This document shows positions 1 to 64,000 of a stretch of DNA of 64,000 nt, piece by piece. The stretch is taken from sequence record OQ708376.1; one strand, written 5' to 3'. Numbering within the stretch: position 1 is the first letter of the stretch; every line of letters starts with the position of its first letter. Both the position numbers and the translations under genes were made by a program. The notes beneath the pieces were generated by a model that was not told where the DNA came from, searched no databases, and saw only the letters and a list, made by a program, of their open reading frames with translations.

Positions 1-49
1 TTATAGATAGTAATACTAATGAAAGATATAGTATAGATTTGGTGGACAT

Positions 50-316
50 ATGAATTATAAAGATTTCCTACTAACATACAAGATTATTCGAGATTTAGCA
101 CACGACAATGATAGCCCTAGTCTAGAAGACACATGCACTGAAATGATTCATACGATTCGTGGTAAGATTAAAAAAAAATTCAGTACTGTTATTATTGGTG
201 ATGACCATGCAGAATTTTCTGATATAATCATTAGACGTGATGGTAAAGTTGAGGTTCAGTACTACACTGATTTTGGATTTACCAGTATTCCGTTGGAGAT
301 ATTCCCTTGGGATTAA
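50..316 (+). CDS. hypothetical protein, tandem paralogue family A
   Basis: Packed + strand ORF; N-terminal D(F/I)xxTYK motif shared with the next ORFs. Confidence 0.7.
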   Translation: MNYKDFLLTYKIIRDLAHDNDSPSLEDTCTEMIHTIRGKIKKKFSTVIIGDDHAEFSDIIIRRDGKVEVQYYTDFGFTSIPLEIFPWD

Positions 317-618
317 ATTTAAATGATATACAATTCACTTATAAGATCCTATATGATTTGTATGATGTATACCTTGTTAGTAACAACATAGGTTCACATA
401 ACCGATCCAAAGAACAACCATTTATTGATTTATATATTGAGTACTTAGATTCAGTAGGTGAATATATAAAAAAGAATTACAGTACTTTTATCGATGGAAA
501 TGATAAATTCGATTTCTATGGTGTGCAATCATATAATGGTATAATCCATGTTCAATTTCAGGAAATAACCGATAGGGGATTTATCGAGATTAAAGTTGTG
601 AAGTTGGTGAATTTATAA
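307..618 (+). CDS. hypothetical protein, paralogue family A
   Basis: LNDIQFTYKILY; TTG start uncertain. Confidence 0.7.
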   Translation: MGLNLNDIQFTYKILYDLYDVYLVSNNIGSHNRSKEQPFIDLYIEYLDSVGEYIKKNYSTFIDGNDKFDFYGVQSYNGIIHVQFQEITDRGFIEIKVVKLVNL

Positions 619-628
619 GAGGTTACAT

Positions 629-940
629 ATGTTATTAAATGATATACAATTCACATACAAATTTTTGTATATCCAATACGCTACGGTTGATGCTGGAGAA
701 TATCTCTACAGTGAAATCTATCGTTCGGTATGGATAAAGTTTTTGGATGAATTACATGAATATTACCATGATTTGTGTATAGTTCGTGATAATAAAATAT
801 ACAAATTCCGCGATATTGTTAGTCATAGCGGTAAGCTACGATTGGAATTAAGTACTGATAGTGATGTTGATTGGATTGGTGTAAATTTACTGGAATTGAA
901 GAATGAAAAACAACTTAAAGGAAATACAAGTATTTTATAA
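629..940 (+). CDS. hypothetical protein, paralogue family A
   Basis: LNDIQFTYKFLY; GAGG upstream of ATG. Confidence 0.75.
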   Translation: MLLNDIQFTYKFLYIQYATVDAGEYLYSEIYRSVWIKFLDELHEYYHDLCIVRDNKIYKFRDIVSHSGKLRLELSTDSDVDWIGVNLLELKNEKQLKGNTSIL

Positions 941-1187
941 ATTCTTATACTTATCATATGTAAAAGATGAGTACTATGAAAGTGTGTATTATTTTTTATG
1001 GCAACATTACCGTACTATAGTAAGAGATTTATATATAGGAAAATCTATCATATCCAATGGTGAAAAATGTATCTGTACGGATGTAGTTAGTTTTAATGGT
1101 TCTTTAACACTGTGTTTCAGATGCGATAATAATAGTGGGTCATTTTCATTAAACGTATATCAGTTAGAAGGAATAAATTTTGAATAA
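903..1187 (+). CDS. hypothetical protein, paralogue family A
   Basis: LKEIQVFYKFLY. Confidence 0.7.
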   Translation: MKNNLKEIQVFYKFLYLSYVKDEYYESVYYFLWQHYRTIVRDLYIGKSIISNGEKCICTDVVSFNGSLTLCFRCDNNSGSFSLNVYQLEGINFE

Positions 1188-1380
1188 ATGTCCATATTGT
1201 AACAGTACTCAATTAGCTCGTTTCCGTTTAGATTCAGACTGGGCGACTGGTGCTGGTGATTTCTTCCCTATTAATGATGATGCGGAATACACCGAAGAAC
1301 AACACAAAGATTTTGATAAATCATGGCGACCTGACATTGAGTGCATTTATTGCCTTAATTGTGAGCGTGTTCATGACTAA
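1180..1380 (+). CDS. small zinc-ribbon protein
   Basis: CPYC near N-terminus and CLNC near C-terminus. Confidence 0.65.
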   Translation: MNKCPYCNSTQLARFRLDSDWATGAGDFFPINDDAEYTEEQHKDFDKSWRPDIECIYCLNCERVHD

Positions 1381-1636
1381 AGCTGAACTAATAGTTCATA
1401 CATATAAAATGATATCAAGTACTGAGTTATCATATAGTGCAGATAATCCAGTACTGGATTATTTTGTTGAATTATTGAAAGAGCATTATATTGGTAAATC
1501 ACTGATTCTTAATAATATTAATTTCACGGTAAAGGATGTAGCACCTGGAAAAAACGTACTAATAGTATGTGTTACTTCATCTGATAACCCAGTATACCCA
1601 ATATCAATAATTTTTGAGATATTAGGAGATTTATGA
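1373..1636 (+). CDS. hypothetical protein, paralogue family A
   Basis: Start moved to in-frame ATG 1373 (MTKAELIVHTYK), overlapping the previous stop. Confidence 0.65.
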   Translation: MTKAELIVHTYKMISSTELSYSADNPVLDYFVELLKEHYIGKSLILNNINFTVKDVAPGKNVLIVCVTSSDNPVYPISIIFEILGDL

Positions 1637-1923
1637 ATATCATTTTAATGCAGAAAACATATGCTATATTGGTGAAAGATTATTCCATTACTTTCGATTC
1701 ACAAGAAAGTGCTCTACATAACCTATACAAAAACGTAACACAAGAATACAGAAATATGTTTTCTGACTTAGTAGTAGGAAGGTATTTCAGTACTAGAAAA
1801 TACCCAAAACTTCAAATAGTTGATGTTTCTTTTTATTTCAATGGTCATATTACTATTCATAGTTTAGACCAAGATTCAACAACGTACTTAAACTTTTCAT
1901 TTGATGAGGTAACATTTTTATGA
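1633..1923 (+). CDS. hypothetical protein, distant family A member
   Basis: GGAG upstream; ATGA overlap; MQKTYAIL. Confidence 0.7.
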   Translation: MNIILMQKTYAILVKDYSITFDSQESALHNLYKNVTQEYRNMFSDLVVGRYFSTRKYPKLQIVDVSFYFNGHITIHSLDQDSTTYLNFSFDEVTFL

Positions 1924-2096
1924 GAACAGTATTTTTTATCTGGAGTCTTTTTTCATTGGCAGTACTGACAGTATGTGGGATTTGTTTCCTTTCATCAATT
2001 AATACTTGGTATATCAATTTACTATTTCCATTTGTCGGTGTTGGTTTAGGGTTTACTTTGCATAGTGTATGTAAGGATTACAATGAGAACAAATGA
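1920..2096 (+). CDS. small membrane protein (58 aa), not in the ORF track
   Basis: Translated by hand: MRTVFFIWSLFSLAVLTVCGICFLSSINTWYINLLFPFVGVGLGFTLHSVCKDYNENK; two hydrophobic stretches; ATGA overlap. Confidence 0.6.
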   Translation: MRTVFFIWSLFSLAVLTVCGICFLSSINTWYINLLFPFVGVGLGFTLHSVCKDYNENK

Positions 2097-2361
2097 AGTA
2101 CTTATTGCTGAAACAATGAAGATGATTTACAATATCACGTCAGCACAGAATATGCCCTATCCAACTAAGTCTTTATTGAGGACTGTGTATCTGGGGATAG
2201 TACAGGAGTACTACAAATCCAAGCACCGAAGCATTATTAGTGTTTATCGTGATTATGAAAGGATTCGTATTTTATTCTGGAACAAGAATCGAGTACGTTC
2301 TGAATGTGACCTAGTGGACTTTAAATTAGAGAATCTTTATTGCTATAAACAGGGACAATAG
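2083..2361 (+). CDS. hypothetical protein
   Basis: AAGGA upstream of in-frame ATG 2083. Confidence 0.65.
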   Translation: MRTNEVLIAETMKMIYNITSAQNMPYPTKSLLRTVYLGIVQEYYKSKHRSIISVYRDYERIRILFWNKNRVRSECDLVDFKLENLYCYKQGQ

Positions 2362-2379
2362 TTTAATTCATGATATAAT
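2352..2379 (+). promoter_or_regulatory. promoter, GGGACA-N16-TATAAT class (extended -10)
   Basis: GGGACA 2352-2357, TGA+TATAAT ending 2379, upstream of ORF 2411. Confidence 0.65.
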
Positions 2380-2410
2380 AATGGGTAAGGAACAATAATT
2401 AACACAAGGA

Positions 2411-3148
2411 GTGTGTGAAATGCTTGACCGTATCCGTTTCGCTACAGAGATGGCGAATGAATTAAACATGGCAAATTTCCAAATGTTAACATCAGTAATG
2501 GCTGAACATGCATGTGCTTATTCTGTAAGTGGTGTGCAGTGTGGTCAGGAGAATATGTTAGCAGATGTTTATAGTGAAGTGCAAAGTAAGCAATATAGTG
2601 TAAAGACATATAAGGATAAGTTTGTTAGTCTTTATATGAACGAAGATATTGCTGAAGACCGTAAATTCACTGATTTTATTATTGAACGACGAGTATCAGG
2701 TGTATCTAATCCTAATGCATCAAGCGAGGAAGTTTTTGCAGAAGTACTGAAAGATATATACGAAAATGAATTAAAAAGTAAGAATCATTACAATGTACGT
2801 GAAACTAACACAGTGCTCTTGGGATATGATGAAGACGAAGAATACTATTATTTTCGTATGACTGAAGTTCCTTTTGAATACAAATCTCCATATACAACTA
2901 CAGTGAAAGAATTTACTGAAAAAAGTAAAAACTTCATGAAGCATGAAGGAAATCGTTGTAGTATAAATGGTTACGACGAAAATGGCATTCACATTTATGA
3001 GTGGGTTCACCCAAATTGTCAGACATACACTCGTTGCTTGAAAAAACGTTATAATTTAGAAGAGCATGAATCATTCTATTTTAAAGTTAAGAAGCAAGGT
3101 TACACTCGCCCCGCCGATTCTGAATTGATGGGTATGATATATTTCTAA
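2411..3148 (+). CDS. hypothetical protein
   Basis: 245 aa ORF; AAGGAG upstream of GTG. Confidence 0.8.
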   Translation: MCEMLDRIRFATEMANELNMANFQMLTSVMAEHACAYSVSGVQCGQENMLADVYSEVQSKQYSVKTYKDKFVSLYMNEDIAEDRKFTDFIIERRVSGVSNPNASSEEVFAEVLKDIYENELKSKNHYNVRETNTVLLGYDEDEEYYYFRMTEVPFEYKSPYTTTVKEFTEKSKNFMKHEGNRCSINGYDENGIHIYEWVHPNCQTYTRCLKKRYNLEEHESFYFKVKKQGYTRPADSELMGMIYF

Positions 3149-3158
3149 GGAAACTTCT

Positions 3159-3440
3159 ATGGATTTTTATCTACACACATGGACATACGAACAATATATT
3201 ACATTATATCTTGAAATTATTAACACAGAACCTAGGTGTGGTTGTTGGTTCGCAGATATCATAAAAGAGTATGCTGACGAGTTCGAGTTTGTGTATCTTG
3301 GGTCTGATATATTTGTAAAAAGTGTAGGTAAAACCGGACGAATCACTGATATAGATTACGACACTGTTAGTGTGAATTTCTATGTTGATTTTCCTGATGC
3401 TGGAGTTGATGGTGTATATTGTCTTTATGAAATAATTTAA
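3159..3440 (+). CDS. hypothetical protein
   Basis: AAGGA upstream. Confidence 0.7.
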   Translation: MDFYLHTWTYEQYITLYLEIINTEPRCGCWFADIIKEYADEFEFVYLGSDIFVKSVGKTGRITDIDYDTVSVNFYVDFPDAGVDGVYCLYEII

Positions 3441-3446
3441 ATTCTT

Positions 3447-3471
3447 AGGCCAGCGTTTGCTGGTCTTTTTT
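3447..3471 (+). terminator. intrinsic terminator
   Basis: AGGCCAGC-gttt-GCTGGTCT followed by T run. Confidence 0.65.
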
Positions 3472-3484
3472 CGCAGGTACAAAG

Positions 3485-3787
3485 ATGTTCAGTATAGATT
3501 TAATTAACAGTACTATCAAAATGTTGGCTGATTTGGTGAGACAATCCAATGGAACTTTATATCCATCAATGTATAAAATGTTTGACCGATACATCAAGGA
3601 TTGTAACATATCATTATATGGACTTACTGTTGATATAGACGATTACTATGGAATTAATACTTCATATAAAACAGGAATTTTAATTGGTATTAATATAAAG
3701 ATGGGGTATTTCCCTTATTACTGTATAGGATTACCAGATAATACTTTGGTAGAATATCCAGCCAGTACTATTAAATTAAGAGGATAA
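3485..3787 (+). CDS. hypothetical protein
   Basis: Packed + strand ORF. Confidence 0.65.
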   Translation: MFSIDLINSTIKMLADLVRQSNGTLYPSMYKMFDRYIKDCNISLYGLTVDIDDYYGINTSYKTGILIGINIKMGYFPYYCIGLPDNTLVEYPASTIKLRG

Positions 3788-3794
3788 AACTAAA

Positions 3795-4373
3795 ATGAAT
3801 GTATTAGAATTAAGTACTAAGCTGATTAGTATGCGTAATGAGTGGTACGATTGGTTTTATAATGGTACTGATATGAATTTTTCAAAATATCCATTTATGG
3901 AATCAGGATGTGATTCAAGATACCGCTGGTTGAGCAAAAGTGATTCTGGTTTACATATTAGAATCGATGATAGTGGTCGAGGAATTATACACGATTTACT
4001 TCAAGTTGATCAATTCGTCCATGACAATTGGTGTGATAACGATCCATACCTTGGAAATATGATTTATATAAGTGAAGATGATTGCGTATTCGTTATCCAG
4101 CGACATGGTAATTCTATGTTTTATGTAGCAGACAGCAGTACACCAGAAGGTGCAGCAGCCGATGGACTTATGCCTAAGATTGATATATTGGAATTTGGAT
4201 TACCTGAGCACTTCCAGATTAGTACTTTATACGATATTCCACCACTTGAGTTCTTTGAAGAATTTAAATTGTACTTCAATGATCTTCAAAAATTGAGTAC
4301 TGATAGACGCATTGAAATAACTGTTAAGTACATGGACGGAACGAAATTAACCGATACGGGGATAGAATTTTGA
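3795..4373 (+). CDS. hypothetical protein
   Basis: 192 aa; GAGGA upstream. Confidence 0.75.
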   Translation: MNVLELSTKLISMRNEWYDWFYNGTDMNFSKYPFMESGCDSRYRWLSKSDSGLHIRIDDSGRGIIHDLLQVDQFVHDNWCDNDPYLGNMIYISEDDCVFVIQRHGNSMFYVADSSTPEGAAADGLMPKIDILEFGLPEHFQISTLYDIPPLEFFEEFKLYFNDLQKLSTDRRIEITVKYMDGTKLTDTGIEF

Positions 4374-5059
4374 TTAAAGATTTAGATAGAATTTTATATG
4401 TACTAAGGGGTGTAATTACATTACATCCACAAATCAATCGAATTGAAAGTACATTTCAGTTGGAGTCAAGAGAAACTCCATATTCACATATATCAAATGT
4501 AGTTGGTTCACTCAGTACTGAAGACTCGTCTTACGATATTTGTGTATGTGAAGTACAACCAAGTTCGGATCTTGGATTTGCTATTTTTGATAAAAATCAA
4601 AATCTCATTAGTATGTTTCAGTGCAATAATCCTTTTTGGAAAACATGCCTGTATCCAGAGTGGGCTATGCTTGATCCAACCAAGAGTACCATTAAAGTTT
4701 ATGACTCTAAAAATGATGAAGTCGTTATTGATTTAGATGAGTCAATGTCAGAGGAAGAACACTTTCAGCTAATGATGATGCGTGCTATGCCTGAATACAA
4801 TGCAATGATTAACACTGTGCAATACATTAAGGATACCATGCCAGCGTTGCGTACACATGAGTTTTGTCATCCGGTATTGTATGAACATCTAGATTTAGAC
4901 TTCAGTACTATTAAATTTAAAGATAGTGTTAAAAAATATATTCAAGAGAATGTTAAATTTGATTTTATTAGTACTATGAACAATAATCCAAAAACTAATT
5001 TTAGGCATCAGTACAATGAATCTTTGTCCGGTGGACGTGATACCAGTTGGTGGAAATAA
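4370..5059 (+). CDS. hypothetical protein (EEHFQ-motif family)
   Basis: 229 aa; MSEEEHFQL segment resembles ORFs at 43123 and 58991-60401. Confidence 0.75.
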   Translation: MIKDLDRILYVLRGVITLHPQINRIESTFQLESRETPYSHISNVVGSLSTEDSSYDICVCEVQPSSDLGFAIFDKNQNLISMFQCNNPFWKTCLYPEWAMLDPTKSTIKVYDSKNDEVVIDLDESMSEEEHFQLMMMRAMPEYNAMINTVQYIKDTMPALRTHEFCHPVLYEHLDLDFSTIKFKDSVKKYIQENVKFDFISTMNNNPKTNFRHQYNESLSGGRDTSWWK

Positions 5060-5060
5060 T

Positions 5061-5324
5061 ATGAATATTAAAGATAGATTACAATTACTGTACACACTTG
5101 AACAGGCTGCTTATGATCTTGTTCGAAAAATCTCAGATGAACTACCTAAAGGAACTAAAGTTCGTGTACGTGAGATGAATTATTTTTCTGGAGTAATTGA
5201 AGAACAAGTACTAACAGTGAATAAAGTAACATACTATGAATCTGAGTTGTCTATTCAGTGTGAATCTGATGATGGATTAATATCATATTATGGAACTGAT
5301 GTAGATATAGAGGTAATAAAATGA
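5061..5324 (+). CDS. hypothetical protein
   Basis: Start moved to in-frame ATG 5061 just after the previous stop. Confidence 0.65.
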   Translation: MNIKDRLQLLYTLEQAAYDLVRKISDELPKGTKVRVREMNYFSGVIEEQVLTVNKVTYYESELSIQCESDDGLISYYGTDVDIEVIK

Positions 5325-6463
5325 CCCTTTTGCAAATATATGAAGATTTAATGCACTTATGTAATACAAACGATGCATTCTTTTATGTGGATCATAAAAG
5401 TCCTGCTGGTGGCACGTATCGTGTATTCAGTTATCGTCTAGCATCATACACTGATTTCATGCAACCAAATGCGTTGGAAACCCGTGGCTCTATGTGGGAA
5501 ATTGATGAAGAAGGTGACATGATACGTTGTGCAGCACGTACAATGAAAAAGTTCTTCAATGCTTACGAGAATCCTGCTACAATGTTCCCTGCTAACACCA
5601 CATGCGATGACATTGCGGTAGTGATGCCTAAGTTGGATGGCTCGATCATCAGTACTTATCGTGATAATGATGGTGAGATTCGTTGTAAATCACATACTGC
5701 ATTGTATTCTGACCATGCGATTAACAGTACTCGACTTATTAACGAGAACCAGAATTTGTATCAGTACATCGACGAAGCGGAACGTTTAGGTTACACAGTT
5801 AATATGGAGTATACAAGCCCAGAGTACCGAATTGTATTACCATATCAGGTAGAACAACTGTTTGTACTGAACGTTCGTCATCGTGTGAGTGGTGAGTTGC
5901 TATGTGGTAAAGCACTACGTGATAAGTTTCCATGTCTTGCACAGTACAGTACTAATATGACTGGAAAAGATATTCATCACACTTTTCCGGTACGAAATAC
6001 CTTCCGTGAAAGCGTGGAGGAAGTTCATAAAATGCTTGATATTGAGGGTTTTGTGTGCATCCTAAATAATGGGACAATGTGTAAAATAAAGACTGACTGG
6101 TACAGTTCATTACATCTTACAAAAGATAGTATTATTATTGATTCTCATTTATATGAAGCAGTATTAAATGGTTCAAGTGATGATTTAAAACAATTGTTCA
6201 GTACTGATGAATATGCTATGCAAAAGATATTAAGAATGGAACAATTGGTATTTTCGTGCTATAATGCATTACAAGATGAAGTAGAAAGCTTCGTCAAGGA
6301 ACACAAGCACTTGGAGCGAAAGGAATTCGCAATGAAGGTTCAGGAGTGTTTAACTAATGAACTGAATCGTCAGGGCTTGGCCTTTGCAATGTATAACAAT
6401 AAGAAAGTTGATTACAAAGAGACTCTTATAAAATACATGAAAATTGTACTAAAGGATTTTTAG
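5321..6463 (+). CDS. rnlA: T4 Rnl1-type RNA ligase
   Basis: Adenylation motif KLDGSII, N-terminal FSYRLASY, KFFN, EGFV, KIK; lies upstream of PNKP. Confidence 0.92.
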   Translation: MTLLQIYEDLMHLCNTNDAFFYVDHKSPAGGTYRVFSYRLASYTDFMQPNALETRGSMWEIDEEGDMIRCAARTMKKFFNAYENPATMFPANTTCDDIAVVMPKLDGSIISTYRDNDGEIRCKSHTALYSDHAINSTRLINENQNLYQYIDEAERLGYTVNMEYTSPEYRIVLPYQVEQLFVLNVRHRVSGELLCGKALRDKFPCLAQYSTNMTGKDIHHTFPVRNTFRESVEEVHKMLDIEGFVCILNNGTMCKIKTDWYSSLHLTKDSIIIDSHLYEAVLNGSSDDLKQLFSTDEYAMQKILRMEQLVFSCYNALQDEVESFVKEHKHLERKEFAMKVQECLTNELNRQGLAFAMYNNKKVDYKETLIKYMKIVLKDF

Positions 6464-6490
6464 TACTATCTAGCCTAAGCACAAGGAGAA

Positions 6491-6748
6491 GTGATGGCTA
6501 AACCTAAGTATAAAAATGACGGTTCCCTTTCTCCGACTGAATTCAGGAAAATACAAGAAGAAATCGATGAATTACAGCACAAACGCTCAATGAAAGGTGT
6601 GAAGATAAGTAAGAAACGAATCGAGAATACCTTCGGATGTAGTAGTACTGAATACAAGAAGAAAAGGAAACCAAAAGGTGTTAAGCCGAGAATACATGAT
6701 GTAACTCGCTATACATCGAAACGTGAAAATAAATTTGATCCACTATAA
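6491..6748 (+). CDS. small basic hypothetical protein
   Basis: AAGGAG upstream; Lys/Arg rich. Confidence 0.7.
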   Translation: MMAKPKYKNDGSLSPTEFRKIQEEIDELQHKRSMKGVKISKKRIENTFGCSSTEYKKKRKPKGVKPRIHDVTRYTSKRENKFDPL

Positions 6749-6757
6749 GGAGTTCAT

Positions 6758-6988
6758 ATGAAAGTTGAAGTTCAGCATAGTATTGTTCAGGATATGTCAG
6801 TAGTTAAATTTCTTTCTCTGAAAGATTACTTCAGATGTATCAAGTTCCTAGAAGAATCTCAATTACAGTGGACCCCATTAAAGTACAGTTCATCCAATGA
6901 TACTGCTAGTATTCGTTGTGATGAATCTGTACTTGTGAAAATCTCCAAGCGATTTGGAGTAGGAAAAGTTAATGAGCACAGTAAGTGA
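6758..6988 (+). CDS. hypothetical protein
   Basis: AAGGAG upstream. Confidence 0.7.
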   Translation: MKVEVQHSIVQDMSVVKFLSLKDYFRCIKFLEESQLQWTPLKYSSSNDTASIRCDESVLVKISKRFGVGKVNEHSK

Positions 6989-7226
6989 CCTAAAATACTA
7001 CAACAAAACTGCGGATACGTTTATTACTCATTTATATGAAGAATTTAGTCGTATCCGTGAGGAATATACAGGTAAATGTATTTTATATAGTTCTTATCAT
7101 AGTGGTGGAATTGAAAGTGCTTACATTACTAAAGTGAAGTTTTCTGATGACTATCAATTACTCTTTGAATTAGATGATTGTTTCGTTATTGAAGCTTGTT
7201 TGATAGTGGATGTTCTAGATAATTGA
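6972..7226 (+). CDS. hypothetical protein
   Basis: Packed + strand ORF. Confidence 0.65.
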   Translation: MSTVSDLKYYNKTADTFITHLYEEFSRIREEYTGKCILYSSYHSGGIESAYITKVKFSDDYQLLFELDDCFVIEACLIVDVLDN

Positions 7227-7232
7227 GGACAT

Positions 7233-7547
7233 ATGAATAAAGAACTTGCATTTGAGAGGATCGAAAAGTTAAAGTACATTGAAAAGGAACTAATAGAATC
7301 TGTCGAATCAATGGTCGAAGATTACGTTTTCGATTTTAAGAAAACATTGATTGGATGTAAAGTTAAATGCTGGGATCATACAATCAGAGAATGGTTCAGT
7401 ACTATAATTCTTGATGTTAAAGTATCGCGTACTGCTATTGGTAATTTAGTAAATGGTGAATGCTTTGTATACACTGAATACAATAACGGAACAAGAAACC
7501 TTTCAAGAGGATGGCACAAACTCGAAGATGTAGAATTCATTGAGTAA
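7233..7547 (+). CDS. hypothetical protein
   Basis: GAGGA upstream. Confidence 0.7.
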   Translation: MNKELAFERIEKLKYIEKELIESVESMVEDYVFDFKKTLIGCKVKCWDHTIREWFSTIILDVKVSRTAIGNLVNGECFVYTEYNNGTRNLSRGWHKLEDVEFIE

Positions 7548-7559
7548 CAAGGAGTAATA

Positions 7560-8492
7560 ATGCCAACTATTACACTAACAGTTGGATTACCTGGGTGTGG
7601 TAAAACCACATGGGCAGTTCAAGAAATTAAAAATGCCAAATCCAAGACTATCAACATCAACCGTGATGATATTCGTGAATCTATGGCTGGGTCACATGAT
7701 GCTTACAAATTCAACGATGCTAATGAGCAGTACGTAACTAATTTACAGTTCAGTGCAGCAAATTCAGCAGCAGAGAATGGTTGGAACATCATCATATCCG
7801 ATACAAACCTTAAACAACATTTCCGTAATCTCTGGAAAGTATGGGCTAAAGATAATGGTTATGATTACAAAGAAAAGAACTTCTATGATGATTTTGTACC
7901 TAATGAAGACCGTGGTGCAGATGTTCATGAATTCTTTAAGATTAAAGAGTTCGTAAAACTTTGTAAGAAATATAACCTCCAGCGTGAGCGTTCAGTACAA
8001 GATGATATCATTGACACAATGGCAGATACGTACTATTATAGTAAGGCATTGCACATTGGTTACTATGGTAATTCACGAGAAGCTGCTGTTATCGTTGATA
8101 TTGACGGTACTCTTGCTCATAAATGGGGTCGTAATCCTTACGATGAAAGTACTGTTCTTCAGGATACACCTGATGAAGAAGTTATTTTGTCTATTATCGC
8201 TGAAGCAGTTTTTCATAAACGCAAGATTATCGTCATGAGTGGGCGTACTGAAGGGTGTCGTGCTGATACCGAACAGTGGCTTAAGAATTGGGGTGTTCCT
8301 TACGATGCATTGTTTATGCGAGATATCGATGATAAACGTCCTGATGATGTTGTAAAATTCGACCTGTACATGAAAAATGTGGTTGATCATTACGATGTTA
8401 AAAAGGTATATGATGACCGAGCACAAGTCGTATTCATGTGGCGTAAGCTACTTGGTTTGAAAGTTTTTCAAGTTGCAGAAGGAAATTTCTAA
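7560..8492 (+). CDS. pseT: polynucleotide 5'-kinase/3'-phosphatase (PseT-like)
   Basis: P-loop GLPGCGKTTW, NRDDIR, DTNL; HAD motif VDIDGTLA; C-terminal KRPDD and YDDR. Confidence 0.95.
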   Translation: MPTITLTVGLPGCGKTTWAVQEIKNAKSKTININRDDIRESMAGSHDAYKFNDANEQYVTNLQFSAANSAAENGWNIIISDTNLKQHFRNLWKVWAKDNGYDYKEKNFYDDFVPNEDRGADVHEFFKIKEFVKLCKKYNLQRERSVQDDIIDTMADTYYYSKALHIGYYGNSREAAVIVDIDGTLAHKWGRNPYDESTVLQDTPDEEVILSIIAEAVFHKRKIIVMSGRTEGCRADTEQWLKNWGVPYDALFMRDIDDKRPDDVVKFDLYMKNVVDHYDVKKVYDDRAQVVFMWRKLLGLKVFQVAEGNF

Positions 8493-8495
8493 TAC

Positions 8496-8528
8496 AAAAG
8501 GGATCATATGTTGGTCCCTTTTTCTTTT
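8496..8528 (+). terminator. intrinsic terminator
   Basis: AAAAGGGATC-atatgtt-GGTCCCTTTT plus T run. Confidence 0.75.
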
Positions 8529-8541
8529 AAGGAATATTATA

Positions 8542-8718
8542 ATGAATGTAAAAACACAGATGTTATTACAAAAAGAATACTTAGAAAATATAGAAATGTT
8601 CTATAGATTGTCTTTATACGAAAATAAACATAAAAAATATAGCTTTTCTAAACATCTAAACACAAGTACTGATGATTATCTATTTTCATCAATGTTTTAT
8701 GTGAGAGGTTTATTATAA
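8542..8718 (+). CDS. hypothetical protein
   Basis: AAGGA upstream of in-frame ATG 8542. Confidence 0.55.
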   Translation: MNVKTQMLLQKEYLENIEMFYRLSLYENKHKKYSFSKHLNTSTDDYLFSSMFYVRGLL

Positions 8719-8978
8719 TGGATAAATTTCACACAGATATAACACAGATAGGTAATCTTATCAATAGTCTAATTACTGATTTAGAAGAAAAGTATTTAGG
8801 TCGAAATGTATACGTAGAAATGTATGAAACATATGGTGTTATTGATATGATTTATTACAGTGCATTGAAGTGTGAAATACGTTTAACAGTATGTTTGTTT
8901 GAAAAAAATACATTCAACAGAAGTACTGCAATTCGCCAAGTTGGAGTTGATGATATAGAATTATACGAGGAACAATGA
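8718..8978 (+). CDS. hypothetical protein
   Basis: GAGG upstream; TAATG overlap. Confidence 0.7.
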   Translation: MDKFHTDITQIGNLINSLITDLEEKYLGRNVYVEMYETYGVIDMIYYSALKCEIRLTVCLFEKNTFNRSTAIRQVGVDDIELYEEQ

Positions 8979-9229
8979 TGTTTGAGCAGGACTTAGAGAT
9001 ATTCAAAAGTCATATTGATTACTTGACTATATTAGAAAATGATTTAACTACAAAGTACAAAGGTATTCGTGTTCTGTGCTGGTATGATGATTGGGATTAT
9101 AAACGTGAACTCACGATTGATCGAATTTATTTCAGTGACGGTGTACTAAATGTACATGGTGTAAATGATTTTGGTCATTCATATACATATTCTAATAATG
9201 CTAAATTTAAAAGGATCTACAATGAATGA
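8975..9229 (+). CDS. hypothetical protein
   Basis: GAGGA upstream; ATGA overlap. Confidence 0.7.
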   Translation: MMFEQDLEIFKSHIDYLTILENDLTTKYKGIRVLCWYDDWDYKRELTIDRIYFSDGVLNVHGVNDFGHSYTYSNNAKFKRIYNE

Positions 9230-9524
9230 ATATTATCATAATTTATTCGATTACATAAAACTAATAGATGATCTTTCTTTTGAATTTCTCAGTACTGAAA
9301 AAGTTCTTGAACCTCTCTATTATGATTGTATTAGTTCACTATGTTTAGATGAAAAAGAGATATTAGCAAACAACTTACCATCCACGGTCTGTACAATCAA
9401 TGGTTCCAAGGCATTAGTGTGCGAGGTTAATTTTCATAAATCACTTAATACAATTGTTTACAAGTTCGATAACACTTGGGTAAATCATGTAACCAGTAAT
9501 ATTAAATCTGTGAGATTTTTATGA
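9222..9524 (+). CDS. hypothetical protein
   Basis: AAGGA upstream of in-frame ATG 9222. Confidence 0.65.
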   Translation: MNEYYHNLFDYIKLIDDLSFEFLSTEKVLEPLYYDCISSLCLDEKEILANNLPSTVCTINGSKALVCEVNFHKSLNTIVYKFDNTWVNHVTSNIKSVRFL

Positions 9525-9817
9525 ATATAAAAAAATTATTTGAACAAGTAAATTTATTGTACTGGTGTTCAGACGGTTCAGATAAGGAATATAGTGAAGT
9601 TTATTTAGAACTGTTTAGAACTGAAATTCATCAAATTCGAAGATACCTAATTGATAACAAAACTAAAGTACAAGTAAGATACCATAACGGTACTTTAAAG
9701 AATGGTGTAATTATTGGATTGATAGTTACACGAATGTCTAATAATATTAAAGTTGCAGTTAGATTAATGACTGATGATGGTGTCTACACAATAGAAGCTA
9801 GTGAGATTATATATTAA
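9521..9817 (+). CDS. hypothetical protein
   Basis: ATGA overlap. Confidence 0.65.
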   Translation: MNIKKLFEQVNLLYWCSDGSDKEYSEVYLELFRTEIHQIRRYLIDNKTKVQVRYHNGTLKNGVIIGLIVTRMSNNIKVAVRLMTDDGVYTIEASEIIY

Positions 9818-10123
9818 ATGGATATACAAACATTCAATAAACTTAAGTACTATGATGATGGTTTTGCATTAATAATTAACGAACTTGATGGAATACCATA
9901 CGAATATCATAATCAAGTAATGAAGATAATAAAATGTATATGTGAAGAATTAAAAAGTATATTTAAAAATGAATATGTTTATGATTTAGGTAATAATAGC
10001 AAAAAACTATACATAAAGAAATTCTGGGGAACGCATTGCGGTTTGATGGTCGATTTAGGTTTAAGTTTAGACGATAATTCTGAATCATGTTCATTATATA
10101 TAGATGAAATGCGAATATCATGA
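9818..10123 (+). CDS. hypothetical protein
   Basis: Abuts the previous stop. Confidence 0.65.
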   Translation: MDIQTFNKLKYYDDGFALIINELDGIPYEYHNQVMKIIKCICEELKSIFKNEYVYDLGNNSKKLYIKKFWGTHCGLMVDLGLSLDDNSESCSLYIDEMRIS

Positions 10124-10149
10124 GACGTATCAGAATTCGGTGATATAAT
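10122..10149 (+). promoter_or_regulatory. variant of the GGGACA-N16-TATAAT promoter
   Basis: GAGACG-N16 with TGA+TATAAT (10144-10149). Confidence 0.5.
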
Positions 10150-10180
10150 TTGATTACATCACCAATAGGGAGAAGTTGAA

Positions 10181-10507
10181 GTGAATGGTTCGTTTTTAAC
10201 AATATTAGAAAAGACAACCGAGATGCTTTCTAGCTCGTTAATGCAGATTTTCAGTACTAATAATTTATACAATACCCAGGTGTTAGATTCAATTAATAAT
10301 AACTATGTGGTAAGTATATCTGATGAAATATGTCCATTTAACGCGTATTCAATTTATAGTGTAGAAGAGTTTCATATATCCGAGATTCGATGTGGTTTTG
10401 GTGCTTGGTTAGTTCTAAATGAACGTTCAGGGTTGTCTTTATACATCGAAGAAGTTAGTAAATTTATATACAAAGGAGTAGAATATGTTAACCCCAATTA
10501 TTCTTAG
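10181..10507 (+). CDS. hypothetical protein
   Basis: GGGAG upstream of GTG. Confidence 0.6.
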   Translation: MNGSFLTILEKTTEMLSSSLMQIFSTNNLYNTQVLDSINNNYVVSISDEICPFNAYSIYSVEEFHISEIRCGFGAWLVLNERSGLSLYIEEVSKFIYKGVEYVNPNYS

Positions 10508-11123
10508 CAGTGCATATGTAATCGGTATTATTATTTCTGGTATGCTTGCATATAACTATAACCGAAGTGTTCTAGGTTATGTAGTACTTGGTACAGTACT
10601 AAGTCCAGTGATTGCTATTGGTCTTCTTGTTATGCTAGGTGAGAAAAATACAAGCTTCTTTATTACTAAAGAACTTGATAAAATCACCCCAGCACCAGAA
10701 ACAGTTATTCCAGAAGTTAAAGAAGAAGTTAAAGAAGTTAAAGAAGTTGAAGTGCAAATGCAAGTTAAAGTGTATAATACACTTGAAGAAACTGACCCTA
10801 AAGTTGTAGTGAATGTAGTTCCAGTCGTTGAAGAGGTGAAACCAAAAGCTCCTAAAGTACAGAAAAATACTAAAACTGCAAAGAAAGCTCGTTACACTAA
10901 AGGTAAGAACAAAGGTAAATCTAAGGATGAACCACAACTAGGTGTTCATGACCATACTGCACAAATTGCAACGGCAGCGACCGCAGCAGCAATCGTAACA
11001 TCACCAATCTACAACAATGATGATTACAGTGATTATAGCCGTCACAGCAGTTCTTCCTCTGATTCTTGTTCCTATGATAGCTCTAGTTCTGATTCAAGTT
11101 CATCTTCTGGAAGTTGTGATTAA
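10485..11123 (+). CDS. membrane protein with long disordered, Ser-rich C-terminus
   Basis: Two N-terminal hydrophobic helices, VKE repeats, Lys-rich linker, SSSSSDSCSYDSSSSDSSSSSGSCD tail; AAGGAG upstream. Confidence 0.8.
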   Translation: MLTPIILSSAYVIGIIISGMLAYNYNRSVLGYVVLGTVLSPVIAIGLLVMLGEKNTSFFITKELDKITPAPETVIPEVKEEVKEVKEVEVQMQVKVYNTLEETDPKVVVNVVPVVEEVKPKAPKVQKNTKTAKKARYTKGKNKGKSKDEPQLGVHDHTAQIATAATAAAIVTSPIYNNDDYSDYSRHSSSSSDSCSYDSSSSDSSSSSGSCD

Positions 11124-11452
11124 TGTCAATGAAACCACTAATTCAACATAATATTTTTTATAGGTCATTATTCAAAATTCAAGATGATTTTTATCAGACG
11201 TTGAGTAATGTTCTTATAGGTAAAACTGTACGATATTCGGAACAATACATCAAACGTATGACAAGTCAGTATATTGACCCTGAATACGAATACGACATTG
11301 AACACATTAATCCCAATACTAGAATGAAAATCATTGAGATATTTAAGAATGGGAGAACTATAGGTGCTGAAATTGAGTACTTAAATTGTGATTGTTACAT
11401 AGATACAGAGTTGAGTTTGGATTATCTTGTTTTAGTGGATGATGAGGAATAA
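11123..11452 (+). CDS. hypothetical protein
   Basis: TAATG overlap. Confidence 0.65.
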   Translation: MSMKPLIQHNIFYRSLFKIQDDFYQTLSNVLIGKTVRYSEQYIKRMTSQYIDPEYEYDIEHINPNTRMKIIEIFKNGRTIGAEIEYLNCDCYIDTELSLDYLVLVDDEE

Positions 11453-11454
11453 TT

Positions 11455-11670
11455 ATGATAACATTTTTCGCAATATATGGATTTGTAGCATTTGTTACAT
11501 TTATAACCAACTTTCTAGTACTTAATTGGGGTTGTTTTAAAGATGAAATCATGATTATCATGAATCTCCAAACAGCAGCACTGATGGCTATTATTTGGCC
11601 TGTAACGTTAGTATATATTTTTATTTCACTTACCCAAGATATTATTAACAAATATAAGAGAAAGAAATAA
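11455..11670 (+). CDS. small two-helix membrane protein
   Basis: Hydrophobic; AIIWPVTLV motif; GAGGA upstream. Confidence 0.7.
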   Translation: MITFFAIYGFVAFVTFITNFLVLNWGCFKDEIMIIMNLQTAALMAIIWPVTLVYIFISLTQDIINKYKRKK

Positions 11671-11921
11671 TGTTCAACAACGACTTATCACATTTGCGAT
11701 ATCTTATGTCTTTGGCTGATGATTTTATAAATGATCTGAAGCCAAAATATATTGGTCAAGAAGTACGATTAATAAACTCCAGAGGGTATGGAAAGTATAT
11801 TATTACTGATATGTATATTAGTGGTGGTGAATGGCGTTTTAAAATTAATACTTATCTTAAAGATGGTTCTTTTGCTGGAACACAAGTTACTAAACACACT
11901 AATATTATATGGTTGGAGTAA
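11670..11921 (+). CDS. hypothetical protein
   Basis: TAATG overlap. Confidence 0.65.
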   Translation: MFNNDLSHLRYLMSLADDFINDLKPKYIGQEVRLINSRGYGKYIITDMYISGGEWRFKINTYLKDGSFAGTQVTKHTNIIWLE

Positions 11922-11923
11922 TA

Positions 11924-12667
11924 ATGAAACATTTCTTAGAAGTAACCGTACCTGATGATAAAGATTTATACATTGTAGGTGATTTGCATGGTAATGGTAA
12001 ACTATGGGATGCTACAGTGAAAGAATTTGGTATTACACACAATGATTATGTTTTCAGTGTAGGTGATATTATCGACCGTGGAGAACAAAATTCAAAGCTC
12101 CTTTTTGAATTTTTGTTCGGAGAAAATCGTTACATGATTGCGGGTAATCATGAGATGATGTGCGTTGATTCGGAAACACTTCGAGATTGGTATCATTGTT
12201 GGATAAGTAATGGTGGTGATAAATTCCTTGATGAAGTTGGAGGAACAGGTATTCAATTCTTTCGTCAGTACTTGAAAGATCTCCCTATGATTATCCAAAT
12301 CAATCACCGAGGATTGAAGATTGGGTTAGTTCATGCTGGAGTTCCGTTGGAATATACAACATGGGAACGATTTGTTAATGGGACAAAATCACTTAGTGCT
12401 GATATAATTGATAAGTGCTTGTGGGATAGAAAAACATTCGATTATTGTAGAACTAATAATACATATTATGCACCTAAGTTAGATGGAGTGCATTGTGTCT
12501 TTAGTGGACATACAGCAGTTACAGACCCACTCATTTACGGTAATCGCATTTGGATTGATAGTCAGTTCTTGACGGGTGACTTAACTCTCGCTACTCCACA
12601 AAGTGGTGGAATGAGATACTTACGTAAAGAAAAAGATGAGTACTCATTCAATCGTTTCAAAAGGTAA
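11924..12667 (+). CDS. calcineurin-like Ser/Thr phosphatase (lambda NinI/PrpA-like)
   Basis: GDLHG, GDIIDRG, GNHE, HAG, GHT motifs; GGAG upstream of ATG 11924. Confidence 0.9.
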   Translation: MKHFLEVTVPDDKDLYIVGDLHGNGKLWDATVKEFGITHNDYVFSVGDIIDRGEQNSKLLFEFLFGENRYMIAGNHEMMCVDSETLRDWYHCWISNGGDKFLDEVGGTGIQFFRQYLKDLPMIIQINHRGLKIGLVHAGVPLEYTTWERFVNGTKSLSADIIDKCLWDRKTFDYCRTNNTYYAPKLDGVHCVFSGHTAVTDPLIYGNRIWIDSQFLTGDLTLATPQSGGMRYLRKEKDEYSFNRFKR

Positions 12668-12672
12668 TAATT

Positions 12673-12942
12673 ATGCATGATGTAGTTAAAAAATATTTGA
12701 ATGATAGATATATTATGAAAAAATCTATTAATTCTATCCTAAAAGACCATGCTAATCAAATACGTGAGATTCTATCAAATAAACTTATTGGTTGTTCAGT
12801 TGAGTTCAACTACAAAAAGAATGTCGTGAAGATTGGAGTTATTAAACGTGTAGTTGCTGTTTATGACCAAAATGTATATGTTGAAATTGAATATGATGGT
12901 AAATTATCACAATTAAGTACTGAAGATTTAACATTTTTATAA
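12673..12942 (+). CDS. hypothetical protein
   Basis: Packed + strand ORF. Confidence 0.65.
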   Translation: MHDVVKKYLNDRYIMKKSINSILKDHANQIREILSNKLIGCSVEFNYKKNVVKIGVIKRVVAVYDQNVYVEIEYDGKLSQLSTEDLTFL

Positions 12943-12952
12943 GGAAATAGAA

Positions 12953-13180
12953 ATGAAAGTAATTCAAGTTATGGTAGAAAAATACCAAACTGAAGATGGT
13001 CGTATTTTTGATTCAGCTAAACAAGCTGAACACCATGAACGTATTATTTCGGGTGCACGTAAAGTATGTCCTACATGTAATGGAACACAACAAGTACCGT
13101 CAGAAGATTACCGCAGCTTTTATGCTTGTCCACACTGTGATGGGAAAGGCTACGTAGAAAAACAAGAGGTATGGAAATGA
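12953..13180 (+). CDS. small DnaJ-type zinc-finger protein
   Basis: CPTCNGT and CPHCDGKG. Confidence 0.75.
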   Translation: MKVIQVMVEKYQTEDGRIFDSAKQAEHHERIISGARKVCPTCNGTQQVPSEDYRSFYACPHCDGKGYVEKQEVWK

Positions 13181-13590
13181 AATTGTATTGTTTAACTAAT
13201 ATGTACTGCCAAGGTGTCCAAGCTGGTATTCAAGCATTCCATGCTGGTGTTAAACTAATTAAAGAATATGAAGGTACTGCTTTCAGTACTATTATTGATG
13301 AATGGTACTATGAACACGAAACTATTGTAGTACTAAATGCTGGTGGACATGATAAGTTAAATTTTTATTATAACAACCTTAGCAAACAGGGAAAAGTTCC
13401 GTTTGCCAAATTCAATGAAGCTGGATTGAATGATGCTATTACCTGTGTAGCAGTACTGTGTACGTCTGAAATGATTGAAGACATGGCTGTTATGCGTATG
13501 AATCTTCCTGCTGGTGATCAACTAATGCAAGTAAAATATGGTGCATTGTTTGACACATTAAAAGCAATCAGCACAATGAGGACTATTTGA
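13177..13590 (+). CDS. PTH2-superfamily peptidyl-tRNA hydrolase-like protein
   Basis: GIQAFHA, W..EHETIVVLNAG, F.EAGL..AITCVAV pattern of phage Pth2-like proteins. Confidence 0.6.
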   Translation: MKLYCLTNMYCQGVQAGIQAFHAGVKLIKEYEGTAFSTIIDEWYYEHETIVVLNAGGHDKLNFYYNNLSKQGKVPFAKFNEAGLNDAITCVAVLCTSEMIEDMAVMRMNLPAGDQLMQVKYGALFDTLKAISTMRTI

Positions 13591-14789
13591 TGGATTTTCC
13601 AGAGAAGTTATTTGTTGCACGTTCCTATGTAAACCACAACCAAGTTGATGGTTTTATTATCGATGCAACAAAATCACATACAAAAGCGTTTGAAACAAAG
13701 AAAGAGAGAGCAGAGTACTGGGCAAAGAAGAACAATCTTCCATCGTTATATATTGACAACGTTCCAACTACGGGATTTTGTGTAGTTGATAAATTAACAA
13801 CTCATGCACGAGAAACATATTTCACGATCCGTCACCCAGAAGGATTTGAATTTATGATTAGTGCCAAAAACATGAATGATTTAATTATCAATAACGATAT
13901 AATCAAAGGTGTTTTTGTAGACCCAATGTTTTTCAACAATAACTTAGAATTAATTAATGGTAAAACAAAAACGTTTGCTAAGTTAGTTGAAAAAGAAAAT
14001 AAAAAAGAACAACAAAAAGAAACTGTAGCAGGTCTTAAAGTTGGTGATGGTTTCACTTATCTCAAAGAAGATTACTATTACTGCGGTAAAGTTCATGCAA
14101 TTTGTATAAAGAAAACTAAAGAATTTGCATACCCCGACAAAAGTTCTGTTTATCATTTACTTTTCAACAGTACTCGTGGAACTTATGCATTGAATCAACG
14201 TTTGGATAATTACAATCTGGAACCTCGTGCACTCTTGAATAAGAAGACTACGGCAGATGAAGAAATTAAACTTGCTAATGATTTTTGGCAAAGCTATAGA
14301 ACAAACAGACATAACCCATTAGGTGAATCTAACATTCCAGTACTGGTACACAATAAATCATTTAAAGCAAAAGACCTAAAAATTAAATATGAAGAAATAA
14401 ATGTTGATGATCTTATGAATAATGGACGTTTCAACGAGAACGTACCATTTATGACTAAAGATAATGAACAAACATATCGCGTATTTTTTGGTGTAAGTAA
14501 TAATACAACGCGTAGTTATTATGGGCGTAGTGGAGATTATAATATCCATTATAATGATAAATTTGAACGCTTTAGTGCATATCCAGTTCAAATTGATGAT
14601 AATGGGATTATGGTAATGGATGTTGATATTAATGAACACTCATCATTTAGTACATGGAATGGCTATCGTTCCCCATTCTTCCCACCAAATGAACGCAAAA
14701 CATCAAGTTCTCGTTACTACCAAGATAAGCCGTGTCACGTTCAACTATCAATTAGTAATCCACTTTATATTGGAAAGTATTATCTATAA
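13587..14789 (+). CDS. hypothetical protein (400 aa)
   Basis: Long ORF; no motif recognised. Confidence 0.8.
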   Translation: MMDFPEKLFVARSYVNHNQVDGFIIDATKSHTKAFETKKERAEYWAKKNNLPSLYIDNVPTTGFCVVDKLTTHARETYFTIRHPEGFEFMISAKNMNDLIINNDIIKGVFVDPMFFNNNLELINGKTKTFAKLVEKENKKEQQKETVAGLKVGDGFTYLKEDYYYCGKVHAICIKKTKEFAYPDKSSVYHLLFNSTRGTYALNQRLDNYNLEPRALLNKKTTADEEIKLANDFWQSYRTNRHNPLGESNIPVLVHNKSFKAKDLKIKYEEINVDDLMNNGRFNENVPFMTKDNEQTYRVFFGVSNNTTRSYYGRSGDYNIHYNDKFERFSAYPVQIDDNGIMVMDVDINEHSSFSTWNGYRSPFFPPNERKTSSSRYYQDKPCHVQLSISNPLYIGKYYL

Positions 14790-14800
14790 AGGAATATACA

Positions 14801-16219
14801 ATGAGCATTTTAGCAATTCTTGAAAGCATTAAAAATACTAGCAGTACACTAGGCAAAAAAGCTATTCTTGAACAAAATAAAGATAATGTAACTTTACAAA
14901 AAGTACTGAAATATACTCTAGACCCTTCTATCGTTAGTGGCTATAAGAAGCTCCCTGCCGCTGATGACGTATATCAACATATGACGTTAGATGAAGCAAT
15001 TGATAAGCTAGAATGCATTTACAAGCGTGATGTGACAGGAAATGCGGGGCGTGATTTCATTGCTTCAGTACTGGGTTCTGTATCTGAAGATGATCAGGAA
15101 GTTCTCCGTAAAATGCTTACTAAAAACCTTGATTGTGGTATTCAAGAAAAGAACTGCAATGATGTATTTGGTAAAGGCTTTATTAAAGACGAACCATATA
15201 TGCGTTGTTCTTTGATTGACAAAAAGACTGCAAAGAACATCAACTTCAAAGATTATGGTTACGCTATATCAGAAGTGAAAATGGATGGTCAGTACTTGAA
15301 CCACGTTGTTATTAATGGTTCATTAACTTCTACATCCCGTAATGGTAAACTATACGACTTCCTGGGTTGTCGTGATGGTGAGATGGCAGGTCTTGCTCAC
15401 ATCATCCAAAGTAAAGATGAACGTTTTAGTAGTGGTGTGGTCTTTATGGGGGAAGGTGTAGTACTGGACAATGATGGGGAAACCATTCTCCCACGCACTA
15501 CTGGCAACGGTATAATTCAGAAAGCTGGTAAAGATAGCATCAGTCAGAATGAAGCAATGCGTACTGTATTCGTTCTATGGGATGTTGTTCCATATGATGC
15601 ATTTTGTGAAGGTGTATGGGATGTAAAACGTAAAGAACGTCGCGAGATCTTAGTAGATGCAATTAACGAACTCAATAGTGATTTTGTTCGTATGGTTGGA
15701 TTCCGTAAAGTTCTAAACATCAAAGAAGCATTTGAGTACAATAGTGAACTAATGAACGAAGGTGAAGAGGGTTCAGTACTGAAATGTGAAGATGGTATCT
15801 GGAAATCTCACACTTCTCCGAAGCAGTTGAAAATGAAATTGAAAATGCAACTAGACTTGCGTATTGTTGGTTTCAATGAAGGTGAAGGTAAACGTAAAGG
15901 AAGCCTAGGTTCTTTACAACTGGAAAGTGCTTGTGGTTCATTGAAAGTTAATGTGGGTACTGGTATCAAAGAGAAAGATGCTGAATGGACATTTAAAACC
16001 ATTTGGGAAAGAATGCAAGAACTTATTGGTAAAGTGGTTACAGTTGAGTGTAATGACATTGTATTCGAGAAGCGTACTGGTGAGCCATCACTGTTCTTAC
16101 CAGTGTTTATTGAATTTAGATTTGACAAAAACACTTGTGACGACTATACTCGTATTTTAGAAATTCGTGATAGTGCTGTTGAGGTGTTCTCAAACAGTAT
16201 CATTGAATCACTTGGCTAA
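14801..16219 (+). CDS. ATP-dependent DNA ligase (T4 gp30-like)
   Basis: Motif I EVKMDG, SRNGK, motif III GEG, WDV, EGSVLK, K.K, OB fold GSL...VNVGTG, FLPVF..FR.DK. Confidence 0.95.
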   Translation: MSILAILESIKNTSSTLGKKAILEQNKDNVTLQKVLKYTLDPSIVSGYKKLPAADDVYQHMTLDEAIDKLECIYKRDVTGNAGRDFIASVLGSVSEDDQEVLRKMLTKNLDCGIQEKNCNDVFGKGFIKDEPYMRCSLIDKKTAKNINFKDYGYAISEVKMDGQYLNHVVINGSLTSTSRNGKLYDFLGCRDGEMAGLAHIIQSKDERFSSGVVFMGEGVVLDNDGETILPRTTGNGIIQKAGKDSISQNEAMRTVFVLWDVVPYDAFCEGVWDVKRKERREILVDAINELNSDFVRMVGFRKVLNIKEAFEYNSELMNEGEEGSVLKCEDGIWKSHTSPKQLKMKLKMQLDLRIVGFNEGEGKRKGSLGSLQLESACGSLKVNVGTGIKEKDAEWTFKTIWERMQELIGKVVTVECNDIVFEKRTGEPSLFLPVFIEFRFDKNTCDDYTRILEIRDSAVEVFSNSIIESLG

Positions 16220-16238
16220 ACACTTATAGGAGGTAATT

Positions 16239-17030
16239 ATGAAATTTGTTGTAACGTCTGACGTACACGGTGGTACTGATTACCTCCATAGTGGTGATTA
16301 CAGTGATACAGTACTGATTATTGCTGGGGACTTCGATGAAGTTAAACGCAGTCGTTACCGTACTGGTATAGAATCACTATGTAAGCAGTTTAAGAATGTA
16401 GTACTGGTTCCTGGCAATCATGAATATTATGGTTCCAATATCCACAAAACGCATAAAGTACTGTCCGATATGCAAGATGAGATTCCTAATTTCATCTTTT
16501 TGCAAAACAAATTTGTATGGCTGGATGGAGTACTGCTTGTTGGTAGTACTCTGTGGACAGACTTCGATAAAGGTAATTCTTTGACGAAGTTTGATGCTCG
16601 TCTGAAGATGAACGATTACAAACATATCCGTCATGGAACAACATCAGAGCCTTGGCGTAAGAAACTGACACCAGATGATACTGAGTTTATGCATCACAAA
16701 GATAAACAATTTATCAAAAATTCTATTGACACAGTTCGCTTTATGCATGATAATGATTTCAAGGTCATCGTGGTTACCCATCACGCACCAAGTTATCAAA
16801 GTGTTTCACCAAAATATAAAAATGATTCACTGAATGGTTGTTACTGTTCCGATATGGATCAGTACATTGAAGATTTGGGTGCTGATGTTTGGATTCATGG
16901 TCATGTTCATAGTAGTTTTGACTACCACATTGGTAAGACACGTATCATTTGTAATCCACGAGGCTATGAATCATACAGTGGAGCTTGTGAGAATTTTGAT
17001 TACAATCCTAAATTTGTATTTGAAATTTAA
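16239..17030 (+). CDS. calcineurin-like metallophosphoesterase
   Basis: SDVH, AGD, PGNHEYY, THHAP, GHVH, NPRGY. Confidence 0.9.
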   Translation: MKFVVTSDVHGGTDYLHSGDYSDTVLIIAGDFDEVKRSRYRTGIESLCKQFKNVVLVPGNHEYYGSNIHKTHKVLSDMQDEIPNFIFLQNKFVWLDGVLLVGSTLWTDFDKGNSLTKFDARLKMNDYKHIRHGTTSEPWRKKLTPDDTEFMHHKDKQFIKNSIDTVRFMHDNDFKVIVVTHHAPSYQSVSPKYKNDSLNGCYCSDMDQYIEDLGADVWIHGHVHSSFDYHIGKTRIICNPRGYESYSGACENFDYNPKFVFEI

Positions 17031-17042
17031 TGAGAGGATATT

Positions 17043-17426
17043 GTGTCATTAATTTATTTTGAACTACCAGAATATACCAATTATCCAAGCCGAGTTATTT
17101 GCTCAGTTTATAGTAATGCATATCATCACTTGTTAGTGAATAGTAATAAAGCTGTGCATTATTATCGAAATAAAGAACCACGTACATTAAAGAATCGTTA
17201 TGGGTTTGACCCAACTAACACTGAAGTTGAACTCTGTGATCTGTTCGGGGAAGTAATGGTGGTGTTGAAACGAGATATTCATCTTTTCCATACATACAAA
17301 CTTAATCAGTACTTTATGGAAACACTGTCTATACGTTCCCATGCTCCGATGATTAAAGTTGATTTGAATTATGTTGATGATAAATTGAAATATGATTTCA
17401 TTAATTCACTTGTTTATTTGGAGTAA
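17043..17426 (+). CDS. hypothetical protein
   Basis: GAGGA upstream of GTG. Confidence 0.65.
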   Translation: MSLIYFELPEYTNYPSRVICSVYSNAYHHLLVNSNKAVHYYRNKEPRTLKNRYGFDPTNTEVELCDLFGEVMVVLKRDIHLFHTYKLNQYFMETLSIRSHAPMIKVDLNYVDDKLKYDFINSLVYLE

Positions 17427-17427
17427 T

Positions 17428-17832
17428 ATGAATATACGTTCAGTACGAATATTTTCATTTGTTGATATGAATAAAAAACACTCTTATGTGTTTGAAAATG
17501 TCAATAAGTTAAATCCTCATACGGCAAAAATGATTGAAACCATGAAGAACTTGAGTTTACATATAGAAGTTTACTATCTTCATGACGATTCTGTTTATGT
17601 ATATGATGATGGATGGTATGACGGTGTGTTTTATTATGACATTAGCACTACTGCTGATTACTACTTTCTAGTGAGTAATCCACTATTCAGTACTAAAACT
17701 TTGTTTGACATTACCGATACAAGCGTGTATGATACAAGTCATGTTGAGTTACTTAAGTTTGATCCAGTATTATTCAACAAAGAGACGGCGTATTGGATGA
17801 CTGATTTCTTTTCAAATATTCCAGTAAAATAG
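17428..17832 (+). CDS. hypothetical protein
   Basis: GGAG upstream of in-frame ATG 17428. Confidence 0.65.
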   Translation: MNIRSVRIFSFVDMNKKHSYVFENVNKLNPHTAKMIETMKNLSLHIEVYYLHDDSVYVYDDGWYDGVFYYDISTTADYYFLVSNPLFSTKTLFDITDTSVYDTSHVELLKFDPVLFNKETAYWMTDFFSNIPVK

Positions 17833-17834
17833 TT

Positions 17835-17862
17835 TGGACATTTTAAATCTTAGTGATATAAT
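17835..17862 (+). promoter_or_regulatory. promoter, TGGACA-N16-TATAAT (extended -10)
   Basis: TGGACA 17835-17840, TGA+TATAAT 17857-17862, upstream of clpP. Confidence 0.7.
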
Positions 17863-17896
17863 ACTCACAACAACGAAATAATAGAGGAAATTAATA

Positions 17897-18592
17897 ATGG
17901 TTGAACAATTCATGTTTGGTGGTTATGCTAATGGCGAAGTACGTAACATTTCTATTCCTTACGTAGTTGAGAAAGTTAATGGTTCAGAACGTACATATGA
18001 TCTAGCATCTCGTATGATGCAAGACCGTATCATTTTCCTTGATACTGATTTCAATGATCAAATGGCACATATCATCAAACAACAATTGGTATGGTTAGAC
18101 TCACAAGGTGATTCCCCTATTACATTCTACATTAGTTCACCGGGTGGTTCAGTACACGCAGGTTTGGGTATTGCAGATGTTGCTAAGTCTTGTATTTCCC
18201 CAATTCGCACTGTAGTTATGGGTTATGCAGCATCAATGGGTTGCTATACACAATCTGTTATTGGGACTAAAGGTTTCCGTTTAGGTGGTAAACGCTCATA
18301 CTTCATGTGTCACCAAGTAAGTTCTGGTACACAAGGTCTAATTACAGACCAGAAGATTTCCCTACAACATTCTGATGCACTGAATACATTGTTGACCAAA
18401 GAAATTGCAGAAGCTGTAGGTGTATCACATGAACAATTACTAAAAGATGCTGACCGCGATTTGTGGTTAAATGCAGAAGAAGCACTTGAATATGGTGAAC
18501 ATGGTTTCATTGATGGTATTATTCTTGGACCACGTAACGAAGAAGGTAAGTACTTAGTTAAGCGTCGCGGCGGTGTAGAAGAGTGGGTGTAA
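17897..18592 (+). CDS. clpP: ClpP protease proteolytic subunit
   Basis: IPYVVE, DRIIFL, ISSPGGSV, catalytic Ser in YAASMG, His in FMCHQ, Asp in DRDLWL; EALEYG..FID. Confidence 0.93.
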   Translation: MVEQFMFGGYANGEVRNISIPYVVEKVNGSERTYDLASRMMQDRIIFLDTDFNDQMAHIIKQQLVWLDSQGDSPITFYISSPGGSVHAGLGIADVAKSCISPIRTVVMGYAASMGCYTQSVIGTKGFRLGGKRSYFMCHQVSSGTQGLITDQKISLQHSDALNTLLTKEIAEAVGVSHEQLLKDADRDLWLNAEEALEYGEHGFIDGIILGPRNEEGKYLVKRRGGVEEWV

Positions 18593-18640
18593 GATAGATT
18601 GTGATGCCTCAATATGGGGCATCATCTTTGTGGAGATTAT

Positions 18641-18931
18641 ATGAAAGTACTAGTACGTAATAATACGGAAGTAGCAAATGTATTAGAAGATTCCGATTTT
18701 ATTAATGTTGCGTTCGATCAAATTAGTGCAGTAGCACTTGAATTAAAAAATGTAGATGAATCTGAGCGTGTGCTGAATGGTTTTGCAATTGTACTTGAAT
18801 TAATGAAGGAAGTACTAATTAAAAAGAACATTAATCCAGTTGATGCGGTTCAACATGCAGAAGCTGTGCGTAAAGAACACGGTACATTCTCTGACAAAAA
18901 ATACATTCAAACTGATGAGGTAAAAGAATAA
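18641..18931 (+). CDS. hypothetical protein, possibly a degenerate MazG-like NTP pyrophosphohydrolase
   Basis: C-terminal VLEL...RKEHGTFSDKKY resembles the E.ADVLEV...K.EERGGF family; acidic motif eroded. Confidence 0.45.
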   Translation: MKVLVRNNTEVANVLEDSDFINVAFDQISAVALELKNVDESERVLNGFAIVLELMKEVLIKKNINPVDAVQHAEAVRKEHGTFSDKKYIQTDEVKE

Positions 18932-18932
18932 T

Positions 18933-19379
18933 ATGTCCAATGCACAATATAAAGATGGTTATGACGCATACAAAGCAAAAGTAGTTCTAAGTGCTGAACA
19001 GCTAAAAATGCAGCATCCATTATATCGTCAGGGCTATCGTGCAGCACAAGCAGAAGCAATGAAGAAAAATAATGTAACTTTCCCTACTACACTATATGAT
19101 ATTCCAAAACGTCCACACATTTTTAAAGCTGAATGGACTGATATTATGGCAGCGACAAAGCGTCCACGCTTTGCTAAATTACACACCGATGAAGGTCGCT
19201 GGTTGCTAATGGGGATTATGAAAGCAGTTGAGAATCAATCTCATAAGATTGTTCGTTATAAAGATGTTGTTGCTATGGTTGATAAAGCATTTGACCTTGT
19301 ACTTCAATATGGTTATGATGAAGGTGTTCTAACTGTCGCTGATTGTGAAAAATATCAGTACACCCCATATCAAAAATAA
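18933..19379 (+). CDS. hypothetical protein
   Basis: Packed + strand ORF. Confidence 0.75.
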   Translation: MSNAQYKDGYDAYKAKVVLSAEQLKMQHPLYRQGYRAAQAEAMKKNNVTFPTTLYDIPKRPHIFKAEWTDIMAATKRPRFAKLHTDEGRWLLMGIMKAVENQSHKIVRYKDVVAMVDKAFDLVLQYGYDEGVLTVADCEKYQYTPYQK

Positions 19380-19388
19380 TATTGTGAA

Positions 19389-19418
19389 AAGGAATCCTAT
19401 CATGGGATTCCTATTTTT
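19389..19418 (+). terminator. intrinsic terminator
   Basis: AGGAATCCTA-tca-TGGGATTCCT then ATTTTT. Confidence 0.7.
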
Positions 19419-19499
19419 ATTGCTGTATATCAATTTTCCATTGATCATATTTTGATCTATATGAGCTAAATACCCAAGGAATCATTGTTACTAGGGTAG

Positions 19500-20054
19500 G
19501 TGAATATGCAGCAATATAATTTAACTGAAGAACAAAGTGATATTTTTTACCATCATATGTTTTTAATTGATGAATTTGCTTTAAAAATTAATTCCGAAGC
19601 AATTGATATATTGAAGAAATGGTATAGTTGTTATAATAAAAACAAAAAGTGGTATTGGTTTAATAGAAATATAAAATCATTTCTAAAAACAATCACATAC
19701 ACTGATAGTATTGAGTTAATACATAGTTCTATTGGATATAGTTACTTAACTAAACACAACAGTACTATGATGTTATCAGGGTTTAAAGTTGAAAGAATTT
19801 CCAAGTTAACAGGTTTGTCATTAGAAACAATTCTATATGATATTGAGAAAATTTGGAAAACTATAGAATTAATGCATAAAAATATGTCATTCATATATAG
19901 AAATTATGATATATTCACTGATGTACGACAATATCATAATAAACCGTATGTATTGGATGAAAAGTACTATAATCATATGGAAGTTTGTTCTAAACTCGTT
20001 GATGATTGGAATCTAGAGGGACATAATGAAATACACACACCTAAGTATAGATGA
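19500..20054 (+). CDS. hypothetical protein
   Basis: 184 aa; start GTG 19500 or ATG 19506. Confidence 0.7.
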   Translation: MNMQQYNLTEEQSDIFYHHMFLIDEFALKINSEAIDILKKWYSCYNKNKKWYWFNRNIKSFLKTITYTDSIELIHSSIGYSYLTKHNSTMMLSGFKVERISKLTGLSLETILYDIEKIWKTIELMHKNMSFIYRNYDIFTDVRQYHNKPYVLDEKYYNHMEVCSKLVDDWNLEGHNEIHTPKYR

Positions 20055-20550
20055 TACTAATATCTGGTTAGATAACATAATCAAGACATTAGAATTAATT
20101 AAACTTACATTACAAAAAACTACTGATATTGAAATTAATATTAAACAAGAAATATTAAACTATTATCATAGAAACAAATATAGCACGTTTATCTCTAAAT
20201 TAATTTATGGATTATATGATATTGAAGATATTTGCATCGGTTACAGTACTGGTATTTGCTTCACAGTTAATGGTTTAAAAAATGATTTAAATTTCAGACT
20301 TTCCGATGAAGAGCAAGATTTTCGTAGATTTTGTGATAATATTATGGATACAGATAAAATTACATTTGTTATTGAATTAAATCAAACGTGGTCCACATAT
20401 GCAGATAAACCATTTGAAATTAATGAAACAGATGTGTTAAACTATATTCGAGTTATGAAAATTCATGATTTGTGTAAAAACGCATTGTTAAGTATTGGAG
20501 CTTATAATGAAACATACGACTTGGTTGAAGATAGCAGAAGTAGTTGCTGA
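20026..20550 (+). CDS. hypothetical protein
   Basis: GAGGG upstream. Confidence 0.7.
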   Translation: MKYTHLSIDDTNIWLDNIIKTLELIKLTLQKTTDIEINIKQEILNYYHRNKYSTFISKLIYGLYDIEDICIGYSTGICFTVNGLKNDLNFRLSDEEQDFRRFCDNIMDTDKITFVIELNQTWSTYADKPFEINETDVLNYIRVMKIHDLCKNALLSIGAYNETYDLVEDSRSSC

Positions 20551-20986
20551 GGAAAGTAAATGTATTTCACAAAAAGTTGGTTGTGTTATTGTTAAAAATA
20601 ACCGAGTATTGAGTACTGGTTACAATGGTACTCCATCAAAACAACCAAATTGTTGTGACGTGAATCAACACTTAGTCAATGATGGGTGTTTTCAAGACTG
20701 GGTTAGTGATGAAGCAAAGCATGAACATCATGAGTGGAGTAATATTCATGAAATCCATGCTGAAATGAACGCTTTACTCTATAGTTCTCCTACTGAACGT
20801 CAAGGTGCAACTCTTTACACAACACTACAACCATGTTATACTTGTTCTAAGTTGATCGCAGGTAGTGGGATTTCACGTGTAATTTATCTCAAAAATTATC
20901 CTCGTACACCACCAGAAGCTATTAAAGTACTGGAAGATGCTGGAATTATTGTTAATTGCATTTATGATAAGGGTCTTGATAAATGA
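20507..20986 (+). CDS. cd: dCMP deaminase
   Basis: S.C..QKVGCVIV, TGYNG, HAEMNA, PCYTC; GGAG upstream of ATG 20507. Confidence 0.92.
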   Translation: MKHTTWLKIAEVVAEESKCISQKVGCVIVKNNRVLSTGYNGTPSKQPNCCDVNQHLVNDGCFQDWVSDEAKHEHHEWSNIHEIHAEMNALLYSSPTERQGATLYTTLQPCYTCSKLIAGSGISRVIYLKNYPRTPPEAIKVLEDAGIIVNCIYDKGLDK

Positions 20987-21240
20987 CAGTAATAATTATT
21001 ATTGCTTTTCTAATAACAGTGTTTTTCATTTTTATGTTATATATAGTTGCTATGGATGAACCTAATACTTCTTTTCGAAATTATGAAGTTCGTTTTTCTG
21101 CACAAAATAATAAGTACTATATTGTAAACTGTATACACCGTAGTGAGAAAAGGGTAACAAGTAGATTTGGATTTACCATTTATTATAAAGACCGAGTAGA
21201 AGCTGATATGATTTGTCAGAAGCTTAATACTGTAGAATAA
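20983..21240 (+). CDS. membrane-anchored hypothetical protein
   Basis: N-terminal hydrophobic helix. Confidence 0.7.
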   Translation: MTVIIIIAFLITVFFIFMLYIVAMDEPNTSFRNYEVRFSAQNNKYYIVNCIHRSEKRVTSRFGFTIYYKDRVEADMICQKLNTVE

Positions 21241-21267
21241 AAAAAGGAGCCGTATGGCTCCTTTTTT
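21241..21267. terminator. bidirectional intrinsic terminator
   Basis: AAAAAGGAGCC-gtat-GGCTCCTTTTT between convergent genes. Confidence 0.85.
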
Positions 21268-21268
21268 G

Positions 21269-21646
21269 TTAACCAGGGAGGTTACAATAATACAAATCCC
21301 AAGGGTGATATTTCATCGCACCAGTACTCAATTTAATTTTATGAAACTGGAATGATTCGGCAAATGCACTATCGTCAATCTTAATACAAAAAGTGTTTTT
21401 GGCTAGAGTTGGTGCAATTTCCAATGCTGTTTTAGATGCATCTAATCTAATTTTATCTTTATCATAACTAGTGATAGTTACAAAACGATAAACATTAAAA
21501 TCAGTATCAATGAGATCGTAAACACAACTAGAACGTTGATTAAAGATGTTCAAGTTATATTTCAATTCACCGTTTATATTAGCTGCGGTTACACAAAACC
21601 CGCCGATATTGAATGGTAGTTTACCTTGTGCTGCGATAGCTTTCAT
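21269..21646 (-). CDS. hypothetical protein; only convincing minus-strand gene
   Basis: Fills a gap with no + strand ORF; AAGGA SD on the - strand; ends at the bidirectional terminator. Confidence 0.75.
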   Translation of the reverse strand: MKAIAAQGKLPFNIGGFCVTAANINGELKYNLNIFNQRSSCVYDLIDTDFNVYRFVTITSYDKDKIRLDASKTALEIAPTLAKNTFCIKIDDSAFAESFQFHKIKLSTGAMKYHPWDLYYCNLPG

Positions 21647-21716
21647 ATTTTATTTCCTTTTTTAAATATAAGTATGAAATATATTTGTTTTTTACATCAG
21701 ATGCACCATGAACTAG

Positions 21717-21745
21717 TTGACAAAACATCAGTGGTATGATATGAT
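21717..21745 (+). promoter_or_regulatory. sigma70-type promoter
   Basis: TTGACA-N17-TATGAT with extended TG. Confidence 0.65.
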
Positions 21746-21807
21746 CTGTTATAAACTGTACACCTTAAGTTTTATTTTTAAAAATTTGAGTTAAGTACAG
21801 AAAAAGT

Positions 21808-21836
21808 TTGACTTAAGTGTTTAAGTACTATATTAT
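21808..21836 (+). promoter_or_regulatory. sigma70-type promoter
   Basis: TTGACT-N17-TATTAT. Confidence 0.55.
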
Positions 21837-21871
21837 TTATATCTTCCTAAACAAAATTGAGGACTTGTTAT

Positions 21872-22480
21872 ATGAAAAGACTATGGCTTGAAGTGATACA
21901 AGCAGCGATGTTTCTATTGTTAATAAATTTTCCAGCCAGTGCTGGTATTGAAAGTAAAAATGTGATAAAGTATAATCCTGAAACCCGAAATGTATATTTC
22001 ATATCAGATATTACAGATGGGTCACTCAAGAGAATGATAGAGTTGTATGATAAAGAACACTATGATACCATCACAATTACATCTCCTGGTGGTGATTTTG
22101 ATGCAGGTATTCGAATGGCAAACTTTGTTAGAGACAATGGGATAAATTTAATTGTTTCTAGGTATTGCAATTCAGCATGTACTGTGGTATTCTTTAGTGT
22201 ATCTCCCGAAAAGCGATATATGACAAATCGCTCAGTACTGGGTCTTCATAACATTTCGATTAAAAGTAATGTTACTGATGGTGATAATTCATTTGTGTCT
22301 GTAAGACAGCTATCAACTTTTACCGAAGAAATGGCAACAAAGGTAGGTTTCCTTTTTTCACTATATGCAGCAAATGGAATCCCACCAGAAGTTCTATTTA
22401 GAGTTAGTCGTTCTCGTGGTGAAGATGTTGTAATATTAACAAAACCAGAACTGGTTTTTTACGGTTCAGTCAAACAATAA
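21872..22480 (+). CDS. exported ClpP/crotonase-fold peptidase-like protein (COG3904-like)
   Basis: Signal-peptide-like N-terminus (FPASA), ITSPGG, YCNSACT, LGLH; GAGGA upstream of ATG 21872. Confidence 0.7.
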   Translation: MKRLWLEVIQAAMFLLLINFPASAGIESKNVIKYNPETRNVYFISDITDGSLKRMIELYDKEHYDTITITSPGGDFDAGIRMANFVRDNGINLIVSRYCNSACTVVFFSVSPEKRYMTNRSVLGLHNISIKSNVTDGDNSFVSVRQLSTFTEEMATKVGFLFSLYAANGIPPEVLFRVSRSRGEDVVILTKPELVFYGSVKQ

Positions 22481-22550
22481 AAATAATTAAAATAACAGGA
22501 TGATTATGATGTACTTCCTTTGTTATTAATTATATTGAGATTATATAACT

Positions 22551-22811
22551 ATGACAAACATCCAAAACTTGACATCTATTATTTTTTATGCTACTGTAGT
22601 AATGTATGCTACAGTTATTTTTCTAACAGTTTTCATTTACAAAGATTATCGTAATGGCTTTATTGATCCAACTACAATGAAGTTCAATTCAAAATTCGAA
22701 GCAATAATTTATTATGTACTATCAACTTCATACTTGGTGTGCCTAATGTTGTTAGGAGCACTAATTTATATCTTATACACAACATTATTTGCAATTGGAG
22801 CTATTTTATGA
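22551..22811 (+). CDS. membrane protein
   Basis: Two hydrophobic helices. Confidence 0.7.
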   Translation: MTNIQNLTSIIFYATVVMYATVIFLTVFIYKDYRNGFIDPTTMKFNSKFEAIIYYVLSTSYLVCLMLLGALIYILYTTLFAIGAIL

Positions 22812-23401
22812 CCTGTATTATTGCACACACTGACGGAGTAAGTTCTTTTATTGCTGGGGATAAGTTAGGAAGCAATGGATTTACAAAAACTGTTCAAACT
22901 GAGCCAAAGGTATTCGAGAAAGAATTTATCAAGTTACATGATGATGGACTAACTAGAACTAAAGAAGTAATGGCATTGGGTTATACTACATCATTTCGTA
23001 TGGGTCAGTTGTTAAATTATAACCTTAATTTACCTGAACAAGATGCTAGTCAAACATTTTCACAATATTTGGTTCTTAAAGTTATTCCAATCATTCGTCA
23101 AATGTTTAAAGAAGAATGGGGTGCACGAGATGCATCACAAGATGTAGGTGGTGGACAATTTATCATTCTCCACAATCATACAATCTATGAAGTTCAAGAA
23201 GACTTTTCAGTACTACAACCTAAAACAAGAATTACCGCAGTAGGTAGTGGGACATATCATGCAATTGCAGCAATGCAAGCATATATTGAAGTTGAGAACG
23301 AATCTAAAAAACCACTACACGAACGTATCAAATCAATTTTTAAAATTGTTAGTGATAATGTAACAAGCGTAAGCGAAGAGTTTGATGTTTTAAAATATTA
23401 A
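22808..23401 (+). CDS. Ntn-hydrolase-fold protein (HslV/proteasome beta-like)
   Basis: Start at ATG 22808 gives M-TCII (N-terminal Thr); GD..GS, later K, AVGSG..AIAA. Confidence 0.7.
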   Translation: MTCIIAHTDGVSSFIAGDKLGSNGFTKTVQTEPKVFEKEFIKLHDDGLTRTKEVMALGYTTSFRMGQLLNYNLNLPEQDASQTFSQYLVLKVIPIIRQMFKEEWGARDASQDVGGGQFIILHNHTIYEVQEDFSVLQPKTRITAVGSGTYHAIAAMQAYIEVENESKKPLHERIKSIFKIVSDNVTSVSEEFDVLKY

Positions 23402-23428
23402 AAGTACTAATATTATAAGAGAGAATAG

Positions 23429-23623
23429 ATGATGGCATACACAATTTATGAATGGGTTTTGAGTTTTTTTATAGTTTTTTCTATTGTTGTAATTTATAAC
23501 AATGCTAAATGCTTATATAGGGACTTGAAATCCAATGGTTATCACAAAGATAATAATTTTATGTATGCCTATCATATTGGAATCATTCTGTTATTATCAA
23601 TATATTTAATTGTTTTTTTATAA
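23429..23623 (+). CDS. small membrane protein
   Basis: Two hydrophobic stretches. Confidence 0.6.
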   Translation: MMAYTIYEWVLSFFIVFSIVVIYNNAKCLYRDLKSNGYHKDNNFMYAYHIGIILLLSIYLIVFL

Positions 23624-23632
23624 GGATTGAAT

Positions 23633-24385
23633 ATGATATCAGAAAAATTTATAAGCAATGAAGGTAAAAAGCGATTACTGATTATATCAGGTGCAGGACT
23701 TTCTGTTGAAAGTGGTATGGAACCTTTTCGATTTGATGATGGTTTGTGGGATACATTTAAAATTAATGATGTATGTAACATTGCTAGTTTAACTACGAAA
23801 TATCACGTTGTTCATTCCTTCTATAATACATTACGTGTAAAATTGGGTCAATGCAAACCCAATGCAATGCATTATTTTATAAAATCGTTAGAAGATCAAT
23901 ATGGTGATTGCTTCCTTCATATGACTTCTAACATGGACGATCTTTATACTCGTATTGGTGGTCATGAGCTTAAACTTCATGGAAACTTGTGCGAAGTTAT
24001 TGAAAATTATAGTATCAATTCCGATGATTATAATGTTATTAACTGCGGATACGAACCATACATACCAAAACATGATGTTTTTGCCAAACCAAATGTAGTA
24101 ATGATTGGAGAATATCATCGTTATGTTGATGGTATTCGCTTACCAATTTACGAAGAACGAAATAATGTGTTGAAATCTCTTAATGAAAATGATACAGTTA
24201 TTGTAATTGGTAGTAGCGATACAGTACTGGTATGGTCGAGATTAGCAGCAGCATTACCATGTTATAGTGTTAATGTTAACATTCGTAAAAATGATAATGA
24301 TTTTTTGTTTAATGAAAAAGTTATCAAGCCAGCAACCAAAGCAATACCGCATCTAGAGACTATAATTAAGGAACGTATGAAATGA
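23633..24385 (+). CDS. Sir2/sirtuin-family NAD+-dependent enzyme
   Basis: SGAGLSVESG..PFR, T.N.DDL, LHG, KPNVV..GE, GSS; no zinc-binding cysteines evident. Confidence 0.88.
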   Translation: MISEKFISNEGKKRLLIISGAGLSVESGMEPFRFDDGLWDTFKINDVCNIASLTTKYHVVHSFYNTLRVKLGQCKPNAMHYFIKSLEDQYGDCFLHMTSNMDDLYTRIGGHELKLHGNLCEVIENYSINSDDYNVINCGYEPYIPKHDVFAKPNVVMIGEYHRYVDGIRLPIYEERNNVLKSLNENDTVIVIGSSDTVLVWSRLAAALPCYSVNVNIRKNDNDFLFNEKVIKPATKAIPHLETIIKERMK

Positions 24386-24933
24386 GTGTTAAAGAAGTTC
24401 CCTTTGGTGAATATGGCACACGTGCAAATTTTGTATTTTGTTATTTCTTTGCAAGAAAATGCAACCCTTACAAAAACTATGAGTTGAATGATATACCAGA
24501 AGTAAATTTAGTATTACTGCAATTACGATGGGATGGTCTTCTTGGTGGATGTGGTGGAACCGTAGAAAGTACTGATATCTCACTAGAAGATGCGTTGCGT
24601 CGTGAAGTTCAAGAAGAAATGGATTACAATATTTTTGTTTCCCATCTTCGACCACTCAAAACTTTTGAAATTTACCCAGGTGCAAACAGTCACAGTTTTA
24701 GCTATGAAGTAACCTATGACGAGTTGAAACACATTAGAGATGGATACACTAATGCTAAACATGCAAGTGCAGAAGTTGCTGGTGTAAATTTATGTCATAT
24801 TTCGCGTTATTCTAAGGGACAAAATCGAGAAGCGGGATATAATAATCTTATGACACAGAACTTCATCGGTACAGCAAAACAAGAATTGGAGTATCTGGTT
24901 CAAAAAGAAAACTTACTAATTAGTTATCTATAG
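24382..24933 (+). CDS. Nudix hydrolase, NUDT16-like
   Basis: LLQLRWDGLLGGCGGTVE...LEDALRREVQEE; ATGA overlap with the sirtuin. Confidence 0.85.
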   Translation: MSVKEVPFGEYGTRANFVFCYFFARKCNPYKNYELNDIPEVNLVLLQLRWDGLLGGCGGTVESTDISLEDALRREVQEEMDYNIFVSHLRPLKTFEIYPGANSHSFSYEVTYDELKHIRDGYTNAKHASAEVAGVNLCHISRYSKGQNREAGYNNLMTQNFIGTAKQELEYLVQKENLLISYL

Positions 24934-24942
24934 GAGTTTAAC

Positions 24943-25263
24943 ATGTCTTACTCAATGTTTTTGGATGATATTCGTGATGCAAATCTATATTATCCAAACC
25001 AAGATATGGTGGTATGTCGTGACTTTAAAAGTGCATGTGAATATGTTATTGAAAATGGAATTCCAGCATTTGTATCATTCGACCATGACTTGGGTGATGT
25101 GAGCGAAGACGAAAAGACTGGATATTCTTTTGCTAAGTTTCTTATTGATTATATGTTTGATAATAATATTAAAGAACCGTTTGAGTACTTTGTTCACAGT
25201 AGTAATCCTGTTGGTAAAATTAATATTGAAACATACTTAAACAATGGATTTAACTCATTATGA
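24943..25263 (+). CDS. receiver-like 'cyclic-phosphate processing' domain protein
   Basis: LDDIR, VSFDHDLG, KTGY.FAK, VHSSNPVG pattern. Confidence 0.7.
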   Translation: MSYSMFLDDIRDANLYYPNQDMVVCRDFKSACEYVIENGIPAFVSFDHDLGDVSEDEKTGYSFAKFLIDYMFDNNIKEPFEYFVHSSNPVGKINIETYLNNGFNSL

Positions 25264-25562
25264 TTCAAACACACATCAAAAGTCTTATTTGTACTGTTCT
25301 GTTAGGTGCAGGAGTTCTTTGGTTCGGACAGTATCACGAGAACACTAAGCGTACCAACATTCACTACAATACCGCAGAAGTTGTTAGTTTAGGACAATGT
25401 AGCGAGTCCAAATGTTCATTTATGTATAAAACCCAAAGTGGTGAAGTACGTAATGGACTATCAAGAGAACCAGTTTCAATTGGTCAACTTGTTTACCAGG
25501 AGTGCTGGGAAGAAAAGGTTCGAGGTTCACGTTGCTATGTTGAATACGAACCAAATATGTAA
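25260..25562 (+). CDS. membrane-anchored small protein
   Basis: N-terminal helix; Cys pairs in the soluble part. Confidence 0.7.
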   Translation: MIQTHIKSLICTVLLGAGVLWFGQYHENTKRTNIHYNTAEVVSLGQCSESKCSFMYKTQSGEVRNGLSREPVSIGQLVYQECWEEKVRGSRCYVEYEPNM

Positions 25563-25622
25563 TAATCCGAGTCAATAACATTAGTCGAGTACAAGGATGT
25601 ACTCATAACTCAAGGATGTTTT

Positions 25623-27062
25623 ATGAAAAAATATACAATTGACACAAACGTACTACTATCTGACCCTAATGCATCTATTGCTTTTGATGGTGCTGCAATC
25701 ATTCTACCATTTACAGTACTGGAAGAATTGGATTCAATTAAGAGTCGTAATGTAGATGTTTCACGCGATGCTCGTGTTGCTATTCGTAACATTGAAGCAA
25801 TTATTGCAGATGCATCACATGATGAGATTAGTAGTACTGGTGTTAATATTGCTGATGTTCATACCAATATGAATCCTGATAGCAAATTGTTTGTTATTAC
25901 AAACGAAGAAGCTGAAGCACTAATTCGTACTAAAGGTTCAGAAGAGAAAGTTCAAACCCTTCTCAAAAGCACAGTACCTGATGATAAAATCATTCTGGTA
26001 GCTTTAGCAACAGAATCAGTACTGGTAACTCGTGATATCAACATGCGTATCAAAGCACTAAGTTATGGTGTCGAGGTACAAGATTATCGCCATGATATTG
26101 TTATTGGTGATAGTGATTTGATTCACATTGGTCAACACCATTTGGAAATTAATTTTTGGGAAGTATATAGCAACTTATCCAATACTAATATTCAATCCGA
26201 ACAAGTTGGTCGTCGTTTGTATCATTACATTTCTAAAAGCTTGATTGAACATTTGCTTCCACAAAATCTATGCATCGGTGATTATCTATATGATGATGCA
26301 GACGTATTATTTGTGTACGAAGGTCAATCAGCAATTGAGGAAGATGATGGAACACTAACACCAGAAGATATTTTGGTATTCCAAGATATTGGACAATCAG
26401 TAGCTTTACGTGCTAAAGTATGGGATATTAAAGCAAAGAATATCCAACAAGCACTCGCCATCAACAGTATTCTCGATCCTGATGTACATCTAACAGTACT
26501 GCTAGGTTCTGCTGGTACTGGTAAAACACTAATTACGATTGCTACTGCATTAGAATTAGTACTGGAAAAACGTAAATACGACCGAATCATCTTCTCTAAA
26601 ACTCAAGACTCACAGTTTGAAGATATTGGTTTCTTGCCAGGTTCAGAAGCAGAAAAAGTGATTCCATTCTGTGGAGCCGCAATTGACGCGTTAGAGTTTC
26701 TTCATAAAGATGATGCTAACCCTCAAGGTAGTATTGAAGAGATTATGAAACGTAATGTTATTCAATTTAAAGCACTAAACTTTGTACGTGGACGTTCATT
26801 CACCAACACTATTCTAGTAGTTGATGAATTCCAAAACATTACACCTGCACAAGCTAAAACAATCTTGACACGAGCAGGATTAAACTGTAAAGTAGTAATT
26901 ATGGGTAACTTGAGTCAGATTGACAGTAAGTTTATTAGTCCTGTTAACAGTGGTTTGACATATGTAACTGAGAAGTTTAAAGATTGGGCAGGTTGTCGTG
27001 TCATCGAACTAGAAGGTGTTGTTCGTTCACCACTTGCAGAATTTGCTGAAGAAAATATGTAA
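25623..27062 (+). CDS. phoH: PIN domain + PhoH-family ATPase
   Basis: PIN IDTNVLL..EELD..DDKI..TRDINMRIKA; Walker A GSAGTGKT; RGRSF, VDEFQN, R motif GVVRSPLA. Confidence 0.92.
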   Translation: MKKYTIDTNVLLSDPNASIAFDGAAIILPFTVLEELDSIKSRNVDVSRDARVAIRNIEAIIADASHDEISSTGVNIADVHTNMNPDSKLFVITNEEAEALIRTKGSEEKVQTLLKSTVPDDKIILVALATESVLVTRDINMRIKALSYGVEVQDYRHDIVIGDSDLIHIGQHHLEINFWEVYSNLSNTNIQSEQVGRRLYHYISKSLIEHLLPQNLCIGDYLYDDADVLFVYEGQSAIEEDDGTLTPEDILVFQDIGQSVALRAKVWDIKAKNIQQALAINSILDPDVHLTVLLGSAGTGKTLITIATALELVLEKRKYDRIIFSKTQDSQFEDIGFLPGSEAEKVIPFCGAAIDALEFLHKDDANPQGSIEEIMKRNVIQFKALNFVRGRSFTNTILVVDEFQNITPAQAKTILTRAGLNCKVVIMGNLSQIDSKFISPVNSGLTYVTEKFKDWAGCRVIELEGVVRSPLAEFAEENM

Positions 27063-27065
27063 TAT

Positions 27066-27090
27066 TGTATGGGACATTATGTCCCATACA
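27066..27090 (+). terminator. perfect 11-bp inverted repeat after phoH
   Basis: TGTATGGGACA-tta-TGTCCCATACA; no U tract. Confidence 0.55.
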
Positions 27091-27099
27091 TGATATAAT
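27071..27099 (+). promoter_or_regulatory. promoter GGGACA-N17-TATAAT overlapping the hairpin
   Basis: GGGACA 27071-27076, TGA+TATAAT 27094-27099. Confidence 0.6.
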
Positions 27100-27130
27100 G
27101 TTGTTATCATAATACAGAAGGAGATATAAA

Positions 27131-27319
27131 ATGGCTAAACAACCTAAGAAAAAAGAACCAGTAGCAAAAGTTAAGAAAGAGAAAGTTATTCAATCTAAAG
27201 AACAACGTATGTACGAACAACGTAAGAGTGAAACCCTATCCGGTCTTCAAGCTCTACGCAAACAAGGTGTACTAACTCGTGCACAGTACCGTGAACTAGT
27301 AGCTCAGAAAGGTTTTTGA
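27131..27319 (+). CDS. small basic protein
   Basis: AAGGAG upstream. Confidence 0.75.
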   Translation: MAKQPKKKEPVAKVKKEKVIQSKEQRMYEQRKSETLSGLQALRKQGVLTRAQYRELVAQKGF

Positions 27320-27423
27320 TTCATTTGAAGACATATTGTGGAGTTCTTAATAAATACTTTTATAAGAATAATAATACTTTTTATTAAATTAAAAAGAACT
27401 CCATGTGTTATTTCAGTTTTTCG

Positions 27424-27449
27424 TCCCTGTCTTTTGGCAGGGATTTTTT
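27424..27449 (+). terminator. intrinsic terminator
   Basis: TCCCTGTC-tttt-GGCAGGGA-TTTTTT. Confidence 0.75.
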
Positions 27450-27545
27450 ATATCTATATCTTGACAAAAGGAACAAATCATGAGAACATGTATTAAAGGA
27501 AGAATGACTTTCCATTAGGTTATTTTAACTTAAAGGAGATTTCAT

Positions 27546-28103
27546 ATGTTTTTTGACCAAACATTTACGTTGTATCACGATTCTGGTAAAGTTGAGATTA
27601 TTGATAATCTGTTAGAGTACATTGCGGAACATGACGGTATAGACCGTTTCCACAGTAAGATGAAATTCGATTTAGCTGAATTCAACAAAAAGAATCGTGA
27701 AACATTTTGGAAGAACCGTTTCTATTACGAAATGTTTCCAGAAAAGTTTGTGGGTTATTATCTTTGTACTGAAAAAGGATTACTTGTATCTCCTGATTTA
27801 CTTATGGGTGAATACATGATACTCTATAATGAGTACTGGGAACATAAACGTAAAGCTCGTGATACGGAATGGCGACATAAGCGTTCGTATATGTACAAAC
27901 ATAACCACTCCCGATACAAGCGTCCTAAGACACAACAAGAGCGTCGTATGGCTTGTGCAGTACTGAAGGATGAGGGGGAACCTGATATACGTGGAAGACG
28001 TAAGATGCGTTCATTACCATCGTATTGGGACGATATCAGAACAAGACATAGTACTGGCTGGAAATACAGTACTAAACGTAAACATCAATACAAAGGGAGC
28101 TAA
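27546..28103 (+). CDS. hypothetical protein with basic C-terminal domain
   Basis: AAGGAG upstream; RPKTQQERR...LPSYWDD...WK..KRKHQ. Confidence 0.8.
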   Translation: MFFDQTFTLYHDSGKVEIIDNLLEYIAEHDGIDRFHSKMKFDLAEFNKKNRETFWKNRFYYEMFPEKFVGYYLCTEKGLLVSPDLLMGEYMILYNEYWEHKRKARDTEWRHKRSYMYKHNHSRYKRPKTQQERRMACAVLKDEGEPDIRGRRKMRSLPSYWDDIRTRHSTGWKYSTKRKHQYKGS

Positions 28104-28121
28104 TGCTCCCTAATTTTATAG

Positions 28122-28460
28122 GTGAACTTTATGAACAAAATTGACGTTACTGTAGTGATTGGTTATATTGAAATTGAACCGTGTGGCATTGATACCTTTA
28201 TTGACACTCTTAATAAGTATCGTGCTGAATATAACGGTCACATTAGTCTTTCACCAGACAGTGGGTACGGCGGTTTTCATGGATACAATGTAATTTGGAC
28301 CAGAGAAGAAACTGACGAAGAATATAATACACGAATTGAAGCTGAATCTAAAAGATGTGAAGAAATTGAACGTCAAGAAATGAAACACTTAATGAACAAG
28401 AAATCATTAAGTACCGAAGAGAAATCTAAACTGCTAAAATACATCAAGGATTACATGTAA
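28122..28460 (+). CDS. hypothetical protein
   Basis: Start GTG 28122 or ATG 28131. Confidence 0.7.
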   Translation: MNFMNKIDVTVVIGYIEIEPCGIDTFIDTLNKYRAEYNGHISLSPDSGYGGFHGYNVIWTREETDEEYNTRIEAESKRCEEIERQEMKHLMNKKSLSTEEKSKLLKYIKDYM

Positions 28461-29110
28461 TGAAAAATGTAACTCAAGAAAAGATTCTGTACCTTGCAAA
28501 GTACAATGGTGGTTTCAATATCATTAGCCGTGAGTACAGTGGTAATTTGGCTAAGTTGATTGACAGTTTGTTAGAATTTGATTTCATTAAATGGGAAACT
28601 AATGAACTTTGGTACGAATATGCTGGTCAGAAATGGGAAAGTGATTATGATAATGCAATACATTCATACACTATCACCAAAGCAGGTGAAGTTCGATTAG
28701 CCATTATGCGTTGTGCATATACTTACAAAAATCATAAAGGTGAAGAAAAACATATTCGCAGAAATGAAGAGCTATTACTTCTCATGGAAGCAGCAAAAGT
28801 TACAATGCATGATTTGTTCCACCACCCACGTTGGTATGAAAATCTAACAAAAGCAGAGTACAAAGCTTTACGTTACATTGATGAACAAAACAACAACCCA
28901 GTTGAAGTTGATGATGTTAGTGATGATGAACTAAGCCTCAAAAATGTATTTGAAAGTACCAGTACTGAAAGTATTACAGACATTTCTGTACAGATGGCAC
29001 TAAAAGCAATGGAACTTTTCAAGACACAATATGAAGGACACAGTGCTGAAGAAGTAGAGCGTGAGTTCATTACACGCGTACAGATTGCATTGTTCCAATC
29101 GAAAAAGTAG
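28460..29110 (+). CDS. hypothetical protein
   Basis: TAATG overlap; 216 aa. Confidence 0.75.
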   Translation: MKNVTQEKILYLAKYNGGFNIISREYSGNLAKLIDSLLEFDFIKWETNELWYEYAGQKWESDYDNAIHSYTITKAGEVRLAIMRCAYTYKNHKGEEKHIRRNEELLLLMEAAKVTMHDLFHHPRWYENLTKAEYKALRYIDEQNNNPVEVDDVSDDELSLKNVFESTSTESITDISVQMALKAMELFKTQYEGHSAEEVEREFITRVQIALFQSKK

Positions 29111-29116
29111 GATGAT

Positions 29117-29296
29117 ATGAAATTTTTACTTGTACTAATCGCAGTTCTTATGGTATTATCTTGTTCAGTTAGTAATGGTTCATACATTTACGTATCAGTA
29201 TTTGAAGAAGCTCCCGACAACTGTGTATTAACTCACACTGGAATTGTGTTAGTTAATGGTAAACCATCAATCGAGTACTTATGTATAGGTGATTAA
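29117..29296 (+). CDS. small lipoprotein (59 aa), not in the ORF track
   Basis: MKFLLVLIAVLMVLS-C lipobox; AGGA upstream. Confidence 0.6.
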   Translation: MKFLLVLIAVLMVLSCSVSNGSYIYVSVFEEAPDNCVLTHTGIVLVNGKPSIEYLCIGD

Positions 29297-29299
29297 ATT

Positions 29300-29530
29300 A
29301 TGAAATTATTATATATTTTTATTATTTCTTCTATTGTATTTCTGAGTGGATGTGCTCCTAAAGTTGATGAGATGGATGCTGAAATCATCCGTCAAGGTTT
29401 AACAAAACTAAATCACCAAGGAACACTATACGCATGTCATACTATGCGTCATGGGCAAGATCTTAATCTCATGTGCAGGAAGATTGTGAATCGCAAACGT
29501 CTTAATACTGTTCCGAAGGATGCACAATGA
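29300..29530 (+). CDS. small lipoprotein
   Basis: MKLLYIFIISSIVFLSG-C lipobox. Confidence 0.7.
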   Translation: MKLLYIFIISSIVFLSGCAPKVDEMDAEIIRQGLTKLNHQGTLYACHTMRHGQDLNLMCRKIVNRKRLNTVPKDAQ

Positions 29531-29697
29531 AAGAAGTAATTGACTACAAATGTAAAAATTGTGGCAAAGATAAGGGTAAGCATTCAGTACAAGGGATGGC
29601 TTGCCCGAATCCAGGTCGTGGTAATTTCAGAGGGTTTAGTACTGAAAAGTCTTACGAACCGGATCATACCAAACCTGTAATGGGTTATAAATTATGA
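29527..29697 (+). CDS. small Cys/His protein (56 aa), not in the ORF track
   Basis: MKEVIDYKCKNCGKDKGKH...C; ATGA overlaps at both ends. Confidence 0.6.
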   Translation: MKEVIDYKCKNCGKDKGKHSVQGMACPNPGRGNFRGFSTEKSYEPDHTKPVMGYKL

Positions 29698-30053
29698 GTG
29701 ATTATGTAGCATTTCTTCATCGCTTTGGAGAAGCTAAAGAAAAACATATTATCCGTATGCCATTATATGGTGAAAAAGACTGGTACAAAAGTACTATCAG
29801 TGTAGGTGCATTTCGTGACCGTGAAGCTGGATTCTTTCTGGGTAAGAAACATGAACGAGAGGTACTTTGCTCACTGTGGCGTTTGGATGAATGGGATAGT
29901 GAGAACGTAAGAACTGCTGAATCAATGCTGGCTATTGTTGGTATTGCGAACTATCAGCATCCATATGACCTATTACCTACATTTGAACATGCTTCTTTGT
30001 TTGACTTTTACAAAGCAGTAGGGTATGATTATAAAAAGAAACGTTACATTTAA
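29694..30053 (+). CDS. hypothetical protein
   Basis: ATGA overlap. Confidence 0.7.
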   Translation: MSDYVAFLHRFGEAKEKHIIRMPLYGEKDWYKSTISVGAFRDREAGFFLGKKHEREVLCSLWRLDEWDSENVRTAESMLAIVGIANYQHPYDLLPTFEHASLFDFYKAVGYDYKKKRYI

Positions 30054-30098
30054 TATCAGTACTGTCATAATGGCAGTACTTTTTAATTGGAGATTACT

Positions 30099-30713
30099 AT
30101 GACTACATCGGAAAAGTACTGGTGGATTTTGGCTCATCCTAAATTCATAAACAAAGATATGGTTCCAGCTAGGATTGATATAGAACCTCATGATGTGTGT
30201 CCAATGACAAATCGAATTGAAGATTTCAAAGCATTGAATACAAAGACTCAATTTTGGGTAGAATTTCTTTCACCAATGTATATTGAGCAAGACGACGAAT
30301 GGGTACAAGCACATGATTATCAATTGGATTGTGGTGGTGATACGTATGAAGAGGCGATTGATAAATTATACAAAAATGTGCTAAACACATATGGTGATTA
30401 CACCCAACAAGAAGCAGATAACACATTTAATAAGATCCATGCATTCAAATCTACTCCATCAATTTTTAATCCTACTAAAACTGTTTGGGAGGAACGACAC
30501 AGTTGGAGTTCATGTGTAATCGATGAAGAAACCAAAGAAAAAATCATCGATGATATAAAAAATTTAAAAAATACGATAGAAGCCTTGCGTGAATTCATAA
30601 TGTCTTGTACAATAGAACAACAGAAAGAGGCAAAGATACATTTGGAGAGTGAAGAATGTAAACTTTGGGTTCTAGAGAAATCTATTGAAAAGGGTATAGA
30701 CTTAGACTTATGA
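30099..30713 (+). CDS. hypothetical protein
   Basis: GGAG upstream of in-frame ATG 30099. Confidence 0.75.
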   Translation: MTTSEKYWWILAHPKFINKDMVPARIDIEPHDVCPMTNRIEDFKALNTKTQFWVEFLSPMYIEQDDEWVQAHDYQLDCGGDTYEEAIDKLYKNVLNTYGDYTQQEADNTFNKIHAFKSTPSIFNPTKTVWEERHSWSSCVIDEETKEKIIDDIKNLKNTIEALREFIMSCTIEQQKEAKIHLESEECKLWVLEKSIEKGIDLDL

Positions 30714-31078
30714 ATAGTAAATTGAAGAAACTAATCGAAGAATTACGCCAGATGCCACCTATTGAACAAGTAGGAAATTACAAACGGTATCGTGTTATTG
30801 CTCGTGCACTTGATAAAAAAGGTAGAGTACTGGCAACTCGCACAAATTCTTATACACAGACTCACCCAGTACAGAAGGGTTTCGCCATTCGTGCTGGGCG
30901 ACCGCAAGGTGAGTTTCTTCATGCTGAAATTTCATGTTTACTGGCTGCTCGTACTGATGTTCATACTTTACTGATTGCACGGATAAGTAAAGATGGAATT
31001 CCTGTTCCGGCTAAACCATGTGAAATTTGCTCATTAGCAATAAAAGAATATGGGGTGAAAGAGATTATCCACACATGA
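30710..31078 (+). CDS. CDA-fold zinc deaminase of unknown substrate
   Basis: HAE and PCEIC motifs; N-S-Y/THP pattern; distinct from the dCMP deaminase. Confidence 0.75.
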   Translation: MNSKLKKLIEELRQMPPIEQVGNYKRYRVIARALDKKGRVLATRTNSYTQTHPVQKGFAIRAGRPQGEFLHAEISCLLAARTDVHTLLIARISKDGIPVPAKPCEICSLAIKEYGVKEIIHT

Positions 31079-31296
31079 AAATTGAAAGATATGCTAAGCA
31101 TACTGTTGGGTGTGTAAATGATATATTCTATTATTATATTTTTGCACCTGAACTACGTTTTCAAATCACAACATACAATGATGGCAGATTTAAAGATACA
31201 AACTTCCTCATAACCGACTTAGCAAAGTATGCGAATACAGAACATTTTAATCATTTAGTATTTGTGTACTGTATACCAAACCCAAATAAAAAGTAG
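31075..31296 (+). CDS. hypothetical protein
   Basis: ATGA overlap at 31075. Confidence 0.6.
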   Translation: MKIERYAKHTVGCVNDIFYYYIFAPELRFQITTYNDGRFKDTNFLITDLAKYANTEHFNHLVFVYCIPNPNKK

Positions 31297-31306
31297 GAGA
31301 TTAAAA

Positions 31307-31666
31307 ATGGCTAAAACAATTTCTTTAAAAAATGAAAATGTAGGACAACGCAAAGATGGTTTCTTTGGTTTTTCTTGGACAACATTATTCTTTGGACCGT
31401 TCCCTGCATTGTTTCGTGGTGACTTTATTACGTTCATCGGTGCATTTGTAATTTACTTCATCCTCAACGCAGTGTCATTTTGGATTGTGGGTACAATTGC
31501 AATGGTTGTATGGGCATTTCTTTATAATAAGTACTACACCGTGAATCTCATCAAGAATGGGTATAAATTCAATGGCACACATGAAGAAAATGCTGAAGCT
31601 GCAATGGCTTTGCAAATTGATTTGAATAAAAACAACACAGTTGATAAAAATAAAGATCCTGAATAA
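31307..31666 (+). CDS. membrane protein (GFSWTTLFFG family)
   Basis: GFSWTTLFFGPFPALFRGD, hydrophobic helices, YNK.Y...L; AGGAG upstream of ATG 31307. Confidence 0.75.
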   Translation: MAKTISLKNENVGQRKDGFFGFSWTTLFFGPFPALFRGDFITFIGAFVIYFILNAVSFWIVGTIAMVVWAFLYNKYYTVNLIKNGYKFNGTHEENAEAAMALQIDLNKNNTVDKNKDPE

Positions 31667-31885
31667 ATGGAAAAATACGATATAATTTACGATTATTATG
31701 GTAAGGCTTATATGAAGTGTGGGCGTTATGTTGAACTCTCTAATAGAGAATCAATAGATCCCCACACTCTTATAACAATTCATAATTCGTACTATAAAAA
31801 AGTTACAATAGCTAATTTTGCAACATACGTAAATAATCCTTTATTTCCTTACATTATTCAGTACTACTGTAGAGTTATCAAATAA
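31667..31885 (+). CDS. hypothetical protein
   Basis: Abuts the previous stop. Confidence 0.6.
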   Translation: MEKYDIIYDYYGKAYMKCGRYVELSNRESIDPHTLITIHNSYYKKVTIANFATYVNNPLFPYIIQYYCRVIK

Positions 31886-31897
31886 GGTAAAAAAGAA

Positions 31898-32308
31898 ATG
31901 TTAGCTGATGAATTTATGTCACTAAGTATCAAGATATTTGATATACTAGGTGATGAAACAGATTTCAATCTAAGCGACAAAGATATTCCATTGGAAGATG
32001 GTGGATACTTTTTTGCGATTGGAACTACGTATAATCTGGATCTTTCAAAGCCTATCAGTGATGATAGTGATTATAATGCAACAACATATTTTGATTTCCA
32101 GCTTGATGGACATAAAGAGCGTTTACTAACGTACAGACGTAAAGGTAGTTTCAATAGAACCGAGATTACAATAATGGATTTTGAAAAACGCATTGAACTA
32201 GCTAAGAAACATCCATTCATCAGTACTCATACATTTAATAGCCTAATCGATCTATTAGATAATTATCCATATACAATCCGAGGGTCGTTACGTTTAAATG
32301 CAGAATGA
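31898..32308 (+). CDS. hypothetical protein
   Basis: Packed + strand ORF. Confidence 0.7.
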   Translation: MLADEFMSLSIKIFDILGDETDFNLSDKDIPLEDGGYFFAIGTTYNLDLSKPISDDSDYNATTYFDFQLDGHKERLLTYRRKGSFNRTEITIMDFEKRIELAKKHPFISTHTFNSLIDLLDNYPYTIRGSLRLNAE

Positions 32309-32483
32309 AATCTTCAAAAAAGAATACGATGGTGAAAGTCTCTATGATATTCAAAGAGACGTACATGAAGCATTCGATTCAAGATTTAACCCATTAGCTG
32401 AACAAATCCCACAAGATGAGTTTGGTTTTCAGGAAGGCACTTTCACAGTGACTATTACATGGAGTCCAGATGAGACTAGCTAA
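32298..32483 (+). CDS. small acidic hypothetical protein
   Basis: Overlaps neighbours. Confidence 0.65.
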   Translation: MQNEIFKKEYDGESLYDIQRDVHEAFDSRFNPLAEQIPQDEFGFQEGTFTVTITWSPDETS

Positions 32484-32586
32484 ACTTGTCATAGGTTGTA
32501 GTGCACTTGCTGCATATATGCTTTTTTCCGCACCAACCAATGTATTACTGTTAATTTGGGCAGTTGTTATATTAGCAGTACTTTAA
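32470..32586 (+). CDS. very hydrophobic micro-protein (38 aa), not in the ORF track
   Basis: MRLAKLVIGCSALAAYMLFSAPTNVLLLIWAVVILAVL; GGAG upstream. Confidence 0.5.
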   Translation: MRLAKLVIGCSALAAYMLFSAPTNVLLLIWAVVILAVL

Positions 32587-32607
32587 AGCACCCTAGTGGT
32601 GCTTTTT
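32585..32607 (+). terminator. intrinsic terminator upstream of the nrdD promoter
   Basis: AAGCACC-ctagt-GGTGCTT-TTT. Confidence 0.75.
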
Positions 32608-32642
32608 CTATTTGTGCAAATAAAAACCAATGTGACTTTTCC

Positions 32643-32684
32643 TTGATATAGGTCAAGAGAAATAACCTGTTCTGACGCTATAAT
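32643..32684 (+). promoter_or_regulatory. putative class II FNR-dependent promoter for nrdD
   Basis: TTGAT-ATAG-GTCAA (32643-32656, 1 mismatch to TTGAT-N4-ATCAA) centred at -41.5 from the predicted +1; TATAAT 32679-32684; no -35. Confidence 0.75.
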
Positions 32685-32745
32685 GTTGTCTGGTGATATT
32701 AAATATCTTCACCCCCAGATGATTTCAAAATACAAGGAATGTACA

Positions 32746-34551
32746 ATGCAATTAGATAAATTATATACTGACGTAACGAATTTCCTCAATCAGAGCAATA
32801 CTGATCTTACCAACGAAAATGCGAACAAAGATGCGAAATGCGTCAATACACACAGGGATTTACTTGCAGGTATCCTATCTAAGCATTATTCACAAGATGT
32901 TATTCCAAATGAGCTAATGCAGTGGCATAATGATGGTTATGGTCATATTCATGATTTAGACTACTATATCAGCCCATTAACCAACTGTTGCTTAGTTAAC
33001 TACCCAGATATGCTAAAAAATGGATTTACCATTGGTTGTGCCAAAATTGAAGAACCAAAGAGTTTTAGTGTAGCATGTACAGTACTGACACAGATTGTAC
33101 AAGCTGTAGCTAGTTCCCAATACGGCGGTCAATCGTTGGCTCACATTGATGTCGGTTTAGAACCTTACGTTCAAAAGTCATGGGATAAGCTGTTAGAAAA
33201 ACAAAAGAAATATAATCTAAGTGATGAGTTCATTGAAGAAGAATTACGAAAAGAAGTATACGATGGATGTCAAACATTACTTTACCAGACTAATTCAATG
33301 ATTAGCACTAATGGACAAGCTGCATTCATTTCTCTTAGTTTAGGGCTTAATACTTCTAAATTTGGTAAATTAATCACTGAACAGTACTTAAAAGTTCATG
33401 AGAATGGTTTAGGTAAAGATAAGATTACTCCAGTGTTTCCTAAAGTTATTTTCTTTCTACAAGATGGTATAAACATGAATGCAAATGATAGTAATTATGA
33501 CCTTAAACATTTAGCTATGCGTTGTGCATCAAAACGAATCTACCCAGACTTTGTTTCAGTACCATTAAATCACAAAGTGACTGGAAGTAGTAGTACTGCT
33601 GTAACACCGATGGGCTGTCGTTCATTCTTAGGAAAATGGGAAGATTCAAATGGAAATGAACAATACAACGGTCGTTTCAATTTAGGTGTGGTTTCTATCA
33701 ATTTACCTCTAATTGCTCTTGAGAGTACTTCTGACGGAGAGTTTTTTGATAAGATAGACGAGCATATGAATATTGCATATCGTGCTCAGATGAACCGTGT
33801 GGAGCGTTTAAAAGGCACTAAAGCGAAGCAGAATCCAATTTTGTTCATGGAAGGTGCATTATCACGTTTAGGTGCAGAAGAAACCATTGACAAGCTATTT
33901 TACAATGGTTATGCTAGTATTAGTATTGGTTATGTTGGTCTTGTTGAATGTTCAGAAATCCTCACTGGTTCTATCAGTAAGGAGTTTTGTATGTCAGTAC
34001 TGAATTATATGAAAGTAAAATGTGATGAGTTCAAAAAAGAAAGTAATATTGCTTTTAGTCTATATGGAACTCCAGCAGAGTCGCTTTGTTATAAATTTGC
34101 ACGTTGCATTGAAGCAAAATATCCTTCAGTACTAAAACGTGATTACATCACAAATTCCTTCCATCAACCAGTATGGGTAGAAAGTTCTCCATTTGATAAA
34201 TGGAGTTATGAAGAAGGGTTTGCTTACCTAAGTAACGGTGGAAATATCAGTTATGTTGAATCTCCAAACTTAGCAAACAACATTCAAGCACTTGAAACAT
34301 TAGTTAACTATGCGTACACTAAGATACCATATTTTGGTATTAACCAACCAGTTGACCATTGTTATGAATGTGGCTTCCAGGGTGAGTTCAGTGTAGATAA
34401 ACATGGTTTCCACTGTCCTGTATGTGATAATCGTAATGAGAAGACAATCTCAGTGATTCGTCGTGTTTCTGGGTACTTGGGTAATCCTTCTTCGCGTGGC
34501 TTCAATAAAGGCAAGCAACAAGAGTGTTGTGAGCGTATTCAGCACAAATAA
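32746..34551 (+). CDS. nrdD: anaerobic (class III) ribonucleotide reductase large subunit, no ATP cone
   Basis: NENANKD, HIHDLD, NCCL, QYGGQ, PMGCRS, TPAES, zinc-site CYEC/CPVC, glycyl-radical RRVSGYLG; AAGGA upstream of ATG 32746. Confidence 0.97.
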   Translation: MQLDKLYTDVTNFLNQSNTDLTNENANKDAKCVNTHRDLLAGILSKHYSQDVIPNELMQWHNDGYGHIHDLDYYISPLTNCCLVNYPDMLKNGFTIGCAKIEEPKSFSVACTVLTQIVQAVASSQYGGQSLAHIDVGLEPYVQKSWDKLLEKQKKYNLSDEFIEEELRKEVYDGCQTLLYQTNSMISTNGQAAFISLSLGLNTSKFGKLITEQYLKVHENGLGKDKITPVFPKVIFFLQDGINMNANDSNYDLKHLAMRCASKRIYPDFVSVPLNHKVTGSSSTAVTPMGCRSFLGKWEDSNGNEQYNGRFNLGVVSINLPLIALESTSDGEFFDKIDEHMNIAYRAQMNRVERLKGTKAKQNPILFMEGALSRLGAEETIDKLFYNGYASISIGYVGLVECSEILTGSISKEFCMSVLNYMKVKCDEFKKESNIAFSLYGTPAESLCYKFARCIEAKYPSVLKRDYITNSFHQPVWVESSPFDKWSYEEGFAYLSNGGNISYVESPNLANNIQALETLVNYAYTKIPYFGINQPVDHCYECGFQGEFSVDKHGFHCPVCDNRNEKTISVIRRVSGYLGNPSSRGFNKGKQQECCERIQHK

Positions 34552-34559
34552 GGTAAATT

Positions 34560-34892
34560 ATGGATTTAAAGCCAATTGTGGTTAACAAATACAAAGAACC
34601 GTATGATGTGTATATTGGACGTGGGTCTAAATGGGGAAACCCATTTACCCATATTAAAGATAAACAAACCAAAGCCGAGTTCATTGTTAGTACAAGAGAA
34701 GAATCAATTGAAAAATTCAGAGAATACATTATTGAACGTATTTCTTGTGGAGAAGTTAAGATTGATGAATTACTTGAACTCGCAGGGAAACGCCTTGGTT
34801 GTTTCTGTAAACCAAAATCATGTCACGGCGATGTTCTTGTCGAAATAGTGAGTGCAATATTAGATGAATTACCAGACGATAATCAAGGATGA
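34560..34892 (+). CDS. DUF4326-like protein
   Basis: DVYIGRGSKWGNPF, L.GKRLGCFCKP..CHGDVL. Confidence 0.8.
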   Translation: MDLKPIVVNKYKEPYDVYIGRGSKWGNPFTHIKDKQTKAEFIVSTREESIEKFREYIIERISCGEVKIDELLELAGKRLGCFCKPKSCHGDVLVEIVSAILDELPDDNQG

Positions 34893-35334
34893 TTTAGTAA
34901 ATGGAGAGGGCGTTCGCTGCTCTTTATTTGTTAGTGGGTGTTCGCACGGATGTGATGGTTGCTTCAATGAAGAAGCATGGGACTACCGAAGTGGACAAGA
35001 GTTCAGTACTGAAACAGTTGAGATTATACTACAGGAACTAAAAAAACCATATGTTAGTGGTTTGTCACTTCTAGGCGGCGATCCATTAATGAAAAAGAAT
35101 ATAGATGAAGTTTTAAATCTATGCAAAGTAGTTAAAGAAACTTATCCTAGTAAAACTATTTGGTGCTGGAGTGGGTATACTTTAGATGAGATTATGAAAA
35201 ATCATGCTAAAGATATACTTCAGTACTTAGATGTATTAGTTGATGGTAAATTTATTGAGTCCGAAAAGAATTTAAAATTACCTTTCCGTGGTTCAAATAA
35301 TCAAAGAATACTATATAAAAATAAAGATTTTTAG
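34864..35334 (+). CDS. nrdG: anaerobic RNR activase (radical SAM)
   Basis: NGEGVRCSLFVSGCSHGCDGCFN, LLGGDP, RGSNNQR. Confidence 0.96.
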   Translation: MNYQTIIKDDLVNGEGVRCSLFVSGCSHGCDGCFNEEAWDYRSGQEFSTETVEIILQELKKPYVSGLSLLGGDPLMKKNIDEVLNLCKVVKETYPSKTIWCWSGYTLDEIMKNHAKDILQYLDVLVDGKFIESEKNLKLPFRGSNNQRILYKNKDF

Positions 35335-35337
35335 CAT

Positions 35338-35361
35338 AAGCACCCGTTGGGTGCTTTTTTA
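35338..35361 (+). terminator. intrinsic terminator after nrdG
   Basis: AAGCACCC-gtt-GGGTGCTT-TTTT. Confidence 0.8.
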
Positions 35362-35368
35362 TTATGTA

Positions 35369-35376
35369 TATAAATA
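35369..35376 (+). promoter_or_regulatory. T4-type late promoter
   Basis: TATAAATA directly after a terminator and upstream of virion genes. Confidence 0.65.
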
Positions 35377-35410
35377 CATTAACTAATATCTAATTTATAA
35401 GGGATATATA

Positions 35411-38107
35411 ATGTCAAAGAAAATATATGGTGGCTTAGATGTCACACATAATGTGACAGTTAATGGTAAAAGAACAATTCAAGGAATAAATGAACAAGTT
35501 TTTGATTCCAACGGTAACTTGGAATTAGATACTTATTCCAGAGATGAAGTACTAGATATAGTAAGTATGATGCCAATCTCCCATTATGGTTCACAAAACT
35601 ATCTACCTGCGGGTGTATCTGGGGATTTCAATGGTGCATCAGAAAACCAGTCACAACGTAGAAATAAAATTTTATTAGAAAACGATGGTACACTAGTACT
35701 TTTACGTAGTGGGACAAACGGTAGTGTTGAGGGATTATTTTATTCATATTTGGCTAACGCATTATCAGTTGATGACATGAGCCGTACAATTAACACTAGT
35801 CGTCAATACAAGCCTGGGTTTTTTGGTTCAAATAGAGTTGCGATTGGTTTATACAATACTGATCCAAATATTTTACTCGGTAGATATATTGATACTTCTA
35901 ACAGTACTAATGGTTTGTTCATATCAATTACCAATGGTACATTAGATGATAAATTGCATACTGGTTTTTTCGTTAACCAAGCAGATATATCACCTGAAGG
36001 TGGTATTGAATATGCTATGATGGCAGAAGATGGTTCTATATATGTTTTTAACGTACTTAATGAAAATAACCAACTACAATTAGTTGTTGTTAAAGTTGTT
36101 TATAATATAAGCAATGGTACTTATACTGCAACTCGAATTACTGGATGGACTACAAAAACATTCTATAATACAACTTATTCTGCACAGAATAACATGGTTA
36201 TTACTAATCAAGTAACTTCAACTAATATAGCAGATAAGCCTTATGTGTATGTACCACAAAACCTACGTGGTATTGGGATTTATATGACATCCATTGATTT
36301 GTATGTTGCACAGCAACCAGGAACACAGAACTTTCGTTTTAGAATGAATGGTGATGCATGGTTTACAATGGCGACATATAATGTCCGACCACAACATAGC
36401 TACAGCTTTGCATTTAATATGAGTACTAAACAATGCACCCTAGACGCTGGGAATGACATAGGTTCATATCAAGCACCATTGGTTATAACCAATACTGGCT
36501 CTGCATTAGTGCCTACAGGTAACGTTTTAAATAATGATCCATTATATAATCATGCTGGTGCAAGAAACATTTATAGTTCATATTTTTATTTGAATTCTGG
36601 TGAAGCTTTTTGTACTGCATGTCCAAACTTAGCAGAACCATTACTTATGCAAAAAGCTAAGTTTCCTATTCAAATAGTTTATAGTATGCTGAATGTCCGT
36701 GCTGTACTTTCTACTGACTTCAAAGGTGGTATAGTTCGCCCGTCTTTTGGTTCAGCGGTTGGTTCATTTATTAATGGTGTAGAATTACTACCAGATAACA
36801 GTACTAAACAATATTCACGTGCATCAGGTAGTGGTGGATTTAGACCATCATATGCAGTTCATAAAAGTACTCCTAATTTTACATTTAAATCATTATCTTT
36901 AGGAACAATACAAGGTTATGAACCTACAGTTGAACGTGCTAATGTTGATGATAATGCAAATAATAGAATTTTTATTAGTAGTATTTCTGGGTCAACTGTC
37001 ACAACCAATGGTGGTATTTTTATGGTTGGGCAACGTTATTCACAATCATTATCCTATGATAAAAACTTAAATGGCACAGGAATTATAAGCGTTACACAAT
37101 CAGTACTGGACAATTTTAGAAATACTGAATATGCCAAAGTTCTAAGTGATTGGAATTTATCAGCACAAGCATACCGTGATATGACACTATTTGTTCCACA
37201 ACAAACAGACATTCCAGCTTTTGTTATGTTGAGTACAATTACTAATGATTATAGAAACTATATTAGAATTGCTGAAGTTAATGTCAATACTAGAGTTGGT
37301 AATATTACATCTATTACATTTAAGCGTTTAGTACTTGAGAATACGTATGGTGATAACTTTACACCAACTGGGAATGGTTCGATTGCATCTTCTTCTGTTG
37401 GTTTGACAATATATGATGGTGGTTCATTCTACTTCATTGGTGGTTCTGACCCATTATCACATCCAACAATAGGTAATACTGCAACTCATCAATTTAGAGC
37501 ATATGTAACTAAATCAACTGCACAATTTACAAGTTTTATAATTACTGGTTCTCATGCCAGTTATGAACAAGGAAGTCAACCAGCAGCGTTACCTGGTATT
37601 GGTTTTGGAATTTTTGAACCAATGGATTACTCAAATAAAATGACATTCAAAAAATATGGAACAACGATTGCAGACTATAATAACTGGACTGCACAAGGTA
37701 GCCCAATTAACGTAGTATCCCAGGACGTTGCTCAAGGGTTTATTGTATATTTTACAGAGGAAACACCAGTTATTCTTTCAGGTAAGTCATTTTCACTACC
37801 AGTTTCAAATATTGATTTGAGAACTATTAAGTCTAATCCAGCAAATACAACATTTTATGTATATGTTAAATTGGAACAAGGATTGGCAAACTATTACATA
37901 ACTACTGATGTTATTTCTGAAACAGGAACAACTGCATATAATATTTTTTGGATAGGTACAATTCAAACTAATGCAATTCAAATCGAAACAATTAATATAC
38001 AAAAACGTTCCCGTTTAGATATATTTGGTGCTTCACTTGAATCAGCAGGTTCATCGTTCCCAGTTAGCTACGGTCTACCATCACAAACAGGAACCATAAA
38101 CTGGTAA
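35411..38107 (+). CDS. putative tail/virion protein, paralogue 1
   Basis: 898 aa, S/T/N/G-rich; shares N- and C-terminal blocks with the next two genes; late promoter upstream. Confidence 0.7.
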   Translation: MSKKIYGGLDVTHNVTVNGKRTIQGINEQVFDSNGNLELDTYSRDEVLDIVSMMPISHYGSQNYLPAGVSGDFNGASENQSQRRNKILLENDGTLVLLRSGTNGSVEGLFYSYLANALSVDDMSRTINTSRQYKPGFFGSNRVAIGLYNTDPNILLGRYIDTSNSTNGLFISITNGTLDDKLHTGFFVNQADISPEGGIEYAMMAEDGSIYVFNVLNENNQLQLVVVKVVYNISNGTYTATRITGWTTKTFYNTTYSAQNNMVITNQVTSTNIADKPYVYVPQNLRGIGIYMTSIDLYVAQQPGTQNFRFRMNGDAWFTMATYNVRPQHSYSFAFNMSTKQCTLDAGNDIGSYQAPLVITNTGSALVPTGNVLNNDPLYNHAGARNIYSSYFYLNSGEAFCTACPNLAEPLLMQKAKFPIQIVYSMLNVRAVLSTDFKGGIVRPSFGSAVGSFINGVELLPDNSTKQYSRASGSGGFRPSYAVHKSTPNFTFKSLSLGTIQGYEPTVERANVDDNANNRIFISSISGSTVTTNGGIFMVGQRYSQSLSYDKNLNGTGIISVTQSVLDNFRNTEYAKVLSDWNLSAQAYRDMTLFVPQQTDIPAFVMLSTITNDYRNYIRIAEVNVNTRVGNITSITFKRLVLENTYGDNFTPTGNGSIASSSVGLTIYDGGSFYFIGGSDPLSHPTIGNTATHQFRAYVTKSTAQFTSFIITGSHASYEQGSQPAALPGIGFGIFEPMDYSNKMTFKKYGTTIADYNNWTAQGSPINVVSQDVAQGFIVYFTEETPVILSGKSFSLPVSNIDLRTIKSNPANTTFYVYVKLEQGLANYYITTDVISETGTTAYNIFWIGTIQTNAIQIETINIQKRSRLDIFGASLESAGSSFPVSYGLPSQTGTINW

Positions 38108-38118
38108 AGGATTACATA

Positions 38119-38706
38119 ATGGCATATAAAATAAGAGCAGACCTTAAGGCAATGCAACAAGTTACAGTTCAGGGTAAAAGTACTGGTCTTGGTGTATTAG
38201 GTAATAATATGACTTATTACCCAACAAATTCAAATGGGGAATGTACATTCCCCTCTATTACCAAAGATGAAGTTAACTTTATTGTCAATGGATTACCACT
38301 TACACAATACGGAGAATTGTATGATGACGCTAGTCTAAATATTACTTCATCAGGCTATAGTCTTACATTTAATAGACAGATACCATCATTTATTGGTGGT
38401 TATCTTTATAAATTTCCAGCAGTTTCTATTTTTGCTTCAACTGTTTCATCTGGAACACAAACACAATACGTATATGCAACGTTAGTTCTCGGTGAACCAA
38501 TTTATAAAATATCACCAACACAAATACAAGAATCTGAAATTATAATGTTTATTGGAACACTGACCGTTGGTACAAGTGGTATTACAAATATAAACATTAA
38601 TAAAGTATCCAGATTTAGTACATATAGACCTAGTGTTACACAAAAAGGTTCTTCATTCCCAGTCAGTACTGGAAAACCATCAGAAACTGGTACAATTGGT
38701 TGGTAA
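38119..38706 (+). CDS. putative tail/virion protein, minimal paralogue 2
   Basis: 195 aa; only the shared N- and C-terminal blocks. Confidence 0.7.
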   Translation: MAYKIRADLKAMQQVTVQGKSTGLGVLGNNMTYYPTNSNGECTFPSITKDEVNFIVNGLPLTQYGELYDDASLNITSSGYSLTFNRQIPSFIGGYLYKFPAVSIFASTVSSGTQTQYVYATLVLGEPIYKISPTQIQESEIIMFIGTLTVGTSGITNININKVSRFSTYRPSVTQKGSSFPVSTGKPSETGTIGW

Positions 38707-38722
38707 ATTAAGGAAAAGAAAG

Positions 38723-41452
38723 ATGTCATCAAAACGAATTATAGGAAGTGCCGAGATCCTTGGGAACTTGGCAATTGGACAAAGGTACGCTATGCGTACT
38801 TTTAATGGAACCTCACCGAATGCCAATACTGGAATTGTTCAATATCCAATATATAAGCGTTCAGAAGTTCAAAGTATTTTAGATATGTTGCCTATATCAC
38901 GTGTAGGAGAAATGGATTACTTGCCATTAAACGTAAGTGGGTCGTATGAAGGTGCTACACCTATGTCAAGTGACCAAGTAGTTCAGCCAACAATTATTGA
39001 AGATGATGGAACCGCCGTTGTTCTGCGTAGCGGAACCAATGGTAGTACTAAAGGTTTTTATTATTCATTTATACGAGAACTCCGAAATATAACTATGATT
39101 TCACAAGAAAGTGTTATTTCCACCAATTCAATGTATAAACCTTCAATTATGAGTAGTACTGAAAATATTAAGTATTTTATTGGCTCTAATGGTTATGAGA
39201 TGCTTGGATGTTTAAGTACAGAAGATAATTATATTTTCACTTTAACAAATGGTACATTCAACGAAATTTCACATATTCACGCTAAAGTTCCAAGTACATC
39301 ATTTGGAAATGATATGCCATTATACGTTCATATTGTAGGTTCTAAAGTATATATTTGGTGTAAAGATAAAAGTGTTTCTAATTTAGGATTAGCACTTTCA
39401 ATTTATACAGTAGAGCTAAGTGATGTGAAAGCAAGCTCAATGGCATCATTAACAAAAGTTACTGGATTATCAGGGCAAACTGTTCGAAATACAAGTTATT
39501 CTGCATCTAATAACATAAGAGTGTTTGATAGATTATATAGTGTTGGTACTAGCTCGGATTCATTATTCGAAGTTACATCACCAGTCTCACGTGTAGAATT
39601 TTCGGATTATACAGACTTTAATATACAAGCAAACGTTAGTACTGATTTATCCAAAATACGTGTAACTTTATACCCAACACATAGAATGGTTACACCTTTA
39701 TATATTTCAACAGTGTATGGTACTGGTATCAGTTTTGTTTATAATATAAACTCAAAATCTATGTCACTAGATGGTTCTGCTCGTGCTCCTGCGACAGTTT
39801 CATATAATAATGGCTTCCAAGTTACAAACCCATTTGAAATAGATATGGTAAACTTTACTGGAACAACAGCTACCGGAGTTTTAGGTAATGCTGGTGGGTT
39901 ATGTCAAACAAAAGATGGTCTTGTATTTGCATCTAAATTCAGATGGAGTTCTACTGAATTTTATGGTTTACAAAGATATAAAGTTAATGGTACACCATTT
40001 GATTCATGGGTAGCCAGTACTAGATCCGCAAGTAACGTTATAAATACAAACGTTTTACCAGTTTTTGGTAGTGCTGTTGGTGCAAACCTATTAGGTGTAC
40101 GTTTCATCGATAATAGAAAAATATTATTAGCATGTTCTGGTACGTATGATGATGTAACATATAATTATAATAATACTGTTTTTTCTGAAATAGGCCCACA
40201 ACCAACATATCAATATAACTCAGTTCAACATAATACTACATTAAATGGTTTTGCACCACAATCTAATCGTAAACAAATAGGTGATGATTTTACATACACT
40301 GCTATGATTTCTCTTGTTGATACCGATGGTAGTGTTAGATGTTATGGAACATCATTCATTGAAGGTGTATATAAAACAAGTGGTGGATTATTAAACCCAG
40401 ATACTTTAGAATTTGATGAAACATATACAATAGAACCAACGGTATTAGAATCATTAAAACAAGATATTTTTGCTAATCTAGGAAACTCTGGCATTGTTGG
40501 TACACTATCTGGACAAATTGTATTATATTATGTACCTGATAATACTTTTTCTAAATCCATTGCAGTAGTTTCAGCATATAATCTTAACAATAACCAAGGT
40601 TATGCAATTTATGCCGAAGTTGATGTTGTATTATCTGGATCTAACATAACTTCAGCTACATTGGTAAGTACTAGATATGAGACACTTAGTTCTGTTACAG
40701 GAATTATTACTGAAGCATATATGAAACGTTGTACTGGTCTAACAGTTGCTAAATATTCAGGATTTGGTTATATTGGTGTTGATGCAGTTCATCAATTTTC
40801 ACAACCAGGTAATGCACAATTTAAGATGATGATAGCTAAAACAGTAAATGGTGTCATAACATCAAATCGTTTTTTATCATCTAGTTACATCCAACTCGGT
40901 GCAGCATATCAACATGGTGTTATTCCTGGTGTTGGTTTTGGATATTACAATTTTCAAGATTCTGACTATCAAACCAAATCTGTATTCAGCGTTTTTGGTA
41001 CAACATCTGCTGAAATGGATGGTTTAATTAGCGGAAATGGTAGCGTTAAAGAAAAGATTGTGGTAGTATCACAAGACGTTGCACAAGGATTCTCAGTGTA
41101 CTTTACACGTGAAGTTCCGGTATTTTTAGGTGGAATTTTCGACAGACTACCTATACAAAGTGTAGATTTAAGTACTGTAAAAAATAATCCAGCTAATACT
41201 ACGTTCTATTTGTATATACAAATGAACAGGAATACTAAGAAAGCTTCATATGTTATTAGTACTGAAACTATTGATGAATCTTTAACTAGCACTTACATTG
41301 GTAAGATAGTTACTGGAACTTCAGGAATTACTTCGATTGATACTGAAAAAGTGACTCGTTTTTTGACATATCGCCCAAGTACAACGAAACGTGGTTCAGC
41401 GATACCTGCCAGTACTGGTGTACCGTCTGGGTCAGGCACACGTTGGAAATAA
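38723..41452 (+). CDS. putative tail/virion protein, paralogue 3
   Basis: Start moved to ATG 38723 (MSSKRI; AAGGA upstream); LRSGTNGS and VSQDVAQGF shared with paralogue 1. Confidence 0.7.
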   Translation: MSSKRIIGSAEILGNLAIGQRYAMRTFNGTSPNANTGIVQYPIYKRSEVQSILDMLPISRVGEMDYLPLNVSGSYEGATPMSSDQVVQPTIIEDDGTAVVLRSGTNGSTKGFYYSFIRELRNITMISQESVISTNSMYKPSIMSSTENIKYFIGSNGYEMLGCLSTEDNYIFTLTNGTFNEISHIHAKVPSTSFGNDMPLYVHIVGSKVYIWCKDKSVSNLGLALSIYTVELSDVKASSMASLTKVTGLSGQTVRNTSYSASNNIRVFDRLYSVGTSSDSLFEVTSPVSRVEFSDYTDFNIQANVSTDLSKIRVTLYPTHRMVTPLYISTVYGTGISFVYNINSKSMSLDGSARAPATVSYNNGFQVTNPFEIDMVNFTGTTATGVLGNAGGLCQTKDGLVFASKFRWSSTEFYGLQRYKVNGTPFDSWVASTRSASNVINTNVLPVFGSAVGANLLGVRFIDNRKILLACSGTYDDVTYNYNNTVFSEIGPQPTYQYNSVQHNTTLNGFAPQSNRKQIGDDFTYTAMISLVDTDGSVRCYGTSFIEGVYKTSGGLLNPDTLEFDETYTIEPTVLESLKQDIFANLGNSGIVGTLSGQIVLYYVPDNTFSKSIAVVSAYNLNNNQGYAIYAEVDVVLSGSNITSATLVSTRYETLSSVTGIITEAYMKRCTGLTVAKYSGFGYIGVDAVHQFSQPGNAQFKMMIAKTVNGVITSNRFLSSSYIQLGAAYQHGVIPGVGFGYYNFQDSDYQTKSVFSVFGTTSAEMDGLISGNGSVKEKIVVVSQDVAQGFSVYFTREVPVFLGGIFDRLPIQSVDLSTVKNNPANTTFYLYIQMNRNTKKASYVISTETIDESLTSTYIGKIVTGTSGITSIDTEKVTRFLTYRPSTTKRGSAIPASTGVPSGSGTRWK

Positions 41453-41457
41453 TTTTA

Positions 41458-41486
41458 AAGCTCGTCTATTGACGGGCTTTTCTTTT
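41458..41486 (+). terminator. intrinsic terminator
   Basis: AAGCTCGTC-tatt-GACGGGCTT then T-rich run. Confidence 0.75.
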
Positions 41487-41497
41487 ATGTGTATAAT
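41469..41497 (+). promoter_or_regulatory. sigma70-type promoter overlapping the terminator
   Basis: TTGACG-N17-TATAAT with extended TG. Confidence 0.75.
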
Positions 41498-41519
41498 TGA
41501 ATAAAAATAGGAGGAAATT

Positions 41520-42086
41520 ATGGTTAAATCTTTGCTACCACCACCAAAACGTCATAAAATCAAAGAAATGAAAGAACAACGTACATTAAAGATGTACAAC
41601 AATTTAGTTCAGTTACTGTGTAAAAGTCCATCGCTCAAAGCAGAGTTTAAAACTGATGATGACCGCAAAGCACTAATTGAGATGAAGTATATGCTCAGTA
41701 AAATGTCCTTTTACAAATTTGTAAAAGAATACACAACTGACCCATTTAGTCCTCGTTGGAGATCCAAACCAAGAGAGTATTTTTACGGTGGTTCATATAC
41801 GGATCGCATTCAAGACACAGTGATGGGAGTTGAATTTGAAATCGATTATGAGCCGAATGGTGTGGAAAGCTGGCCGATTGAGAAACGTTTACCAAGTGAA
41901 GAAGAAATTTATGTTTATGCAAGAAAACTTTCAAATTTCAGTTCAAGAATTACTCTAGGCAATTTAGATTCATTTATTATTTTCTATACACGTGTTGGTG
42001 TAGATAAAATGGTAACTAAACTCAATGAACTTTCATTACAACAAAAACAGATTAATGCATACAAAGACATTACTGATTTATACTAA
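41520..42086 (+). CDS. hypothetical protein, paralogue family B
   Basis: KSPSLK...DRKALIEMKYMLSK; AGGAGG upstream. Confidence 0.75.
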   Translation: MVKSLLPPPKRHKIKEMKEQRTLKMYNNLVQLLCKSPSLKAEFKTDDDRKALIEMKYMLSKMSFYKFVKEYTTDPFSPRWRSKPREYFYGGSYTDRIQDTVMGVEFEIDYEPNGVESWPIEKRLPSEEEIYVYARKLSNFSSRITLGNLDSFIIFYTRVGVDKMVTKLNELSLQQKQINAYKDITDLY

Positions 42087-42092
42087 TGAGGA

Positions 42093-42614
42093 ATGGATAT
42101 GTTTTTTGGATCAGTTGGAAAACAAAACAGTACTTTAATTTGGCATGAAATTATCTTTAAAATTATATCTAAAAGCTACTCACTAAAGGATATTATTACC
42201 ACAGATAATGATAGACGTATCCTGTTAGATGCAAAATATAAATTGAGCAAACACCCTTTACTTTCTTTAATCATTGATTACGTTTGTGATTATGAATCTA
42301 GTCGTTGGAAGTGGGAAGACGGCGGTTTATTTCGTGGAAAAACATTCTACGGTGCGGAACGATATGTTTTCAGTGATACATCAAATGGCGTTAAGTTTGT
42401 TATTAGAAACTTTAACTCCAAAGAAAATGATTATCTTGAAAGTGGAGTGAAAGTATATATCGATAATAATAGCAATGTACTAACATATGACGAATCACTA
42501 ATTATGTTACAAATAATGCGTGGTGTTGAAGGTGTAAGAAACAACCTTACTAAATTGAAAATCCAGCAAAATGATATACATAATAGACAGAAAATTAAGG
42601 GTTTATATAAATGA
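42093..42614 (+). CDS. hypothetical protein, paralogue family B
   Basis: KSYSLK...DRRILLDAKYKLSK. Confidence 0.75.
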   Translation: MDMFFGSVGKQNSTLIWHEIIFKIISKSYSLKDIITTDNDRRILLDAKYKLSKHPLLSLIIDYVCDYESSRWKWEDGGLFRGKTFYGAERYVFSDTSNGVKFVIRNFNSKENDYLESGVKVYIDNNSNVLTYDESLIMLQIMRGVEGVRNNLTKLKIQQNDIHNRQKIKGLYK

Positions 42615-43120
42615 TTTCATTTTTCAAAAAGAAACAAAAAGTTGATGAAACCGGATTAGAATCGTTTCTATGGACTCTTATCATCAAAAAAAGTCCATTG
42701 ATAAAAGAATATGCTATCAATGATGCTAATAGAAAAACTATCATTGAATACAAATATGAATTATCTAAATGTGATCCAATTGTTTATCACTTTGCGAAGT
42801 ACTGTTCAAAAAATTTATCGGATATCACAATCTACCACGAGTCAGTCCCAATGAGTTTTCCTTATGGTGATTGGGTAGATACTTTTGATATTTTTGATGG
42901 GTCAAATGGTTTCAGTTTCTTTTACTCGTCAAATAAAGCAAGTGTTCGTATTAAAACAGACATAGGTTGGACAAAGCATAGCTCAAATAAAGAAGATTAT
43001 AATTTATTAGCTGACGTATACCGAAGTGTGAAGAATTCAAAGGATATTGATGAAAGAATTAAAAAGCAAAATCGTATATCTTTATCACTTGAAACATACA
43101 AGTCAAAGTATGGTGGTTAA
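42611..43120 (+). CDS. hypothetical protein, paralogue family B
   Basis: KSPLIK...NRKTIIEYKYELSK. Confidence 0.75.
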   Translation: MISFFKKKQKVDETGLESFLWTLIIKKSPLIKEYAINDANRKTIIEYKYELSKCDPIVYHFAKYCSKNLSDITIYHESVPMSFPYGDWVDTFDIFDGSNGFSFFYSSNKASVRIKTDIGWTKHSSNKEDYNLLADVYRSVKNSKDIDERIKKQNRISLSLETYKSKYGG

Positions 43121-43122
43121 CT

Positions 43123-43524
43123 ATGACTACAGTTGATGATATCTATAGCACTATACGCAATATGAGTACAGATAGAAAAGTATTTGGCGATAAAGAAAAA
43201 TCTAAGTGTTATGGTATTGATTCTTTTGATATAATTTCTTATGAGTACAATACAAGTGGAAATAGTTCACTGAATATCGTCTGTCCTCGTGATCCAGAAA
43301 ATAATTTTATGTATGTTGAAATTAATAATGATGGAATGTTTTTTACAAAAGTTTTAAAAGGTGGAATTAATTACGAACCTATTGAATGTATGAATGAAGA
43401 AACTTTCTTTCAAGAAGATACAATTATCAATTTAGGTTTTAGTTTTGATGATTATAAAACATTAGAACATGACTTTAATCGTTATTATAATGGTTTCTTA
43501 AAGGAGTTAACAATTTATCTATGA
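43123..43524 (+). CDS. hypothetical protein (EETFFQ-motif family)
   Basis: MNEETFFQEDT. Confidence 0.7.
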   Translation: MTTVDDIYSTIRNMSTDRKVFGDKEKSKCYGIDSFDIISYEYNTSGNSSLNIVCPRDPENNFMYVEINNDGMFFTKVLKGGINYEPIECMNEETFFQEDTIINLGFSFDDYKTLEHDFNRYYNGFLKELTIYL

Positions 43525-44753
43525 ATAACCAATATATTGAACAAACAATAGTGAAACACTTGGCTGGGTCACAAGCCTACGGAACCAGTACACCTGAAAG
43601 TGATACTGATTATCGTGGTATTTTTCTTGCTAATAAAGAATTTATTCTTACACCCTTCTATAAGGTCAAAGAGGTAGCTGATAAAAGCGAAGAAGATACT
43701 AAATTCTATGAGTTGAATCAGTATTTAAAATTATACACTGAAGCTAACCCTAATATTCTTGAATCACTTTGGGTTGAACCTGAACACATTGTTGAAAGTA
43801 CTGAAATTTATGACTATCTTCGTTCATTTAACCAAAAACTTCTTAGTTCCAAGATTGCATTTTCATACACTGGATATGCATATAATCAGATTAAGCGTAT
43901 GACAAATCATCACGGTTGGATGGATAAAGAGCGTATTGCTGAAAAACGATTAAATGAGATTTTAGAAGAACACCCAGTCGATGAGGTTCTTGCGTGGATG
44001 TATGATTCATTTCCACAATATCTTGTTGAACGTTTAGATACATCGAACTTACATCCATTTAATGCTAAAAAGATTGATTTTGAAAAATATATGCGTGATA
44101 CGTCATTGCAGTTAGTTTCGAAAAATCCATTAAAGCAATATCATTTTGTAAGATTAGTGCATAACTACACTACTGATAAAATTCTAGATCGTGATTTCAA
44201 TTTATTGAATTTTAATAATGGCTATGAACTAATTCATTACGGAGAAAACATTTTTGCGATTATTAAAAATCCGAATGAAAGTACTATCAATGGTGATGGT
44301 TCATTGCGTTATTTTTCTAAAGAGCGTAGTACTGAAGAGTTGAAAACCAAACCAGAACTGATTGTCAAATTTAACGAAAAAGAATATCAGGAAAATAGTG
44401 AGAATAGGAAAAGTTATCATAAATGGAAAGAAAATCGTAATGCCAAACGTGCTATTTTAGAATCACAGCACGGATACGATTGTAAACATGCTATGCACAC
44501 AATCCGACTTTTGAATAGTGCAGAAGAAGCATTACAAAGTGGTATTATTCAAGTTAAACGTCCTGATGCACAAATGCTGATGGATATTCGCAATGGTAAG
44601 TGGAAATATGAAGAAGTATTAGAATACTTTGATGATAAAGTAAAATATATTCGTGATGTTCTATATAAGAAATCTGTACTTCCTAAAAAACCAAACATCA
44701 AATTAGCATCAAAAATTATCATTGATATTAGAGAAATGCAATGGTATAAGTAA
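43521..44753 (+). CDS. pol-beta-superfamily nucleotidyltransferase (RlaP-like)
   Basis: GSQAYGTSTPESDTDYRGIF, ANPNILE, AF.Y.GYA..Q, C-terminal GYDCKHAMH.IRLL. Confidence 0.85.
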   Translation: MNNQYIEQTIVKHLAGSQAYGTSTPESDTDYRGIFLANKEFILTPFYKVKEVADKSEEDTKFYELNQYLKLYTEANPNILESLWVEPEHIVESTEIYDYLRSFNQKLLSSKIAFSYTGYAYNQIKRMTNHHGWMDKERIAEKRLNEILEEHPVDEVLAWMYDSFPQYLVERLDTSNLHPFNAKKIDFEKYMRDTSLQLVSKNPLKQYHFVRLVHNYTTDKILDRDFNLLNFNNGYELIHYGENIFAIIKNPNESTINGDGSLRYFSKERSTEELKTKPELIVKFNEKEYQENSENRKSYHKWKENRNAKRAILESQHGYDCKHAMHTIRLLNSAEEALQSGIIQVKRPDAQMLMDIRNGKWKYEEVLEYFDDKVKYIRDVLYKKSVLPKKPNIKLASKIIIDIREMQWYK

Positions 44754-44793
44754 CATATACAAGTGTAATGGTACTAAAAATGCCATTACACTC

Positions 44794-44801
44794 AATAAAT
44801 A
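44794..44801 (+). promoter_or_regulatory. possible late promoter
   Basis: AATAAATA upstream of the virion-type gene at 44831. Confidence 0.35.
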
Positions 44802-44830
44802 CTCAATATAAATTAACACAAGGATTAAGT

Positions 44831-45458
44831 ATGGCACAACAAATTTTCACAGATATCCACACTACCGGAGTTATTAAATTTCAAAATAATTTTTCTGGTG
44901 CTACTGGTGTAGACATTAAAAATGATGGTTTTAACATTGTCAGTACTCGGATCTATTGATGGTGAAGATAGTTCTCTTAGTGATTCTGTGATTGCATCAT
45001 TCGGAACTAATAAAAACAGTTCTTTTATTATATCTGGATGGACTGGAATGACTGATTCTGAAAATAATGTTAAGATAAAAGCTAAAGCTACTAACGAGAA
45101 TCATGAAACAGAATGGGTAACATTATATGATAGTGCAAGTAATAAGTTATATAATGTATTAAGTTCTAATAATATTTTAATTAATCCACTGTCGGGCAAT
45201 GCTGTTTTTAATATTAATTTATCTGATAGAAATACTACTATTTCGATTGGTGCGGCTCCTACTGAAGTTTATTCAATTACCATCCTATTAACACAACAAA
45301 CAGGTTCAAACCTAGTTAATTGGGGTTCTAATGTTAAATGGTCATATAACAGACCAGTTGTTCTTTCTTATGAAATTGGTGAAAAAGATATTATTTCATT
45401 AGAAACATATGATAAAGGAGTTACATGGTACGGTGCATTAATTAGAGCAGGAGTATGA
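44831..45458 (+). CDS. tail-associated protein split by a +1 frameshift (window 44913-44956)
   Basis: SD-led 42 aa ORF from 44831 overlaps an SD-less +1 frame ending in a tail-type domain (TQQTGSNLVNWGSNVKW...DIISLETYDKGVTWYG). Confidence 0.6.
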
Positions 45459-45459
45459 T

Positions 45460-48249
45460 ATGTTAAACAATAATATTGATAATATTGTACAACTTCTTTA
45501 TGGGCATCACAAATTTATTGAAAGAAATACTGGTGATACAATAGACCCAACAGTACAACATTATGTGGTGAATAATCAGGGTGTTTTGGCGAACAACCGT
45601 CATTTTATTAACTATTCTGCAATGGAAGGTCAACCAAACGGTGACGGGACAACAGAAGGTCAAAGTCTATTAATTTTGGGATACATTTATGCGTATCTGG
45701 CAACAAATGATCCAATGTTTTTAGATAAAGCCAAATGGTACTGGGATGCATATCATCAGTACTTTTATGCTGGACGTGAATTACCAGACCCACCAACTCC
45801 ACTTCAATGTAACTGGATAGTTAATGCCAAAGAACCGATTTTGGCTAACTGGCCTTTAGCTGATGATGGATGGCCTACACATGGTGGTTTCAAGGGTGTA
45901 GAATTTACATTTACAAATGGACAATGTAAAATACCACATGGTGCACCTTATTATGGTCAGTTCTTGGATAAAGTAACATTCGCATTCAAAGGTGCTTTAG
46001 CATGGAACCAAATAAATGCGTCAGTAAAAGCATTACTACCAGATGGTAGTGTTGATTGGGATACCCCTGGTGATCAATATGATGTTGACTGGATTATTGA
46101 TTTCATGGGTAGAAAAATCGACTGGGATGGTAATATTTTAGCAGAAGGTTTTGACGAATCTGAAAAAGGAACGGTTCAATTAAAAAATACAACAATTAAT
46201 GGTGTATATAAATTAAATTTTGCTAATCGTCAACCAGTAGAATATGGTGGTGTGATAATTCAACGAAATGAAATGCAACACAACCGACCACTTCATGTTC
46301 CAATTGATTTGGAATTTGCGGATAATGCATCAGATGCAGAATTGTGGTTTAGTGATGCTTCTTATTTGTTATATAAAATAACAAAAGAAAGAAAACATTA
46401 TTTGGGTTGGAAATGTTCATTACTCACATGCTATGCTTATGGTGATATCGACTCCAGAGATAAATTTTTCAGACAAAGTACAATTGTAACCACACCATTC
46501 ACTGATGGTATTTCCTATGAATATTTTTATCCAAGTGATGCTATCGCTAAGTTTGGTAGAAATTCTTTAGGATATATTACTATCAGGCAAGACCAAAGTG
46601 CACAAAGTACAATGGAACAACAAGCTATTTGGTTCAGGGTCAATGCTGATTCTAAATTACTTGTAGATTATGGTGGTGTATGTGATGATGGTAAGCCGTT
46701 ATCATTTAAACCAGTACTGGAATTGTCTAAAACAAAAAATGATCATGATGTAGTAAGATATCGTTGTGGATTACCAGAAAGTAAAGACCAAAATATCACA
46801 CATTCATTAACACCTTTAAGTGCATTTGTTAGAGAAAAGAAAGCAGATGGTTCCCCTTATATAATTGCTGATAGTAGAATAGTTGTTCCTTATGGTGCAG
46901 CTACGTCCGAAATGATATATAGTACTGATATATTAGTTACACGCCGAGATACCATTAATCAGTTAGTTTGTGGTGAAGATGATGGTGCTGTTATTGGATT
47001 TTGGCTATTAGCAACAAATAAGTCTGAAGTTAAATCTTTTACATATCGTTCATATGAAGATGATTACAATATAAGAATTGTAGATGATAATGGTTGGAGA
47101 TGGTGGTGGATGATTCCTGCAACACACGGGGAATGGACTACAATCACACTAAGTTCCGATACATTACGTTTATCTGGGTATCAGCCAAATCATCCAAGTT
47201 CTGACCCAAGACCAGATGCACCAGTATATAGTGAGCTAGAAGATATTACTATTTTACCTGATACAACCCCAGTAGATGGTGTTGCTGCAATAATTGATTG
47301 GTATTGTATTAATGACATTCCAGAATTATATACGGATGCTGACGGTGATGACTATACTATGACATTTTCAATAACAATTGCAGGTGAATCACCATATACT
47401 GCACAGTTAGGGGATTGTGTAATCAAAGATTATTTGTTAAACTCATTGCATTACACACCAGGAACAATACCATTTTCTAACATCACTGACCCGTATGCGA
47501 ACCAGTACTCAGGTTGGCGTGGTTTACCGTATCCAGGTTATCAATATCCAGTGATATATTGTTTTAAAGACCAGCCAGTAGATAACACACGCTTAGGAAA
47601 CATGTTAAGCTTTATGAAAGATTCCCAAACATGGTTTACTCAACAATTCGGTACTGTTGGTCCGTGTGCACAAGCATATGTTTGGAACCGCTGGGATAAC
47701 TTAAAATATGGTGAACCAGATACATTTACTATGCTACATTGGGGTGATCAAGCATGGAGTGGGTATGAACCACGTGCGTTCTTTGGGGCTGCCAGAGCAT
47801 GGCAAGAACTCGCAGAGAGAGGAATTGAACCACCAGCAGATCTTGTTGAATTTTGTGAGAATTGGATTCACTTTTTAATTCAATTTCAAAAAGATAATGA
47901 TGGTCGTTCACCAACAATCTTCAATAAAGATGGCACAGTTGAAGGTCCAGATTGGGACTTTACAGGTCATATGTGTGGGTTGTGGTTAGCTGGGGCTTGT
48001 GCTGCTGGATTGGCTGGATGTAAAATAGAAGGTCTAACAACACTCGCTGATAACTTAGTTCTCGAACTTCAAAAGAATTATGTTATTGTAAATCCAGGTT
48101 CCCCAATGAATGGTTCATGGAGTCCAGCAGTTAGAGAAGGTACTGATAATGGTATGTTTTTTGGTTTCTGGGCAGGTGAGATTATGCGTGGATTGGGGTT
48201 ATACTCAATGTACCGTTTAAACACACCAAATCGTTTCCGTGATTTATAA
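45460..48249 (+). CDS. large putative virion glycoside hydrolase, GH8-like catalytic motifs
   Basis: TTEGQSLLILGY and NASDAELW resemble the GH8 SEGQ and ASDAD motifs; aromatic-rich inserted beta domains. Confidence 0.6.
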   Translation: MLNNNIDNIVQLLYGHHKFIERNTGDTIDPTVQHYVVNNQGVLANNRHFINYSAMEGQPNGDGTTEGQSLLILGYIYAYLATNDPMFLDKAKWYWDAYHQYFYAGRELPDPPTPLQCNWIVNAKEPILANWPLADDGWPTHGGFKGVEFTFTNGQCKIPHGAPYYGQFLDKVTFAFKGALAWNQINASVKALLPDGSVDWDTPGDQYDVDWIIDFMGRKIDWDGNILAEGFDESEKGTVQLKNTTINGVYKLNFANRQPVEYGGVIIQRNEMQHNRPLHVPIDLEFADNASDAELWFSDASYLLYKITKERKHYLGWKCSLLTCYAYGDIDSRDKFFRQSTIVTTPFTDGISYEYFYPSDAIAKFGRNSLGYITIRQDQSAQSTMEQQAIWFRVNADSKLLVDYGGVCDDGKPLSFKPVLELSKTKNDHDVVRYRCGLPESKDQNITHSLTPLSAFVREKKADGSPYIIADSRIVVPYGAATSEMIYSTDILVTRRDTINQLVCGEDDGAVIGFWLLATNKSEVKSFTYRSYEDDYNIRIVDDNGWRWWWMIPATHGEWTTITLSSDTLRLSGYQPNHPSSDPRPDAPVYSELEDITILPDTTPVDGVAAIIDWYCINDIPELYTDADGDDYTMTFSITIAGESPYTAQLGDCVIKDYLLNSLHYTPGTIPFSNITDPYANQYSGWRGLPYPGYQYPVIYCFKDQPVDNTRLGNMLSFMKDSQTWFTQQFGTVGPCAQAYVWNRWDNLKYGEPDTFTMLHWGDQAWSGYEPRAFFGAARAWQELAERGIEPPADLVEFCENWIHFLIQFQKDNDGRSPTIFNKDGTVEGPDWDFTGHMCGLWLAGACAAGLAGCKIEGLTTLADNLVLELQKNYVIVNPGSPMNGSWSPAVREGTDNGMFFGFWAGEIMRGLGLYSMYRLNTPNRFRDL

Positions 48250-48250
48250 C

Positions 48251-48279
48251 TTGACATAGAAAAAGTAATTATGTATAAT
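48251..48279 (+). promoter_or_regulatory. consensus sigma70 promoter
   Basis: TTGACA-N17-TATAAT with extended TG. Confidence 0.85.
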
Positions 48280-48280
48280 T

Positions 48281-48310
48281 AGAGAACTTCATATGGAGTT
48301 CTCTTTTTTT
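48281..48310 (+). terminator. intrinsic terminator
   Basis: AGAGAACTT...GGAGTTCTCT then T run. Confidence 0.75.
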
Positions 48311-48323
48311 ATAAGGTGATAAA

Positions 48324-48743
48324 ATGTTAAATGAACGTATTAAAAATGCACTACATGTATTGAATCAAGAAGTCAATTCTATTCATAAAAGTACTGACCG
48401 TTATAAAGTAATGCATGAAATCAAACAAGAATTGGAATCTATTAATAAGGGAGAGTGGTGGTATCTTCAGCCCGAATATCAAACTCGTGAATTAAACGAT
48501 GTTGAAAAAGAAATTGTCAAATTCATCACTACTCGTTATTGTGATACATCAGAGAATGATGTATCAGCGAACTTCAATCTTACTAAATTGGAAGTCGAAG
48601 AAAAATTCCATTTTGATTGGCTTGATTGGATTGAAATGGTAATGGAACTAGAAGAAAAATTCAATGTTGAAGTTGATGAAAAGTTCGAGAATAATGAAAC
48701 TAAGCTGTATGAACTAGTAGAACATATTCAAAAAATGTTGTAA
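48324..48743 (+). CDS. acyl carrier protein-like protein lacking the phosphopantetheine serine
   Basis: FDWLDWIEMVMELEEKFNVEV aligns with ACP DSLDxVELVMALEEEFxxEI; Ser is Trp (TGG 48618-48620). Confidence 0.75.
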   Translation: MLNERIKNALHVLNQEVNSIHKSTDRYKVMHEIKQELESINKGEWWYLQPEYQTRELNDVEKEIVKFITTRYCDTSENDVSANFNLTKLEVEEKFHFDWLDWIEMVMELEEKFNVEVDEKFENNETKLYELVEHIQKML

Positions 48744-48796
48744 AACTATACAATTGTATACTCTAAATAATATCATCAACTATAGGAGATATTATT

Positions 48797-49171
48797 ATGA
48801 GTATGTTAGAAATAATTGTTTCAAAAATTCTTATTCCATTTTGGAAACCAATTTCTTTTGTATTATTAATTGGCGGTTCAGCTTATGCTGGTTGGGAAGC
48901 TAATACTTATTACAGTGGATATCAACAAAGCATAGAGCAACAAATAGCTAAAAAAGTTGATACCGCCTTGGATAAAATGCAACAAGAAAATGCAAAAAAT
49001 TACCTTGAAACTAAAAAAATCATGGAAGATAATGCTAAAGTTATTGAAACAAAGGTTCCTTTTATTGTAGAACGTGAAGTTTATAAGAATGTATGTTTAG
49101 ATGAAGATGGTGTAAAAGTACTGAATGAACTAAAACAAAATTCTCAAGCTGCGAGGAATAAATTCAAATGA
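48797..49171 (+). CDS. i-spanin (Rz-like)
   Basis: N-terminal TM helix, coiled coil, C-terminal VYKNVCLDEDG; overlaps a lipoprotein gene. Confidence 0.8.
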   Translation: MSMLEIIVSKILIPFWKPISFVLLIGGSAYAGWEANTYYSGYQQSIEQQIAKKVDTALDKMQQENAKNYLETKKIMEDNAKVIETKVPFIVEREVYKNVCLDEDGVKVLNELKQNSQAARNKFK

Positions 49172-49476
49172 AAAAATTATTAGTTCCGTTTATTTCTTTT
49201 TTAATTATAAGTGGATGTGCAGAACAAGTAAAACTACAATCCCCTACACCAATTAAACAAGAAATTCTGTTAGAAAGATGTGATGATGATACACCTCTAC
49301 CACAAAAAATTATGATTGACAAAAATGGTTTTAAAGGTTATGATGGTGCAGAAATTCTTAAAGTACTTACTCGTTGGGATGCAGTATACAACGAATGTGC
49401 TTTAAAACATGATGCATTAATTAAAACTATTCGTGATTTACAAGGTAAAGATATTAAAATCAATATCAAGGAATAA
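49168..49476 (+). CDS. o-spanin lipoprotein (Rz1-like)
   Basis: Lipobox ISG-C; later C residues and YNECALKH; ATGA overlap. Confidence 0.8.
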   Translation: MKKLLVPFISFLIISGCAEQVKLQSPTPIKQEILLERCDDDTPLPQKIMIDKNGFKGYDGAEILKVLTRWDAVYNECALKHDALIKTIRDLQGKDIKINIKE

Positions 49477-49477
49477 A

Positions 49478-50089
49478 ATGAACAAATATCATGTTTACTA
49501 TACGACCAAATTATCACTTCTTGACGAATTAAATCAACGAAGTACTAAGATGAAACGCTACACTTTAAATGGTATTACTTTTCGATATTTCCCACAAAAA
49601 GTTCTTACATTTATTAAGAATCCAAAATGCGTGGCATGTGGGATTGAAGCTACTGAAGTACGCATTGAACGTTCATTATGTTCTGATCCAGTATATGGTA
49701 AACCACATTTAAATGTATATGCTGTATGTGGTCTTTATGAAGTTTTAATGACAGTTGACCATAATCATCTGGCATCTAAGGGTGGACCTGATTTAGAGTC
49801 AAACTTTAATACTATGTGCTCCAGATGTAATCAACTACGTTCGAATAAAACTGAAACAGTTGATGAGTTTCTTGAGAAAGTTAAAGGTCGTAATCTTCTC
49901 CAAGAACATATGAATAATTTCTTTAATGTACAAAAAAAGAAAAATAACATTGACAAGTCGAAACTACTAGAAGAACGTAGGTTACGTCAAGAATTATGGG
50001 AAACTGATCATCTATGGCATGTTCGAGAGTTTGGTCGTCATATGAAAGCATTGAAAAAAGAACAGAAGAAATTGAATAAACATGATTGA
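49478..50089 (+). CDS. HNH endonuclease
   Basis: CVACG...TVDHNHLASKGG...N...MCSRCN; AAGGA upstream of ATG 49478. Confidence 0.85.
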   Translation: MNKYHVYYTTKLSLLDELNQRSTKMKRYTLNGITFRYFPQKVLTFIKNPKCVACGIEATEVRIERSLCSDPVYGKPHLNVYAVCGLYEVLMTVDHNHLASKGGPDLESNFNTMCSRCNQLRSNKTETVDEFLEKVKGRNLLQEHMNNFFNVQKKKNNIDKSKLLEERRLRQELWETDHLWHVREFGRHMKALKKEQKKLNKHD

Positions 50090-50100
50090 TATGATATTAT
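50072..50100 (+). promoter_or_regulatory. sigma70-type promoter immediately before a terminator
   Basis: TTGAAT-N17-TATTAT with extended TG. Confidence 0.5.
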
Positions 50101-50130
50101 AGGGACTTGAGTATTCAAGTCCTTTTTTTT
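50101..50130 (+). terminator. intrinsic terminator
   Basis: AGGGACTTGA-gtat-TCAAGTCCT-TTTTTTT. Confidence 0.85.
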
Positions 50131-50142
50131 TGGAGAAAATAT

Positions 50143-50415
50143 ATGAAAACAAAATTATTTCCACAACAAATAATGATTGAACTGTGCGAACATCAGTCTG
50201 GTGAAGTTGTTACAATCAGTGGTGATACGTATTCCATCATTTTAAATGAACAACAATTTGATCATACAAACCATACGAATGAACTGTATAATCTTATGTT
50301 TATGGACGATAAGAGTGAAAAATACTATCATTGTACATATGAACGATGTATAGATACAACACCATTTTGTAATGAAATGGTTGGTGTTAAATGTTATGAA
50401 TGTGAAGTGTTATGA
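50143..50415 (+). CDS. hypothetical protein, duplicate copy 1
   Basis: MKTKLFPQQIMIELCEH...KYYHCTYER; GGAG upstream of ATG 50143. Confidence 0.7.
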   Translation: MKTKLFPQQIMIELCEHQSGEVVTISGDTYSIILNEQQFDHTNHTNELYNLMFMDDKSEKYYHCTYERCIDTTPFCNEMVGVKCYECEVL

Positions 50416-50435
50416 AGTTTTTTAGGTAAAAATAT

Positions 50436-50792
50436 ATGAAAACAAAAATCTTTCTACCACAAACCATGATGGAACTGTGTGAACATGATGCAGGGGATGT
50501 TGTCACTATTAGTGGTTCCTGGAATGAGAGTACTGAAGACTTTATGCCAGATGAGGTATATTCTGTTGTTTTAAATGAACAGTACAATACAAGCCGTTGG
50601 AATGCACAGTACAATCTAGTTTTTCTTGACAATAACAATGAAAAGTACTATCATTGTACGTATGAACGAGGTCTGACAGAACGTAACTACACAACTCCTT
50701 TCTGTGATGAAATGGATGGTGTAAAGTGCTATGAAGTTTATGTTCGTCAGGTTCCAGTTGTTACTTACAAAACCGAGTGGGATTATCTGTAA
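50436..50792 (+). CDS. hypothetical protein, duplicate copy 2
   Basis: MKTKIFLPQTMMELCEH...KYYHCTYER. Confidence 0.75.
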   Translation: MKTKIFLPQTMMELCEHDAGDVVTISGSWNESTEDFMPDEVYSVVLNEQYNTSRWNAQYNLVFLDNNNEKYYHCTYERGLTERNYTTPFCDEMDGVKCYEVYVRQVPVVTYKTEWDYL

Positions 50793-51190
50793 TGCTTAAA
50801 GATTTAGATTTTTCAAATTTAGAGATCATCAGTGCAGTGAAGAATATTACTGATATGGATGATGAAAAAGGTGTAATGGTAACTATCACTTTCGTAAAGG
50901 AAGAGGATAGCTATAAGCATCTTACTGGAATTGAAGAACTAATTCATAAAACCAATCTTGAGAATGATGGTAAACTCATCAAGCTTCAGGCTTCATATAC
51001 GCAAAAAACGTCAAATTTTATAGACCTAAATAATGTAGTCAAGGTGGTATACAATCATCCTGATCACACATATAGGAACACGACAAGAAATGAAAATGTT
51101 GCTAACGATTCGAATATTATCGAAGATGTTGAATTCATAAACACAATTTTTGATCGTTGTTCTAAGGATTTAAAAAAAGTATACATGTAA
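50792..51190 (+). CDS. hypothetical protein
   Basis: TAATG overlap at 50792. Confidence 0.7.
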   Translation: MLKDLDFSNLEIISAVKNITDMDDEKGVMVTITFVKEEDSYKHLTGIEELIHKTNLENDGKLIKLQASYTQKTSNFIDLNNVVKVVYNHPDHTYRNTTRNENVANDSNIIEDVEFINTIFDRCSKDLKKVYM

Positions 51191-51191
51191 T

Positions 51192-51219
51192 GGGACATTA
51201 TATGTTCCAATGATATAAT
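51192..51219 (+). promoter_or_regulatory. promoter, GGGACA-N16-TATAAT class
   Basis: GGGACA 51192-51197, TGA+TATAAT 51214-51219. Confidence 0.7.
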
Positions 51220-51293
51220 GTATATAGAAAATGACAACGGACATTGAAAAATGGACACTGAGAACCTACTTCTCTTGAAAATGTAAAGGATAG

Positions 51294-51410
51294 ATGAGCT
51301 TTACCGTTGTAGCGAACAGCAGAAGAAACCTGTTAGAGTACTGGCATTTAAACAAACACGATGTAAGACCACGAATCACGGCGACACGGCTGTATAAAGA
51401 ACTCCGATAA
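51294..51410 (+). CDS. candidate micro-ORF (38 aa)
   Basis: MSFTVVANSRRNLLEYWHLNKHDVRPRITATRLYKELR; AAGGA 3 nt upstream. Confidence 0.3.
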   Translation: MSFTVVANSRRNLLEYWHLNKHDVRPRITATRLYKELR

Positions 51411-51433
51411 GCATACAGAGAGTTCCTAGATAG

Positions 51434-51598
51434 ATGTATAAGGTTCGCACCTTACCAGATTTGCTAAGGGAGTTTAAGAATAGCGGACGCAATTTTACAA
51501 GAAAGTTGCGTCCAAAATTTGAGAACAGGTACTACTTTGATCGAATAGAGTTAGTACTGAGTGCTGTTGATGAAAAGACCAGCGACCGTTGCATATGA
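51434..51598 (+). CDS. candidate micro-ORF (54 aa)
   Basis: MYKVRTLPDLLREFKNSGRNFTRKLRPKFENRYYFDRIELVLSAVDEKTSDRCI. Confidence 0.35.
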   Translation: MYKVRTLPDLLREFKNSGRNFTRKLRPKFENRYYFDRIELVLSAVDEKTSDRCI

Positions 51599-51677
51599 CT
51601 GCGATAGAGAGAAACCGAGCAACCCGCTTTCGCTCTCTAAATTTTGGTACAAGAAAGATCCGTCCAAAATTTGAGAA
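51496..51677 (+). repeat. 30-nt direct repeat, two copies (51496-51525, 51648-51677)
   Basis: TACAAGAAAGTTGCGTCCAAAATTTGAGAA vs TACAAGAAAGATCCGTCCAAAATTTGAGAA, 28/30 identical. Confidence 0.9.
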
Positions 51678-51693
51678 ATTCGCAATTCGATAA
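51595..51693 (+). CDS. candidate micro-ORF (32 aa)
   Basis: MTAIERNRATRFRSLNFGTRKIRPKFEKFAIR; ATGA overlap with the 54 aa ORF. Confidence 0.35.
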   Translation: MTAIERNRATRFRSLNFGTRKIRPKFEKFAIR

Positions 51694-51713
51694 TATCCGA
51701 TGCCATCATCGTC

Positions 51714-51738
51714 AAGAGAGACTTAATTGTCTCTTTTT
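51714..51738 (+). terminator. intrinsic terminator
   Basis: GAGAC-ttaatt-GTCTC-TTTTTT. Confidence 0.7.
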
Positions 51739-51878
51739 TATTATCTTCATTCCCCTGCGGGGGATGTAATAGTCCTCAACAAATCCCGTCAAGTTTTTAA
51801 AGTACATTATCATTTTCAGAAGGAACTAGTTTACGAAGTAAACGCAGTGACTTCTTGAGTTACGAGAGAACGAAGTGA

Positions 51879-52307
51879 ATGAGTAACACAACGAAAATAT
51901 CCGATAAATCTGAATTAACACAAATGTTATTCAAAGAATATTTTGAGTTCCAGATAAAAGACGAACATCAATTACCACAGCAATATTTGAAAAGAATTAA
52001 AGATCCGTCAGTAATTACTAAAGAAACTAATTTTTATAATAGTATTTTAGATTTCGTTAAATCAGTTCATACAACAAGACCTATTGTAGTTTTGTTTTTT
52101 GATAAATCTATTCCTTTAGTAGTTCCTGAAAATGTATTTTTTATCTCAGAAACTGATTTAAATAATCAAAGTACTGTAAGTAGATTAAGAAATTGCTTAC
52201 TTGTAGTATGTGATTCTTCTTTGTATATTAATAGAATACTATGGGATAGAAGTAAACGCAATACAGTTTCGGAAATGAATCCTGAAATTACCTTTATTAT
52301 TAACTAA
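51879..52307 (+). CDS. hypothetical protein
   Basis: 142 aa ORF. Confidence 0.65.
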   Translation: MSNTTKISDKSELTQMLFKEYFEFQIKDEHQLPQQYLKRIKDPSVITKETNFYNSILDFVKSVHTTRPIVVLFFDKSIPLVVPENVFFISETDLNNQSTVSRLRNCLLVVCDSSLYINRILWDRSKRNTVSEMNPEITFIIN

Positions 52308-52339
52308 ATAATAAGAGAATAACTCTAAGGAGAGATATT

Positions 52340-52780
52340 ATGGAAGATATTAATGATTTACGACACGTAATGGACTTTATCGGAAGTACTGAAGAAGATA
52401 ATTCATATGATGAAGTACTATTAACTTTTATTGAAAATAGTTTGTTTTTGAGTTCTGCTGCACATAACTGGCACTTACAATGTCATTTTTATACAAAGCA
52501 TTTACAATTAGATGAACTATATAAAGAATTACCAGAATATGTAGACGCATTTGTTGAAGGTATCATGAATAATCGTGGTGCTTTACAAGTTGGGACTGGT
52601 AATAGTTATCGTTTTACACCAATTGAAGATTGTGTACCAATTCTTGAAGAATATGTTGAGCAATGCAGAGCAATTCATGATATGCTTGAAGAATCGGGTG
52701 ATTACGGCAGTGTAAACACATTAGAAGATATTATGAGTTTTGTTGAAGGCGTACTTTACAAACTTAAAGTTTTACAATAA
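52340..52780 (+). CDS. Dps/ferritin-like protein
   Basis: AHNWH...HLQLDELY...DAFVE ferroxidase-type pattern; AAGGAG upstream. Confidence 0.75.
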   Translation: MEDINDLRHVMDFIGSTEEDNSYDEVLLTFIENSLFLSSAAHNWHLQCHFYTKHLQLDELYKELPEYVDAFVEGIMNNRGALQVGTGNSYRFTPIEDCVPILEEYVEQCRAIHDMLEESGDYGSVNTLEDIMSFVEGVLYKLKVLQ

Positions 52781-52788
52781 ACTATATG

Positions 52789-52817
52789 GAGAGTCGTTAT
52801 GACTCTCCTTTTCTTTT
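52789..52817 (+). terminator. intrinsic terminator
   Basis: GAGAGTC-gttat-GACTCTC then T-rich run. Confidence 0.7.
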
Positions 52818-52827
52818 GGAGAAAATA

Positions 52828-53181
52828 ATGAGCGATTACCGAGTTACAACAGGTCTGATGGCACGATTAGTTGAAGCTGTACCTGAAGATGATTATGAAG
52901 CTATTTCAGATCGTCTATTTGACGCAGATACTAATCTCCATATTACATATGATGGTACACTTGTCTTCAGTACTGATCTTGATGTTCCTGCGTATGAATT
53001 TGAGATTTCTTTTGGTAACAACTTAACCCCTGAAGAATTCGCTAGAAAATGTGAGCGTGAAGGGCTGTGCATTGACGTTAGTTCAGTTCAGCCATATACA
53101 TCTCTGTGGTGTGATAATGCTGATAGCCCAATGTCAATGACATCTTTACAGGATTTTGTAAATGCAAATCAAAAAGATTAA
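52828..53181 (+). CDS. acidic hypothetical protein
   Basis: GGAG upstream of in-frame ATG 52828. Confidence 0.7.
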   Translation: MSDYRVTTGLMARLVEAVPEDDYEAISDRLFDADTNLHITYDGTLVFSTDLDVPAYEFEISFGNNLTPEEFARKCEREGLCIDVSSVQPYTSLWCDNADSPMSMTSLQDFVNANQKD

Positions 53182-53554
53182 ATTCCACCAGCATTGTTCT
53201 ATACATGAATGTGATGATTGTGGTATACAAATGAGTGACATTTATACTGTTTCATGTAAAGGTTTCAAATTCTCTCACGGTGAACCTGCTTATTGTTATG
53301 GTACAGAAGAAGGTGATATCGAAGTAGTACTGAAAGAATTGTTCCAGTACTTGCAAAGTGTAGGTCATGATGTTACAATACCCACATATTATGAAGATGA
53401 TTATGATGCACATGTAGAAGAAAATACATATTATAATCAATTCGTTTATGGTAATGGTTTTATCACATACCTACATGAGAATGGTATTGAGGTAAAAACT
53501 AAGTACACCAGTGATGATTATGATGATGATAATTCTATGGAGATTGAAGATTGA
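53162..53554 (+). CDS. acidic protein with possible zinc site
   Basis: HECDDCG. Confidence 0.7.
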   Translation: MQIKKIKFHQHCSIHECDDCGIQMSDIYTVSCKGFKFSHGEPAYCYGTEEGDIEVVLKELFQYLQSVGHDVTIPTYYEDDYDAHVEENTYYNQFVYGNGFITYLHENGIEVKTKYTSDDYDDDNSMEIED

Positions 53555-54135
53555 AAGCAAAAGACTTGGCAGCACTGTTGATGCAGAATCCTGAAATGGA
53601 AGTGTATCATGAGCACATGCACATTGATGACATGTGTGACGCTTACTATTCACCAGAAAATGTGTCTGGTATTGAAATCACCCCTAGTGGAGTATTCATC
53701 AGTAGTGAACGTATTGATTTCAATTCCCAGCAAGAAATCAAAACTCCACATAATAAACCTCGCATTGGTGCTATTGACCTAGTATTTCATCAGGACCGTT
53801 TGGTGGAATATGATGAAGACGATGGTACTACCCAAACTGATGTTGAGAATGTTGTTTTTCGTTTTTATAATGCATACGAAGACCCAACTACTGGAGAAGA
53901 TTTCTTCCGTGAGCTATTAGAGGATGGAGAAGTTTATGGTCAGGATGGTACGGTTTTTGTACTGGACCCTAACTATGAGCCTGATCACAATACATGGCAA
54001 TTCTATACACCAGAAGATGTAATGGAAGTTAAAGTACTTATGGATATTGACGATAAATGGAATCCTATGTATACTTCAATGACATATGAAGAAGCCAAAG
54101 AATATTTCGTTTCTAAACTAAACATTACAAAATAA
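53551..54135 (+). CDS. acidic hypothetical protein
   Basis: TTGA overlap; MKAKDLAALL start. Confidence 0.75.
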   Translation: MKAKDLAALLMQNPEMEVYHEHMHIDDMCDAYYSPENVSGIEITPSGVFISSERIDFNSQQEIKTPHNKPRIGAIDLVFHQDRLVEYDEDDGTTQTDVENVVFRFYNAYEDPTTGEDFFRELLEDGEVYGQDGTVFVLDPNYEPDHNTWQFYTPEDVMEVKVLMDIDDKWNPMYTSMTYEEAKEYFVSKLNITK

Positions 54136-54152
54136 TAAGGATTCACAAATTT

Positions 54153-54434
54153 ATGAAAATTGTTGCAAGTGCATGGATGAAACTACCAGATGGTACAACT
54201 GCTTTTGAAGAATATGGCTTTGTTGAAAGTGTAGATGAATTAAAGCGTTTCAAAAGTGAAAATGATGATGATGTGTTTGATATTGTATTTGTATATCATC
54301 ATATTCCTAATGATACTGATTATGAACATTATTATTATCATCCTGATTTGTTGGAAACACTTGTATGCGACAACTATCATGAAATTGATGAAAATACAGC
54401 TTTACTAATGTTGAGTACCGTATCTCCGGTATAA
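54153..54434 (+). CDS. hypothetical protein
   Basis: AAGGA upstream. Confidence 0.7.
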   Translation: MKIVASAWMKLPDGTTAFEEYGFVESVDELKRFKSENDDDVFDIVFVYHHIPNDTDYEHYYYHPDLLETLVCDNYHEIDENTALLMLSTVSPV

Positions 54435-54442
54435 GGAGTAAT

Positions 54443-54922
54443 ATGTATAATCTTATAATTATCCGCGAACCATATGAATCTGACAACAGTTCAACTGATG
54501 GTGAGGTTTTAGTATATCAAAGTTATGAACAAAGTGGCATTGAACATGAATTAAAAGATTATTTACGTCAACATATATATCTATATCGTTCAAAACCACA
54601 TGAACAGTATGGCGATATAATGTTTATCGTAACTCATAATGGTGCAGTAATTGAACATGTAAATATGACAAATAACATGTATTTTCATAATTACACTGAC
54701 ACGTCTAAAGAATTAGGAAACGATTTCAATGCTGTTTACAATGCATTGCGTATCAATTTTTTTAAAAATGACAAATTCTGTACTGATATTAGATTAGAAG
54801 AAGCAAATACAAAAAAGAAACTTTCTCGAAAATACGAGAGTGATAGAAAAAAAGAACAAGAGATTCAGCGTTTACACGAATTGATGAAAAAATACCCTAA
54901 TGAGGTACAACATGGCTCTTAG
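54443..54922 (+). CDS. hypothetical protein
   Basis: AAGGAG upstream. Confidence 0.75.
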   Translation: MYNLIIIREPYESDNSSTDGEVLVYQSYEQSGIEHELKDYLRQHIYLYRSKPHEQYGDIMFIVTHNGAVIEHVNMTNNMYFHNYTDTSKELGNDFNAVYNALRINFFKNDKFCTDIRLEEANTKKKLSRKYESDRKKEQEIQRLHELMKKYPNEVQHGS

Positions 54923-55250
54923 AGGTTCAAATCAATATAAATGTATTGCAGAGATCAGGAAGAAAGATGGAACACTTGTAGACCGAACATTAAAGGAAGA
55001 ATATAAAGAACTACGTGATGTGGTGCATAATGATAGTTATGGCGGGATGCGTCGTCAAAAAATTTATGAATATCTAAAGAAAGGTTTAGAAATTCAGGTT
55101 AATGGTCTTCATTGTATTCAAACAAAAAATGATCCTGATATTCTACGTTTGTTGAAAGAAGATAAGATTGAAATGTTTAATGTTCCTATTTCATTCTATG
55201 GTAATAAACTAAAATGTAAGCATACTTTCTTGAGGATTAAAAATGGTTGA
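54912..55250 (+). CDS. hypothetical protein
   Basis: GAGG upstream of in-frame ATG 54912. Confidence 0.7.
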   Translation: MALRGSNQYKCIAEIRKKDGTLVDRTLKEEYKELRDVVHNDSYGGMRRQKIYEYLKKGLEIQVNGLHCIQTKNDPDILRLLKEDKIEMFNVPISFYGNKLKCKHTFLRIKNG

Positions 55251-55467
55251 TTCATTTATGAAAAAAATCTTTAAAAATTTACTATCTGGATTTGAAAAAG
55301 CAGTCCGTCTTATTTTCAGTTCAGTTGTAATGGTTATTACAGTACTGGCATTTTCTCTAGTACTGCATTTTGTACCATTCTGGTTAGTCTTTATTGTACT
55401 TATTGCTCTGCTAGGTGCACATGTTTATTATGTTTACCGTGACGCATTGGATGATGATAACGATTAA
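55243..55467 (+). CDS. small membrane protein
   Basis: Two hydrophobic helices; GAGGA upstream. Confidence 0.7.
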   Translation: MVDSFMKKIFKNLLSGFEKAVRLIFSSVVMVITVLAFSLVLHFVPFWLVFIVLIALLGAHVYYVYRDALDDDND

Positions 55468-55474
55468 ATGTATT

Positions 55475-55500
55475 TGACCTCACTATGTGGGGTCTTTTTT
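55475..55500 (+). terminator. intrinsic terminator
   Basis: GACCTCAC-tat-GTGGGGTC-TTTTTT. Confidence 0.75.
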
Positions 55501-55512
55501 AAGGAAAATTAT

Positions 55513-55965
55513 ATGCTTATAGAAACAGAAACATTTAAGCGTTTTATAGACGTATGTCGTGATACGTGTTTTTGTTTTCTTTCATCACAAGAACAGTTCG
55601 ATGCAATGAGTGATGTGTTAGGATATCGCCGTTCGGTATTGATGAATTTTGATGGTCCTTTGATTGAAGTTCATGATGATGTGTATTCCCTCCAATATGT
55701 ATCAATTAACAATGCGTTCATCTTTATTGCTGACACGTACTCAATTGTAGTTGAGGAACGTGGTAAAGGTATACCAACAACACACTATATTGATTGTCAA
55801 AGAACTGATTGTGTTTATAGTTCTGGACTAATACAAACACCAATTCCATATCCTAGCATTTATATAAACACACTCCATCAAGAAATTATTGAGTACTGTA
55901 ATAGTATTTCTGATACAGATACACAGTATTTTCCTATTGTATTATTGAAAGGAGTTAGAACATGA
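55513..55965 (+). CDS. hypothetical protein
   Basis: AAGGA upstream of in-frame ATG 55513. Confidence 0.7.
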   Translation: MLIETETFKRFIDVCRDTCFCFLSSQEQFDAMSDVLGYRRSVLMNFDGPLIEVHDDVYSLQYVSINNAFIFIADTYSIVVEERGKGIPTTHYIDCQRTDCVYSSGLIQTPIPYPSIYINTLHQEIIEYCNSISDTDTQYFPIVLLKGVRT

Positions 55966-56351
55966 GATGGAAGAAACGTCACATTAAGCGTTTTGAGAAA
56001 ATAATTAAAAAATATTACTCACATAAGTTAGATCCGATGATTCTTCAGCTAAGGACCAGTATTTTTGATAGACGTTATCCGCAGTGTTTAGAATCGTACA
56101 GTCGTAAGCGTTCCAAGAATGAATACCAGGTGTATCGTTATGATTTATCTGAATTGTTTTTGAATACTCGTGTATCAGTACCAATCAAGCTGTACTCAAG
56201 GGTAAAACGAAGTAGGGTTCAAGATATTACATATGGATATCTTATGATTGAAATCGACGACCTCAATGAAAAAACTGGCAGAAATTACAGTACTTTATGT
56301 CTGGAAAATCATGATTCAATAAAAAGAATCATAGAAGAGTTGGGAAAGTGA
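55962..56351 (+). CDS. basic hypothetical protein
   Basis: AAGGAG upstream; ATGA overlap. Confidence 0.7.
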   Translation: MRWKKRHIKRFEKIIKKYYSHKLDPMILQLRTSIFDRRYPQCLESYSRKRSKNEYQVYRYDLSELFLNTRVSVPIKLYSRVKRSRVQDITYGYLMIEIDDLNEKTGRNYSTLCLENHDSIKRIIEELGK

Positions 56352-56369
56352 GATTTTTAGTGCTATAAT
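56342..56369 (+). promoter_or_regulatory. variant of the GGGACA-N16-TATAAT promoter
   Basis: GGGAAA-N16 with TGC+TATAAT (56364-56369). Confidence 0.5.
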
Positions 56370-56380
56370 TGGAGATGAGT

Positions 56381-56725
56381 ATGAAATACATCGATAAAGG
56401 TACAGTGGAGACACAGTACTGGAATATCCATATTGCTGGTGATATTCAAACAGCAAGAGAGTACACAAGAAAGTTTGCGTTTAAGCATGGCTTTTGTGTA
56501 CAATTAATTCCCTGTGAATATATCTACACTGGCGGTCTTGAAAGTGGGATGTGTGCTCGTATTATTCAGTACCCACGCTTTCCAAAAGAAGAAGTATATC
56601 TCAACCGAGATGTATTAAACTATGCAAAGGGTTTAGCTGAAGAGTTGTGTCAAAAGAGCTTTACTATAGAGCGAAATAATGATACAATTTATTATGAAAG
56701 TGATGAACCTTTACACAAGAAATAA
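56381..56725 (+). CDS. hypothetical protein
   Basis: GGAG upstream of ATG 56381; YIYTGG.E.G...IIQYPRFP. Confidence 0.75.
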   Translation: MKYIDKGTVETQYWNIHIAGDIQTAREYTRKFAFKHGFCVQLIPCEYIYTGGLESGMCARIIQYPRFPKEEVYLNRDVLNYAKGLAEELCQKSFTIERNNDTIYYESDEPLHKK

Positions 56726-56736
56726 AAGGAAAATAT

Positions 56737-56868
56737 ATGAATGGACTAAAGAAATTTGGTAAAGATTTTCTAAAATGTATACGCTATACATATGATGCAA
56801 ACCCAGAAATGACTGCTATTGTGGGTGTGTTTATTACACTCGTTGTATTAAGCTTTATTGTGGTGTAA
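56737..56868 (+). CDS. small membrane protein (43 aa), not in the ORF track
   Basis: AAGGA upstream; C-terminal hydrophobic helix. Confidence 0.55.
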   Translation: MNGLKKFGKDFLKCIRYTYDANPEMTAIVGVFITLVVLSFIVV

Positions 56869-56871
56869 CAT

Positions 56872-57075
56872 ATGATTGAAATTAATGCTGATATCTATTG
56901 TAGTGCAGCACCAAATTACTTCATTTATGCACTAAGTACATTTGGTGAAACTGAAGGTGAAACTTTTGTTTTAGTAGAGAATACTACATGGTTCAAAACA
57001 AGTAATAAAATTCCGAAAGATGTTTTGGAAACATATGTTCGTATTGAAAATAAAAACATATATGTAATTTTATAG
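56872..57075 (+). CDS. hypothetical protein
   Basis: Packed + strand ORF. Confidence 0.6.
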   Translation: MIEINADIYCSAAPNYFIYALSTFGETEGETFVLVENTTWFKTSNKIPKDVLETYVRIENKNIYVIL

Positions 57076-57082
57076 GTAAAAT

Positions 57083-57493
57083 ATGATTGAAATGGAAGGA
57101 ACTCTGGTGTATGATCCAGACCGTGGCACTATGAAAAAGAAGAAGGACTTCTGGTTAGTACTGCAACTTCCATTACAGTTGGTTAGATACTACCAGTATT
57201 TCATCAGAACTGATTTACATATTGACGTTAAAGATCCTCAATGGGGAGCACATGTTAGTATAGTGCGTGGTGAAGTACCACCACATGAAGAGTTCTGGAA
57301 AAAATACGATGGAATGAAAGTAAAGATAAAGTTCAATCCTTGTATTGAGATAGTAAAAGATAAAAAGAATCCAGGTTCATTCTTTATCATTGAATTTGAA
57401 GATGATTTCATCACACACATTAGAAACGAACTAGGACTACCAACCAAGTACTTTAAATATCACATAACTGTAGGTAGAACCTACTACGATTAA
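57083..57493 (+). CDS. 2H phosphoesterase-fold protein
   Basis: Two H-x-S/T motifs (AHVSIV, YHITVG) about 70 aa apart. Confidence 0.7.
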   Translation: MIEMEGTLVYDPDRGTMKKKKDFWLVLQLPLQLVRYYQYFIRTDLHIDVKDPQWGAHVSIVRGEVPPHEEFWKKYDGMKVKIKFNPCIEIVKDKKNPGSFFIIEFEDDFITHIRNELGLPTKYFKYHITVGRTYYD

Positions 57494-57517
57494 TGTGGTT
57501 TTTACAGTAAATATGTC

Positions 57518-57545
57518 TTGTAATAAAATAAAAATATGCTATACT
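57518..57545 (+). promoter_or_regulatory. sigma70-type promoter for the lysin leader
   Basis: TTGTAA-N16-TATACT with extended TG. Confidence 0.45.
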
Positions 57546-57661
57546 ACTTAAACATTTGAAAAGAACGTTTTTGTACTGTAGAAAGTCCGATGAGGCTTTT
57601 GCAAATGGCCTCTTTGCCATCTTTGTGATTGCCCATCTTAACAATCAACAAAGGAGGCGTT

Positions 57662-58588
57662 TTGAAACAAGCGAAAAAAGCACTGAAAACTAAGACTACT
57701 TATGGTGTTCTAGTTTGCACAGTACTTGTCGCTGCGATTGGATTTTATGGTTTTTCTCAAAATGATCGTGTATCATCATCGGACGAAAGTCAGGTACACA
57801 ATTTAAAACCACAAGTTACGCAAATTCAAAAGCAGGAATTACCAAAGGTAGAAATATCAAAGGATGTTCCACGCGGCGAGAAGCATTATACGGTTCAACC
57901 TGGTGATAGTTATTATTCTATTGCTAAAAAGTTTAAACCTAAAAATGTACAACTTGAAGAGTATGTTATTTTGTTGAAAAATATCAATTTAAATGCTACT
58001 CTTCATACTTCTCAGGGTATCTTTATCCCAACAAAAGAGGATTTGAAGAACGTATTGTTACCAGATGTGACTGTACTGTTTGATTATAATGATCCAGAAA
58101 TTGTCAATCACATCAAAGAAGCTGAAGGTTCAATTGAATTTCAGTCCAAGAACAAACGCCGTTTACTTGGTGGGAAAGTCGGAGTTCCTTTCCACAATTC
58201 TAAATTTCATCCCTACAAGGACATGAAAGGTAATTATACAATAGGTTATGGGCATTATTTGGGTAGAAAAGAATCTGATGCGATTAAGTACAGAAACGGT
58301 ATTACCAAAGCTCAAGCCAATAAACTTTTAATGCAAGATATGAAAAGAACATATAATGACTTTTTATTATTGATGCAGAAAAAAGAAGCAGTAAATCTGA
58401 CCAAAGAACAACAACGTATTCTTTATGAAATGTCCTATACAATGGGTGTTGATAAATTAGCAACGTTTAATAAACTTTGGAAAAGTGTGAAAAATGATAA
58501 CCCTAAGAAATTTAAAAAAGAAATTATGAATTCCTTATGGTATCGTCAAGTTACAAACCGAGCAGATTTGTTGTTAAGTTCACTCTAA
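57662..58588 (+). CDS. membrane-anchored LysM + T4-lysozyme-like muramidase
   Basis: N-terminal TM helix; LysM YTVQPGDSYYSIAKKF; lysozyme IKEAEG, YKD..G..TIGYGH, LWYRQV..RA; TTG start 4 nt after AAGGAGG. Confidence 0.85.
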   Translation: MKQAKKALKTKTTYGVLVCTVLVAAIGFYGFSQNDRVSSSDESQVHNLKPQVTQIQKQELPKVEISKDVPRGEKHYTVQPGDSYYSIAKKFKPKNVQLEEYVILLKNINLNATLHTSQGIFIPTKEDLKNVLLPDVTVLFDYNDPEIVNHIKEAEGSIEFQSKNKRRLLGGKVGVPFHNSKFHPYKDMKGNYTIGYGHYLGRKESDAIKYRNGITKAQANKLLMQDMKRTYNDFLLLMQKKEAVNLTKEQQRILYEMSYTMGVDKLATFNKLWKSVKNDNPKKFKKEIMNSLWYRQVTNRADLLLSSL

Positions 58589-58604
58589 AAAAGGTAGGTA
58601 AATT

Positions 58605-58937
58605 ATGCTAAAATTAAATATTCAAGGTAATGTTGATTTTACTACAGCAATTCAAGATGCAATTTACGATGGTGCTAAATGTCTTGAAAAGTTCCGTACT
58701 TCAACTGTAATGGATATTGAAGTTCATGTGAAGAAAGAGCATAAGTCTCAATACTCTGTGACTATAACATCAGGTAGTAAATCAGTTACTGCCGATGCAG
58801 CAGATTTATACAAAGCAATTGGTGATTCATTTGAAAAAATGGAAACTGTATTCAGTAAAGACAAAAGCATTAAATTACACCGCCGAAACCATCCAGAACA
58901 CCCAGTTCTTAATGATTTGACAGAAAACGAAGAGTAA
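58605..58937 (+). CDS. hpf: ribosome hibernation factor (HPF/RaiA-like)
   Basis: LNIQG.NVDFT.AI, DLYKAIGDSFEKM pattern matches HPF; acidic tail. Confidence 0.75.
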   Translation: MLKLNIQGNVDFTTAIQDAIYDGAKCLEKFRTSTVMDIEVHVKKEHKSQYSVTITSGSKSVTADAADLYKAIGDSFEKMETVFSKDKSIKLHRRNHPEHPVLNDLTENEE

Positions 58938-58946
58938 TATATACTA

Positions 58947-58975
58947 AAGGGACAGATTAATTCTGTCCCTTTTCT
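58947..58975 (+). terminator. intrinsic terminator
   Basis: AAGGGACAG-attaatt-CTGTCCCTT then T run. Confidence 0.8.
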
Positions 58976-58990
58976 TATGGAGTTTTAATT

Positions 58991-59386
58991 ATGAATTATT
59001 CCTGGATGGAAATTGTAAAATCTCTAATATCAACACATGATATGGACTTACCTGAACACCTAGTTATTAATAGATGGTACTATCCATATCCAGATAACCG
59101 TTGTGTTGGGATTGGATTTTTTATTAATGAAAAATCTCAATATATTGGATTAATTGAAGATTATACAAAAACCAACATTGCGTTCTCTATTGAGTTGAAT
59201 GTAGATCACATAAAATACTACACCAATAAAATGGACGAAGACGATGGTGATGTTATAATTCCAGCAGAAATAGACGAAGCTTCATTTTTTCAGTTATCAT
59301 TAATTCATGATGTATCTGATATTACTTATGATAATGTGAAAGACCTTTTTATATTGTACAATAAACTGTATAATTACTTTTTATAA
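58991..59386 (+). CDS. hypothetical protein (E.SFFQ-motif family)
   Basis: IDEASFFQLSL; GGAG upstream. Confidence 0.7.
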   Translation: MNYSWMEIVKSLISTHDMDLPEHLVINRWYYPYPDNRCVGIGFFINEKSQYIGLIEDYTKTNIAFSIELNVDHIKYYTNKMDEDDGDVIIPAEIDEASFFQLSLIHDVSDITYDNVKDLFILYNKLYNYFL

Positions 59387-59399
59387 TGGAGATAAATTT

Positions 59400-59585
59400 A
59401 TGGAATATACAATATGTATAGTTATATGTATCATATCCTTACTAGTCGGGGTTGGTGTGATGATTTATTGTGATGCAGAACCCAGTACAGAAACAGGAAC
59501 AACTATTGAACTTAAGCCTGGTATTAAGGTAAATGATTCATATTGTTACGATCCACATAGTAATAAGTATGTGATTTGTATATGA
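59400..59585 (+). CDS. small membrane protein
   Basis: N-terminal hydrophobic helix; GGAG upstream. Confidence 0.65.
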   Translation: MEYTICIVICIISLLVGVGVMIYCDAEPSTETGTTIELKPGIKVNDSYCYDPHSNKYVICI

Positions 59586-59992
59586 AAAAGTTTGATATTA
59601 AACCTATGATTGATGCTATCGAAATTAAATTAAAAAATACTAAAAAGCCAGATAGTACAGGTTTGTTCTTTAGTTTAGATAAAATGTATTATGAAACACA
59701 CGTGTCAAGTTATGATAGAACAGGAAATCTCTTCATCCGTACATATAACTTATTTTATAGTGAAGATGTTTTTATGATAGATATAAATCTGGATGAAAGT
59801 ATAGTGTTGATGTATATTGAGGATGTTCAATCAACAGAACAACGAAACGGGACTCTTCCTATTGCTGCTACAGAGGAAGAGTTTATGCAATATCAGTTCA
59901 TTGAGGATACCTTTGGCATTGACTTTGATACATATCAGAGTATAATGAGGGTATACGAACTTTATGAGGATTATGTGATTGGACGTTACTAA
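59582..59992 (+). CDS. hypothetical protein (EEEFMQ-motif family)
   Basis: GTLP...EEEFMQYQFIEDTFGIDF. Confidence 0.7.
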   Translation: MKKFDIKPMIDAIEIKLKNTKKPDSTGLFFSLDKMYYETHVSSYDRTGNLFIRTYNLFYSEDVFMIDINLDESIVLMYIEDVQSTEQRNGTLPIAATEEEFMQYQFIEDTFGIDFDTYQSIMRVYELYEDYVIGRY

Positions 59993-60401
59993 AATTCCAA
60001 AATTTAATGAAACGTTAAAGTACTTTGCTGAACATGAAATCAGTACTGAAAGACGTGGTTTAGTTACATATAATCAACATCGTGTAATGTACACTAATAA
60101 TTTTCAGGGTACTGTTCGTATTAAATTTCGTAATGCACTCGACGACAATGATGAATTGTTAATTTTACTAAGAAAAAGTAAGATTGAATTGACATACGCA
60201 ACTCACCATATTGAAAGTGAGTTGATGTGGCACACCCTATCAAAAAAAGAAGGGACATTACCAGTTGATGATAATGGACCAGAAACACTTGATCAGTACA
60301 TGTTCATTGATGATACATTTGGCATTGACTATTCTGCATATCAGTGTATACTAGCTATACACGAAAAATATTACGACCGTCTACGTGATAGATTAATTTA
60401 A
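59979..60401 (+). CDS. hypothetical protein, paralogue of the previous gene
   Basis: GTLP...QYMFIDDTFGIDY. Confidence 0.7.
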   Translation: MDVTKIPKFNETLKYFAEHEISTERRGLVTYNQHRVMYTNNFQGTVRIKFRNALDDNDELLILLRKSKIELTYATHHIESELMWHTLSKKEGTLPVDDNGPETLDQYMFIDDTFGIDYSAYQCILAIHEKYYDRLRDRLI

Positions 60402-60412
60402 TTGGAGGCATT

Positions 60413-60535
60413 ATGATTGCTATGTTAGAAGAAGATTGGGGTGTTTCCGAGCAAGGCACTGATGAATATGAATACCCAGAATATAAGCCCAAAGGCTTCT
60501 GGGAACGTTTGCGTGATTGGTTGATGGGGGAATAA
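60413..60535 (+). CDS. small acidic protein (40 aa), not in the ORF track
   Basis: GGAGG upstream; MIAMLEEDWGVSEQGTDEYEYPEYKPKGFWERLRDWLMGE. Confidence 0.6.
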   Translation: MIAMLEEDWGVSEQGTDEYEYPEYKPKGFWERLRDWLMGE

Positions 60536-60536
60536 T

Positions 60537-61649
60537 ATGAAAAAGTATTTGGTTGGTGGCTACGTCCGTGACCGTTTAATGGGTCTTCGTGCAAAAGACA
60601 AAGATTATGTCATTGTCGGAGCAACTGAATCTGATATTAAGTACTTGCAAAGTATTGGCTATAAGCAAGTAGGTAAGGATTTCCCTGTATATCTAAGTCC
60701 AGAAGGTAATGAACACGCATTAGCCCGTACTGAGCGTAAAACTGGTACTGGATATGGTGGCTTTGAAGTGGATACAAAAGGCGTAACACTCGAACAAGAT
60801 TTGTATCGCCGTGACCTAACAATAAATGCAATTTCGTATGATCCAGTACTACAAATTCACATTGACCCATACGGTGGTAAAGCTGATATCAAGAACAAGG
60901 TACTACGTCATGTGTCTGACCATTTTAAAGAAGATCCATTACGTGTGTTACGTCTTGCTCGATTTGCTACTCGTTATTCTGACTTTACTATCCATGAAAG
61001 CACTGAGGAACTCGCTATTGGAATGGTCAATAGTGGTGAGCTAAATCATCTTGTTCCTGACCGTGTGTTTGTGGAATTCGAAAAAGCATTTTCCGAAGAA
61101 AAGCCTGCAAAGTTCCTTAAGACGCTAAGTAAATTTGGTTATTACGAAAAGGTGTTTAATACATCTTTGACCAAAAAGAATTTAGACCTTATTGATTATA
61201 TTGCAGAGAACTGTACAGATGTATATAAACCATATTTTCTGTGGTCTATTCTTCTTGAAAATGAAGAAGTAAATAATGATTCAGTACTTAACGGTGCTAT
61301 TAAAGTTCCAGTTAAGTATGTTAAATTTAGTAATTATATCAAACGTTTCCGTGATGATATCAAAACATTCCGTAAAAAGACCCCTATTGAAATGGGTAAT
61401 ATTTTATTGGATATGAATATTAAAAATAACGGAGGTGAAGAATTCCTTTATAAAGTTTTGGAATACTTCATTTTGCGAAAAGAAATTGATTTAGAACTTG
61501 AAGATCTAATTATTAAAGTTTATGATCGTTATACTGATGTTGAATTGCCTGATATTCAGCAAATGGTCAAAGATGGTGAACTTGAAACGTCAGAAATTCG
61601 TGATTTTGTTTGTGAACTTCGTTACGAAGCAATCAAACAAATGTTCTAA
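60537..61649 (+). CDS. cca: tRNA nucleotidyltransferase (CCA-adding enzyme, class II), no HD domain
   Basis: VGGYVRD, DKDY, ALARTERK, DLYRRDLTINA, EDPLRVLR.ARF. Confidence 0.93.
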   Translation: MKKYLVGGYVRDRLMGLRAKDKDYVIVGATESDIKYLQSIGYKQVGKDFPVYLSPEGNEHALARTERKTGTGYGGFEVDTKGVTLEQDLYRRDLTINAISYDPVLQIHIDPYGGKADIKNKVLRHVSDHFKEDPLRVLRLARFATRYSDFTIHESTEELAIGMVNSGELNHLVPDRVFVEFEKAFSEEKPAKFLKTLSKFGYYEKVFNTSLTKKNLDLIDYIAENCTDVYKPYFLWSILLENEEVNNDSVLNGAIKVPVKYVKFSNYIKRFRDDIKTFRKKTPIEMGNILLDMNIKNNGGEEFLYKVLEYFILRKEIDLELEDLIIKVYDRYTDVELPDIQQMVKDGELETSEIRDFVCELRYEAIKQMF

Positions 61650-61657
61650 AAAATAGT

Positions 61658-61685
61658 GGGACAAAAAACCAATAACTGATATAAT
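61658..61685 (+). promoter_or_regulatory. promoter, GGGACA-N16-TATAAT class
   Basis: GGGACA 61658-61663, TGA+TATAAT 61680-61685. Confidence 0.65.
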
Positions 61686-61726
61686 TATTAGTATCTGAAC
61701 ATCGATTGATGACAAAGAGATAAGAT

Positions 61727-62159
61727 ATGCGTTATAGTTGTGGTATAATATTTTATCGTGATGGTCAGATACTTATCGGACATACAACACGGACAGAATC
61801 ATTGGGATTTACCTAAAGGGAAAGCTGAGGGTAATGAAACTTTCAAAGAAGCTGCTGTACGTGAATGTTTCGAAGAGACAGGATACGAAATCGATGAAGA
61901 TGATCTTCTGTTTCTTGGTGATGTATCCTATAGAAAGGGAAAAAGGTTAGTACTTTTCTTTTATACTGCCAAAGACAAACCAATACCAGATGAATTAGTT
62001 TGTAAAAGTACTTACACTAATAGATATGGTAAGAGTCATCCAGAATTGGATAAGTTCATGTACATTGATGTACGAGAATGTCAAAAGTATTTGACTGAAC
62101 GAATGTGTAACAGTATTATTAAAGCTGTTAAAGCTTTTCAAAGAAATAGAAGGAAATAA
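61727..62159 (+). CDS. Nudix hydrolase (T4 NudE/Ap4A-hydrolase-like) split by a +1 frameshift near 61790
   Basis: Frame from 61727 gives MRYSCGIIFYRDGQILIGHTT; the +1 frame continues GQNHWDLPKGKAEGNETFKEAAVRECFEETG. Confidence 0.8.
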
Positions 62160-62160
62160 C

Positions 62161-62409
62161 ATGAAAGTTAAAATTTATGGTCGCAAGACTGGTTGTAAAT
62201 TTTGCGACACTGCAAAAGCTGTATGTGAACAAAATAAATTTGAAATGGAGTTTGTAGATATTGTTGCTGAAGGTATCGATGGTTCAAAACTGTCTGAAAT
62301 TTGTGGTGAACCAGTTCGTCAAGTTCCTCAAATTTTCGTAAATGACATTTATGTACCAGGTGGTTGTACTGGGTTTATTGAAGGTCTTAAAGAAGGTCGT
62401 TGGAACTAA
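62161..62409 (+). CDS. glutaredoxin
   Basis: GCKFC, VPQIF, GG motifs. Confidence 0.9.
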   Translation: MKVKIYGRKTGCKFCDTAKAVCEQNKFEMEFVDIVAEGIDGSKLSEICGEPVRQVPQIFVNDIYVPGGCTGFIEGLKEGRWN

Positions 62410-62651
62410 TGGATATTGAAAAAGTATCATCTCGTGCAAAACAACTAGCTGATACGTTGGGAGTAGAGTTCAAAATTCCTGATATTTCAATAGCTAAAGA
62501 AAAAGCCCAGATTAAAATTAACAAGATGAAAGAATATCTATCTAAACAAGAACAGTATGATTCCGCTGTCGAATTTATTGTAAAATCTTTTAGTAAAGAT
62601 GATATTTTGGCATTTATCAAATATGTGAAGGTTTCTGGCAACCCTAAATAA
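62409..62651 (+). CDS. hypothetical protein
   Basis: TAATG overlap at 62409. Confidence 0.65.
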   Translation: MDIEKVSSRAKQLADTLGVEFKIPDISIAKEKAQIKINKMKEYLSKQEQYDSAVEFIVKSFSKDDILAFIKYVKVSGNPK

Positions 62652-62697
62652 ATGTGAAGAACAAAAAGTTCTTCTTAACAATTTGGGAGATACTATT

Positions 62698-62940
62698 ATG
62701 CTCAGTTTTCGTGAACAATTAGCAAAAGGTCAATTTCAGGCTAAAGCTCAAACTAATATTCCTAAAAAATCTGCATTTTTAGGAACAATTACGGAAGATG
62801 GATTTTGTGATTATGATGCACCAGAAGATTCATGGTACATTACAAAAGACACAAAACGCAGTAATAGACTTCACAAAAGTACAATAGCTAGAAAGCATCG
62901 AAAAGAATTAAAGAAAATCCGTTTCGGTGAAGAAGAATAA
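62698..62940 (+). CDS. hypothetical protein
   Basis: GGGAG upstream of in-frame ATG 62698. Confidence 0.7.
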   Translation: MLSFREQLAKGQFQAKAQTNIPKKSAFLGTITEDGFCDYDAPEDSWYITKDTKRSNRLHKSTIARKHRKELKKIRFGEEE

Positions 62941-62949
62941 TTTAAAATA

Positions 62950-62978
62950 AGGACTCTGAACACAGAGTCCTTTCTTTT
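62950..62978 (+). terminator. intrinsic terminator
   Basis: AAGGACTCTG-aaca-CAGAGTCCTT then T-rich run. Confidence 0.8.
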
Positions 62979-62989
62979 CGGAGAATATA

Positions 62990-63466
62990 ATGATTCATGA
63001 ACACCGAGGTAATCTGTTTGAATTATTCAGTACTGTTACAGATGATAAAACAGCAATACATATAATTGCTCATGGTTGTAACGCACAGGGTAAAATGGGT
63101 TCAGGTTTTGCAAAAGAGCTAAGAAATCGTTACCCAATGGCATATGATGATTATAAAGCATATGAAAAGGAAATGGGATTTCTTAGAATTGGACAAATTG
63201 CATATTCAGCAATTAACGATAATTTGATTATTGCAAACTGTATTACCCAAAAAATGTACGGTAATGACGGTGCTAAATATGTCAGTTATGATGCAATCGA
63301 CGATGTGTTCAAACATCTAAATTATTTTTGTAAAGTTGATCGAGATGTTCATGTACACTTCCCGAAAATTGGAGCCGATTTGGGCGGCGGTAACTGGAAC
63401 GTTATCAAAGAAATCATTGATCACCGACTGGTCAATGCAGAAAAACACTTATACATTCTAAAATAA
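62990..63466 (+). CDS. macrodomain protein (T4 Tk.4/Poa1-like)
   Basis: GNLF, IAHGCNAQGKMGSGFA, FPKIGADLGGGNW. Confidence 0.88.
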   Translation: MIHEHRGNLFELFSTVTDDKTAIHIIAHGCNAQGKMGSGFAKELRNRYPMAYDDYKAYEKEMGFLRIGQIAYSAINDNLIIANCITQKMYGNDGAKYVSYDAIDDVFKHLNYFCKVDRDVHVHFPKIGADLGGGNWNVIKEIIDHRLVNAEKHLYILK

Positions 63467-63485
63467 ACAAAAGGACTTGACAAAA

Positions 63486-63794
63486 ATGACTATGACCGTT
63501 AAACTACTAAACATCAATAACATTGGCCCAGTACTAGCAGTTCTACAAACCGATTCTGCTGAAGCTGTTGTAGTTAACTACCCAGCACAACTAGGGACTG
63601 ACGAAAATGGTGAAATCATTCTTCGTGATTATCTAGAGTTTGTTAGTATGGAGAAAAATGTTATTTTTTATAAATCCAACATTATTAGTGTTAGTGATGC
63701 AAACCCTGCATTAGTTGATGCTTATGTTGATGCTATTAAAGCAATCGAAAACACTCCAAAAGTTTTCGTTCCTGAGAATAAAATCATTCTATAA
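63486..63794 (+). CDS. hypothetical protein, possibly small beta-barrel (Sm-like)
   Basis: AAGGA upstream; start TTG 63477, ATG 63486 or ATG 63492. Confidence 0.65.
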   Translation: MTMTVKLLNINNIGPVLAVLQTDSAEAVVVNYPAQLGTDENGEIILRDYLEFVSMEKNVIFYKSNIISVSDANPALVDAYVDAIKAIENTPKVFVPENKIIL

Positions 63795-63806
63795 TAGAGG
63801 TATATA

Positions 63807-64000
63807 ATGGCTGCTAATGACGTTAAAGTAAAAACTATCCAAGCTATCGTAGTACTGAAAGATTCTACACCATCCCCTAAAGAATTAGTAATGGCTGGGA
63901 TGACTATGTTACATCAATACAACCCTGAATCACCTAACTATGTTCAAGAATACGAAGCTAAGAAGTTTAAAGAACATTGGCAGTCATGGATTAAAGATAA
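63807..64000 (+). CDS. hypothetical protein, runs off the window end
   Basis: GAGG upstream of ATG 63807; open to the end of the window. Confidence 0.65.
   Translation, partial: MAANDVKVKTIQAIVVLKDSTPSPKELVMAGMTMLHQYNPESPNYVQEYEAKKFKEHWQSWIKD

Follow-up and report, generated by a model that had tools for sequence, protein, structure and literature searches.

What is encoded in positions 51191-51878 of the 64-kb stretch of DNA analyzed here (the window), where the longest open reading frame (ORF) on either strand does not exceed 54 amino acids? The window matches at 100% the genome of Escherichia phage vB_EcoM_CRJP21 (Asteriusvirus), and its G+C content reaches 0.38-0.42 over 51200-51800, against 0.24-0.31 in the flanks. 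A preliminary description made from the letters alone had already singled out both the lack of reading frames and the higher G+C content, and had read the locus as a stand-alone, undescribed large structured phage RNA that might serve as a decoy, sponge or scaffold. We conclude that the gap is a stand-alone gene for a large structured non-coding RNA (ncRNA), encoded on the + strand and matching no described family, and the core of that reading is strongly borne out by covariation in 37 homologues, by the lack of a conserved ORF or an Rfam family, and by a literature search in which no published description of the family was found. The RNA of the gap has a folding energy of -129 kcal/mol (z = -3.8), and given that the opposite strand yields z = -3.4, energy alone is insufficient to fix the strand. 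The gene and the elements that delimit it are the following.

51192-51219, + strand: sigma-70 extended -10 promoter, found by scan and conserved in alignments
51226-51791, + strand: structured ncRNA gene, paralogue A of four in CRJP21 (nhmmer, alignments, covariation)
51717-51739, + strand: terminator-like hairpin, AGAGAC 51717-51722 with GUCUCU 51729-51734, and U run (scan)
51748-51791, + strand: conserved 3' tail (alignments)
51748-51766, + strand: G+C hairpin of the 3' tail, CAUUCCCC-UGC-GGGGGAUG
51774-51791, + strand: block CCUCAACAAAUCCCGUCA of the 3' tail

The promoter comprises a -35-like GGGACA (51192-51197), a 16-nt spacer, TG (51211-51212) and TATAAT (51214-51219), and from its spacing the RNA is predicted to start at about 51226. 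Promoter-like sites are not enriched in the region (19 found, 18.4 expected), and we regard this one as real because the TG-n-TATAAT block is conserved: it is invariant in both alignments that include it (11 and 26 sequences), and two divergent metagenomic members carry TACAAT in place of TATAAT. The promoter proposed in the preliminary description, with GGGACA 16 nt from TATAAT, was therefore recovered by the scan and further recognized as an extended -10 element. At the other end, terminator-like sites amount to five in the region against 1.1 expected, and four of the six pairs of the terminator-like hairpin covary. Nevertheless, the view of the locus as a unit running from promoter to terminator stands only in part, since both elements are present but strong conservation continues for about 50 nt past the hairpin, to 51791, and the hairpin is missing in 9/37 members, paralogue C among them; six of these nine display a hairpin and U run directly after the -10 box. 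A semi-conserved hairpin stretch is also found further downstream, and together with the conservation past the hairpin it indicates that transcription or function goes on 3' of the core. We place the gene between the predicted +1 and the 3' limit of the conserved CCUCAACAAAUCCCGUCA block (a size of about 510-570 nt), with 51791 being the position where homology to an E. coli island copy, described below, and to the nearest phage paralogue ends. Because the terminator-like hairpin sits within the conserved unit the 3' end is ambiguous, and the RNA may be shorter and stop at the U run (about 51739).

The CCUCAACAAAUCCCGUCA block has one exact match in the window and occurs in CRJP21 at the RNA loci only (three, in the portion of the genome searched), and it is preserved in a Klebsiella island remnant; this restriction, against about 100 TG-n-TATAAT sites, led us to reject it as a general phage promoter. 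A terminal helix between the 5' end and the region after 51791, suggested by a 30-nt inverted repeat, was likewise rejected as a family feature, its duplex energies in 19 members being no better than those of shuffles. The motif CGUC[AC]A is present in four copies in the RNA of CRJP21 paralogue A (0.2 expected), and was discarded as a family-wide protein site since in its strict form it is not universal.

The fold was derived from homologues. All-against-all covariation of single columns was too noisy, and a search for stacked helices was used instead; the resulting helix set was scored on 37 non-redundant members, at most 95% identical to each other. The elements are listed here from 5' to 3', where P denotes a helix and PK a pseudoknot or long-range pairing.

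51234-51310, + strand: PK1, ACAACGG 51234-51240 (counted core 51236-51240) with CCGUUGU 51304-51310 in the P3 loop
about 51242-51254, + strand: P1, variable hairpin between the PK1 strands
51266-51293, + strand: P2, three-part hairpin (51266-67/51292-93, 51271-72/51289-90, 51274-76/51286-88) with a conserved apical loop (covariation)
51298-51300 with 51311-51313, + strand: P3 stem
51316-51393, + strand: P4, ACAGC 51316-51320 with GCUGU 51389-51393 (covariation)
51330-51333 with 51378-51381, + strand: P5, CUGU with ACGG, with a variable insert, both enclosed by P4 (covariation)
51384-51437, + strand: PK2, ACA 51384-51386 (P5/P4 internal loop) with UGU 51435-51437, spanning P6
51399-51404 with 51420-51425, + strand: P6 hairpin, GAACUC with GAGUUC, 6/6 pairs covarying
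51439-51454, + strand: P7 hairpin, UAAGGU with ACCUUA (alignments)
51485-51525, + strand: insert module at site 1, with a 12-bp hairpin (51485-51513), in some lineages only
51496-51525 and 51648-51677: copies 1 and 2 of a 30-nt direct repeat, 93% identical
51529-51557, + strand: P8 long hairpin, inner stem 51534-51539 with 51546-51551, apical loop AUCGAAU 51540-51546
51540-51691, + strand: PK3, 7-bp long-range helix of the P8 loop (51540-51546) with AUUCGAU 51685-51691, just 3' of P10
51562-51584, + strand: P9 hairpin, stem base 51562-51564 with 51582-51584 (covariation)
51588-51684, + strand: 3' core with PK4, P10, P11 and P12, holding the longest invariant runs of the family
51588-51592 with 51619-51623, + strand: PK4, GUUGC before P10 with GCAAC in the P11 loop
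51600-51604 with 51680-51684, + strand: P10, UGCGA with UCGCA
51607-51611 with 51627-51631, + strand: P11, GAGAG with CUUUC
51634-51637 with 51673-51676, + strand: P12, UCUC with GAGA
51639-51677, + strand: lineage-specific insert module at site 2, with repeat copy 2 and a 9-bp stem (51639-51647 with 51664-51672) prolonging P12

The 79 base pairs of the 18 helices are canonical in 97.0% of cases across the 37 members, and 53 of them show compensatory double-sided changes. In 300 column shuffles these values were 80.4 +/- 0.5% and 35 +/- 2.3 pairs, none of the shuffles reaching those observed, and in a control with partners slid by 1-3 columns they fell to 38-45% and 11-22 pairs. RNAalifold returned 63 pairs, 35 of them compensatory. 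Compensatory pairs far beyond the controls together with the absence of a coding signal are what is expected in general of a conserved structured ncRNA, and this alignment-based evidence shows a conserved compact fold with at least 18 helices, four of which are pseudoknots or long-range pairings. G-U pairs fixed in 31-37 of the 37 sequences set the strand as +, as does one G-U pair of P11 present in 37/37. Among the long-range pairings, PK1, a helix of 5-7 bp whose letters differ widely between lineages, has double-sided changes in four of its five counted pairs; PK2 is 100% canonical with two pairs covarying, PK3 is 97% canonical with 6/7 pairs covarying, and PK4 is 100% canonical with three pairs changed on both sides in paralogue C. 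P4 is also canonical in all 37 sequences, three of its pairs covarying, and the P7 stem changes letters on both sides between lineages (judged by eye, uncounted). The fold is largely retained in distant members: a divergent copy in phage RaK2 keeps 13 among its 17 helices, in several cases through new compensating letters. In the E. coli copy 16/18 helices are complete, the other two each being short of one pair. About 90 positions are invariant, many of them unpaired and in junctions, with a concentration around PK4, P10 and P11; the AAGGGA block 3' of P7 (51466-51471) is invariant in 37/37.

With respect to the seven helices initially proposed by eye, the hairpin at 51439-51454 is conserved (P7), and the 12-bp and 9-bp stems at 51485-51513 and 51639-51672 are real here but belong to lineage-specific inserts. 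The other four (GAGAA/TTCTC, AACAG/CTGTT, GTTGCA/TGCGAT and TAGAGAG/CTCTCTA) give way to different partners supported by covariation, namely P2, P4/P5, PK4/P10 and P11/P12. The two copies of the 30-nt repeat do lie in different hairpins, as first described, at a distance of 152 nt, the 3' strand of the 12-bp hairpin marking the beginning of copy 1; many members have one copy or none.

Among the checks proposed in the preliminary description were a search of Rfam and a covariation analysis. No match at gathering thresholds was obtained with Rfam 15 over the whole window, in a search that included ROOL, GOLLD and HEARO/omega RNA as well as group I/II introns, RNase P, 6S, tmRNA, riboswitches and known ribozymes. 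With permissive filters over 50900-52100 four chance-level matches appeared (E 1.1-7.6; 17-24 bits against thresholds of 45-80), all to models of eukaryotic snoRNAs or lncRNAs, and ARAGORN detected no tRNA or tmRNA in the window. A group I intron was rejected, as the element has its own conserved promoter and its flanks are unrelated between genera and sometimes on the opposite strand; so was a type III antitoxin RNA, given the two non-tandem 30-nt repeats and the lack of an adjacent toxin gene. Regarding coding potential, no ORF is conserved among the 37 members, in which the longest ORFs range from 14 to 70 amino acids at differing positions, and variability displays no lag-3 signal of three-base periodicity. 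Some records annotate small ORFs in the gap; these 'hypothetical proteins' are very probably spurious.

A search of 50,697 phage records gave homologues in 72. The names of these 72 refer to hosts from nine genera (Escherichia, Klebsiella, Salmonella, Yersinia, Erwinia, Cronobacter, Serratia, Pectobacterium and Xanthomonas), and among those listed or fetched all are genomes of 310-386 kb. Most of the matching regions are unannotated, and no annotation of the RNA family exists in the records examined. A further 23 IMG/VR loci and 40 metagenome loci carry homologues, up to three per contig. Apart from the island copy, the family is restricted to jumbo phages of the Rak2-like group, which includes Asteriusvirus, Mimasvirus, Eneladusvirus, Alcyoneusvirus and their relatives. 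About four (3-5) diverged, co-oriented paralogues occur per genome, of types common to different genomes; in CRJP21 the four are 62-75% identical, all on the + strand, and dispersed at 58, 113, 194 and 304 kb. Neither the four paralogues per genome nor the bacterial copy could be seen by the author of the preliminary description. Paralogue A neighbors genes for DUF7325, a protein without assigned function and a DUF5856/ferritin-like protein, and the flanking genes vary between phage genera, those just downstream being antisense for paralogue B as well as in the phages Munch and Hallingskeid. These differing flanks and antisense downstream genes indicate that the gene stands alone.

Two E. coli genomes out of 5,426 contain an intact copy of the RNA gene, in an island adjoining ffs; in related Klebsiella islands only a remnant is left. 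The E. coli copy is 75.6% identical to CRJP21 paralogue A and 80.6% to a paralogue of Serratia phage BF, and likewise has no Rfam match. Homology between phages and island is restricted to the RNA gene: the flanks are unrelated, tblastn found no jumbo-phage homologues of the island proteins, which were accordingly rejected as phage-derived partners, and an HMM of the phage region downstream of the unit gave nothing significant in the islands. No homologue was found in plasmids, nor by two pattern scans in the representative genomes of 185,579 species. Judging from these comparisons, the RNA gene alone, with its promoter, appears to have moved between phage and bacterial island. The E. coli island carries candidate defense genes predicted by PADLOC. 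Nevertheless, the island may have acquired its copy passively and recently: the intact form is limited to two E. coli genomes, and the related Klebsiella islands keep only a remnant.

Based on the above, we consider it reasonably probable that this + strand structured RNA gene, with its own promoter, acts in trans by its fold in phage-host conflict, a role favored because the bare RNA gene moved between phage and an island rich in candidate defense genes and because its phage neighbors vary by genus. Host RNA polymerase would transcribe the gene from early infection, and the RNA would act through its three-dimensional fold, not by coding, base-pairing to targets or controlling a fixed downstream gene. 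Its most probable role would be to bind one or more proteins, either as a scaffold or as a decoy, during the phage-host contest. The same orientation is shared by all copies in a genome, which is not required of a trans-acting gene.

That common orientation, with most genes, is one of the observations that suit a cis-acting leader, an explanation that we regard as rather unlikely. The RNA would here modify its own polymerase, or sense a signal, so that transcription passes the internal terminator into downstream genes, and the four dispersed, co-oriented copies would be four sites at which terminator-resistant transcription enters the 350-kb genome. In phage HK022, the put RNAs are cis-acting antiterminators of about 70 nt with two stem-loops, and a put-like layout of promoter, RNA element and terminator is found in most members of the family, followed by further conserved sequence and by the semi-conserved hairpin region after the unit; the cassettes of the E. 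coli and Klebsiella islands also lie upstream of co-oriented island genes. However, the terminator hairpin is missing in the nine members mentioned above, with six of these bearing a hairpin and U run near the promoter instead, and paralogue B and the copies in Munch and Hallingskeid are followed by antisense genes. Moreover, downstream genes are unrelated between copies, and an element with the size of put contrasts with the 18 helices found here. In the narrower form of a leader or riboswitch tied to a conserved class of downstream genes the idea was rejected, as these genes differ among paralogues and genera and some are antisense.

A clearly unlikely alternative is a multimer built by self-assembly of the RNA, or of all four paralogues jointly, in the manner of ROOL and GOLLD, which were shown by cryo-EM to form RNA-only complexes (preprint 10.1101/2024.12.08.627333). 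In that case, kissing contacts between molecules would account for some of the 'pseudoknots'; covariation is blind to the difference between contacts within and between molecules, and PK3, which joins a loop to a distant strand with 6/7 pairs covarying, may be of this kind. The size class, the phage origin, the ornate fold and the lack of a linked partner gene are in line with this proposal, whereas the lack of any similarity to ROOL or GOLLD, in sequence or by model, is not.

Likewise, the four pseudoknots and the invariant unpaired bases of the junctions near PK4, P10 and P11 might form a catalytic center, for example for RNA processing or cleavage. We consider a ribozyme very unlikely, since no Rfam ribozyme family matches, no conserved substrate-like flank was identified, and invariant junctions are just as typical of RNAs that bind proteins or ligands. 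An origin-associated RNA that primes or opens DNA would turn the four dispersed, co-oriented copies into four origins, one of them borrowed by the island. ColE1 RNA II, a structured pre-primer of about 550 nt with a sigma-70 promoter, relies on its folding to function, and T4 origins use R-loops; a G run and a C run just 3' of the terminator-like hairpin (51751-51763) and iteron-like repeats a few hundred bases 3' of the RNA gene in the E. coli island point in this direction. Nevertheless, known origin transcripts need no such complex fold with compensatory helix changes, and cumulative GC skew tracks gene orientation and has no feature at the four RNA loci, making this reading extremely unlikely. 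Finally, we give virtually no credence to a protein-coding gene, whether decayed or unusual, or to an ordinary leader of an mRNA: the peptides encoded by the two 30-nt repeats within short ORFs resemble each other and small ORFs are annotated in some records, but the repeats are read in different frames, no ORF keeps its position or length, periodicity is absent, and invariant runs of up to 8 bases with compensatory stem changes suit an RNA, not codons.

A trans-acting RNA engaged in phage-host conflict is the reading that we favor. A bolder reading, speculative and clearly doubtful, takes the four paralogues as subunits or isoforms of one RNA-based machine required by Rak2-like jumbo phages in early infection (a hetero-oligomeric RNA particle, a ribozyme or a large polymerase-reprogramming RNA), with enterobacterial islands using a captured copy as an RNA mimic that senses or poisons these phages; if true, phages and islands would be engaged in an RNA-for-RNA arms race centered on a new class of ornate RNAs. 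To our knowledge large, multiply pseudoknotted RNAs are rare, and those of the past proved to be ribozymes, riboswitches, cores of ribonucleoproteins or, latest, RNA-only cages. The family described here is conserved across a whole clade of phages of 310-386 kb, in several diverged copies each and with a host-type promoter, and the transfer of the bare gene into an island rich in candidate defense genes hints at a role in conflict at the RNA level. With about 500 nt and strong covariation it is a ready target for structure determination, and its recognition corrects the annotation of small ORFs in the gap in several records.

Comparison with known systems places the family apart from each of them. 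ToxI-type antitoxins are tandem arrays of short repeats beside a toxin gene; like them and the phage pseudo-antitoxins, the present RNA is phage-borne and non-coding, with an internal repeat and a possible role against a host system, but its two distant repeats are embedded in a large fold and no toxin gene is adjacent. It shares with ColE1 RNA II a similar length and a sigma-70 promoter, yet pseudoknots and conservation of this kind are not features of RNA II, and the GC skew at the CRJP21 loci displays no origin features. As with put, a phage RNA element lies just 3' of a host-type promoter and 5' of a terminator, whereas the CRJP21-family RNA is 7-8 times larger, has four pseudoknots and in some members lacks the terminator. 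The distantly related Pseudomonas jumbo phage PA5oct also has transcribed regions without ORFs, ncRNA001-004, defined by RNA-seq and of 236-619 nt (PMC7318152), comparable to the CRJP21 gap. Its ncRNA004 is, like the CRJP21 RNA, on the + strand, and lies between minus-strand structural genes with a C-run/G-run hairpin at its end; similarity to ncRNA001-004 is not significant, the best indications being an nhmmer E value of 0.012 over 46 nt, covering the 3' hairpin only, and cmsearch E values of at least 0.35 with filters off and a model of the 5' domain. Lastly, ROOL and GOLLD resemble the family in being several hundred nucleotides long, pseudoknotted, often phage-borne and stand-alone, with no linked protein gene. 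They differ from it in their Rfam models, to which it has no similarity, and the CRJP21 family comprises 3-5 diverged paralogues per genome; and while ROOL and GOLLD belong to elements of Lactobacillales or the rumen, the CRJP21 family belongs to lytic Rak2-like jumbo phages of Enterobacterales.

The genome of phage vB_EcoM_CRJP21 (OQ708376.1), a 366-kb Rak2-like jumbo phage of the genus Asteriusvirus to which the window is 100% identical (subtracting 62,000 from a record position gives the window position), harbors what is almost certainly a member of a new family of structured non-coding RNA genes. The gene occupies a gap between a DUF7325 gene and a 142-aa ORF in which no ORF longer than 54 aa is found on either strand, and the G+C content of the gap is 0.38-0.42 versus 0.24-0.31 in the flanks. 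The features of the locus are the following:

50777-51190: DUF7325 'structural protein' gene, upstream neighbor, ending at the stop in 51190
51192-51219, + strand: promoter GGGACA-16 nt-TATAAT with TG ahead of TATAAT, identified by scan
51496-51525 and 51648-51677: two copies of a 30-nt direct repeat
51714-51739, + strand: terminator-like hairpin and U run, identified by scan
51879: start of the 142-aa ORF, downstream neighbor

The predicted folding energy is below that of shuffled sequences on both strands (z = -3.8 and -3.4), and for this reason constitutes little proof by itself. Against Rfam, the whole window gave no match at curated thresholds, and permissive ones, applied to 50900-52100, gave only chance-level matches; ARAGORN found nothing. 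The evidence comes instead from comparison among homologues. In alignment A3, comprising 37 members at most 95% identical and searched for stacked covarying helices, 79 pairs were found in 18 helices, 97.0% of the paired cells are canonical and 53 pairs display double-sided changes. In 300 column shuffles, a control that takes no account of phylogeny, 80.4 +/- 0.5% of the cells were canonical and 35 +/- 2.3 pairs double-changed, none of the 300 reaching the observed values; sliding the 3' partners by 1-3 columns, which favors a structure built from the same sequences, yielded 38-45% canonical cells and 11-22 double-changed pairs. Despite these limits, the margin of covariation over both controls is very large. 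Many helices show three to five pair types with zero mismatches, and RNAalifold on 26 sequences predicted 63 pairs, of which 35 carry compensatory double changes. The RNA is assigned to the + strand by G-U pairs in helices P8, P9, P11 and the 3' hairpin that are fixed in 31-37 of the 37 sequences. Four of the helices cross others, forming pseudoknots or long-range pairings:

51234-51240 with 51304-51310 in the P3 loop, + strand: PK1
51384-51386 with 51435-51437, + strand: PK2
51540-51546 in the P8 loop with 51685-51691, + strand: PK3
51588-51592 with 51619-51623, + strand: PK4

PK4 is unchanged in most members, and in paralogue C of CRJP21 three of its five pairs are altered on both sides. Likewise, P4, PK3, P11 and P12 are re-compensated in the divergent copy of phage RaK2. 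No conserved ORF was found among the members, the longest ones (14-70 aa) lying at differing positions, and column variability lacks 3-base periodicity. The proposal of a large undescribed structured phage RNA in the preliminary description is thus upheld by covarying helices, no conserved ORF and no Rfam family. Among the seven helices it had drawn, TAAGGT/ACCTTA corresponds to hairpin P7, which is conserved; the stems of 12 and 9 bp exist in CRJP21 but are not general, belonging to two insert modules that carry the 30-nt repeat and of which other members have one, two or none; and the bases of the remaining four are paired otherwise by the comparative data. The motif CGUC[AC]A occurs four times in this RNA (51509, 51661, 51710 and 51787) against 0.2 expected; two copies lie within the 30-nt repeats, and the other two border the terminator-like hairpin and the G+C hairpin. 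The latter two have changed in concert to CUUCA in RaK2, and the strict motif is not universal among family members.

TG-n-TATAAT is invariant in both alignments covering that block (11 and 26 sequences), and two divergent metagenomic members have TACAAT in place of TATAAT. The earlier notion of a promoter-to-terminator unit holds for the presence of both elements, but conservation runs past the hairpin, and 9 of the 37 members, paralogue C among them, lack it. Beyond it lie a G+C hairpin (51748-51766) and a block (51774-51791) which in CRJP21 is confined to RNA loci (three in the portion of the genome scanned) and consequently belongs to the unit; a role of the block as a general promoter is ruled out by the same confinement. 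At exactly this block the bacterial copy and the phage member closest to it cease to be homologous, and accordingly the conserved 3' boundary was set at 51791, about 51739 being a possible alternative 3' end. A further 100-140 nt or so downstream are semi-conserved among phages and not shared with bacterial islands. This stretch includes a hairpin with covarying stems (51859-51887 in the window, GUUAC/GUAAC, its loop alike in other phages). In CRJP21 the start codon (AUG, 51879) of the 142-aa ORF falls in the loop and 3' arm of this hairpin, which might therefore control translation or form part of a longer RNA. In six of the nine members without the terminator-like hairpin, a hairpin and U run directly follow the -10 box instead. 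These six (segments L009, L013, L014, L020, L068 and L072) are of one paralogue type, from Eneladusvirus, Mimasvirus and metagenomic phages; with a strong hairpin and a U6 run that begin a few bases past the -10 box, simple transcription from their promoter is difficult to envisage.

Several features surround the locus. The RNA is preceded, at a distance of 1.1 kb, by an HNH endonuclease gene (49433-50089; Pfam HNH, E = 1e-5), after which come a strong terminator (50101-50124) and two adjacent small paralogous genes (50143-50415, 90 aa; 50436-50792, 118 aa), with similar N-termini, a common YYHCTYER motif and no Pfam family. The downstream gene at 52340-52780, previously called Dps-like, matches DUF5856 (E = 4e-28), its match to a ferritin-like domain being only weak (E = 0.002), and has a two-way terminator-like hairpin (52788-52808) behind it. 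A long direct terminal repeat is present twice in the CRJP21 record (about 1,700-20,000 and 347,900-366,150, segments L035 and L040), the order gp_1 to gp_49 recurring as gp_584 to gp_632, and a stretch of 3.7 kb at 344,148-347,887 is unannotated.

The whole CRJP21 genome encodes four paralogues, all on the + strand, with pairwise identities of 62-75%; D, B and C each lie within an unannotated gap of 650-840 nt. In record positions they are:

58,358-58,835 (L087:8358-8835), + strand: paralogue D, 3.2 kb before the window start
113,220-113,792, + strand: paralogue A, the RNA studied here and the sole copy inside the window
193,664-194,166 (L036:17664-18166), + strand: paralogue B, between two minus-strand structural genes
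304,122-304,601 (L039:28122-28601), + strand: paralogue C

By BLAST, the region is matched in 72 of 50,697 phage records (Escherichia 33, Klebsiella 11, Salmonella 8, Erwinia 8, Yersinia 4, and 2 each for Cronobacter, Pectobacterium, Xanthomonas and Serratia), with core identity of about 67-71% and unmatched flanks in distant genera. Profile HMMs and one covariance model were also made for searches, and scans of collections with degenerate IUPAC patterns, derived from alignment columns without variation, contributed another 23 loci from IMG/VR and 40 from metagenomes; almost all of the contigs measure 350-370 kb, and a single contig often holds two or three loci. Clustering of 68 members revealed paralogue types common to different genomes; therefore duplication happened long ago, and every type has persisted. 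Since the genes beside the RNA vary from genus to genus, and those just downstream run antisense in the case of paralogue B and of the Munch and Hallingskeid phage copies, the unit is a stand-alone gene. The matched stretch is mostly unannotated, and several GenBank records contain short 'hypothetical protein' genes inside it on either strand (121Q gene 516, L001:4403-4558; fHe-Yen9-04 g347 and g348, L003:1703-1855; small CDSs in L005 and L008), which are very probably false calls given that helices covary and no ORF is conserved.

Two core patterns had zero matches in representative genomes of 185,579 species, as had the RNA in plasmids. A full-length member is present in two of 5,426 complete E. 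coli genomes, LR-29-1 (NZ_AP027515.1, L085:13,870-14,496) and strain EEC_W5 (L086). This copy is 75.6% identical to the RNA studied here and 80.6% to a Serratia phage BF paralogue, has a promoter of the same type, and keeps 16 of 18 helices fully intact, the other two being one pair short each. It resides in an island, some 10.8 kb long and flanked by ffs and ybaA, with a tyrosine integrase gene (a single IS3 interruption), several unknown proteins, a resolvase, a DUF2188 protein and the three-gene PADLOC candidate defence system PDC-M45 (DuOB, DUF488, mSLOG-DUF4326). No jumbo-phage counterparts of the island proteins or non-coding flanks were found, indicating that the RNA gene alone moved between phage and island, probably from the former to the latter, as the RNA is deep and ubiquitous in these phages. 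Related islands are widespread in Enterobacterales, with a core of recombinase, proteins of about 480-500, 257 and 118 aa, variable cargo and resolvase. At the same chromosomal site, Klebsiella islands hold a remnant only (nhmmer E = 1.5e-11; about 3,330-3,466 in the Klebsiella/Raoultella segments L088-L091, between the integrase and a 498-aa gene), which retains the promoter and 3' tail around one internal deletion; variants with a serine recombinase have neither gene nor remnant. Upstream of the RNA promoter, the Klebsiella and E. coli islands alike have a small ORF (35-45 aa).

The comparisons establish a conserved host-type promoter, a compact fold that contains several pseudoknots and many unpaired bases without variation, the maintenance of several paralogues, the independence of neighboring genes and the transfer as a bare gene. 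We hypothesize that the host polymerase would transcribe the gene early and that the RNA would work in trans via its fold, most likely by binding one or more proteins as a scaffold or decoy in phage-host conflict. A new RNA gene family together with such a role is the overall explanation we regard as reasonably probable; the trans-acting, conflict-related reading, taken on its own, is put forward tentatively. Its main rival, a cis-acting antitermination or attenuation leader, would fit the terminator inside the unit, the conserved sequence past it and the uniform orientation of the copies, but members without the hairpin and antisense genes downstream of some copies make it unlikely. An RNA-only assembly similar to ROOL or GOLLD appears less likely still, a ribozyme is improbable, and an origin-associated RNA very improbable.

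The RNA-seq-defined ncRNAs of PA5oct, a distantly related Pseudomonas jumbo phage (PMC7318152), bear no significant homology to the family, and no description of it was found in full-text literature searches. The family can be counted, loosely, among the large ornate RNAs, but its sequence, architecture, copy number and host range set it apart as a separate class.
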